Shown: positions 1 to 38,675, counted from the first letter of the stretch. The stretch is DNA of 38,675 nt from an archaeon (GCA_035289485.1 DATDXA010000032.1:1-38675); one strand, 5' to 3'. The notes: generated by a model not told the origin, from the letters alone. Made by a program: numbers and translations.

Positions 1-870
1 CCCGCCGGCGGCCTCGCTTGGCAGCAGCTTGGCAATTGGGGAGGTTATATAGCCAACCGTAGTGTCCATCCAGACCGTGCCATTCACTGCGGTTACAAGC
101 ACGGAAAAAAGCAAAAATACGATTGCAAAATTAATCCCAACACTCCTGATTTTTTCCCAGCTCTCCTTGCGAAACCACATGAGCGCAGTTGTGAAAATAG
201 CCCATCCTCCCAAAATGAGCGGTATCACAATGAAGCCTCCCCAGCTCCAGCCCATGAATGTGAAGAAAATGGCAGCGAGTACGGAATTGATGGCCGTGTC
301 CCGGTTGAAGTTGCCGCCCTTGACGGCCTTAACGAAGAAATAAAATCCGAATACAAGCCACATGAACCCTATTGCATCTTCCTCATACCAGCCCGCCATG
401 GTCCTGTAAGCAAAAGCAGGCATTGCCGCTGCTAGGACGGCAATTGATGCGCCGAATCTCTTGTTGTACATTTCTTTTCCGAGAAAATATAGGCCGACAC
501 AGGTGATTGCACCGAACAATGCAGGCATGATCTTGATTGCGACTATCCATGCATCCTTGCTGAAAGGCGCATTTAGTGTGAAAAGCTTGAAAAGTAACAC
601 CGTGAAAATCCAGAAAAATGCGATGCCACGTGGTATGGCTGCGCCGCCTTCGCTTGCGAGTTGGTAATATGCCCCTGGATCTACTTGGGGAATTGAAAGG
701 GTCGTTGCGACATATTCTCCAATCCTTGCATGGAAATAAGAGTCAAATTCAAACATCAGGTCATAAACCATTAGTTGGCCCCTTATGCCAAAAGCCAGCA
801 TGAAAAGAAGCAGGACGAAAAAAATCTCTTTTTTGTGGCTTAAAACAAAGGGCTTAATCCGCTCAATCAT
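1..870 (-). CDS. aglB: Oligosaccharyltransferase AglB/STT3, N-terminal transmembrane part (partial; continues beyond the left edge)
   Basis: Not in the ORF track. Manual translation from ATG at 870 stays open to position 1: MIERIKPFVLSHKKEIFFVLLLFMLAFGIRGQLMVYDLMFEFDSYFHARI...MPALFGA...AFAYRTMAGWYEEDAIG...MGWSWGGF. It has STT3 hallmarks EFD(P/S)YFH, R(S/T)xAGxY-acidic-x-acidic and SWGG(Y/F), plus multiple TM helices. The WWDYG motif would lie outside the window. Confidence 0.88.
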   Translation of the reverse strand, partial: MIERIKPFVLSHKKEIFFVLLLFMLAFGIRGQLMVYDLMFEFDSYFHARIGEYVATTLSIPQVDPGAYYQLASEGGAAIPRGIAFFWIFTVLLFKLFTLNAPFSKDAWIVAIKIMPALFGAITCVGLYFLGKEMYNKRFGASIAVLAAAMPAFAYRTMAGWYEEDAIGFMWLVFGFYFFVKAVKGGNFNRDTAINSVLAAIFFTFMGWSWGGFIVIPLILGGWAIFTTALMWFRKESWEKIRSVGINFAIVFLLFSVLVTAVNGTVWMDTTVGYITSPIAKLLPSEAAGG

Positions 871-889
871 TATTGTAAATTAATTCATA

Positions 890-900
890 AGGTTTTTAAG
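890..900 (-). promoter_or_regulatory. Putative archaeal TATA box for aglB (leaderless-type spacing)
   Basis: Minus-strand TTAAAAA at 899-893, about 23 nt upstream of the ATG at 870. Confidence 0.5.
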
Positions 901-980
901 CACGAATTTGACCTGTGGCATCCAATATTGCACCATTTTTTGCCGCATATTGCTTGCCTTGAATAATAATGGCGCCGCAT

Positions 981-997
981 ACCAATAAGCTTTAATT
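981..997 (+). promoter_or_regulatory. Putative BRE-TATA promoter of the Alg14-like gene
   Basis: ACCAATAAGC-TTTAATT about 23 nt upstream of ATG 1020. The same ACCAAW..-TWWA architecture recurs at 2892, 4668, 11180, 25797(-) and 31700. Confidence 0.6.
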
Positions 998-1019
998 GCG
1001 GCGGAGCCGATTTGGTTGT

Positions 1020-1472
1020 ATGCGCCCAAAAATATGCCTCGCCTGCTCTGCTGGGGGGCATCTTTCGGAAATGCGCCAGCTTTCGGGATTTTATTCGGGG
1101 CACGGGCATTTTTTCATAACTTTCAGGCGTGCGGACACCGAGAGCCTTGCGGAGAAGGAAAGGGTTTTCTTCACAGAGCTGCCCGCACGAAACCCGATTG
1201 CAACGGCGAGAAGCTTTCTGCAATGCATTGAAATACTCAGGCGTGAAAAGCCGGACATTGTTGTCTCCACGGGCGCGGATGTCGGGCTCGTGGCATGCAT
1301 CGCTGGCAAAATTCTTGGGAAGAAAATAATTTTCATTGAAAGCTTTTGCAGGCCCCTAAGGCCCGGGATAAGCGGCAGGATTGCGTATTTGTTCTCGGAC
1401 CTGTTCATATACCAATGGAAAGAGCTTGCGAAGTTTTACCCGAAAGGCATTTTTGGCGGCAGCATTTTTTAG
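1020..1472 (+). CDS. Alg14/PssD/Cps14F-like glycosyltransferase acceptor-binding subunit
   Basis: KICLACSAGGHL, RREKPDIVVSTGA, IFIESF..R, S(L/I)SGR and YQW motifs; about 150 aa. The start was moved to ATG 1020. Confidence 0.9.
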   Translation: MRPKICLACSAGGHLSEMRQLSGFYSGHGHFFITFRRADTESLAEKERVFFTELPARNPIATARSFLQCIEILRREKPDIVVSTGADVGLVACIAGKILGKKIIFIESFCRPLRPGISGRIAYLFSDLFIYQWKELAKFYPKGIFGGSIF

Positions 1473-1486
1473 GGGCGAATGGCAAA

Positions 1487-1999
1487 ATGAAAGAACATGC
1501 GAAAATGCAGGGGAAAGAATCCATATTTGTCTCCGTTGGGACTCACCCGCAGCAGTTCGACAGGCTTTTGCGCGGGATTGACGCCCTTGCGGAAAATGGA
1601 AAAATAAACGGGGAAATCTTTGCCCAAACAGGCTACAGTGAATACTCCCCAAAAAACTACAAATTCAAAAAATTCCTCTCACTTGAGGAGTTCGGCGAAA
1701 AGCTTGCGCGCTGCAGCATCTTCATCACCCATGCAGGCGAAGGCAACATAGGGCAGGCAAAAAACCTCGGAAAAAAATTCATCGCAGTGCCGCGCAGCAG
1801 GGAATTTGGCGAGCACACAAATAATCACCAGCTCGAGCTTGCGCAGGTGGTGGAGATAAAAAAGCTCGGGCTAGTGGCATGGGACATGGATGAACTCGCC
1901 AAAAAACTTTCTGAAATAGGAAAATTTGCCCCGGCAAAAGTTGCAAGTGGAAGAATTCCGCAAATTCTTGATGATTTCATCAGGAAGGAATTTTCATGA
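1487..1999 (+). CDS. Alg13/PssE/Cps14G-like glycosyltransferase catalytic (GT28 C-terminal-like) subunit
   Basis: IFVSVGTHPQQFDRL, AQTGYS, ITHAGEG, VPR...GEHTNNHQLE motifs. The start is ATG 1487 or 1505; the ORF-track extension overlaps the previous gene. Confidence 0.9.
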   Translation: MKEHAKMQGKESIFVSVGTHPQQFDRLLRGIDALAENGKINGEIFAQTGYSEYSPKNYKFKKFLSLEEFGEKLARCSIFITHAGEGNIGQAKNLGKKFIAVPRSREFGEHTNNHQLELAQVVEIKKLGLVAWDMDELAKKLSEIGKFAPAKVASGRIPQILDDFIRKEFS

Positions 2000-2871
2000 C
2001 TGGAATTTCCATAGTGGTTGCGACCTACAATAACAGGAAAACGCTTGAAAAAACACTTGGCTCCCTGCTTGCCCAGAAATTCTATGGAAAATTCGAGGTG
2101 ATTGTGGTCAATGACGGCAGCACGGACGGCACAGCGCAATTCCTTGAGTCGTATAAAAAAGGCAAAAAAAATCTTACAGTAATCCACCAGGAAAATCTCG
2201 GCGTGTGCAGGGCGAGGAACATGGGAATTGCGGCGGCAAAATTCAGGATTGTTATCAATATGGACCATGACTGCATTGCGCACAAACACTGGCTTTTGCA
2301 AATGGCACGCGGTTTTGACGGGCCGCTCGTCGGAGTTGTGAGCGCATACGATTATTATGGCGGGACATCCACTGGCTTTCGGAAAGAGCTGCTTGAAAAA
2401 GTCTCCGGCTATGATGAGGAATACAGGTATTACCGCGAGGACACGGACCTCTCATTCAAAATCATGGACCTTGGGTATAAATTCAGGCTAGTGAAGGCAG
2501 GATATGCACACGACCATACGCAGGCAAAGCCGCGTGGCCTTTTTTCCCTGGCAAGGCACGTGATTCAGAGGCTTTATTATCACCAAAATGATGTGCTGCT
2601 TTACAAAAAGCACCCGACCAAAGTGTGCGAGAAGTTCCTGCACATCAAATTTGGATTTATTGTGGACCCGATGCAGGATTTCAGGGTGGCAACCGGCCTT
2701 TGGAAGGAAGGCGGGAGAATGGAGCTTAGCAGCCCACGCGGGATAACTTTTCTCGAAAACAAAACCCCAATGCACACACTTGCAATAATCATAATTGGCA
2801 TCGGATATGTCATTGCCGTGAAAACAAGTAGGCTCATCGGAAGCCTGAGGTTTGGAAAACTGCTCGTGTAA
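1996..2871 (+). CDS. Glycosyltransferase family 2
   Basis: ISIVVATYN, VVNDGSTD, ARNMG, DHD and GYDE..REDTDL motifs; C-terminal hydrophobic segment; ATGA overlap with the upstream gene. Confidence 0.9.
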   Translation: MTGISIVVATYNNRKTLEKTLGSLLAQKFYGKFEVIVVNDGSTDGTAQFLESYKKGKKNLTVIHQENLGVCRARNMGIAAAKFRIVINMDHDCIAHKHWLLQMARGFDGPLVGVVSAYDYYGGTSTGFRKELLEKVSGYDEEYRYYREDTDLSFKIMDLGYKFRLVKAGYAHDHTQAKPRGLFSLARHVIQRLYYHQNDVLLYKKHPTKVCEKFLHIKFGFIVDPMQDFRVATGLWKEGGRMELSSPRGITFLENKTPMHTLAIIIIGIGYVIAVKTSRLIGSLRFGKLLV

Positions 2872-2891
2872 TGCGCAGCTATCGGCATGGT

Positions 2892-2908
2892 ACCAAAAGC
2901 ATTTAATT
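2892..2908 (+). promoter_or_regulatory. Putative BRE-TATA promoter of rmlBA
   Basis: ACCAAAAGC-ATTTAATT about 27 nt upstream of ATG 2935; AGGTGGAG at 2926-2933. Confidence 0.55.
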
Positions 2909-2934
2909 GATTATTCGTCGAATATAGGTGGAGA

Positions 2935-3930
2935 ATGGATATGGACAGGACACTTGTAACCGGGGGATGCGGCTTTATAGGCAGCAACTTTGTGCGCATG
3001 CTTCTTGCGAAAGCCGATATCGAGGTCGTGAACCTTGATTTGCTCACATATGCGGGAAACAAAAATAACCTAAAAGGCGTTGACGGCGCAAAAAATTACA
3101 GCTTTATAAAAGGCGACATCGCGGACAAAAAAACCGTGAAGAAGGCACTTGACGGGGTCGACACCGTGTTCAATTTCGCGGCGGAGAGCCATGTGGACAA
3201 TTCGATAAAGGATGCGGGCGCGTTCGTGCACACCAACGTGGAGGGCACAAGAAACATTGCCCAATGCGCAATGGATGTCGGCGTGAAAAGGCTCGTGCAG
3301 ATAGGGACGGATGAGGTTTATGGCTCGGTTGAAGAGGGCTCCTCAAAGGAAACCGACAGGCTTGAGCCGCGAAACCCATACTCCGCATGCAAGGCCGCAA
3401 GCGATTTGCTCGCGCTCAGCTTCAACACAACGTTCGGCTTTGATGTTGTTGTGACGAGAAGCTCTAACAATTACGGCCCTTACCAGTACCCTGAGAAGGC
3501 CATCCCGCTTTTTATAACAAACCTTATTGAGGGGCAAAAAGTCCCGCTTTATGGGGACGGGAAGAATGTGCGCGACTGGCTCCATGTTGAGGACAATTGC
3601 ACGGGAATTATTACAGCGGCACAAAAGGGAAAGCCCGGAAATATCTACAACATCGGCGGCGGCAATGAGGTGCAGAATGTCGATCTCACACACAAGATTT
3701 TATCGCTGCTTGGAAAGGGGGAGGAAATGATACTCCATGTCGAAGACAGGAAAGGGCATGACAGGAGATATTCGCTTGACTGCTCGAAGATGCGCGCACT
3801 TGGATGGGAGCCGCGCAAAAAATTCGGTGTGGGCCTGCGGGAAACCGTTGATTGGTATGCAAAGAACGAGTGGTGGTGGAAGCCGCTTAAAAAGAAGCAG
3901 GCGATGCAGGCAAAGGGGGGGAAAAAATGA
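2935..3930 (+). CDS. rmlB: dTDP-glucose 4,6-dehydratase
   Basis: GGCGFIG, DLLTYAGN, AAESHVD, TDEVYG, YSACK, NNYGPYQYPEK, RDWLHVED and DRKGHDRRY motifs. Confidence 0.96.
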   Translation: MDMDRTLVTGGCGFIGSNFVRMLLAKADIEVVNLDLLTYAGNKNNLKGVDGAKNYSFIKGDIADKKTVKKALDGVDTVFNFAAESHVDNSIKDAGAFVHTNVEGTRNIAQCAMDVGVKRLVQIGTDEVYGSVEEGSSKETDRLEPRNPYSACKAASDLLALSFNTTFGFDVVVTRSSNNYGPYQYPEKAIPLFITNLIEGQKVPLYGDGKNVRDWLHVEDNCTGIITAAQKGKPGNIYNIGGGNEVQNVDLTHKILSLLGKGEEMILHVEDRKGHDRRYSLDCSKMRALGWEPRKKFGVGLRETVDWYAKNEWWWKPLKKKQAMQAKGGKK

Positions 3931-4652
3931 AGGGCATAATTCTGGCTGGCGGATTTGGGACAAGGTTGCGCCCGCTTACGTTAGTTCTCAACAAACATCT
4001 TCTTCCGGTTTACAACAAGCCGATGATTTACTACCCTATTGAAACATTGAAGAAGGCTGGGATAAAGGAGATTTTGGTTATTACAGGAACCGAGCATGCA
4101 GGAGCCCTATTTGCACTGCTCGGCTCTGGCAAGGACTTTGGCGTGAACTTCACTTTCAGGGTGCAGGATGAGGCCGGAGGGTTGCCGCAGGCTATCGGGC
4201 TTGCGCGGGGGTTTGTGAGCAATGACAAGTTCGTTTCAATCAATGGCGATAACATCCTCTTTGATGACATAGGCCAGTTCGTGAAGGAATTCGGGAATGG
4301 CACGGAAAAATCAAGGATTCTGATTTACGAAACCACAACCGAAGAAGCGAGCAAGGCAGGAGTTGCAGTGCTTGAAGGCGACAAGGTTGTCAAGGTTGTG
4401 GAAAAGCCCAAGGATCCGCCAACGAATTGGGTTGCGGTTGGAGTGTACATGTATACTCCGGAAGTTTTTGATGTGATTAAAACTCTAAAGCCCTCAGCGC
4501 GCGGAGAACTTGAGATATCAGACCTGCACAACTACTACATAAAAAAGGGTTCACTGAAAGCGAGCAAGCTCCAAAAAAAATGGCTTGATGCGGGCTCGTT
4601 TGATGAGCTGCTGCGAGCAAACAGGATTGTCGGGGAAAAGGGAAGAAAATAA
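3927..4652 (+). CDS. rmlA: Glucose-1-phosphate thymidylyltransferase (short form)
   Basis: GIILAGGFGTRLRPLT, KHLLPVYNKPMIYYP, EKP, SARGELEI and WLDAG motifs; ATGA overlap with rmlB. Confidence 0.93.
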   Translation: MKGIILAGGFGTRLRPLTLVLNKHLLPVYNKPMIYYPIETLKKAGIKEILVITGTEHAGALFALLGSGKDFGVNFTFRVQDEAGGLPQAIGLARGFVSNDKFVSINGDNILFDDIGQFVKEFGNGTEKSRILIYETTTEEASKAGVAVLEGDKVVKVVEKPKDPPTNWVAVGVYMYTPEVFDVIKTLKPSARGELEISDLHNYYIKKGSLKASKLQKKWLDAGSFDELLRANRIVGEKGRK

Positions 4653-4773
4653 GAGGCGGGCATATGTACCAAAAAGGCTTTTTAAATCGGAAAACAGAAC
4701 ATTTAAGGTGAAAATTAACAATAGTGAATTTATATACTAAAGTATGCAACAATAATAGTTTGGTGAAAACAAA

Positions 4774-6360
4774 ATGAAAATCCTCATGCTAAGCCCGCCG
4801 TTCCTCTACAGGTTCTCAAGAACAAGCAGAAGCCCTGCCATTTCAAAGGGCGGATGTGTTTACTACCCCATATGGATGGGCTATGCCACGGGAGTTCTTG
4901 AGCAGGCAGGCCATGATGTGAAACTTATTGATGCACCGGCGAACGGAATGACGCAGGATGAGATAGTAAAGCTCGTGAGCGAGTGGAAACCAGAACTGAT
5001 GGTACTTGACAGCGTGACAGCATCTTTCAAGAATGATGTGAAGGTCCTTGATGCGCTCAAGGCGGCAAACCCCGATTCATTTGCAATCATGGTTGGGACG
5101 CACGTAGGCGCGCTTCCGGAAGAGTCAATAAGAGCAAGCGAAAAAATCGATGCTGTTGCGCGCGGAGAATATGATTATATTTTACGGGACCTTGCGGACG
5201 CGCTTGAAAATAGCAAGCCGCTTAGCACTGTAATGGGCCTTACTTACCGCGACAATGGCAAAATAATGTTCACGCCGAATATGCCTCCGCTTGAAACGCC
5301 AGAACTGGATGCGATGCCATTTGCAAGCAAGGTTTACAAAAAGCATCTGCGCATAAACGATTATTTTTACCCCTCAGTTCTCTTTCCGGAAGTCACAATA
5401 ATCACCGGAAGAGGCTGCAAATTCAGGTGCACGTTCTGCAAGTTCCCGCAAACTCTTACGGGCCATAGCTACAGGGCGCGCTCGCCGAAAAATGTTGTTG
5501 ATGAGTTCGAGTGGATTTCAAAAAACCTCCCGGAAGTCAAGGACATCATGATTGAAGATGACACTCTCACGCAGGACAAGGAGAGAATGATTGAGATTGC
5601 AAAAGAAGTCATTGCCCGCGGCCTTAATGTCACATGGACATGCAACGCAAGGGCGGATGTTGATTTGGAGACCATGCAGTGGATGAAAAAGGCGGGCTGC
5701 AGGCTTTTGTGTGTCGGCTTTGAAAGCTCGAATCAGGAAATACTAAACAACATCAAGAAGGGAACTCGCATCGATAAGATTGAGCAGTTCATGAAGGACA
5801 CCAAGAAGGCACAAATCCTCGTGCACGGCTGCTTCATGCTCGGAAACAGGGGCGAGACAAAGCAAACAATAAGAGACACTGTTGAGTGGGCAAAAAAACT
5901 AGACCCCGACACCGCGCAGTTTTTCCCGCTGATGCTCTATCCCGGAACGGAAGCGTACAGGTGGGCATCGGAAAATAATTTTTTGGCAACGCACAACTGG
6001 GATGAGTGGCTAACTCCTGAAGGCACGCACAACACGATTCTCAATACCGATAAGCTTAGCGCAAAAGAGCTTGTTGCGGGATGCGACTGGGCAAGAAAGG
6101 AATTTTACATGAGGCCTTCTTACATCGCAGGAAGGGTCAAGATTGCGCTCACGCAGCCAAGGGAAGCGCGGCGCCTTTTGATGGGCGGAAGGACTTTTTT
6201 GAAATACATTTTGGATATAGAATTCTGGAAGAAGAGCGCGGCAATGAGGCAGGTTAAGGATGAGAAGAATGCCGTGGTTGCGGAATCCGTTGGAAAAGAG
6301 CAAGAGCAGCAGGCAGAAGTTGAAGTTGCGCGCAAGCCAATATTTAAAATCACGCAGTGA
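4774..6360 (+). CDS. Cobalamin-binding radical SAM protein, HpnJ/calditol-synthase-like
   Basis: N-terminal B12-binding-type domain (YYPIW...LIDAP...VGTHV...PEE...RGEYD), CxxxCxxC (GRGCKFRCTFC), PQT..GH.YR.RS, EDDT, WTCNAR, VGFES, NIKKG, HG.F.LG..GET and YPGT. The pattern matches HpnJ as I recall it. Upstream TTTATATA (4729-4736) and GGTGA RBS (4762-4766). Confidence 0.9.
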   Translation: MKILMLSPPFLYRFSRTSRSPAISKGGCVYYPIWMGYATGVLEQAGHDVKLIDAPANGMTQDEIVKLVSEWKPELMVLDSVTASFKNDVKVLDALKAANPDSFAIMVGTHVGALPEESIRASEKIDAVARGEYDYILRDLADALENSKPLSTVMGLTYRDNGKIMFTPNMPPLETPELDAMPFASKVYKKHLRINDYFYPSVLFPEVTIITGRGCKFRCTFCKFPQTLTGHSYRARSPKNVVDEFEWISKNLPEVKDIMIEDDTLTQDKERMIEIAKEVIARGLNVTWTCNARADVDLETMQWMKKAGCRLLCVGFESSNQEILNNIKKGTRIDKIEQFMKDTKKAQILVHGCFMLGNRGETKQTIRDTVEWAKKLDPDTAQFFPLMLYPGTEAYRWASENNFLATHNWDEWLTPEGTHNTILNTDKLSAKELVAGCDWARKEFYMRPSYIAGRVKIALTQPREARRLLMGGRTFLKYILDIEFWKKSAAMRQVKDEKNAVVAESVGKEQEQQAEVEVARKPIFKITQ

Positions 6361-6391
6361 CTATTTGCATCCGGTTTAGGGCTTGATTTTT

Positions 6392-6964
6392 ATGGACAGG
6401 GTAGAGTTCGCTTTGGAGAACCTTGGCGGGAAAATACTTGATGTCGGCTACAGCGTTGGCGGCATCCACCAAAAATTCATTGAAAAGTTCGGCGCGGAAA
6501 ACATTTACGGCGTTGACATTGAAACACGCGAGAACAGCGGGCACTACAAAAGGGCATCGGCCGAGCGCATCCCATTTGACAGCGGCTTTTTTGATTCGAT
6601 TTTTGCAGGGGAGCTAATTGAGCATGTGTACACCCCTGAAATTTTTCTTCGCGAGGCAAACCGCGTGCTCAAAATCGGCGGCGCTCTTGTAATGACAACC
6701 CCAAACCAGAAGAGCATCATAAACCGCATTTTCAGGTCATACCAGACGAAAATACATGTGAGCCTCTTTGATGAGGAGTCGCTTAAGAAAATGCTTGCGC
6801 AAACCGGATTTGCTGTTGAAAAATTTTACTGCCAGCCATATAGCGGCGAGAACTGCTATGGCAGCAGGAACAAGTGGTCATTTGAGGCGAGGGCATTTTT
6901 GCACAAGGTGCTGCCCCGAAGCCTACAGGAACAGATGATAGTGAAGGCTGTGAAAGTGAACTGA
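6392..6964 (+). CDS. Class I SAM-dependent methyltransferase (Methyltransf_11-like)
   Basis: ILDVG, YGVDI, SAERIPF..FD, ELIEHV, RVLK.GG.L...TPN. Start ATG 6392 or TTG 6383. Confidence 0.85.
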   Translation: MDRVEFALENLGGKILDVGYSVGGIHQKFIEKFGAENIYGVDIETRENSGHYKRASAERIPFDSGFFDSIFAGELIEHVYTPEIFLREANRVLKIGGALVMTTPNQKSIINRIFRSYQTKIHVSLFDEESLKKMLAQTGFAVEKFYCQPYSGENCYGSRNKWSFEARAFLHKVLPRSLQEQMIVKAVKVN

Positions 6965-7957
6965 ATGCCTAAAGCGGTTTTAGAAGCGAGCGTCATAATA
7001 CCGGCCTACAACAGCGCATCAACTATTGGTGATTGCATTAAAGCGCTTGCGGAGCAGGATTTTGCGCGAAGGGATTTTGAAATAATTGTTGTAGATGACG
7101 GCTCGAAGGACGGCACTGGCAAGATCTCAAGGGCAGCAGGGGCGAAGGTGATTTCACAGGACAATGCGGGGCCTGCGAAGGCAAGAAACCGTGGCGCGAA
7201 AAGCGCGAGTGGAGAAATACTCGTGTTCACGGACGCGGACTGCGTGCCGCAAAAAAACTGGCTGCGGGAAATGCTTGAGCCATTCAAAAGCATGGAAATT
7301 GCAGGGGTTCAGGGAGCTTACAAAACTAGGCAGAAGTCTCTTACTGCAAGATTTGGGCAGATTGAAATCGAGGAGAGATATGAGAGAATGAAAAAGCGTG
7401 CGCAAAGCCTTGATTGGATTGGAAGCTACTCGGCAGCATACAGGAAAAAAGATTTTTTTGAAGCAGGAGGGTTTGATGAATCCTTCCCCAAGGCATCTGG
7501 CGAGGACCCGGAGCTTAGCTACAAAATGCAGAAAAGCGGCAAGAAACTTGTTTTCAACCAGGATGCGATTGTCTACCACACACATCCTGATACGATGTGG
7601 AAATACCTGCGCACTAAATATTACCGCGCGTTCTACAGGGTAAACCTTTATTCAAAGCACAAGGACAAGATTGCCAGCGATTCATACACGCCGGGAGATT
7701 TGAAACTGCAGGTGTTCATGGCATTTGCCGGAACCGGCGCATTCATTGCAGGATTTGCATTTAGCCAGCCGGTGCTGCTTGCGGCTTCGCTTGCACTTGG
7801 AGTTGTGGGCTTTTTGAGCACATACAGGCTCACGCTCTTTGCATTGAAAAAAGATTTCTGGGCCGGGCTTTTTTCAATTCCTCTAATCCAGCTCAGAAAC
7901 TCGGCATTCATGCTCGGCCTGATTGCGGGCTTTGTGAAACACAAGGTGCTGAAATGA
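6965..7957 (+). CDS. Glycosyltransferase family 2 with C-terminal membrane segments
   Basis: SVIIPAYN, VVDDGSKD, GPAKARNRG, FTDADC and GGFDE..GED motifs; two to three C-terminal TM helices. Confidence 0.92.
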   Translation: MPKAVLEASVIIPAYNSASTIGDCIKALAEQDFARRDFEIIVVDDGSKDGTGKISRAAGAKVISQDNAGPAKARNRGAKSASGEILVFTDADCVPQKNWLREMLEPFKSMEIAGVQGAYKTRQKSLTARFGQIEIEERYERMKKRAQSLDWIGSYSAAYRKKDFFEAGGFDESFPKASGEDPELSYKMQKSGKKLVFNQDAIVYHTHPDTMWKYLRTKYYRAFYRVNLYSKHKDKIASDSYTPGDLKLQVFMAFAGTGAFIAGFAFSQPVLLAASLALGVVGFLSTYRLTLFALKKDFWAGLFSIPLIQLRNSAFMLGLIAGFVKHKVLK

Positions 7958-9030
7958 AAATCGTGCAGGTCGCAAACCACTACGCCCCGTGCATTGGCGG
8001 GATTGAGAGGGTTGTGCAAGACATCAGCATTGGACTCGCCGGCAAGGGGCACGAGGTGCGCGTTGTGTGCCTTGACAGGTGCGCAAATTCAAAAGAAAAA
8101 CTTCCAGAAATGGAAAATATTGGCGGCATAGGGGTTGAGAGGGTCCCTTTCCTCGACCTCAAATATTACAAAGTGGCACCATCGGTTTTTTCAAGGATTG
8201 GGGATGCAGAGGTAGTGCACGTGCATGGAATCGGATTCCTTTCGGATTTTCTTATAATTACAAAGCCGCTGCACAAAAAGAAGGTGGTTGTTTCCACCCA
8301 TGGCGGGATATTCCACACCAAAGCCATTGGCATGCTCAAGTCGGTTTATTTCAGGGTGGTGCAGGGCATTGTGCTGAATTTTGCGGATGCCGTAATAGCG
8401 GTGAGCAAAAATGATTATGAATTGTTTTCCAAAATATGCGGCAAAACCGCGCTAATTGAAAACGGCATTGACCTTTCTGGCATTTCTGCGGCCCAAAAGA
8501 GGCGCAACACTTTTCTTTTTGTGGGGCGCTTTTCCAGGAATAAGCGCGTCGAGAACATGCTTGAAGCGTTCTCAAGGCTGCAGAACAGAAAATTTGAACT
8601 GCTGATTGCGGGGGTTGATTGGGAAAATCTCCTCGAATCATACAAGGAAAAAGTGAAGGCACTTGGCATTGAAAAGAATGTGCGCTTCGTGATTGGCCCC
8701 TCAAAAGATGAGCTCAGGGCACTTTATGCAGGCTCCGAATTTTTCGTCTCCGCATCGCGCTATGAGGGATTTGGGCTTGCGCTCGTTGAGGGAATGGCAC
8801 ACGGGTGCATACCGATTGTGCAGGGCAATGAGGGATTTTCGGCAATACTGCGCAAAGGAGAGGGCTTTTTTGTCGATTTCGATGAAAGCGGCCCTGCAGC
8901 GGAGAAGATAGGGCAGATATTGGGAAAAAACAGGGAATCAATAGGGAAAGCCGCCGCAAAAAGGGCAAAAGATTTTGACATGGGAAAAAATGCATCGTCC
9001 CTTGAAAAGGCGTATGGGGCGATAAAATGA
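7954..9030 (+). CDS. Glycosyltransferase family 4, GumH/AceA-like (alpha-mannosyltransferase-like)
   Basis: GGIE, VVHVHGI.F..D.L..TKPLH.K..VSTHGG.FHT, IENG.D, GR.S.NK, SRYEGFGLALVEGM (E-x7-E). This closely resembles Xanthomonas GumH as I recall it. Confidence 0.88.
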   Translation: MKIVQVANHYAPCIGGIERVVQDISIGLAGKGHEVRVVCLDRCANSKEKLPEMENIGGIGVERVPFLDLKYYKVAPSVFSRIGDAEVVHVHGIGFLSDFLIITKPLHKKKVVVSTHGGIFHTKAIGMLKSVYFRVVQGIVLNFADAVIAVSKNDYELFSKICGKTALIENGIDLSGISAAQKRRNTFLFVGRFSRNKRVENMLEAFSRLQNRKFELLIAGVDWENLLESYKEKVKALGIEKNVRFVIGPSKDELRALYAGSEFFVSASRYEGFGLALVEGMAHGCIPIVQGNEGFSAILRKGEGFFVDFDESGPAAEKIGQILGKNRESIGKAAAKRAKDFDMGKNASSLEKAYGAIK

Positions 9031-10070
9031 ACGTGCTGCTGCTCACATCCACAGCCGATACACGGGTGAAAGCCGGCGTGGAAACATACAATCAGTACTT
9101 GAAAAAAATATTTCCCGGGCTCGAAATCATCGGCTATGAAACAGTAAGGCCAAGCGCATTCGAATGGTTCTCCCCGCTAAAGGAACCGCTAAAGGCCAAT
9201 GCCATCGGCTCTTATGTGAAGGAAAACATCGGCAAACTAAGGCCGGGCCTTGTAATAACCAACGGGATGTACGGCTGGAGCCTCACAGAAAGGGATACGA
9301 ACTGCCCAATAGTCAACATCTCCCACGGGGGATTCGTTGGCCTCGCGCTCAATGCCATAAGGAAAACAACCCTTGAGTTTTACAGGACAATGATTGTTTA
9401 TTCTTTTTTCGAAAAACTCAGCGCGAAAAATGCCTCGGTAGTTGTGGCCAATTCGCATCTGACTATGGAGCTGAACAAAAAATATTACGGTGTGGGCTCA
9501 ACAGTCATACACAACCCTGTCGACACAAAAACCTTTGCGCCAACAGGCAAGAAAAAAGCGAGGAAAAAACTTGGCCTCCCGGAGGGAAAAAAAATCGGCC
9601 TGTTTGTGGGAAGGCAGGAATACCAGAAAGGATTTGACCTGTTCGAAAAAATTGCGCGGATGAGGCCGGAAATATGCTTTATTTCAATCACATTCCCAAA
9701 AACGAGGAGCGGCATGATAAACATAACTGGGGCTTTGGCAAAGAATCGCAAAGAGCTCGCACTGTACTATTCTGCCGCCGATTTTGTGCTATTCCCCTCA
9801 AGGTTTGAGGGTTTTGGCTTTGTGCCAATAGAAGCGTTATCGTGCAATACTCCAGTTATTTCATCCGATGTTGGCGTGGTCAAGGAATTAAGCATTGACG
9901 GGCTCGAAAAAGTGCCCTCACTATATATTGAGGATTGGCTTATGGCGATTGACAGGGTTATTTCAAAAAAAAGAAAAGTGGCCCCCTCGGAGGCTATTGG
10001 AAAAAGATTTGGTTTTGGGGCATTCAGGGACGAATTTTTGGCTTTAACTAGCCGCCTTGCCAAGAATTAA
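9027..10070 (+). CDS. Glycosyltransferase family 4
   Basis: NPVD..F, FVGR...QKG, YSAAD, PSRFEGFGFVPIEALSCNTPVI. Confidence 0.92.
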   Translation: MNVLLLTSTADTRVKAGVETYNQYLKKIFPGLEIIGYETVRPSAFEWFSPLKEPLKANAIGSYVKENIGKLRPGLVITNGMYGWSLTERDTNCPIVNISHGGFVGLALNAIRKTTLEFYRTMIVYSFFEKLSAKNASVVVANSHLTMELNKKYYGVGSTVIHNPVDTKTFAPTGKKKARKKLGLPEGKKIGLFVGRQEYQKGFDLFEKIARMRPEICFISITFPKTRSGMINITGALAKNRKELALYYSAADFVLFPSRFEGFGFVPIEALSCNTPVISSDVGVVKELSIDGLEKVPSLYIEDWLMAIDRVISKKRKVAPSEAIGKRFGFGAFRDEFLALTSRLAKN

Positions 10071-10113
10071 AATACTTTGTCAATAGCTTTAGTAGTTTAG
10101 GAGCGCTGAAAAA

Positions 10114-11076
10114 ATGAAAAAAATCCTTATAACCGGAGTAACAGGCTTTGCAGGATCCCACCTTGCCGAGTACATAATAGACAACAAGCTTGGTGAAATA
10201 CACGGAACTTTCAGGGGCAAGAGCACCGACCTTGCCAACATCAATCATGTGAAAAGCAGCCTCAATCTTGTGAAGTGTGACATCACGGATTATTTCGTCG
10301 TTAAGCAGACCATAAAGGATATCGACCCGGATTATATTTTCCATCTTGCGGCCCAGTCTTTTGTCCCTGAATCGTGGAAATCGCCAAGGGAAACGCTCGA
10401 AACTAACATCATGGGCGCGTTGAACATTTATGAGGCGGTAAGGGAAGTAAACCCTGGAATAAAAATCCAGATAGCCTCAAGCAGTGAAATTTATGGGATG
10501 GTGCCAGAAGACGAATTGCCAATAAAAGAGACAAACCAGCTAAGGCCGCTTAGCCCTTACGGGGTCAGCAAGGTCGCGATGGACCTTCTTGGCTATCAGT
10601 ACCACGAGAGTTATGGGCTAAATATTGTAAGGACCCGCGCGTTCAACCACACAGGCCCGAGAAGGGGAGATGTCTTTGTTGCCTCAAACTGGACAAAGCA
10701 GGTTGCCGAAATAGAAAAAGGCACGCAAGAGCCTGTTCTTATGGTTGGCTCGCTCACTTCGAAAAGGGATTTCACAGATGTTCGGGATGTTGTGAGGGCT
10801 TACTGGCTGTCACTTGAAAAATGCGAACCCGGGGAAGCATACAACATCTGCTCTGGAAAAACCCAGACAATGCAGGAGCTGCTTGACATGATTCTCTCGT
10901 TCACGGACAAAAAAATCCAGGTAAAAGTTGACCCAAAAAGGATGAGGCCCTCGGATGTGAAGGTGCTACTTGGGGATTACAGCAAATTCAACAAGCAGAC
11001 AGGCTGGAAACCGGAAATACCGCTCGAAAAAACGATTAAGGATTTGCTGGATTACTGGAGAAAAAAACTGGCATGA
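10114..11076 (+). CDS. GDP-sugar 4,6-dehydratase/reductase family SDR (Gmd/Rmd/DmhA-like)
   Basis: GVTGFAG, HLAAQSFV, SSSEIYG, SPYGVSK (YxxxK), NHTGPRRGDVF, RDFTDVRD and RPSD motifs. Confidence 0.88.
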   Translation: MKKILITGVTGFAGSHLAEYIIDNKLGEIHGTFRGKSTDLANINHVKSSLNLVKCDITDYFVVKQTIKDIDPDYIFHLAAQSFVPESWKSPRETLETNIMGALNIYEAVREVNPGIKIQIASSSEIYGMVPEDELPIKETNQLRPLSPYGVSKVAMDLLGYQYHESYGLNIVRTRAFNHTGPRRGDVFVASNWTKQVAEIEKGTQEPVLMVGSLTSKRDFTDVRDVVRAYWLSLEKCEPGEAYNICSGKTQTMQELLDMILSFTDKKIQVKVDPKRMRPSDVKVLLGDYSKFNKQTGWKPEIPLEKTIKDLLDYWRKKLA

Positions 11077-11166
11077 GAACCGCCAGACACCTTGCATGGA
11101 AGCGCACAACAGGAAACATCGGTGGCGAAGGAATTTGGCATGTTCAGCCAAAAAAGCAAAATCCGA

Positions 11167-11196
11167 TTGACACGCGCATACCAAAGACTATAAAAA
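11167..11196 (+). promoter_or_regulatory. Putative promoter of the heptose module (BRE-TATA overlapping a sigma70-like TTGACA-N16-TATAAA)
   Basis: TTGACA 11167-11172 and TATAAA 11189-11194; also ACCAAAGAC-TATAAAAA 11180-11196. Confidence 0.5.
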
Positions 11197-11358
11197 CTTG
11201 AGAAAGCCCCTAATAATACAAGGAGCTTCTGACACTTTCGGCTGGCAAGTCCATTCGGGCTTTATGGCCTCAAATTGCCAAATCAGGGCAGAATCCCGTT
11301 GCCAAAAAGGCGGCAACCGAAATTGTCGAAAAGCCCATTTACACAATTGAGGAACATC

Positions 11359-12366
11359 ATGATTGTTGCAAGAGCCCCTCTCCGGTTGCCATTGGGAGGA
11401 GGCGGAACCGATCTCCCGGCGTATTATACCCGCTATGGCGGCCATTGGCTCTCGGCCGGCATTAATCGCCATATGTACATCGTTTTGCACGGCCGCTCCA
11501 TTGAGCCCGCCATCAAGCTCAAGTACTCTAAAATCGAGGAAACAAATTCGGTTGATAAAATTGAGCACGGCATCTTTAGGAGCGCATTAAAGCGCTATGG
11601 CATAAAGGACCACTTAGAACTCACATCCATCGCAGATGTGGGGGCGGGAACCGGGCTTGGGAGCTCTGGAAGCTTTACAGTGGCGCTACTCGCGGCCCTG
11701 CACGCATACCAGTCCAAGGAATGCAGCCCATCTTCACTTGCAGAAGAGGCATTTGAAATAGAAATGAGTGATCTCAATTTGCCGGTCGGAAAGCAGGACC
11801 AATATGCCGCCGCATTCGGGGGCATTCGCTCATATACCGCAGGCAAGGATGGAAAAATTGAGGCCAAAGATCTCGGGCTTGATGGCGAAACCGTGCTCGG
11901 GCTTGAGTCGAACTTGCTGCTTTTCTTCACGAATTACACGAGATCATCAATCCAAGTGCTTGACCAGCAGGGGAAAAAAATTGCGGCGAACCAGGACAAG
12001 GCGGCGGATGCGATGCACCAAATTAAGGAAATCGGAAAAAGAACACAAAATGCCCTTGAGAGGGGCGATATAGACCAATTGGGGCCGCTCTTGGATGAAC
12101 ATTGGAAACTCAAACGCGGAATTTCTGACAAAATGTCCAATGATTCGATTGACAAATGGTACTCACTCGCGCTCAAAAATGGAGCAACCGGCGGAAAAAT
12201 TGTGGGTGCTGGCGGAGGGGGATTCTTCATGTTCTACTGCCCGAGTGGCCCAAAAAACCAGGAAAAACTCCGCTCTGCGCTGGCTAATGCGGGCCTTAGC
12301 GAGATGCGGTACAAATTCGATTTTTCAGGCGCCACTACATTGCTTAATTTGGAGGGAGATGAATGA
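11359..12366 (+). CDS. hddA: D-glycero-alpha-D-manno-heptose-7-phosphate kinase (GHMP family)
   Basis: ARAPLR...GGGTD, GTGLGSSG, GKQDQY and GAGGGGF motifs. True start ATG 11359, preceded by GAGGA. Confidence 0.9.
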   Translation: MIVARAPLRLPLGGGGTDLPAYYTRYGGHWLSAGINRHMYIVLHGRSIEPAIKLKYSKIEETNSVDKIEHGIFRSALKRYGIKDHLELTSIADVGAGTGLGSSGSFTVALLAALHAYQSKECSPSSLAEEAFEIEMSDLNLPVGKQDQYAAAFGGIRSYTAGKDGKIEAKDLGLDGETVLGLESNLLLFFTNYTRSSIQVLDQQGKKIAANQDKAADAMHQIKEIGKRTQNALERGDIDQLGPLLDEHWKLKRGISDKMSNDSIDKWYSLALKNGATGGKIVGAGGGGFFMFYCPSGPKNQEKLRSALANAGLSEMRYKFDFSGATTLLNLEGDE

Positions 12367-12983
12367 GCCGAAATGAAATATTCGTCAAAAAGTATCTCTC
12401 GGAAGCACAGGACATAATCTCGCGACTGCCCGTGAAAAAAATTGACCTGGCAATTGACATGCTCTTTGAGGCATATCAGGATAACAAGCAGGTTTTCTTC
12501 ATGGGCAATGGAGGAAGCGCCTCGAACGCCCAGCACTTTGCCGCGGACCTTTCGAAAACCACCATCATGAAAACCGGCGAGTCGGTTTTAACTGCGAAGC
12601 GCTTCAAAGCGCACTCGCTATGCGACAATCCGGCATTGATTAGCGCATGGGCAAATGACATGGGGTTTGAAAGCGTCTTCCGCGGGCAGCTTGAAAATGT
12701 CCTGCAGGCTGGCGATGTTGTCATCGGCATTAGCGTTCATGGCGGCGGCAAGTTTTCCTCGAACCTTGGCGAAGCATACAAGTATGCAAAATCCGTCGGG
12801 GCCAAAACAATTGGATTTTCAGGGTTTGACGGCGGGTCAATGAACCAGCTCTGTGATGTGAACATCATCGTTCCTGCCAATAGCACACCGCACACGGAAT
12901 CGCTCCATTCAGTGCTGCAGCACATGATCATCTTTTGCCTGAAGGAAAAAATTGCCAATAATGGGGAGGCAAAATCCAAATGA
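12363..12983 (+). CDS. gmhA: Sedoheptulose-7-phosphate isomerase (SIS domain)
   Basis: GNGGSASNAQHFAADL, AWAND.GF..VF..QL, GDV.IGIS, GFDGG and E..H....H motifs. Confidence 0.92.
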   Translation: MSRNEIFVKKYLSEAQDIISRLPVKKIDLAIDMLFEAYQDNKQVFFMGNGGSASNAQHFAADLSKTTIMKTGESVLTAKRFKAHSLCDNPALISAWANDMGFESVFRGQLENVLQAGDVVIGISVHGGGKFSSNLGEAYKYAKSVGAKTIGFSGFDGGSMNQLCDVNIIVPANSTPHTESLHSVLQHMIIFCLKEKIANNGEAKSK

Positions 12984-13600
12984 AAAAAAACAAGTCCAAA
13001 ACCGTCTTTTTGGACAGGGACGGGGTTGTGAATGAAATGGTGATTCACAAGGAGCAGGGCCTTATTGACACCCCATTTTCCGCAGAACAGATGCGGTTCA
13101 TTACAGGACTAGAGGAACCGCTGCGGCGTATGGCCGCCTTGGGTTACAGCCTGATTATTATTTCAAACCAGCCCGGGCTTGCAAAGCGGCAATACAGCCA
13201 GCAAACATTTGATGCGCTGGACCAGAAACTGCGGGATTTTTTCAGGCAAAATGGCATACCCCTGCTGGACGTATTCTATGCGCTTTCGCACCCTGATGCC
13301 AATGACCCAGAATACCGGAAAAATCTGCACCTGCGAAAACCAGAACCGGGAATGCTGATTGAGGCGGCCAAGAAACACAACATTGAGCTTTCCAAATCAT
13401 TCATGGTCGGAGACAGCTGGCTGGATGTGGCGGCAGGAAACGCGGCAGGATGCTGCACAGTCCTGATTGCGGACAGGTATAAAAGCGAACTTGCAAAGCT
13501 ACTTGCGGAAAAAAAAGTGAAGCCGGATTATTATGCCAAAAACATGGCGGAGGTGTTGGAGATAATTGAAAAACACGCAAAAGGAGAGGATAAGCCTTGA
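12980..13600 (+). CDS. gmhB: D-glycero-D-manno-heptose-1,7-bisphosphate phosphatase (HAD-IIIA)
   Basis: FLDRDGVVN, ISNQPG, RKPEPGML and SFMVGD...D..AG motifs. Confidence 0.92.
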   Translation: MKKNKSKTVFLDRDGVVNEMVIHKEQGLIDTPFSAEQMRFITGLEEPLRRMAALGYSLIIISNQPGLAKRQYSQQTFDALDQKLRDFFRQNGIPLLDVFYALSHPDANDPEYRKNLHLRKPEPGMLIEAAKKHNIELSKSFMVGDSWLDVAAGNAAGCCTVLIADRYKSELAKLLAEKKVKPDYYAKNMAEVLEIIEKHAKGEDKP

Positions 13601-14190
13601 GAAACCCTATCATCTCGTTTTTTCAGAACCGGACATACAAAACAGACGACATCAGCGCAAAGCACCACATCGCGGAATTGATAGCCAAGCTGGCACGCGC
13701 CCATAACGCGAAGATTATTGTTGAGACCGGGACATTTCGCGGCTTAACGACTCTTGAGCTGGCGAAGGAAAATCCGCAGGCGACCATTTACACTTTCGAA
13801 ATCGACCCGAAAATACTCAGGCAGACACGGATTCTTTTCGGCATTTCAGGACACCGAAACATTGTTTTGGTTGAAGGGGATGTGATGAAAACACTTCCGC
13901 AAACAATTGCCGGAAAATCGGTCGATTTCGCTTTTTTGGATGACGCCAAGAAGAATTATAGGATGAATTTTGAGAATCTTCTCCCGCATCTCTCAGACAG
14001 CGCATTGGTGTGCGCGCATGACACGAATTTTCGCCCAAATGACATTGATGATGCTATTCAATTCGGAAAGTACCTCGCAAACCACCCGGCATTCAGTGCA
14101 ATCTCGGTGGACTGGAGCGATCGTGGACTCACGATAGCCCAGAAGCGCGGCTCTGCCCGCATTGAAAAAAAGCCCACAGGAGGGATATGA
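13597..14190 (+). CDS. O-methyltransferase (class I, CCoAOMT/Methyltransf_24-like)
   Basis: IVETGTFRG.TT, TFEID, EGD, DFAFLDDAKKNY and AHD motifs; TTG start overlapping the gmhB stop (TTGA), preceded by AGGAGAGG. Confidence 0.82.
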   Translation: MRNPIISFFQNRTYKTDDISAKHHIAELIAKLARAHNAKIIVETGTFRGLTTLELAKENPQATIYTFEIDPKILRQTRILFGISGHRNIVLVEGDVMKTLPQTIAGKSVDFAFLDDAKKNYRMNFENLLPHLSDSALVCAHDTNFRPNDIDDAIQFGKYLANHPAFSAISVDWSDRGLTIAQKRGSARIEKKPTGGI

Positions 14191-14844
14191 ATGGAAATTT
14201 TTGCCGATACGGCGAATCTGGATGAGATACGGGAACTGCAGAGCTGGGGCGTAATTGACGGATGCACGACCAACCCAAAAATCGTCGCCAAGGAGGGCGC
14301 AGATTTCGAAAAACGCATGAAGGAGATACTAAAGCTTGTTCCGGGCCCTGTGAGCATTGAGGTCACGTCAAATGACCTGAATCCTATGTTGGCGGAAGCG
14401 AAGAAATTCGCGGCATGGAAAACAAATGCGGTCATCAAGGTGCCAATGACAACTAACGGCCTTAAGGCGGTGCAGGAACTCAAAAAACTTGGAATTAAGA
14501 CAAATGTCACGGCATGCATGAGCGTGCCGCAGCTCGTGCTTGCGGCCAAGTCAGGCGCAACTTATGCGAGTTTTTTCTACTCGCGGGTTGGTGATATAGG
14601 TGTGAACCCCAAGGAGGTCCTGTCCAAGGCGGTTGCAATATACAATCAGCATGCATTCACAACAAAAATCATAGTAGGCAGCATCCGCTCAGTTGACCAG
14701 ATCACGGATATCATGGAAACTGGCGCGCATGTGATAACGATTCCGCCGGAATTCTTCAAAAAAATGGCCCAGCACCCCAAAACCGACGAGACAATCGATG
14801 AATTCCTCAAATTCTGGGCCGAGTACAGGAAAAAAACGGCGTAG
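14191..14844 (+). CDS. tal: Transaldolase (TalC/MipB-type, about 220 aa)
   Basis: FADTAN, G.TTNP, SIEV (Glu retained), VIKVP (Schiff-base Lys), NVT, YASFFYSR (Phe, Arg), GSIR and HPKTD motifs. Confidence 0.9.
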   Translation: MEIFADTANLDEIRELQSWGVIDGCTTNPKIVAKEGADFEKRMKEILKLVPGPVSIEVTSNDLNPMLAEAKKFAAWKTNAVIKVPMTTNGLKAVQELKKLGIKTNVTACMSVPQLVLAAKSGATYASFFYSRVGDIGVNPKEVLSKAVAIYNQHAFTTKIIVGSIRSVDQITDIMETGAHVITIPPEFFKKMAQHPKTDETIDEFLKFWAEYRKKTA

Positions 14845-14853
14845 GTTTACCAA

Positions 14854-15855
14854 ATGGCCAAAATCAGCGTGGTTATCGGAACACTTGGGCGCATTGAGCT
14901 CCTGAGGGGAACACTTGAATCGCTTGTTGCCCAGCATTTCAATGCAAAGGATTTCGAAATTGTGATAGTCACAAGCGGGCCAGGTCGTGTCCGTGAACTC
15001 GTGAAATCCATCTCCAAGCCAAAAGGCCTGCGCATACGCCTGATTTTTTGCGCATTCAAATGGGTGGCGCCAAAACGCAACATCGGAATCAGGTTTGCCA
15101 AAAACCCGGTTGTCGCCTTCATCGATGATGACTGCATTGCGGATACTGAATGGCTTTTGGCGATATCCGGGCAATTCGACCGCCAAAGCAATATTGCGGG
15201 GCTTGAGGGCAAAACAGAAAAAACTGCCAACGGGCTTTTTGAACACGCAACGGAAAATATCTCTGGCGGGCTGTATCCTACATGCAATCTCGCCATGCGC
15301 AAAAAAATCCTTGGCAGGATATGCGGATTTGATGAAACGTATACTTATCACCGCGAAGACACCGACCTCGCATTCAAGGCAATCCCATTTGGCCCGATTC
15401 CTTTTTGCCAGGATATGAAAGTGTTCCACTCCACACGTGCCACTCCTTGGAAGTCGGTCATCATGGAAATACTATGGGTGCGCGGGGACATCCGCCTGTA
15501 CAAGAAATTTCCAGGCCAATACAAAAAATCATTCGGCCTTCCGGCGAGGGGGGCAATTAAGCAGGGGCTGCTTGCATGGGCGTTGCTCATTGCAGGAATT
15601 ACAGGGCTGCTCTTCAATTCCATTCTCACAATTCTTTCGGCACTTGCATTCGTGCTTTTCTCATTCTGGGCGGTTCTTGCAAAGCGAACATGGAGGGTTC
15701 ATGAGGCTGTGGTTTATATCATTCTTACATTTGTGCGGGACATTTTGTTCATTCCAAGTTTCATATACTATTGGGCAATCATAACGGGAAAAGAAAATCC
15801 TGCAGACAACACAGGATGGAATAATGCCCATGCACTTCATGTGGAGGAATATTAA
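14854..15855 (+). CDS. Glycosyltransferase family 2 with C-terminal TM helices
   Basis: ISVVI, RNIG, AFIDDDC, CNLAMR and GFDE..REDTDL motifs; about three TM helices. Confidence 0.88.
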   Translation: MAKISVVIGTLGRIELLRGTLESLVAQHFNAKDFEIVIVTSGPGRVRELVKSISKPKGLRIRLIFCAFKWVAPKRNIGIRFAKNPVVAFIDDDCIADTEWLLAISGQFDRQSNIAGLEGKTEKTANGLFEHATENISGGLYPTCNLAMRKKILGRICGFDETYTYHREDTDLAFKAIPFGPIPFCQDMKVFHSTRATPWKSVIMEILWVRGDIRLYKKFPGQYKKSFGLPARGAIKQGLLAWALLIAGITGLLFNSILTILSALAFVLFSFWAVLAKRTWRVHEAVVYIILTFVRDILFIPSFIYYWAIITGKENPADNTGWNNAHALHVEEY

Positions 15856-17232
15856 ATGGCTCCGAGCCTGAAACTGCTTGCAAAGAACTCCACTGCATTG
15901 CTTGGCTCAAATATAGCTGTCGCAGGAATGAATTTCCTGTTCATTTACTTCACTATACGCTTTCTTGGCCTGCACGAATTTGGAGTGTACACACTGCTGC
16001 TCACGACAATCGGATTTGCCGAACAATTCGCAACCCTTGGGCTGTATTCGGTCATGGTTTCCGAACTTGCAAGAAGCCTCGGAAAAAATGACATCGCGAA
16101 CGCCAAATCATTAACCTATAATTTCGCCAAGGTCCAGCTTGGCGTTGCTTTGCTTGGATGCATTTTGTTTTTCCTTGTGGCATACCTCAATCCGTTTGGC
16201 CTCTTGCCGGACCAAATCAGTGCTATATACATATTCGGGCTCTATTTGATTCTTACCGGAATCCAGACAACGATGCTGATTGTATTCGAGGGATTCCAGC
16301 GCTTCGATTTGGACGGGGGAATTCTTACCTTTGAGGCGGTATTCAAATTGCTCATCCTGCTAGCCCTTGCGCATTTCAATTTCCCGGCAACCGTCACCAA
16401 TGTCACATGGGTGCTGTTTTTCGGGCTCTTGTTCGCGGTTCTTTTAGCGGCTTGGCCATTTTGCAAGCTCATCAAGCCCTGGCTGGCAGTTCAATCCAAA
16501 AAAAATAATGCATTCCGTGAAATGCTGATGCAACAGGGGCCATATGCTTTTGTGACCCAATTAATCAAAAATATCCAGCAGAACTTATACCCATGGGCAA
16601 TCAAATTCTTCCTTGGAGTTGAGGCAGTTGGAATATTTGCAATTCTGCAAAAAATACAGACCGCGCTAATGAAACCCGTGGCTCCGCTTGATTCCACGCT
16701 GCTTCCAATGGTTTCTGGAATGCAAGACCCAAGCGATATCCGGCCGTTTTACGAACGCGTCAGCAAATATTCCGTCTGGCTCGGGGTCGCCATTATCATC
16801 CCATTCATCATTGCCACCCCATTCCTTCTCAAATACTATGTCGGGCAATCATACCCTGACCAGGAACTAACTATGGTTCTGCTGCTGCTGACATTGCCGC
16901 TATATGCCCTGAGTTTTCCGCTCCGATCCGTGCTCTTCAGGTTCAGGGAACAGAAAATAATAACATCAATCACCCTGGTTAGCGCACTCGTGCTCTTCAT
17001 TTCCACGGCAATATTTGTAACACTTTTCGGGCTCATCGGCGCGGGGCTTGCCATGTTTGTATTTTTTCTCTCAGACATTGTCATGCGCAGGCCATATGTT
17101 AAGAAAAAATATGGAATCGATTTTAGATTTTCGTCATTTGTCCGGTTTGAAAGTGAAGACCGTCTTCTATTGAGCCGCATTATCGGGCGGATAAAACAAA
17201 TGCTCATTAATAAGAAGGGGACTGGGCAATAA
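15856..17232 (+). CDS. Oligosaccharide flippase (Wzx/AglR, MOP superfamily)
   Basis: 458 aa, about 12 hydrophobic helices, LAKNS...R.LG...FG.Y, G.EAVGIF, L.PM.S and FGLIGAG motifs. Confidence 0.88.
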   Translation: MAPSLKLLAKNSTALLGSNIAVAGMNFLFIYFTIRFLGLHEFGVYTLLLTTIGFAEQFATLGLYSVMVSELARSLGKNDIANAKSLTYNFAKVQLGVALLGCILFFLVAYLNPFGLLPDQISAIYIFGLYLILTGIQTTMLIVFEGFQRFDLDGGILTFEAVFKLLILLALAHFNFPATVTNVTWVLFFGLLFAVLLAAWPFCKLIKPWLAVQSKKNNAFREMLMQQGPYAFVTQLIKNIQQNLYPWAIKFFLGVEAVGIFAILQKIQTALMKPVAPLDSTLLPMVSGMQDPSDIRPFYERVSKYSVWLGVAIIIPFIIATPFLLKYYVGQSYPDQELTMVLLLLTLPLYALSFPLRSVLFRFREQKIITSITLVSALVLFISTAIFVTLFGLIGAGLAMFVFFLSDIVMRRPYVKKKYGIDFRFSSFVRFESEDRLLLSRIIGRIKQMLINKKGTGQ

Positions 17233-17249
17233 ATTTTTGGGCTGATATT

Positions 17250-17981
17250 ATGCAATGCGTTATTTTCTGCGGCGGATTTGCAAGCAGGCTCTATCCTGTT
17301 ACGCACAAAATCCCCAAATCCATGCTTACAGTAAATGGAAAACCATTTCTTGAAATCCAGCTGAAAATGCTGAAAAAAAACGGCGTTGGCCAAGTGATTT
17401 TGCTCACAGGTTTTCTCCAGGAGCAAATTGAATCTTATTTTGGGGATGGGAAAAAATTCGGGGTCAGGCTGGAATATGTCAAAGGCAGCCAGAATTTTGG
17501 CACAGGGTTTGCCCTAAAACGCGCGGCCCCATTTGTAGAGGACGAATTTTTGACATTGTGGGGGGATAGCTACCTTGAAATGAACTATAAAAAATTTTTC
17601 ACGGAATTTGTGGAACGGCCATGCCTTGGCATGATGAGCGTCTACGAAAACCACGACCGCATTGACAAGAGCAACATCGAAATCGGCAACGGGCTTGTGA
17701 AAACCTATGACATGAACGCCCGCCAAAACCAAATTCGATACGCCTACATTGATTACGGGTGCCACGCATTCAGAAAAAAAACCCTTGACATGATACCAAA
17801 CGACCACGCCTACAAACACGGCCAGTTATTCCAGGCATTGATAGCCCAAAAGCAAATGGCGGCATATGTGGTAAAACAAAGGCCATATGAAATTGGCTCC
17901 TTTTCCGGGCTTGAAGAGCTGCAAAAAAAATTGGCCGATGAAAAAAAAATAAAAGCCCCATCAGATGAGAGGCATTTTTAA
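17250..17981 (+). CDS. hddC: Sugar-1-phosphate nucleotidyltransferase, probable heptose-1-phosphate guanylyltransferase
   Basis: GGFASRL...PKSM..VNGKPFL, YFGDG..FG, GTG.AL, WGDSY and EIGS motifs; located in the hddA-gmhA-gmhB operon. Confidence 0.78.
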   Translation: MQCVIFCGGFASRLYPVTHKIPKSMLTVNGKPFLEIQLKMLKKNGVGQVILLTGFLQEQIESYFGDGKKFGVRLEYVKGSQNFGTGFALKRAAPFVEDEFLTLWGDSYLEMNYKKFFTEFVERPCLGMMSVYENHDRIDKSNIEIGNGLVKTYDMNARQNQIRYAYIDYGCHAFRKKTLDMIPNDHAYKHGQLFQALIAQKQMAAYVVKQRPYEIGSFSGLEELQKKLADEKKIKAPSDERHF

Positions 17982-18093
17982 TTTCAATCTCAAAACTTGG
18001 GGCTCTTGCCCGGCATTGAACCATATGGCTTAAATACATCGGCAAACAGAACTTTTAGTTCGGGAATAAAAAGGGCTTTTTGAGGCAATACTT

Positions 18094-19164
18094 ATGACAT
18101 TTGTTCGCATCGGGCTGTTCCGTGACCATGCCCAATATAGGCTCAATTTCATGCAATACCCGCCGGAAAACTCGGAAGGCATCATGATTACGCACTGGGC
18201 GAGAAACCCCATTGCGGCGGAACTTAAGGCCGCACGCTGCAATGTTTTTTACGCCAATAATGGCCGCAGGCCAGAGCTCTTTTTCATGCGCAACAAGCCA
18301 ATCATTGCCGACTTCGAGGGGTACTTTGTCCCACCTGATATGCGCGAGGCCGAAAAGCGCATAGATTCGCCGCTTGTTAGGAAAGTAATCTGCCAGACCC
18401 AATGGGCTTTTGATGATGCCACACAACTGATAAAGAAAAAGGAAAATCGTGACAAGCTTGTGGTGGTAAAACATGCTGGCAGGACGGACTTTGAAAAAAA
18501 CAGGCGCAGCGACAACGAGGTTCGGTTCTTTTTCATCGGGGAAACCTTCTTTCTCAAGGGTGCGGACATGGCGGTCGAAGCGTTTAAGCAGCTCTATAAA
18601 AAATATGACAATATCCGCCTAACGATAGTCTCAACCAATTTCACATACTGGTCTCTTGAGCGCAACCAGTCATTTGACAAGCCGTTCGCAGGGCCGCTAA
18701 CCGACCCCGCATGGGGGCCTTACTGGGAAAAAAACCTGCAGCACCCCGGAATCACTTTTTTGCCACGCAAACTTAGCAACGAGGAAAAATTTTGGCATTA
18801 CGCGAACTCGGATGTGTTCCTCTTTCCTTCAAAATGGGAAACATTCGGGTGCGTCTTTCTTGAGGCAATGGCGCATTCCCTGCCGATAATCACCACCAAT
18901 TTTGGCCCCATACCAGAAGTTGTGGGCGAAAAGGCCGCATTTTTTATTGACACAAAAAATAAGGACTGGTATGAGATGGTGCGGGACACGCCGGTGCGCA
19001 CAAGGCTCATTGCAGAGCTGAAGGATTATATGGAGCAGATGATAGTAAGCAAGAGCCTGCGCAACCGTATGGGCAGGGCTTCGCGAGAGCAGATGGAGCG
19101 GGAATACTCCATTGAGAAACGCAATAAGAAGATGAGGGAGATATACGATGAAGTTGTCGGCTGA
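18094..19164 (+). CDS. Glycosyltransferase family 4
   Basis: FFIG....KG, SDVFLFPSKWETFGCVFLEAMAHSLPII, IPEVV. Confidence 0.9.
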   Translation: MTFVRIGLFRDHAQYRLNFMQYPPENSEGIMITHWARNPIAAELKAARCNVFYANNGRRPELFFMRNKPIIADFEGYFVPPDMREAEKRIDSPLVRKVICQTQWAFDDATQLIKKKENRDKLVVVKHAGRTDFEKNRRSDNEVRFFFIGETFFLKGADMAVEAFKQLYKKYDNIRLTIVSTNFTYWSLERNQSFDKPFAGPLTDPAWGPYWEKNLQHPGITFLPRKLSNEEKFWHYANSDVFLFPSKWETFGCVFLEAMAHSLPIITTNFGPIPEVVGEKAAFFIDTKNKDWYEMVRDTPVRTRLIAELKDYMEQMIVSKSLRNRMGRASREQMEREYSIEKRNKKMREIYDEVVG

Positions 19165-19215
19165 ACAATTTTTTAAAACCGGCTCGGCCATGGCAATTTT
19201 TGGTGATGGTTCAAA

Positions 19216-20355
19216 ATGAAAATATGCATTGTATGCCCATATGCGAATCCCGAAAAGGGGGCGGCAATTGTCAGGGTAAACAGTTTTTCGGATTATTTCA
19301 TTTCGAAAGGAAATGAGGCAATAATATTTTCTCCCTCTAGGGCAGGCCTGATGTCACAGGAAAATATAGTGAGGTATCAGGGGATTTTTGGCCTGCTTAA
19401 GCTCCTTTGGAAAACGGATTTTGATGTTTTGATAGGAACTTCCCCGCCAATAACACAGCCTTTTTTTGCAATGCTCATGTGCAAACTGAAAGGAAAAAGA
19501 TTTGTCCTCGATTCCAAGGATATCTTCACACAGACAGCCGCAAAACCAGGAACTGCTGGGAAAAAAATAATAAAGTTCCAAATTTATGCCCTGATGGAAA
19601 TGATTGCCCACAGGAATTCCGACAAAATACTGGTTCTGGATTCGACCATTGGAAAGTGGCTCGAAAAAAGGTATTCCATCCCCGAAAGCAGGATTTTGGT
19701 CGCACCGAATGGGGTTGACACAAAAATTATCCGTTTGGATTTGGCTGAAGGCAAAAAAATACGCAAAAAATTGGGAATAGGCCTAAATTCTCGCGTGCTT
19801 ATTTATCTGGGCGGCCTTGGGGATGAGAGTTACATTGATTTTCTTCAGGAAAGTGAAGCCATAATCAAAAAAAGTTCGGCAATTGTCCTTTTTGTAATTG
19901 CTTCTGATGAAACACAAATTGCCATGAATCGCATTGCCGAAATTGAATCTACGGTAAAACATCTCGGGCTAAAAGACAATTTCCGGATGGTTAAAAACGT
20001 TCCACACAAAGAGGTGTACCGTTACCTGTCTGCAGCGGACATCGGGATTGATTTCTGGGAAAATTTTGAATTATTTGCTGTTCCGGTTAAAATACTTGAA
20101 TACATGGCCTGCGGGCTCCCTGTTGTCGTAAAAACCCCGAAAAACAACGAGAGCTTCCGGAAATTCTTTTTGGAAAATGATGCCGGATTCCAATCTGACA
20201 ACTGGAAGGAGCTCGCGGAAAATCTGCACAGGATTTTGGAAAATTTCGCCCCATTCAAGCAAAAAGGAAAAAATAATGCGGCAATAATCAAAATCAAGTA
20301 TACGCGTGATGCCTGCAATGAAGGAGTTTTAAGGGTATTAAAAGAATTTCGGTGA
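19216..20355 (+). CDS. Glycosyltransferase family 4 (WbuB-like)
   Basis: GAA..R, TSPP, PNGVD, YLG, ADIG and PVKILEYMACGLPVV motifs; GGTGA RBS at 19202-19206. Confidence 0.88.
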   Translation: MKICIVCPYANPEKGAAIVRVNSFSDYFISKGNEAIIFSPSRAGLMSQENIVRYQGIFGLLKLLWKTDFDVLIGTSPPITQPFFAMLMCKLKGKRFVLDSKDIFTQTAAKPGTAGKKIIKFQIYALMEMIAHRNSDKILVLDSTIGKWLEKRYSIPESRILVAPNGVDTKIIRLDLAEGKKIRKKLGIGLNSRVLIYLGGLGDESYIDFLQESEAIIKKSSAIVLFVIASDETQIAMNRIAEIESTVKHLGLKDNFRMVKNVPHKEVYRYLSAADIGIDFWENFELFAVPVKILEYMACGLPVVVKTPKNNESFRKFFLENDAGFQSDNWKELAENLHRILENFAPFKQKGKNNAAIIKIKYTRDACNEGVLRVLKEFR

Positions 20356-20377
20356 CGGATTTTTTTGGCTGATATTT

Positions 20378-21316
20378 ATGGGTAAAATTGGGCTTGTAAC
20401 AGGTTGCGCTGGGTTTATTGGGTCACATTTATGCGAGAGGCTTTTGGCGGAAGGCTGGAAGGTACTGGGGCTTGATAATCTGTCCACCGGAAATATGGAG
20501 AATATCTCACAGTTCATTAAAAACCCGAATTTTGTCTTTTTTGAAGGGGATGTCACAAAACCCGAAGACCTGGAAAAAATTTCCACCAAAAATATTGACT
20601 GCATTTTCCACCATGCGGGAAAAAAAATGGTTTTCAGCGTAAAACAGCCGCGTGAAGACCTGCTGACCAACATATATGGGACATTAAATATGCTGAAATG
20701 GGCATCCGAACACAATGCCGGGAGATTTATTTTCGCTTCAACCATTGCGGTATACGGCAGCCCAAAGGAAGCGGAGAGCACGGAAGAATCTGAAATTGCC
20801 CCAACTAATCCATACGGGGTAAGCAAATATTCCTGCGAAGAATACTGCAGGCTCTGGCATCGGCAGTATAATATTCCGGCCATCATTTTCCGCTATGCAA
20901 GTGTTTATGGCCCGAGGCAGGCGGTTGATGTTGGGGTTGTCAATACTTTCATCCAAAAAATCAGGGCAGATGGGCCAATAACCGTTTATGGTGATGGCAA
21001 CAGCACAAGGCCGTTCACTTTTGTTGCTGACGTTGTCGAAGCAAACCTTCTTGCGGCAAACACCAAGGACACTTCTGTGTTCGGGGAAACATTCAATGTT
21101 GCAATGGCCCAAAGTGTTTCAATAAGCCAGCTTATTGGCACCATATCCGGCAAAATGAAAAAGACGCCAAAGATAAACCATGAAAAAGAACGCAGCGGGG
21201 AAATGAAGCACATGGGTGCGAGCATTGAAAAAATAAAAAAGATGATGGGCTTTAAGCCCGGCATATCAATTCAGGAAGGCATATCAAGGACTGTGGATTA
21301 TTATGAAAAAAAATAA
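20378..21316 (+). CDS. NAD-dependent epimerase/reductase (extended SDR)
   Basis: GCAGFIGSH, DNLSTG, STIAVYG, PYGVSK, VYGPRQ and GDG..TR.F.FV.DV motifs. Confidence 0.92.
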   Translation: MGKIGLVTGCAGFIGSHLCERLLAEGWKVLGLDNLSTGNMENISQFIKNPNFVFFEGDVTKPEDLEKISTKNIDCIFHHAGKKMVFSVKQPREDLLTNIYGTLNMLKWASEHNAGRFIFASTIAVYGSPKEAESTEESEIAPTNPYGVSKYSCEEYCRLWHRQYNIPAIIFRYASVYGPRQAVDVGVVNTFIQKIRADGPITVYGDGNSTRPFTFVADVVEANLLAANTKDTSVFGETFNVAMAQSVSISQLIGTISGKMKKTPKINHEKERSGEMKHMGASIEKIKKMMGFKPGISIQEGISRTVDYYEKK

Positions 21317-22532
21317 TTGCCGATTCTGCAAGAGCGCGGATTTGCATAAATTTTTGGAATTGGGCCCCCAGCCGCTTGCTGGAAATTTCCTCACTTCCGG
21401 GCAGCTTTCTGAAAAGGAGGATTATTTTCCGCTGGGTGTTTCTTTTTGCAAAAACTGCACGCTTGTGCAGGTTCTTGATGTCGTTCCAAAGGACAAGCTT
21501 TTTTCGCAGTATTTTTATGCCCCGCATTCCGTGCTTTCCCCGCATTTCACCGGCTATGCAAAAGAAATTGCGGAGGAATTCAAATTGAACGGGGAATCCC
21601 TTGTAATAGAAATAGGCTCCAACATCGGGATGATGCTAAGGCCGCTAAAAGAACTCGGAGTAAAGGCAATTGGGGTTGAGCCCGCAGAAAACATAGCCAA
21701 AATGGCAAATGATTTGGGGCTTGAAACCATGAATGATTTTTTCACCGAAAAAGTGGCGCGTGGCATTGCCAAAAAACACGGAAAAGCCGACATGGTTGTT
21801 GCGAACAATGTGTTCGCCCACATCGATGACCTTGATGAAATACTGCGTGGAATAAAGGCCCTTCTCAAGGATGGCGGGATTTTCATTTTCGAGAACCACT
21901 ACCTTCTTGATACCGTTGAAAAGCTCCAATACGATGATGTCTACCATGAGCACCTGTGCTATTACTCACTGCACCCGCTAATCCCATATTTGTCAAAATA
22001 CGGCCTGCAGGTGTTTGACGCAAAGCGCATCAAAACGCACGGCGGTTCGATTCGCGTTTACTGTGGCAATTCAAAAAGGCAGGTAAAACCTTCAGTGCAA
22101 GAGCTGTTGAAAGAAGAAAAGGAACACGGGCTTGATAAGCTTGAAACATTCATAGAATTTGGGGATAAGGTCAGGAATCGCAAGGAAGAATTGGCAAAAC
22201 TTTTGCACTCGTTAAAATCTGGGGGCAAGACAATTGTAGGGTATGGGGCGCCTGCCCGCGGCAATACACTTCTGAACTACTGCAGAATAGGGCCTGAGAT
22301 TTTAGATTATATTGTGGATGATTCCCCATTGAGGCAAAATAAGTTCACCCCTGGGACACATATACCAATCATACCGGTGGAAAGGTTCCGGAAAGAAAAT
22401 CCTGATTATGCGCTTCTTTTGGCCTATGGCGGATACACAGAAACCATACTGAAAAAAGAGGCCGATTTCCTGAAAAACGGCGGAAAATTCATTGTCCCTT
22501 TGCCCGAAGTTAAAATAATCGGCAATCAATAA
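21303..22532 (+). CDS. NDP-sugar C-methyltransferase (TcaB9/TylC3/NovU family)
   Basis: Zn site CRFC...CKNC, LG.QPLA, EIGSN.G, GVEP, NNVFAH, YHEHLCYYS, THGGSIR and GYGAPARGNTLLNY motifs. Confidence 0.92.
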   Translation: MKKNNCRFCKSADLHKFLELGPQPLAGNFLTSGQLSEKEDYFPLGVSFCKNCTLVQVLDVVPKDKLFSQYFYAPHSVLSPHFTGYAKEIAEEFKLNGESLVIEIGSNIGMMLRPLKELGVKAIGVEPAENIAKMANDLGLETMNDFFTEKVARGIAKKHGKADMVVANNVFAHIDDLDEILRGIKALLKDGGIFIFENHYLLDTVEKLQYDDVYHEHLCYYSLHPLIPYLSKYGLQVFDAKRIKTHGGSIRVYCGNSKRQVKPSVQELLKEEKEHGLDKLETFIEFGDKVRNRKEELAKLLHSLKSGGKTIVGYGAPARGNTLLNYCRIGPEILDYIVDDSPLRQNKFTPGTHIPIIPVERFRKENPDYALLLAYGGYTETILKKEADFLKNGGKFIVPLPEVKIIGNQ

Positions 22533-22537
22533 AACTG

Positions 22538-22581
22538 ATTTTCCGGAAAATTTCGCATTGCCAAGCGGCAAATGGAAATTT
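22538..22581. terminator. Palindrome plus imperfect hairpin between convergent genes; possible bidirectional terminator
   Basis: Perfect palindrome ATTTTCCGGAAAAT (22538-22551), overlapping the hairpin AAATTTC-GCA-TTGCC-AAGC-GGCAA-ATG-GAAATTT (22548-22581). Confidence 0.4.
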
Positions 22582-22592
22582 GGAGAACGCCA

Positions 22593-24131
22593 TTAGGTTG
22601 TTTTCAGGCAATTTGAGTAAAGGTCAATTACAGGGTTGTGGTGCCAAAAATTTGCCGGCTCTGCGCGCCAGGATTTTATGAGGGGGCAGCTTCTGATTGC
22701 GTCGTATTTTTCAATCACGGCCTTGTCGCAAAAATACTTGGTTTTATCCGATGCAAGGCTTGAGAGAACGAGGTAATCGGCACTGTAAAAATTTATATCG
22801 GCCATATAATATCCCTTGACCAGGTAATAGCCGCCCCCCGTTTGCGGATCTTTGCCCGTGTATCCGAAAGTGTAGTAAAACTGGCTGTTTAAGGTCGGGC
22901 CGAATATTTCAGTTGCTATAACTTTGTCTGTGGAAATATTTTCATTTATCCATTCGGCTGAAACAAAGCGCGGATCCTTGTTTGACACGAGGTCATATGT
23001 CATTTGGGCCGTGGGAATCAGCAGCAAACCCAAAAGAATAATGAAGGCGGCCTTTGGCAAGATTGATTTGAATCTTCCGGCCAGGTATTCATAAATTTTT
23101 ATTATGGTTATTGCCGCCAATATTGCAATTAGCGGATAAATCGCAATGGAATATCTGGTTCCCCTGGCAGATATTAAAAAGAGGAAAAATAAAAACAGGA
23201 AGCATGAAACTCCCAATACAGTGTAATCTGCCCTCTTCTTTTTCCAAAAGTAAATAAACCCGATGGCCGCAAATAAAAGCGGGATGCCAAGGCCGCCCAA
23301 TATGCTGGAAAATTGGCTCCCTTCCCAAAAAGGGATGCACAATGTGGAATCCCTTCCATTTACTACACTGAGCACATGTGAAATATCACTAATGCCCTGC
23401 GTAAAGTTCAGCAAAAGCAAAAAATTTAGGGCAATGCCAAAAATGATTACTTTTTGCAGGTAAGGCAATATTAAATTTTGCTGTTTTAGCAAATAAAAGC
23501 CTGCAATTATTATCGGGACTATGAAAACCCCGTAATAATTCAGGCTGAATGCAAGTGCGCTAAAAAATGCAATCCACAAAGTTTTTTGATTTTTTGTGAT
23601 AAGGTAATACAGTGCCAGTAAAAGGAACAGGGCGATAAAAACATCCGCTTTTACCAGTGTAGAAGATGCCAAAAAACCCGGGGATATGGCCAAAAGGAAG
23701 GAGGCCAAAAGCCCGACAGAGGAACTGTTTGAAATTTTTTTGGCGAATATAAAAACAATAATTAAAATCAGCATTGAGGCAAGAATGGTTAAGCCTCTTG
23801 AAATCATGAAAAAATTGCCGGTATTCGAGTGGTAAAAATCCGCAAAATCCTGCAAACTTTCAACTTCGCCGCCTGCCTTAAGTGCCAGGAAATACGAGCC
23901 ATACATCGTGAGGTGTGTATAAAACCAAAGCGGCGGATAAATGGAATTTACGGGCAATAAATGATTTTCACCCATGCGCATGGTGTTTGTTACCACGAAC
24001 TGCTCGTCTGGGTGAAGGTAATAGGGCAGCCCCCAGGAAATCAGTGAAAGGCACAGCGCCAGGCTTGCAAGAACAAGCAATGCCAACAGGAAGACTGTTG
24101 TGCGATTTTCTTTGCGGATTTGATCAAACAT
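22593..24131 (-). CDS. GT-C membrane glycosyltransferase (ArnT/PMT-like, GT39/GT83)
   Basis: WGLP...HPDE after TM1, YPP, R..., K.D and RY motifs; about 11-13 TM helices and a C-terminal soluble domain (R..A.EWI..N); GGTGA RBS. Confidence 0.82.
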   Translation of the reverse strand: MFDQIRKENRTTVFLLALLVLASLALCLSLISWGLPYYLHPDEQFVVTNTMRMGENHLLPVNSIYPPLWFYTHLTMYGSYFLALKAGGEVESLQDFADFYHSNTGNFFMISRGLTILASMLILIIVFIFAKKISNSSSVGLLASFLLAISPGFLASSTLVKADVFIALFLLLALYYLITKNQKTLWIAFFSALAFSLNYYGVFIVPIIIAGFYLLKQQNLILPYLQKVIIFGIALNFLLLLNFTQGISDISHVLSVVNGRDSTLCIPFWEGSQFSSILGGLGIPLLFAAIGFIYFWKKKRADYTVLGVSCFLFLFFLFLISARGTRYSIAIYPLIAILAAITIIKIYEYLAGRFKSILPKAAFIILLGLLLIPTAQMTYDLVSNKDPRFVSAEWINENISTDKVIATEIFGPTLNSQFYYTFGYTGKDPQTGGGYYLVKGYYMADINFYSADYLVLSSLASDKTKYFCDKAVIEKYDAIRSCPLIKSWRAEPANFWHHNPVIDLYSNCLKTT

Positions 24132-24272
24132 TGGTTCACCATTTTTATCGCATATTCATGTCTGCAATGGCTTGCATGTGGCCATTTTCAGTATAAATGA
24201 GTAATACTTTAAAAAATAAGGCGCAGGCCAAATCCGCATATGTTTCAATTCCGGAAAATCCTTCAATGCCTC

Positions 24273-25733
24273 TCAGCCGCCCCATTTGTAAATTTTTATG
24301 CTGTTTGGGTTTTCTGTTTCAAAGACAAGCTCAAGATTGCCGGAATTATTTTTAATGAAATCCTCCATGTATTGCCTCTCCCAGTTTGTGTTGTTCTGCC
24401 GCTGGCTTGTATTCAAAGAACGGTTGGCGTAGCTTAGGTCCATAAAATATGTATCGCCTGCGAACCTTTCATTTAGGCGAATGCCCTTCCCTTGAAGGCC
24501 CAAATCATATTCCGGGACAATATTTAGGTATCTTGTCCTCTCAAGGCTTGGTGTAATGGAATAAATGCAGTTGTCAGAGCTTCCAATGAGCAGCGCACCC
24601 TGCGGGATATTGGACTTTATCTGGCTGAATGATTCAAATCTGGAGTCGGTAAAATTTGCGTGAAATGAGGAGGCAAAAACTGCGCCTATTGTTGCAATTA
24701 AGAGCAATGAAACAAACAAAATATTTTTCCTGACCTTGGCCATTTCGGCAATTTTTTCCAGCAATTCAGAGTAAGGAATCAAAAGCAATCCGATAAAGGG
24801 CACCAAGTAACGCAACCTTGCGGTAAAAAGGGTGTCAATTGTGAGCGGAAACGCGGTAATATCGGTGAACCTGGAAGTTAGCCAAAGATATGCAATGGAA
24901 AGCAGGATAAATTGCGGCAAATATTTTTTTTTGGATGAGAATAAAGGGGACGCGAGCAAACCCGGAATCAATACCGCAAGTATTCCAATGTAGGCCAGCA
25001 AAGTTATGGGGTTGATTTTTACAAGGGATGAAGCAATTGATAAGCCAGGGCCATAACCGGCATTTAACGGGCCCGAATATGCGATGGAATTAAACAAAAG
25101 TATGAGCAAAACAACGGGGATGAAGCCCAGAAGCATTTCGAAGAGCTTTTTCCGCTCATGCAGCAGCAACGGCAAGGCGAATGCGGCAAAACCAACCGCC
25201 GCATCATAGCGCACAAGTGCCGCAAGGCCCAAAAAAAATCCTGCCACCACATTGCCATGCATTGATTGTTTCATGTAAAAGTAGAACGCCGCTAAAAAAG
25301 TGGTGAGGACAAGGAGTTCGCTATTGAGCGTCCTGCTTGCCCATAACATTGCGGGAAAAAAAATGTAAAGCACGGAAAACCTCGCGTCAATGCCAAGTTT
25401 TTTCAGAATCAGGAAAAATAAAACCGTATTTATAATATGTATAATAAGCCCTGAGAGCATTACGGCATCGAGGCCAAAAAATGTGAATGGAATGATAAAA
25501 ATTGATTTTCCTATAAATTGCGTTCCGACATAGCCCTCGCCTGTGAAAAGATTTGACCTGCAGGCCAGTTCCGGGTCTTGCTCGCCGATAGAACCGCCGC
25601 GCAAAAGCAGCGCATTTTTGAGGAATGTGTGCTCGTCAATCGAGGTGTAAATATGCGGGAAAAAAATGAGAAAAATGGCGGCAAAAATAAGCAGGCAAAT
25701 GGCCACAAAATTGTTTTCTGACAAAAAATCCAT
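24273..25733 (-). CDS. GT-C membrane glycosyltransferase (PMT_2-like)
   Basis: DE motif after TM1 (SIDEH), SE, VRY and RYL.P motifs; many TM helices. Start ATG 25733 (GGTG upstream) or GTG 25742. Confidence 0.75.
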   Translation of the reverse strand: MDFLSENNFVAICLLIFAAIFLIFFPHIYTSIDEHTFLKNALLLRGGSIGEQDPELACRSNLFTGEGYVGTQFIGKSIFIIPFTFFGLDAVMLSGLIIHIINTVLFFLILKKLGIDARFSVLYIFFPAMLWASRTLNSELLVLTTFLAAFYFYMKQSMHGNVVAGFFLGLAALVRYDAAVGFAAFALPLLLHERKKLFEMLLGFIPVVLLILLFNSIAYSGPLNAGYGPGLSIASSLVKINPITLLAYIGILAVLIPGLLASPLFSSKKKYLPQFILLSIAYLWLTSRFTDITAFPLTIDTLFTARLRYLVPFIGLLLIPYSELLEKIAEMAKVRKNILFVSLLLIATIGAVFASSFHANFTDSRFESFSQIKSNIPQGALLIGSSDNCIYSITPSLERTRYLNIVPEYDLGLQGKGIRLNERFAGDTYFMDLSYANRSLNTSQRQNNTNWERQYMEDFIKNNSGNLELVFETENPNSIKIYKWGG

Positions 25734-25781
25734 AACAAACACCGCATGGGGAACTTGCCATATAATTGGATTTGCCCGGGC

Positions 25782-25797
25782 TTATAAAGAATTTGGT
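25782..25797 (-). promoter_or_regulatory. Putative BRE-TATA promoter
   Basis: Minus-strand ACCAAATTC-TTTATAA upstream of the GT-C gene. Confidence 0.55.
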
Positions 25798-25814
25798 ATG
25801 AAAAAAATGCCGGT

Positions 25815-26969
25815 TCAGGGAAAAAGGCCGTTATAGAGCCCGATTGTTCTTTCACAAATGCCTTTCCAGGAGTATTTTTGCCCCAGTTTTTTCGAATCAA
25901 GCGCCATGCCCTGCAGAAGGCCTTTTGTCAAAAAAATCTGGTTCAATTTTGATGCGATTTCAGTTATATTGCCAGCCTTGAAAATCATGCCCTTATTGAG
26001 AACAAGTTCTGGCAGCCCCCCGGCATCTGAGGCCAATATTGGCTTGGAAAAAGATAGTGCGGTGCTGCCAACTGCGCTCTGTGCAGAGAATTCCCTGTAA
26101 GGAAGGACGACTAAATCGGCGGCACTGAAATAAAATTTTATTTGGGAGGATGGGATGTGCTCTAATACAAGCTTCTTGTTTTCTATGCCGCCAAGATTTT
26201 TGGGCAAGGAGCGTTCATATTCGCTTTCCCAGGGTTTTCCGGCAACCAATAGGAACAAATTGCCCACAGTCTTGCGGGAAATCTTAAATGCCTCAACCAA
26301 ATCCTCAAGACCCTTGTATTTTCGGATTATGCCAAAAAACAGCACGACCTTAGCCTTTGGCGGGATGCCAAGTTTTTTCCTCGCGCCACTTTTTGAAATG
26401 CCTTTCCCATGATAGAGTCCAAAAACCCCCATCGGAATTACACTTATCCGGGATTCGTTGATATTGAAATTTTTTTGCAGCTGTGCCTTGTTTTGCCCCG
26501 AATGCACGATGAATTTGTCAGGAAGCAAAAAAATCAGCGATGAAAAAAACCTGTCGATTAATCCGGACTCGTGCCCGAGAACGTTATGAATTGTGCAGAC
26601 AATTTTCTTGCCTCGGAATTTTGAAATAAGCGCAATGGCAAAAATAGGGAAGAAAAGGTAAAAAGTCCACCATTGGAAATGGAACACATCGCCTTTGCTT
26701 TCAAGCCCTGCCTTAAGCCAACCAACTGGGTTATACCATGAGAGGACCGGTTTTACACTTAAGCCTTCCGGCAAATGCCTTGCCAAATCAAGGGTGTTTT
26801 CTTTTGCTGCGCCTCCGGGGTAGAGGAATTCTGGGTAGATTTCCTTAAAGGTTAAAAACTCCACCCCCGTTTTTTTTGCCAGGGAACTTGCAAGTTCAAA
26901 GCAGTAATCACTGATGCCTCCGCTTGTCGGCGGAAAAGGCCCCAGCATAGTAATTTTTTCTAAAGCCAC
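25815..26969 (-). CDS. Glycosyltransferase family 4
   Basis: GPFPP..GGI..Y, HNV..HE, FFG.IRKYKG, ADLVVLPY...QSA and GGLPE motifs; GTG start with GCAAAAATC-AATTAAATA about 24 nt upstream. Confidence 0.9.
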   Translation of the reverse strand: MALEKITMLGPFPPTSGGISDYCFELASSLAKKTGVEFLTFKEIYPEFLYPGGAAKENTLDLARHLPEGLSVKPVLSWYNPVGWLKAGLESKGDVFHFQWWTFYLFFPIFAIALISKFRGKKIVCTIHNVLGHESGLIDRFFSSLIFLLPDKFIVHSGQNKAQLQKNFNINESRISVIPMGVFGLYHGKGISKSGARKKLGIPPKAKVVLFFGIIRKYKGLEDLVEAFKISRKTVGNLFLLVAGKPWESEYERSLPKNLGGIENKKLVLEHIPSSQIKFYFSAADLVVLPYREFSAQSAVGSTALSFSKPILASDAGGLPELVLNKGMIFKAGNITEIASKLNQIFLTKGLLQGMALDSKKLGQKYSWKGICERTIGLYNGLFP

Positions 26970-27053
26970 AGGTTAATTGTATGGGAAAACCTTATTTAAT
27001 TGATTTTTGCAATGCCAAATTGTGTTGGCAAAAATAAAAAAGTAAACCCGAAT

Positions 27054-27989
27054 TCATGCCTTGGATGCCTTTATCTGCACAACTTCCCCTCTCCGCATTG
27101 CGGCAAATAGGCAGCCTAGGGCTGCAAAGATTGGGAAAAGAAGCGGCACGGACAAAATAATTACCGCAAACTGGATGAAATATTTTGCATCTTTTCTCAG
27201 AGGTTTCTTCTTCAGCATACTGTAAAGAAGATTGAATTCAAAACCCAGGAAATTGTAAAATGACTGCATCAGGCCAAAAGGAGCGTATTCGAATGAAAAC
27301 TGTGAAATTTCCTTTACTTTAAAGCCGTTTTTCCCAAGCAGCAATGAGAGGCTTGCAGGGGAAAAATGGTAAATGTGCCTTGGCACATCAAGGTGAAACC
27401 AGTTGCCTGAAAAAACGGCAAATCCTGCGCTTTCAATGTTTGGAACGGATATGAATAGAACGCCGTCTTTCTTGAGCAGCCTGGCAGAATAACGTATGAT
27501 ATCCGTTGGGTCCTGCACATGCTCAAGCACTTGCCAAAACGTAATAAGGTCGAATGAAGATGCCTTGAAGCCGGCCTTTTTCAGGTCGCAGTATTTTATT
27601 TCAATGCCCTTAGAGGCGAGCCTGCGTGTGAATTCTTTGGATGATTCGGAAACTTCCGTTCCATGGCAATTCCAGCCAAGGCTTTTCATGCCTTCTAAAA
27701 ATGTTCCGGCGCCGCATCCCACATCAAGAACACGCCCCGGCCTTTCACGGCTGAAAAGATTTTTCCTCAGGTCGCTTATCATGCTGAAAATCATGGAAGG
27801 CTTCTGGTAATATTGCCCGGAGTAATACTTTTCCATCATTTTGGCGCTTGGGATTGGGCTGATAAAAATTATTCCGCATTGCGCGCATTTATGCAGCTGC
27901 ACTTCCCTGTCGCGGAATTCAAAATCGCGGACTTTCATGAAAAATCCGGCATCATGCGCGCTGCAGATGTGGCATTTCAAGTCGGGCAC
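27054..27989 (-). CDS. Class I SAM-dependent methyltransferase with N-terminal Zn ribbon
   Basis: CHIC...CAQC, VLDVGCGAG, VLEHV.DP, SVPN and PRHIYHFS motifs. Confidence 0.9.
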   Translation of the reverse strand: MPDLKCHICSAHDAGFFMKVRDFEFRDREVQLHKCAQCGIIFISPIPSAKMMEKYYSGQYYQKPSMIFSMISDLRKNLFSRERPGRVLDVGCGAGTFLEGMKSLGWNCHGTEVSESSKEFTRRLASKGIEIKYCDLKKAGFKASSFDLITFWQVLEHVQDPTDIIRYSARLLKKDGVLFISVPNIESAGFAVFSGNWFHLDVPRHIYHFSPASLSLLLGKNGFKVKEISQFSFEYAPFGLMQSFYNFLGFEFNLLYSMLKKKPLRKDAKYFIQFAVIILSVPLLFPIFAALGCLFAAMRRGEVVQIKASKA

Positions 27990-27993
27990 CGGC

Positions 27994-28923
27994 CTATGAC
28001 CTCAGAAGTATTCCAATCATCTGGAACCCGTTTATGAGGCCTTTGACAACATCCTGGCCAACGCCTTTGCTTTGGCCTATCCTTTTGCGGAAAGCTATTG
28101 GGCATTCTATGACCTTTAGGCCCTCTTCGAGCGCCACCATTATCATATGCGGAGAAAAATGGTTTCCGGTTACTTTGAGTTTCCCGATTATCTTTGCAAG
28201 GGCCTGCGGCCTTATTAGCCTATAAGTGCACCCAACGTCAGTTAGGCGGAGCTGGCCCCAGTAGCGCATCTGTATAAGCTTTGCAATGAAGACATTTCCG
28301 AGCTTGATAAACGGGGTGACCTGTGAGTCTGAAGACACTATTTCCAGCGTGGTGCGTGTGCCAACAACCATGTCAACATTCTCAATGTACGCAAGAAGCT
28401 TTTTGAGGTCTGATGCAAAATAGGTCATGTCGCCTTCCACAAGGCAGACAAGATTGCCTGACTTGCTGCACTCCTTGAGCGCGCGGATGCATGAAGCGCC
28501 ATATCCCTGCACTTTTTCCGGAACAACCCTTGCACCGGCCTTTTTTGCAACCTCGGCGGTCGCATCAGTGCAATTGTTGTCAACCACTATGATTTCGGAA
28601 ACTTCTTTGAGGGCTGTGAATTCAGAAACGGCTTTGCCAATCGAAAGCTCATCGTTGTAGGCGGTCATGCCAACACTTACTTTGGGTTTTTCGACAACAT
28701 TTACCATTACAGACCGCCTCTTTGGGGAAAGTGAGGAATATGCAAATCCGGCCAGGGCACCTGCAATTGAGATTAGCAGAACTGCATTGGCGAACTCAAA
28801 GAGGAAAAAAACGGGCGAGACTGTGCCAAAAAATTTTCCATAAAGCCAGCCAAGGGTGGATATGAAATAAATAGATGCCCCAAAAAGGAAAATGAGAAAA
28901 GAGAAAACCAGAAGACGCCCCAT
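27994..28923 (-). CDS. GT2, polyprenol/dolichol-phosphate-sugar synthase-like (DPM1-like), two N-terminal TM helices
   Basis: AYNDE, VVDNNCTD.T, QGYG, EGD.TY, DMVVG.R, TDVGC.YR and E.PI..R.R.G.SK motifs. Start ATG 28923 or TTG 28929. Confidence 0.85.
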   Translation of the reverse strand: MGRLLVFSFLIFLFGASIYFISTLGWLYGKFFGTVSPVFFLFEFANAVLLISIAGALAGFAYSSLSPKRRSVMVNVVEKPKVSVGMTAYNDELSIGKAVSEFTALKEVSEIIVVDNNCTDATAEVAKKAGARVVPEKVQGYGASCIRALKECSKSGNLVCLVEGDMTYFASDLKKLLAYIENVDMVVGTRTTLEIVSSDSQVTPFIKLGNVFIAKLIQMRYWGQLRLTDVGCTYRLIRPQALAKIIGKLKVTGNHFSPHMIMVALEEGLKVIECPIAFRKRIGQSKGVGQDVVKGLINGFQMIGILLRS

Positions 28924-29067
28924 TAGCAATACCTACTTAAGTCAATATAGTTAAGTTTAAAAAAATGGCTGGATACACTAGGCTCAAGCGGGGGGCATTT
29001 TTTTATGCTTATAGCCACAGATTAATTTAAGGCAGGCATCTGCATCCCAATTAAGGACACCTTTGTT

Positions 29068-30327
29068 ATGATGTTTTCCAAAGTCGAAAAATGCAGGATT
29101 TGCGGCTCTTCGGAGCTCACAAAATACCTTGACCTTGGGATAATGCCTCTTGCCAACTCGTATGTTGACCCCAAGTCAAATGAAAAGGAGAATGCTTTCC
29201 CGCTTGAGGTCGTGCTTTGCTCAAATTGCTCGCTTTCCATGCTTAGCATAATTGTCAGTCCCGAAGCAATGTTTTCCAATTATGTCTACCACTCCTCAAT
29301 TTCAAGGACGTTTCAGAATCACTGCCTTGAAATGGCAATCGGGGTCAAAGAGCGCCTTGGCGGAAAAGACGGCCTTTTTGTGCTAGACATCGCAAGCAAT
29401 GATGGCTGCCTTCTGCGGGAGTTCAGGAAAAAAGGATTTAAAGTGCTCGGAGTTGACCCGGCAAAGAACCTCGCGGAAAAGGCCAATAAGGAAGGAATTG
29501 CAACAATTCCGGAGTTCTGGCAGGAAAGCGTAGCGCTTGAAATCATCAAGAAGCATGGCAAAGCGGATGCAATCACCGCAACCAACGTATTCGCGCATGT
29601 CGATGATGTGCACGGTTTTTTGGGGAATGTGTTGCTTGCGCTTTCTGATGAGGGCGTCCTGATTATTGAGGCGCCATATGCCCTCAACCTGATAAAACAC
29701 TCCGAATTTGACACCATCTACCATGAGCATCTTTCATATTTTCTTGTAAAGCCCCTGAAAATGCTCTTTGAAATGAATGGCATGGAATTGCGGGATGTTG
29801 AAGAGTACAACATACACGGCGGGAGCATAAGGCTTTTTGCCACAAAAAAAGGCAACACCTCTTTTGCAGCAAATCCCGAAAATATAAAGGCATTCCTAGA
29901 GCTTGAGAGCCGGGAAAAACTTTATTCCGCGGGGGCGTATTTTGAATTTGCAAGCAAGCTGCTTGACATAAAAATTGAGCTCCTGAGCCTTCTTTCAAGG
30001 CTGCACAAGGAAGGAAAAATGGTGGCCGGATATGGCGCTTCGGCAAAGGGGAACACGATGCTGAATTACTGCGGAATCAGCTCGGATTTTGTTGAGTTCA
30101 TAGTTGATGAGACCCCTGAAAAGCAGAATATGCTCTATGCGGGAAATCACATCCCGATTTACCCGGCGAGCGAGCTTGAAAAAAGAAAACCGGAGTATAT
30201 ACTCATTCTTGCATGGAATTTTGCCAAGGAAATAATTGAAAAGACGGCAAAACATCAGGAGCGCTCTGGCAAGTACATTGTCCCGATACCAAAAATGAGG
30301 GTATTGTCAGGGGCTGAGGAATTATGA
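29068..30327 (+). CDS. NDP-sugar C-methyltransferase (second paralog)
   Basis: CRIC...CSNC, LG..PLAN, DIASNDG, NVFAH, FDTIYHEH, IHGGSIR, GYGASAKGNT.LNY and LAWN motifs. Confidence 0.93.
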   Translation: MMFSKVEKCRICGSSELTKYLDLGIMPLANSYVDPKSNEKENAFPLEVVLCSNCSLSMLSIIVSPEAMFSNYVYHSSISRTFQNHCLEMAIGVKERLGGKDGLFVLDIASNDGCLLREFRKKGFKVLGVDPAKNLAEKANKEGIATIPEFWQESVALEIIKKHGKADAITATNVFAHVDDVHGFLGNVLLALSDEGVLIIEAPYALNLIKHSEFDTIYHEHLSYFLVKPLKMLFEMNGMELRDVEEYNIHGGSIRLFATKKGNTSFAANPENIKAFLELESREKLYSAGAYFEFASKLLDIKIELLSLLSRLHKEGKMVAGYGASAKGNTMLNYCGISSDFVEFIVDETPEKQNMLYAGNHIPIYPASELEKRKPEYILILAWNFAKEIIEKTAKHQERSGKYIVPIPKMRVLSGAEEL

Positions 30328-31190
30328 GCAAAATATTGGTTGTGGGGGCAAGCGGATTCATAGGTTTTCCCCTCTATAATCTTCTCAGGAAAAAAAATGA
30401 GGTGACAGGGACTTATACTTCAAACCAAAAAAAAGGGCTGGCCAAGCTTGATATTACAAAAAAAAATGAAGTCCGGAATTTTCTAAGGGCGGATGATCCG
30501 GAAATAGTGATTCATCTTGCGGCTGAAACAGACGTTGATTTGTGCGAGAGGGAAAAAGGGCACGCATACGGCGTGAACACCCTTGGAGCCAAAAATATTG
30601 CCAAAGCCTGTGAAGAAAGGAGGCTCATTTATTTTTCAACGGATTTTGTTTTTGACGGGGAAAAGGGGAATTATGGCGAGGCTGACAAGGCGAGCCCGAT
30701 AAATTATTATGGGAAGACAAAGCTTGATGGCGAAACATATGCCAAGAAGGTAAAAAATCATCTTGTGGTCAGGACATCGACCCCTTATAGTTTTGCGCAG
30801 CGGTCAAAAAAATTCATGAATTATGCCTATGAGAAACTCAAAAATGGGGAACGCATCAGGGCTTTTGGCGATCTTGTGAGATCCCCGACCCTAATCGAAA
30901 ACCTCAATGAGAATGTTGCCCTTCTGCTCAAAAAAAATGAATCCGGGATATTGCATTTGTCCGGGTCTGAGCAATTGTCAATGTACGAGGCGGCTAAAGA
31001 AATTGCCGAAGTATTTGGCTTTGACAAGGATCTCATTGAGGAAACTGACAGCAAAAATTCAAAATTGGATGCAAAAAGGCCGCTGAATACCGGCCTTGAT
31101 ATAACACTTGCGAAACAAATGGGCCTTAAGATGTCGGGGTTTAGGGAAGGGCTTTTATGGAACAAGAAAATTTTTGAACAGGGGCACTGA
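30324..31190 (+). CDS. rmlD: dTDP-4-dehydrorhamnose reductase-like SDR
   Basis: GASGFIG, HLAA.TDVD.CE, STDFVFDG, P.NYYGKTK..GE, D..RSPT and AKRP motifs; ATGA overlap with the C-methyltransferase. Confidence 0.9.
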   Translation: MSKILVVGASGFIGFPLYNLLRKKNEVTGTYTSNQKKGLAKLDITKKNEVRNFLRADDPEIVIHLAAETDVDLCEREKGHAYGVNTLGAKNIAKACEERRLIYFSTDFVFDGEKGNYGEADKASPINYYGKTKLDGETYAKKVKNHLVVRTSTPYSFAQRSKKFMNYAYEKLKNGERIRAFGDLVRSPTLIENLNENVALLLKKNESGILHLSGSEQLSMYEAAKEIAEVFGFDKDLIEETDSKNSKLDAKRPLNTGLDITLAKQMGLKMSGFREGLLWNKKIFEQGH

Positions 31191-31192
31191 AT

Positions 31193-31657
31193 TCACTTTT
31201 CGGATTCCCAGTTGAAGCCGATGCGCTTGTCGTCAAAATCCATGCGCCATTCATCCGGTTTTTTGCGGTTATATTCCCTGTCCATGATGTATAGCATTAG
31301 CATCGGGCCTTTCCCGAGCGCTTTGTAACCATGTGCCACCTTTTTGGGTATTACAATCAGCTTCGGATCCGTCTCGTCCATGACAAAGGACATTGTAAGG
31401 CCGGCTGTGGCGGAGTTTTTCCTAAGGTCATAGAGCACAACAAGTGCCCTGCCCGAAACCAGGTGCCAAATGTCGAACTGGCTGTTGTGCCAGTGAAATG
31501 CCTTTATTATTCCGGGATTTGTGAGAGAGAGTGATACTTGGCGCGCTGAAACGTTTATTGCACTTTTCTTGTAAACTTCCCTGAAAAATCCGCGCTCATC
31601 ATCATGGCTTTTGATGCCGATTATCTGCACGCCTTCAATGGTTTTGGGCATTGGCAT
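31193..31657 (-). CDS. rmlC: dTDP-4-dehydrorhamnose 3,5-epimerase family (cupin)
   Basis: DERGFFRE, Q.S.S...PG.IKAFH.H, YDLR..S.T and IP..VAHGY motifs. Confidence 0.9.
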   Translation of the reverse strand: MPMPKTIEGVQIIGIKSHDDERGFFREVYKKSAINVSARQVSLSLTNPGIIKAFHWHNSQFDIWHLVSGRALVVLYDLRKNSATAGLTMSFVMDETDPKLIVIPKKVAHGYKALGKGPMLMLYIMDREYNRKKPDEWRMDFDDKRIGFNWESEK

Positions 31658-31699
31658 AACCAGATGAGGGCACTTTAGATAATTTAAAATGATTCCCGC

Positions 31700-31716
31700 G
31701 CCAAAACTGTTATTAA
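31700..31716 (+). promoter_or_regulatory. Putative BRE-TATA promoter in the divergent rmlC / UPF0104 spacer
   Basis: GCCAAAACTG-TTATTAA about 30 nt before the start; minus-strand TTTTAAAT near 31682-31689, about 25 nt before the rmlC ATG. Confidence 0.45.
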
Positions 31717-31745
31717 GCCTTTAATCCCATTTCTTTGAGTGGCTT

Positions 31746-32717
31746 TTGGTGGACCGTGTTTTTCTTTTTAAGGCGGCTGTCAGTGCGGCCATCATTCTTA
31801 TTGTAGTCCAATTTATAGACTTGCAAAAAACTCTCCAAATAATATTGGGCTCAAGGCTGGAATTCCTCCTTCTTTCTGCCATTCTTTTTGCGGCACAGAT
31901 AGCAATAAGCGCATACAAAGTATGGATTTTGGTTAAATTCAAGGAAAAAAAAATAGGCTTTAGGCGCATGCTTTATTACTATTGCGTGGGGTGGGCGGCC
32001 GGCCTTGTATCGGTCGGAAAGATAGGGGAATTCTCCGCCTCATACTTTTTGAAAAAAGACGGCATGCCATACAGCAGGTCGCTTGCAATAATATTGGTCG
32101 ACAAAATAACTACCCTGCTCGCGTTCACGGCCATTGCAATAGCTGGAACATTCTTGTTCTTTGGCCTTTCAAATGTTCCGCTGGCCGCATTCTCGGCCAT
32201 TCTTTTAGCGGGGCTCGCGGCCTTTGCCGTGATTCTTGTGAAAGTCAATCCCTCCGAACTGCCTTTTGTGAAAGCGATTCCTAAACTGAATGATTTTGCC
32301 TCAAAGCACAGCAATAATTTCAATATATTCCGTGAAACTTTCATTGATTTCTTTTCTTCCGGAAAAAAGCTGCTGGCAGAAAACATGGCCCTTACTATCG
32401 TTAGGGTTGGCATAATGGCCCTTAATTCTATATTCCTGTTTATGGCAATCAACAGCAACATAGACTTTTTTTTTATGGTGTTCATAATAGCCGTGACGGC
32501 AATCATCGCGCTCATGCCGATAACAATTTCAGGCCTTGGGATTGTTGAGATAAGCTTCATATACCTCGCATCACTTGTGGGGATTGGCGCTGAAACCGCG
32601 CTTGCGACACAGGCGCTGACACTTGCGATAAATTATTTTGCAGGAGTTTTGATTGCATTTATATGGGTTGGGAAAATCGACAGGCAGGAGATTAAGCCGG
32701 ATTTTTACAAATCATGA
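31746..32717 (+). CDS. UPF0104 / lysylphosphatidylglycerol-synthase-TM family flippase-like membrane protein (AglD2/HpnL-like)
   Basis: About 8 TM helices; G..GE, DK and PITISGLG..E signature. Confidence 0.85.
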   Translation: MVDRVFLFKAAVSAAIILIVVQFIDLQKTLQIILGSRLEFLLLSAILFAAQIAISAYKVWILVKFKEKKIGFRRMLYYYCVGWAAGLVSVGKIGEFSASYFLKKDGMPYSRSLAIILVDKITTLLAFTAIAIAGTFLFFGLSNVPLAAFSAILLAGLAAFAVILVKVNPSELPFVKAIPKLNDFASKHSNNFNIFRETFIDFFSSGKKLLAENMALTIVRVGIMALNSIFLFMAINSNIDFFFMVFIIAVTAIIALMPITISGLGIVEISFIYLASLVGIGAETALATQALTLAINYFAGVLIAFIWVGKIDRQEIKPDFYKS

Positions 32718-33369
32718 CAATGGCATCTTTTCTAAGGCCCGCCTTCGCGTCAAATTCCACAACGCCCCTATAGAAAGGGAGCGCCCTTAATGCCCTGAGA
32801 AGCCATTTTGGAAACCTGAATTTGTCCGAGAGGAATTTTGCAAATGTCGTGAGCGTGCCGCCGGCATATATTGTTTTTTCAACTACAAAGCCGCAATCGA
32901 AGATTTTTTTCCGGAGCTCATCCTCGCTGTACCTGTGCACCGACGCCTTGATGTAGCGCATCTTGGAAATCGGGGTGCCTAGAATGAGCCTGCCTCCGGG
33001 CATTAACAGGGAGCGGATTTTTCGCAACGCGCCCGTGTCATCCTGAATCTGGTCAAGAACGTTCACAATAAGGGCTGAATTGAATTTTCTATCTGTGCTA
33101 AACCCTATTATATCCGCGGCATGGAATTGGGCCTTTCCTGAATACTTGTCAAGGCAATAGTCAATTGCAGGCTTTGAAATATCAATTGCAGTGACCCTGT
33201 TTTTCGATTCAATCAGGATGCTTGTAAAATAGCCATAACCGCACCCGACTTCGAGCACATCCTCATTGCGCGGGAGGTATTGTTTTATGACTGAAGTGCT
33301 TTCAATGACCCCGGTTGCAAGTTCGGAGTCTGACCTTCGATTTTCATCATTAACTGCGACATCTGCCAT
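32692..33369 (-). CDS. Class I SAM-dependent methyltransferase
   Basis: VLEVGCGYG, AIDIS, NVLDQI.DD, L.PGG.L...P. The 3' end overlaps the convergent gene by 26 bp. Confidence 0.88.
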   Translation of the reverse strand: MADVAVNDENRRSDSELATGVIESTSVIKQYLPRNEDVLEVGCGYGYFTSILIESKNRVTAIDISKPAIDYCLDKYSGKAQFHAADIIGFSTDRKFNSALIVNVLDQIQDDTGALRKIRSLLMPGGRLILGTPISKMRYIKASVHRYSEDELRKKIFDCGFVVEKTIYAGGTLTTFAKFLSDKFRFPKWLLRALRALPFYRGVVEFDAKAGLRKDAIVMICKNPA

Positions 33370-33375
33370 AATGGT

Positions 33376-33879
33376 TCAGCCATTTTTAAGAGGAACTTTT
33401 TCCAGGATAACACGGATGCCAGAAGCATAAAACAGCCGCTCCCAGAATTTTGGGTGCAAATTTGCAAAAAAATTCAGGATGGTGAATGGAAAAACCCGCC
33501 CCTCAACAATAAGCCGATTTGAAATTGCCCTAAGGTCCTGGACAGGGTCGTGCGGCTCGGGAAAGCTGTCAAATGTGCTCCAGGAGAAGAAAAAAGTGTG
33601 GGTAATCTTGTAGGCCGAAGGGGACTTGAAGTGCGGCACCCAAATTTCCGCCGTTCCATGCGGCTTTAGGACACGGGAAACCTGCTTGAAAAAAAAGTCC
33701 AGCGAATCCATGTGCTCAAGGCCGTCTTTTATGAACAGGTAATCCACACTTGAGTCCTGCACAAATTTCCACGGCTTGTTGAGGTCGGCTGTGATGTCCT
33801 GCGGCCCGCCTTTGAGGTTATCGACGTTCAAGAAGCCCTTTTTGTAATCAAAACCACAGCATAGATGCAACTTTGTCAT
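33376..33879 (-). CDS. Small SAM-dependent methyltransferase-domain protein
   Basis: KLHLCCG.....G.LNVD, DL...W.F...SVD, LEH and RVLKP.G.....VPH motifs; a family common in glycan loci. Confidence 0.82.
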   Translation of the reverse strand: MTKLHLCCGFDYKKGFLNVDNLKGGPQDITADLNKPWKFVQDSSVDYLFIKDGLEHMDSLDFFFKQVSRVLKPHGTAEIWVPHFKSPSAYKITHTFFFSWSTFDSFPEPHDPVQDLRAISNRLIVEGRVFPFTILNFFANLHPKFWERLFYASGIRVILEKVPLKNG

Positions 33880-33948
33880 GTAATACCCCGTGTGCGCAGC
33901 CAGAATTATTTATTGAGCCATAATACATTTATTAAAGTGCCTTGCCTT

Positions 33949-34902
33949 TCAGGTACCGCCAAAAAATGTGAGAATGGGCCACACTGAACTGAGCTTGAGG
34001 CAGAGCAGTTCGACTGAATCGGAATTCCCAACTCCTATTCTTCCGGTGCGCCAAGGATCCCGTTTTTCGCCAAAGGGATTGATTGCGGTGAATGCCTGCC
34101 CGTATCCTGCGGAGCGAACCATTTTTCGCGATTCTTCAGAAAAATCTTTTGCGGTGCCGAATGGATAAGCAAAAAAAGCGCATTCTTTGCCTGAAATACT
34201 TTCAATTGCACTCTTTGAAGCTGTGATTTCGGACTTTGCAGACTCGACTGCTGAAAAAGCCAGGTTTGGGTGGGTTACTGTGTGCGAGCCAAGCTCTATA
34301 AGGGGCAGCATTGTACGGAGCTCTTTTTTTGTGCAAACCATTGCGTCGCTTAGCTGATTTTCCCCGATTCCAAGAATTGAAATTATTTGCCTTGCGGCCC
34401 TGTCACGTTCAGACGGGGGCTGTACTGCAAGTTTTTTTGAAATGATTTGCCATGCGTCCAGGGCGGCACTCGCGCTGCCTAAGATTATGCTTTTTGAGTC
34501 CCACGGAAGATTGAGTTTTTTTATTTTGGTTTTTTGCAGCGCAATCCTTACGGCTTCAAGATAAAAAAATTGTCCTAGGTATCCGGTCGGGACAAAAATT
34601 GCCGCCGGCACACCGTATTTTTTCAGGATTGGGTAAATTTGCAGGTAGTTATTCCGGTATCCGTCGTCAAATGTTATGGAAACAGAGGCGCCATCGGCCG
34701 CATTAGCATCCGCAAGAGGGAGCAGTGCATAATGTTTTTTCAGGAATTCAAGGTGGGCATTGAAAATTTCCGGGCGCGGGTTATGGTATAGCAGGGTAAG
34801 TTTTGCGCCCCTTCTTTTTTGGAGCAGAAATTGGGAAATCCCAGCGGCAAAAAAAAGCTTGGCAATCACTTCCGAAAATGATTTGACGGCAGATAGCCTC
34901 AT
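33949..34902 (-). CDS. Polysaccharide deacetylase (NodB/CE4)
   Basis: LLYH, ITFDDGY, GSHTVTHPNL, FAYPFG and GY..AFT motifs, with a helical insertion. Confidence 0.92.
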   Translation of the reverse strand: MRLSAVKSFSEVIAKLFFAAGISQFLLQKRRGAKLTLLYHNPRPEIFNAHLEFLKKHYALLPLADANAADGASVSITFDDGYRNNYLQIYPILKKYGVPAAIFVPTGYLGQFFYLEAVRIALQKTKIKKLNLPWDSKSIILGSASAALDAWQIISKKLAVQPPSERDRAARQIISILGIGENQLSDAMVCTKKELRTMLPLIELGSHTVTHPNLAFSAVESAKSEITASKSAIESISGKECAFFAYPFGTAKDFSEESRKMVRSAGYGQAFTAINPFGEKRDPWRTGRIGVGNSDSVELLCLKLSSVWPILTFFGGT

Positions 34903-35984
34903 TTTTCCACCAGCATTGAATATATTTTGGCGTAATCGGACATCATTTTCGAAACAGTAAAATTCTTTGACTTGATTATGGCATTTTCCCTTATTTTTTG
35001 GAGCCCGTTGCCCATTGCGAGAGCAGCCCTGAGCTTTTTTGCCAAATCAGCTGGGTCTTTTGGCCTGCAGAGAAAACCATTTTTCCCATCGTCAATCTGG
35101 TCCCGAATGCCCGGGATATCAGAGCCGATTACAGCACAGCCGCATGACATTGCCTCCGCAATTGTGAGCCCAAAGCCCTCGCTCCATGAAGGGAGCACGC
35201 TTAGAGTTGCACTGGAATAAAATTCCGGAAGCTTTTCTCTTGGAACTTTTGGGAAAATTTTGACATTGCCCTCGACGCCCATTGCAACTGCCTTTTGCGG
35301 AATTTTTTCCCCCGCAGGCCCTTCCCCTACAAACCAAAGCTGCAGGCGCTTGTCTTTTAGATGCGCGAAAGCTTCAAGTAGGTCCATTACACCCTTGCGC
35401 TCTTCGAGGCGCCCGACATACAATATTGCCTTATTCGCCCCTGGTTTTCCGGATGGCTTGAACAATTTTTGGTCGATGCCGATATATACGACTCTTAGGT
35501 CACATTTGTAATCCGAATTTATTTCATCCACAATGCCACGTGATATTGCCGTTCGAAAGCTCGAGTTCCGCAAGGAGAGTTTTTCGAGGAACTTCATGAA
35601 CATGAATTTTATTGACGGGAATTTTCTATTAAGGTAAAAATAGGTGTTATTTAGGGTGTATACTGCAGGCTTTGATGCCCTTCTGAGGAGCTGGACACCG
35701 CCTGAACTTCCCATGAAATGCACTAGGTCAAGCGAATATTTTTGTATCATTTTCTCGCAAACAAGCGCACATTGCAATGAAAAAATAAGCTGGCCAAACT
35801 GCCCACTAAGAATCCTTTTTACAGTTATGTGCCCAGGAAGGCGGGTTTCACTTGGCGAAAATACCATTGGCTCGAAATTGCGGTCTTCAAGCATTGCCCT
35901 GTAAAGTTCAGAGGCGTGAATCCCTATGCCTCCTGCTATTGGCTCAAAATCCCAGGTAAATATACCGACTTTTAGCTTTGCCAT
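34899..35984 (-). CDS. Glycosyltransferase family 4
   Basis: True start MAKLKVGIF at 35984; GGIG.H, YVGRLEERKG, PSWSEGFGLTIAEAMSCG motifs. The ORF-track extension to 37070 is the antisense shadow of the next gene. Confidence 0.9.
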   Translation of the reverse strand: MAKLKVGIFTWDFEPIAGGIGIHASELYRAMLEDRNFEPMVFSPSETRLPGHITVKRILSGQFGQLIFSLQCALVCEKMIQKYSLDLVHFMGSSGGVQLLRRASKPAVYTLNNTYFYLNRKFPSIKFMFMKFLEKLSLRNSSFRTAISRGIVDEINSDYKCDLRVVYIGIDQKLFKPSGKPGANKAILYVGRLEERKGVMDLLEAFAHLKDKRLQLWFVGEGPAGEKIPQKAVAMGVEGNVKIFPKVPREKLPEFYSSATLSVLPSWSEGFGLTIAEAMSCGCAVIGSDIPGIRDQIDDGKNGFLCRPKDPADLAKKLRAALAMGNGLQKIRENAIIKSKNFTVSKMMSDYAKIYSMLVEK

Positions 35985-36010
35985 CTCAACACTTGACCAT
36001 GTGGTAAGAA

Positions 36011-36020
36011 GTATTTTAAA
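36011..36020. promoter_or_regulatory. Palindromic TATA-like element between divergent genes
   Basis: TTTAAA at 36015-36020, about 26 nt from ATG 36046(+) and about 31 nt from ATG 35984(-). Confidence 0.45.
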
Positions 36021-36036
36021 GAAAATCGGGGCAGGA

Positions 36037-37470
36037 ATGCTGTATATGCCAAAAAAAGTCATCATAGCAGGGTTTGGCGATGCCGGCAAACTGGTTTTCA
36101 GCGAAATTGGCAAGGACAACAGAAAAGAGTACGTGGTATTGTGCTTTCTGGATGATGACCCGGCAAAGCTTGGCCAGGAGCACTTTGGGGCAAAAGTGCT
36201 TGGAAGGATTTCGGATGCGCCAAGATTGGCAAAAGAGCTCGGCGCTGGCGAAATAATAATTGCAATTCCTTCGGCAAAGGGCAGCGATATCAGGCGCATC
36301 ATTGGCGAGTGCACAGTGAACGGCGTTAGCCTCAAGATATTGCCGAGCCTTTTTGAAATAATACGGGGAAATGTCGAAATCAACAAAATCAGGCCTGTTA
36401 AGGCAGATGATTTGCTTGGCAGGAAAACCGCGGAATTCGACATCATGGAAGTTGAGGGGATTTTCCGCGGAAAAAGGGTCCTTGTGACCGGAGGCGCGGG
36501 GTCGATTGGAACAGAGCTTGCAAAAAAACTTGTGCAGACAAATCCTGCGGAATTATTCCTGCTTGACATTGATGAAAATGGCCTGTATTTTAATTTGGTG
36601 GACCTGCGGCGGGACAATGCGAATGTGAAAGTTGAGGTAGTGGTTGCCAATATCCGTGAGCGGGAAAAGGTTTTCAGGATTTTTAATAGGCTAAAGCCGC
36701 AGATAGTTTTCCACGCGGCCGCATCAAAACAGGTCCCTATAGTTGAGCAGAATGTGGCCGAAGGCGTGAAAAATAACATCCTTGGGACAAAAAACGTGGT
36801 GGATGCGGCAATTGAAAATTCCGCTGAAAGGTTTGTTTTTATTTCCACGGACAAGGCAGTGAGCCCCTCTAGCATTATGGGCTCGACTAAGAGGGTTGCG
36901 GAGTGGATTTGCCAGAACGCGCAGCCGGATTCAAAGGGCACAAAAATATTCATTGCAAGGTTTGGCAACGTGTTCGGGAGCAAGGGAAGTGTGATTCCGC
37001 TTTTTATGAAGCAAATAGAGGAAAGGCGGGAAATAACAATCACCGACAAAAAAATGACAAGGTATTTCATGTCAATTGAAGAGGCAGTGGCATTGCTGCT
37101 GCGTGTGTGCTCCTTTCAAAGAGGCGGCACTTATTTTTTTGACATGGGTGAGCAGATAAGGATTTATGATGTCGGGGTTGAACTCATTAAAATGCAGGGA
37201 CTAAAGCCGGGAGTTGATGTGAAAATACTCGAGACCGGCCTTCGGCCAGGGGAAAAAATATCGGAACGGCTTATAACCGAAAACGAAAGCAAAAGTGGCA
37301 CAAGTGTTGAAAACATCATGGAAGTAATTGCCGGCACAAATAGCTGGCAGGAAGTCAAGCTGGAGTGCAACAAAATAATTGAAAGGCTTGAATTGGAAGG
37401 GGAACACGTAATCGCAAAGGAAATCAGGGAACTGGCGGCACCGATTTACAGGAAAACAAATGCAATTTAA
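36037..37470 (+). CDS. UDP-GlcNAc 4,6-dehydratase, PglF/CapD/WbpM family (no N-terminal membrane domain)
   Basis: CoA-binding-like N-domain (G.GDAG, FLDDD..K), DLLGR, GGAGSIG, HAAA.K.VP, ISTDKAV, MG.TKR, RFGNV.GS.GSVIP.F, MTRYFM and GLRPGEK motifs. Start 36037 or 36046. Confidence 0.93.
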   Translation: MLYMPKKVIIAGFGDAGKLVFSEIGKDNRKEYVVLCFLDDDPAKLGQEHFGAKVLGRISDAPRLAKELGAGEIIIAIPSAKGSDIRRIIGECTVNGVSLKILPSLFEIIRGNVEINKIRPVKADDLLGRKTAEFDIMEVEGIFRGKRVLVTGGAGSIGTELAKKLVQTNPAELFLLDIDENGLYFNLVDLRRDNANVKVEVVVANIREREKVFRIFNRLKPQIVFHAAASKQVPIVEQNVAEGVKNNILGTKNVVDAAIENSAERFVFISTDKAVSPSSIMGSTKRVAEWICQNAQPDSKGTKIFIARFGNVFGSKGSVIPLFMKQIEERREITITDKKMTRYFMSIEEAVALLLRVCSFQRGGTYFFDMGEQIRIYDVGVELIKMQGLKPGVDVKILETGLRPGEKISERLITENESKSGTSVENIMEVIAGTNSWQEVKLECNKIIERLELEGEHVIAKEIRELAAPIYRKTNAI

Positions 37471-37524
37471 GAAAATGCGGAAAAAATGCGGGCTTAGAAA
37501 ATTCTTATCCAAGAGTTCCAATTT

Positions 37525-38214
37525 TCAATTCACCAGGTAGTCTGTTTCTGTGAGATAAACTTCATTCCCCGTTGCTTCCTTTATCTTATCGACAAATTCG
37601 CCTGTCTTGGCCTTGTCTTTGAGCGTTACGAGGAAAACCGACCAGTTAAATCCTTTCTTGCCGGTTGATTCCGTGCTCAAAAACTGGTAATTTGATAGGT
37701 AGGATGCAAAGACCTTGGACAATGTGCCCTCAATGGAAGTTTTGCTCGGCAGCATGACCTTGAGGAGCTCCTCTTTTTTCGTAGAGCCGCCAAAGTTCAT
37801 CCAATGCATTGCAATAATGAGAAGGCACACAAAGGCGGTCATTATTACTGCAAGAATGTAGAAACGGGTTCCAACTGCCATGCCAACAACCATCATTAGG
37901 AAAATGAATCCGACATCCCGCGAATCCTTAACCGCGTTCCTGAACCTGATTATTGAAAGTGCGCCAAGAAGGGTAAATGCCCTTGCGATATTGGTCCCTA
38001 TTATCAGCATCACCATGGAGACGACAACGCCGAAAACCACGATAATCTGCACAAAACTCTTTGAGTAAGAGGTGCTGCTGTGTGTCAGCCTATATGTGCG
38101 CGCAATAACAAGGCAAAGGGCGGTTGTGAGCAAAAGTATCAGGAAAATATCCGAAATGCCGAACACGTTTTCAGTTGCGCCAAGGGCAGAAATAGGGTCA
38201 TCGAACCAGGCCAT
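37525..38214 (-). CDS. DUF4956 family membrane protein
   Basis: NIARAF.L.GALSIIRFR..VKD..D..F.F.....GMA.G signature; four to five TM helices plus a small C-terminal domain; TTTATTAA about 24 nt upstream. Confidence 0.88.
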   Translation of the reverse strand: MAWFDDPISALGATENVFGISDIFLILLLTTALCLVIARTYRLTHSSTSYSKSFVQIIVVFGVVVSMVMLIIGTNIARAFTLLGALSIIRFRNAVKDSRDVGFIFLMMVVGMAVGTRFYILAVIMTAFVCLLIIAMHWMNFGGSTKKEELLKVMLPSKTSIEGTLSKVFASYLSNYQFLSTESTGKKGFNWSVFLVTLKDKAKTGEFVDKIKEATGNEVYLTETDYLVN

Positions 38215-38324
38215 GTTGAAATAGCATTGGCAAATGTTAATAAATATACGCAGGAAACTGGCTTAGCAAAGTCACGGGTTATGCGACAAGGCAAGCGGTT
38301 TGCATCATTAATGCATGAACCACA

Positions 38325-38675
38325 TTAGAAATCTTTTTCAGGCAGTGAATTGTTCATAGCTTCGCAATATTTTGAAACCGTTGTCAGCCGGAGGTCAAAA
38401 ATCCTGATCATGTTCATTGCCCAGACCGGCATGAATTTCTTGTATTTGACCTCAAGCACAACCAGGTTTGGGGGTATCGCATATCTGCTTGTCTGCGGAT
38501 CAGGATTCCTGAGGTCAACTGTCCTGTAGCCGACATTCAGGTCAAAAGTCAGCCTTGTATTATGGCTTGCGGAGTCATAAAACGCCTGCCTTTCATATGC
38601 AACCATTATTTTGGGCTGGAGGCCGAACTTATGCCGAAGATAAAGCACATCATCAATCGCAGTTTTTTCTTTCAC
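38325..38675 (-). CDS. VTC (polyphosphate polymerase-like, CYTH fold) domain protein, C-terminal part (partial; continues beyond the right edge)
   Basis: P...V.YER.AF, RLTFD, VLEVKY and SKYC motifs; adjacent to DUF4956, a pairing I recall as common. Confidence 0.85.
   Translation of the reverse strand: MKEKTAIDDVLYLRHKFGLQPKIMVAYERQAFYDSASHNTRLTFDLNVGYRTVDLRNPDPQTSRYAIPPNLVVLEVKYKKFMPVWAMNMIRIFDLRLTTVSKYCEAMNNSLPEKDF

Follow-up and report, generated by a model that had tools for sequence, protein, structure and literature searches.

To our knowledge, the family of the hopanoid-associated radical SAM protein HpnJ lacks a biochemically characterised member. In two sources that treat it, the activity of HpnJ, which is proposed to make a cyclitol ether from bound glucosamine or hexose, rests on a knock-out phenotype only, and the archaeal radical SAM enzyme Cds (Saci_1489) is proposed to act on a bound hexose (PMC13459092, PMC9092360). 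Among the B12-type radical SAM enzymes, OxsB is given in a review (PMC9204698) as the only one that was biochemically shown to contract a sugar ring, its substrate being a nucleotide. The network presented in this review places HpnJ, at a stringent threshold, together with two cobalamin-dependent C-methylases, Fom3, whose substrate is CMP-linked, and the sugar-modifying MoeK5 (PMC9204698); the reaction type may therefore differ at this distance.

The radical SAM protein and its glycan locus

The window, the whole stretch of 38,675 nucleotides that we analysed, stems from the genome of a small, symbiotic-type archaeon of the Iainarchaeota (DPANN), 1.16 Mb in size and 90% complete. A profile search identified the HpnJ-like radical SAM protein of the window as the sole B12-domain protein of this genome, which contains just three radical SAM matches, this protein included. 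An adenosylcobalamin-type (class II) ribonucleotide reductase is encoded in the same genome, and the organism hence does use corrinoids; neither a BtuF-type binding protein nor, with the SQHop_cyclase_C model, a hopene cyclase was found in it. AglB, the Alg13/14-like pair, RmlA/B, a Wzx-like flippase and many glycosyltransferases form one co-directional array (Table 1), the STT3/AglB gene itself being divergent in orientation and cut by the window edge. The same array includes an NDP-heptose branch, which codes for a GDP-mannose-dehydratase-like SDR, an HddA-like kinase, a GmhA-like isomerase, a GmhB-like phosphatase, an O-methyltransferase and a transaldolase.

Table 1. Features of the window, with coordinates, strand and the basis of each assignment
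Feature	Coordinates	Strand	Basis
STT3/AglB oligosaccharyltransferase, N-terminal part	1..870	-	PF02516 E 2e-15
Alg14/Alg13-like split glycosyltransferase pair	996..1999	+	two overlapping listed ORFs; synteny in relatives
PssD/Cps14F-like half	996-1472	+	NF041549 132.8 bits, cut-off 110
PssE/Cps14G-like half	1346-1999	+	NF041548 120.2 bits, cut-off 120; match from residue 60
GT2a, GT2 glycosyltransferase, part of conserved core	1996..2871	+	Pfam; synteny in relatives
dTDP-glucose 4,6-dehydratase RmlB	2935..3930	+	TIGR01181 428.6 bits, cut-off 365.1
RmlA-like sugar-1-phosphate nucleotidyltransferase	3927..4652	+	TIGR01208 235 bits, cut-off 320 missed
HpnJ-like class B (B12-domain) radical SAM protein, 528 aa (putative class)	4774..6360	+	TIGR03471 435.2 bits; AF2 mean pLDDT 89.9
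MT_a, class I SAM-dependent methyltransferase, 193 aa	6383..6964	+	Pfam class I methyltransferase domains
GT2_TM, GT2 glycosyltransferase with hydrophobic C-terminal tail, 330 aa	6965..7957	+	Glycos_transf_2 E 7e-34
GT4a, GT4 glycosyltransferase	7954..9030	+	4-nt overlap with GT2_TM stop codon
NDP-heptose branch, same co-directional array	10114..14844	+	heptose matches all below equivalog cut-offs
Second nucleotidyltransferase, HddC-like	17250..17981	+	87 bits, below cut-off

The three open reading frames on which a sequence-only reading of this DNA had centred, those of the radical SAM protein, MT_a and GT2_TM, lie where it had placed them (Table 1); that of MT_a opens with a TTG codon and has an ATG three codons further in. 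The translation of the radical SAM gene contains every motif that had been listed as HpnJ-like: YPIW, IDAP, VGTHVGALPEES, PFASKVYKKHLRINDYFY, TGRGCKFRCTFCKFPQTLTGHSYRARSP, WTCNA, NIKKGTRID and HGCFMLG. Pfam places a B12-binding domain (PF02310) at residues 28-140 (E 2.5e-14; 53.6 bits against a cut-off of 32.1) and a Radical_SAM domain (PF04055) at residues 209-373 (E 2.5e-21), and the CxxxCxxC cluster motif (C215/C219/C222) is invariant in 37 sequences. In Foldseek searches, the AF2 model, with a low-confidence tail at residues ~490-528, gave fold matches to AprD4, TsrM, CysS, OxsB, MgmA and TokK over 460-585 columns. Cluster motif, N-terminal B12-type domain and modelled fold jointly mark the protein as a predicted class B enzyme.

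Among the curated NCBIfam models, the HpnJ model TIGR03471 matches the protein over practically its entire profile (E 3.2e-130, 435.2 bits; residues 1-479 on profile positions 1-467 of 472). BchE (TIGR02026) follows with 178.6 bits and thereby misses its own cut-off of 481.35, then come PhpK (129.1 bits), the ladderane radical SAM family (122.1) and HpnR (105.8). AprD4 (NF033070; 79.6 against a cut-off of 500) and KedN5 (65) score lower still. The earlier view that the protein follows HpnJ rather than the methylases consequently holds for those methylase families that have curated models. Its assignment to HpnJ by profile stands in so far as this is the best family by a wide margin (435 vs 179 bits), and falls in so far as the equivalog cut-off of 577.6 bits is missed; representatives of true HpnJ reach 740-818 bits. 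With annotated HpnJ proteins of hpnI-J-K clusters, the protein is 37-39% identical across 91% of the length.

Phylogenetic reconstruction leads to a similar picture. The Iainarchaeota proteins form a clade (support 100) inside a wider clade of 39 rows (support 99), which is adjacent to the group with true HpnJ. The HpnJ rows make up a clade of their own (support 97 and 100), and the radical SAM protein, although its clade adjoins them, falls outside; a re-run with 35 rows gave the same picture as the larger tree. In an AU test (35 rows, LG+G4), a topology holding the Iainarchaeota clade and HpnJ together was rejected with p 0.016, for a grouping that had been defined after inspection of the first tree (75 rows). 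The protein did not cluster with methylating subfamilies far from HpnJ in these trees, from which Fom3, MoeK5 and PtmC were absent. It is thus a member of a well-supported sister clade to HpnJ that is found in glycan loci; an identity as an HpnJ equivalog is rejected by the missed cut-off, the separate clade and the genome in which no hopene cyclase was found. In an alignment, 37 columns proved to be conserved alike in true HpnJ, in the Iainarchaeota clade and in the wider clade around the latter. We discarded these as a clade- or HpnJ-specific catalytic signature, since most conserved columns are also present in BchE-like outgroups.

Partners of the radical SAM gene in archaea and bacteria

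In our sample of 151 genomes of the Iainarchaeota phylum, the radical SAM gene is present in 101. It occurs together with that for GT2_TM in 95 genomes and alone in six, while two genomes hold only the glycosyltransferase gene and 48 neither of them; it is the same families that lack both genes (f5 0/15, f26 0/6, f7 7/26). In 24 of the 26 loci that we compared for synteny, the radical SAM gene is followed within 3 kb by the gene for GT2_TM, its most constant partner. MT_a is an optional partner nested in the distribution of the radical SAM gene: homologues exist in 54 of the 151 genomes, and 53 of these 54 carriers possess the radical SAM gene as well. Relatives of the radical SAM protein are fused to GT2 (P0127), GT4 or methyltransferase domains, the last in three proteins. 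The downstream methyltransferase and GT2, which the sequence-only reading had noted as following genes, are accordingly real partners as judged from synteny, co-occurrence and fusion proteins. Taken with the methyltransferase fusions, the nested distribution of MT_a fits a methyl acceptor made by the radical step.

Upstream, 21 of the 26 loci have an RmlA-like gene, in the window the immediate neighbour, at most 3 kb from the radical SAM gene; RmlB is found upstream in 13 and GT2a in 11, and GT4a follows within 3 kb downstream in 21. The genes for RmlB, the RmlA-like protein, the radical SAM protein, the methyltransferase, GT2_TM and the GT4 constitute an operon-like core. In the loci of several relatives, AglB homologues precede the radical SAM gene at a distance of 5-8 kb, and homologues of the HddC-like nucleotidyltransferase adjoin this gene in four loci (L002, L037, L040, L042).

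An hpn-like four-gene system in the window, as had been suggested from presumed functional analogues of HpnI, HpnK and HpnL, is ruled out by distribution, as the HpnK and HpnL analogues do not travel with the radical SAM gene. The former, a PF01522 deacetylase, is encoded some 27 kb away and has homologues in 3 of the 151 genomes, and the latter, found in 6 of 151, scores 18.6 bits against an HpnL cut-off of 195.65. GT2_TM bears no specific likeness to HpnI, which is absent among the best 25 of the 28 families listed. Its last ~85 residues are hydrophobic in the translation read by eye, its PDB sequence search returned generic GT2 matches only, and carotenoid and polyprenyl-phosphate glycosyltransferases are among the families that it matches weakly.

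In bacterial relatives, the radical SAM gene sits amid NDP-heptose genes, PpgS-like GT2/DUF2304 pairs and GT-C genes, and in four of five bacterial loci it is directly preceded by HddC/GmhB/HddA/GmhA. Methyltransferases and additional B12-type radical SAM paralogues abound in the loci of the radical SAM gene. The Lawsonia methyltransferase that adjoins its radical SAM gene has no similarity to MT_a, so the methyltransferase partnership is one by class and not by orthology. Orthologues of the radical SAM gene were found in just 2 of the 301 sampled genomes from the phylum of the Parcubacteria genome; the second of these matches lies on a 4.5-kb contig with no neighbour matching any window protein.

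A proposed ring contraction and its alternatives

It is probable, in our view, that the radical SAM protein is the sugar-tailoring partner of GT2_TM and that the two act as a unit in an AglB-dependent surface-glycan pathway of the Iainarchaeota. As to the chemistry, an HpnJ-type ring contraction, drawn by analogy, is our leading guess, to which we give somewhat less than an even chance. RmlA and RmlB would provide a dTDP-(4-keto-)6-deoxyhexose, the residue of which GT2_TM would move onto a lipid-linked acceptor at the cytoplasmic membrane face. The radical SAM enzyme might then abstract hydrogen at an unactivated carbon in the ring of the bound sugar; by way of a C5 radical, the ring would open and close anew between C1 and C5 to yield a cyclopentitol ether-linked to the aglycone. 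The former ring oxygen would thereby become a new hydroxyl, which MT_a may methylate, before GT4a would extend the glycan and AglB would transfer it to protein. The complete proposal, that a bound (6-deoxy)hexose is turned into an ether-linked cyclopentitol in a lipid-linked oligosaccharide, and a heptose likewise by the bacterial relatives, strikes us as doubtful when taken as a whole.

Ring contraction is favored by HpnJ being the best curated family by far, by the pairing of the radical SAM gene with that of GT2_TM, which resembles hpnI-hpnJ, and by the nearest solved structure, that of the non-methylating, sugar-ring-acting AprD4; the retention of the gene in a reduced 1.16-Mb genome likewise counts for this explanation, as do the 37 columns that the protein has in common with true HpnJ, the place of its clade next to HpnJ in the trees, the nested distribution of MT_a and the glycan setting of the locus. 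The missed HpnJ cut-off and the AU rejection count against it, as do conserved residues that are mostly common to BchE-like outgroups, a GT2_TM that is not HpnI-like, and a module that holds no HpnK-type deacetylase.

Directly behind ring contraction ranks a cobalamin-dependent C-methylation of an unactivated carbon in an NDP- or lipid-linked sugar, for instance C6 of a 6-deoxyhexose or a heptose carbon, with the partner GT2 then transferring the modified sugar. We hold this to be rather unlikely. Methylation would leave the glycosyl donor intact, whereas ring contraction would destroy it if the bacterial enzymes act on an activated donor. The radical SAM gene directly follows nucleotide-sugar genes in both domains (21 of 26 archaeal and 4 of 5 bacterial loci), and the wealth of methyltransferases and B12-type radical SAM paralogues in the loci suits methylation, as does the use of corrinoids by the organism. 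Most characterised B12-type radical SAM enzymes are methylases, and Fom3 and MoeK5 co-cluster with HpnJ in the published network (PMC9204698). However, the curated methylase models stay far below HpnJ (PhpK 129, HpnR 106 and KedN5 65 vs 435 bits), the nearest solved structure belongs to a non-methylase, and a C-methyl group makes no new acceptor, so that the near-restriction of MT_a to carriers of the radical SAM gene would be left unexplained.

Improbable, as we see it, is another radical change of the sugar that keeps the pyranose ring, be it a radical epimerisation or an AprD4-like 1,2-diol dehydration whose ketone a neighbouring SDR would reduce to a deoxysugar. Both in sequence and in fold, AprD4 is the closest PDB entry, and in many loci the radical SAM gene has SDR genes next to it (RmlB/GMD-like ones upstream, and one immediately downstream in locus L040); against this stand the 79.6 bits on the AprD4 family model, the first rank of AprD4 that is owed in part to the want of any HpnJ structure, and an N-terminal domain that passes the Pfam threshold for B12 binding. 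Equally improbable is a ring contraction aimed at a membrane glycolipid instead of an N-glycan, in which a scavenged archaeal lipid would receive a sugar from GT2_TM and the radical SAM enzyme would turn this sugar into a calditol-like head group: HpnJ and Cds both act on lipid-bound sugars according to PMC13459092 and PMC9092360, and the hydrophobic tail and the carotenoid and polyprenyl-phosphate matches of GT2_TM would fit, but the module is embedded between AglB/Alg13/14-like genes and further glycosyltransferases and a Wzx-like flippase, the GT4a after the GT2 in 21 of 26 loci suggests an oligosaccharide and not a single head group, and there is no S. acidocaldarius protein close to HpnJ.

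If ring contraction in a lipid-linked oligosaccharide holds true, the N-glycans of Iainarchaeota would contain a carbocyclic, acid- and glycosidase-resistant 'carbasugar', O-methyl-capped in roughly half the lineages; such a sugar would be new to protein glycans, and HpnJ would be the hopanoid-specialised offshoot of an older family of glycan-tailoring, ring-contracting enzymes. Our literature search found no paper that ties the HpnJ family or any B12-type radical SAM enzyme to the synthesis of protein or surface glycans. The radical SAM gene is near-core in a genome-reduced DPANN phylum, has an oligosaccharyltransferase gene nearby and is inherited jointly with that of a dedicated glycosyltransferase; ring contraction, C-methylation and deoxygenation alike would place an unusual sugar on the host-facing surface of these episymbiont-like archaea. 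The compact set of RmlA, RmlB, radical SAM protein, methyltransferase and GT2, all soluble except for the GT2, is well suited for direct tests of HpnJ-type function.

Comparison with known enzymes

Cds and the radical SAM protein can be compared by description only: both are archaeal radical SAM enzymes for which a bound hexose is the proposed substrate, while the literature descriptions of Cds, in their available parts, make no mention of B12 binding. No protein of S. acidocaldarius matches the HpnJ model at E <= 1e-50, as opposed to 7.8e-131 for the protein from the window, which would make Cds a distant relative at most; the best match in that proteome, a proteome-level value not tied to Cds, has an E value between 1e-50 and 1e-25.

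AprD4 (PDB 6fd2), a 1,2-diol dehydratase of apramycin biosynthesis, shares with the radical SAM protein the radical SAM class and, if our reading is correct, action on a sugar ring. Among solved structures it ranks first for sequence (E 1.8e-16) as well as for fold (Foldseek E 1.8e-24, TM 0.80 on target, ~490 aligned columns), partly because no HpnJ structure exists. Identity is just 19-20%, and its substrate is an aminoglycoside pseudodisaccharide. AprD4 is not known to use cobalamin and is paired with AprD3, to which the SDR genes beside the radical SAM gene form a parallel. The sugar substrate of MoeK5 sits in a lipid-linked glycan; MoeK5 and Fom3 differ in being methylases, and their likeness to HpnJ is known here from the published network alone. 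OxsB (PDB 5ul2-5ul4) resembles the radical SAM protein in fold (Foldseek E 4e-21), but is much larger, at ~730 aa with extra domains, and gave no sequence match at E <= 0.001 in the PDB search.

HpnJ itself differs in its surroundings. Here, the host is an archaeon whose genome yielded no hopene cyclase, the partner GT2 is unlike HpnI, the module of the window is without HpnK, the neighbouring genes are those of nucleotide-sugar synthesis and N-glycosylation, and a class I methyltransferase partner is present that the reference hpn locus does not have. At the same time, the two proteins share one architecture, in which a B12-type domain at the N-terminus is followed by a radical SAM core and a helical C-terminal part, they match over their full length at 435 bits with many shared residues, and the gene of each is paired with that of a membrane GT2, hpnI with hpnJ there and GT2_TM with the radical SAM gene here.

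Family placement of the radical SAM protein

The window forms a single long co-directional array of glycan genes, in which the three ORFs at 4774-7957 are tightly spaced and the start of the following GT4 gene (GT4a; 7954) overlaps the stop codon of the GT2 gene (GT2_TM). A sequence-only reading had described this stretch as encoding a B12-domain radical SAM protein followed by a methyltransferase (MT_a) and a GT2. The ORFs and their Pfam domains agree with this description, and every motif string on which it relied is legible in the translation of 4774-6360. The likeness to HpnJ, the radical SAM protein of bacterial hopanoid synthesis, stood in part. The protein matches the NCBIfam model TIGR03471 (HpnJ) end to end (E 3.2e-130, 435.2 bits), and since the runner-up families lag far behind (BchE 178.6, PhpK 129.1, ladderane rSAM 122.1, ApyD 108, HpnR 105.8 and AprD4 79.6 bits), the resemblance is confirmed and specific; nevertheless, the curated HpnJ cut-off of 577.6 bits is missed.

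Features of the window discussed in this part
Feature	Position	Strand	Remarks
Radical SAM protein, 528 aa	4774-6360	+	B12-binding and Radical_SAM domains (Pfam)
Methyltransferase MT_a, 193 aa	6383-6964		Class I methyltransferase domains (Pfam)
GT2_TM, 330 aa	6965-7957		Glycos_transf_2 (Pfam)
Likely NDP-(6-deoxy)heptose gene set	10114-14844		GMD-like dehydratase, HddA-like, GmhA-like, GmhB-like, O-methyltransferase, transaldolase
HddC-like transferase	17250-17981
TylC3-type NDP-sugar C-methyltransferases (two)	21303-22532, 29068-30327		Methyltransf_13 and Methyltransf_14 domains
RmlD	30324-31190
RmlC-like ORF, 154 aa	31193-31657	-	dTDP_sugar_isom, E 6.7e-24
LPG_synthase_TM protein	31746-32717		HpnL model 18.6 bits, cut-off 195.65
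PF01522 deacetylase	33949-34902
723-aa ORF	34899-37070	-	GT4 domain in C-terminal 345 residues only
PglF-like dehydratase	35926-37470	+	Overlaps the 723-aa ORF
DUF4956 protein and VTC-domain (polyphosphate-polymerase-like) protein	37525-38675	-	Right edge, outside the glycan array

Among 1.84 billion cluster representatives, the protein has 46,482 relatives at E ≤ 0.001, a number that falls to 5,404 at E ≤ 1e-30. When 92 of the 150 listed representatives, chosen as near full length, were sorted with NCBIfam, three scored above the HpnJ cut-off, at 740-818 bits; for another 79 the top family was HpnJ, at 241-471 bits and so under that cut-off; six had BchE as top family and four matched no family at E ≤ 1e-70. 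With three representatives above the cut-off against 79 below it, true HpnJ proteins thus make up a small share of a large HpnJ-like family. In our main tree (75 rows; quick IQ-TREE run, SH-aLRT support), nine Iainarchaeota proteins form one clade (100), nested in a 39-row clade (99) with bacterial relatives and fusion proteins. Four true HpnJ rows and one other constitute a separate clade (97), which is part of an 11-row group with weak support (88) that joins the 39-row clade at 89. A 35-row re-run under LG+G4 was concordant (17 rows at 99, HpnJ at 100), and an AU test on 35 rows rejected uniting the Iainarchaeota and HpnJ rows (lnL difference 59.4, p 0.016), a group that had been named after the first tree was seen. 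The protein is a neighbor of HpnJ and does not belong to it: the proposed proximity in the tree held, and the protein falls outside the HpnJ clade.

The label "calditol-synthase-like" found no support at the sequence level. The HpnJ model retrieves nothing from Sulfolobus acidocaldarius, the source of calditol synthase (Cds), at E ≤ 1e-50 and a match at E ≤ 1e-25; judged through this model on the S. acidocaldarius genome, any relationship of Cds to HpnJ is thus distant at best. Of the 14 control genomes, Thermotoga maritima alone gave a match at E ≤ 1e-50, and an HpnJ-like protein is therefore present there.

Close homologues of the radical SAM protein (54-90% identity) are recorded under the names archaeon, Candidatus Diapherotrites or Candidatus Iainarchaeum. 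The host assembly (1.16 Mb, 64 contigs, 90% complete) contains one HpnJ-like gene, one B12-binding-domain protein in total and three Radical_SAM matches, as well as the gene for a class II (adenosylcobalamin-type) ribonucleotide reductase. Searches for a BtuF-type binding protein and for a squalene-hopene cyclase domain both came back empty; the lack of a cyclase match in this 90%-complete assembly argues that hopanoids are not the substrate of the enzyme.

A co-inherited module in a glycan setting

Synteny of 39 window proteins with 40 related loci (tblastn, at least 50% query coverage, E ≤ 1e-10) revealed a recurring core in these loci of divergent AglB, an Alg14/Alg13-like pair, GT2a (a second GT2), RmlB, an RmlA-like protein, the radical SAM protein, MT_a, GT2_TM and GT4a. 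RmlB exceeds its NCBIfam cut-off (428.6 vs 365.1 bits), and the PssD/PssE (Alg14/13-like) pair scores at or above its cut-offs. Within 3 kb downstream of the radical SAM gene, GT2_TM is found in 24, GT4a in 21 and MT_a in 10 of the 26 archaeal loci whose downstream sequence spans 3 kb or more; within 3 kb upstream, in 26 loci with at least 3 kb on that side, the corresponding numbers are 21 for the RmlA-like gene, 13 for RmlB and six for MT_a.

Of 151 genomes sampled from the phylum, 101 carry the radical SAM gene (46 among the 55 of high quality) and 97 carry GT2_TM. A comparison of the two lists gives 95 genomes with both genes, six with the radical SAM gene only (one a 31%-identity paralogue, two at contig ends), two with the GT2 only and 48 with neither, and both genes are missing from the same families (f5, 0/15; f26, 0/6; f7, 7/26). 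MT_a occurs in 54 of the 151 genomes, 53 of which carry the radical SAM gene. As kin are not independent, these counts are descriptive and do not amount to a statistical test.

A scan of 16 unusually long relatives of the radical SAM protein disclosed a C-terminal GT2 in P0127, a C-terminal class I methyltransferase in P0128, P0174 and P0179, and an N-terminal GT4 in P0158; the others carry an intein and/or LAGLIDADG domain (P0131, P0136, P0148, P0175, P0059), a DUF6895 (P0259) or a second radical SAM stretch (P0180), and in four (P0185, P0057, P0189, P0197) no additional domain could be recognised. The fusions to GT2 and methyltransferase thus mark the trio of radical SAM protein, GT2 and methyltransferase as a real functional module, and synteny, co-occurrence and fusion proteins alike bear out the proposed partnership. 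Inteins with a LAGLIDADG domain interrupt the radical SAM orthologues of G092:C13 and G137:C9 (both from the window's genus) and of L035 and L038, as well as the five proteins P0059, P0131, P0136, P0148 and P0175. Since they are inserted just past the CxxxCxxC region, matches split at about residues 224/221 within open frames of 1036-1048 aa; the window's copy lacks an intein.

The proposed analogies to HpnI, HpnK and HpnL, on the other hand, fail. GT2_TM has no specific likeness to an annotated HpnI (best BLASTP E 0.019), the PF01522 deacetylase, the supposed HpnK analogue, has homologues in 3 of 151 genomes, and the LPG_synthase_TM protein, far below the HpnL cut-off, has homologues in 6 of 151 (E ≤ 1e-25). 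Elsewhere in the window, two TylC3-type C-methyltransferases, RmlD and an RmlC-like protein indicate that the locus probably makes branched-chain 6-deoxysugars as well. The residues of the RmlC-like ORF that match dTDP_sugar_isom also match the membrane domain Polysacc_synt_C (E 5.3e-15), an odd combination. Because GT4 similarity is confined to one end of the 723-aa ORF, the true start of this GT4 gene is probably close to 35933.

Bacterial relatives and heptose genes

Among annotated proteins, the closest relative is encoded on plasmid 1 of Lawsonia intracellularis, a radical SAM protein with 46.7% identity; annotated HpnJ proteins reach 37-39%. Its locus (L002) comprises two PpgS-like GT2, GalE, two DUF2304 proteins, a SIS protein, the radical SAM gene, a class I methyltransferase, a second radical SAM gene, four further methyltransferases, a GT2, an HddC/GmhB-like fusion and a GHMP kinase, and another part of the plasmid carries a DUF2142 gene. 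With its five class I methyltransferases, additional radical SAM gene and pairs of PpgS-like GT2 and DUF2304 genes, this glycan locus fills about two thirds of the 27-kb plasmid of a pig pathogen, and we found no description of its product in the literature.

Relatives from Parcubacteria, Chloroflexi and Brocadiaceae (42-50% identity) are directly adjoined by HddC, GmhB, HddA and GmhA homologues, and their loci also contain GT2 genes and methyltransferases; heptose genes accompany four of the five bacterial loci. In the phylum to which the Parcubacteria genome belongs, the orthologue occurs only sporadically (2/301 sampled genomes). In the window, the heptose genes lie 5 kb downstream of the radical SAM gene (11275-13600 and 17250-17981), all under equivalog cut-offs. 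Together with their neighbors they likely represent an NDP-(6-deoxy)heptose pathway, for which the transaldolase could furnish sedoheptulose-7-P; for a DPANN archaeon, such a pathway is already unusual. Our literature search found no link between heptose and cobalamin-dependent radical SAM enzymes in glycans.

Several related loci, L039 (Patescibacteria; 8309-16155) and L031-L033 and L028-L029 (Iainarchaeota), harbor one to four extra B12-type radical SAM paralogues, which share 25-31% identity with the protein at 4774-6360, among glycosyltransferases, and L039 has SPASM-type radical SAM genes there too. A 174-Da residue in the O-glycan on the S-layer of Kuenenia stuttgartiensis, an anammox bacterium, was interpreted as a dimethylated deoxyhexose by those who described it (PMC5088730); the Brocadiaceae genome L042, whose radical SAM relative adjoins heptose genes, offers a mere lead to this residue.

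Candidate chemistry and known radical SAM systems

The established family placement, co-inherited module and glycan setting of the radical SAM gene lend themselves to the following model. A dTDP-6-deoxyhexose pathway would supply a sugar to GT2_TM, which may attach it, at the membrane, to an acceptor that is lipid-linked. This sugar could then be altered at an unactivated carbon by the radical SAM enzyme, GT4a would lengthen the glycan and AglB would subsequently transfer it. We found no publication that brings together radical SAM, B12-binding, N-glycosylation, DPANN and aglB.

We tentatively rank an HpnJ-type ring contraction first, as no other curated family comes close to HpnJ in likeness, the neighboring GT2 gene recalls the hpnI-hpnJ pair, and the nested methyltransferase would fit a hydroxyl newly made by the rearrangement. 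HpnJ activity itself rests on a knock-out phenotype only (PMC13459092, PMC9092360), and in the literature searched, HpnJ-like proteins or TIGR03471 were not found mentioned outside hopanoids. A cobalamin-dependent C-methylation, which we place second and consider somewhat unlikely, would accord with the fact that most B12-type radical SAM enzymes are methylases, with the co-clustering of HpnJ with Fom3 and MoeK5 reported in a review (PMC9204698), with the nucleotide-sugar genes adjoining the radical SAM gene and with the abundance of methyltransferases in the loci.

AlphaFold2, run on an alignment of 37 sequences, gave a confident model (mean pLDDT 89.9; disordered only at residues 490-528) with the fold of the B12-type class, which does not settle the chemistry. 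Foldseek against the PDB placed AprD4 first (E 1.8e-24, TM 0.80 on target), ahead of TsrM, CysS, OxsB, MgmA and TokK, and AprD4 is also the top PDB match by sequence. This enzyme is a radical SAM 1,2-diol dehydratase working on a sugar ring; an AprD4-like dehydration or some other radical reaction in the window's enzyme seems improbable to us and ranks third, behind ring contraction and C-methylation. Overall, the radical SAM gene is a real and conserved HpnJ-type variant that occurs in a new context.
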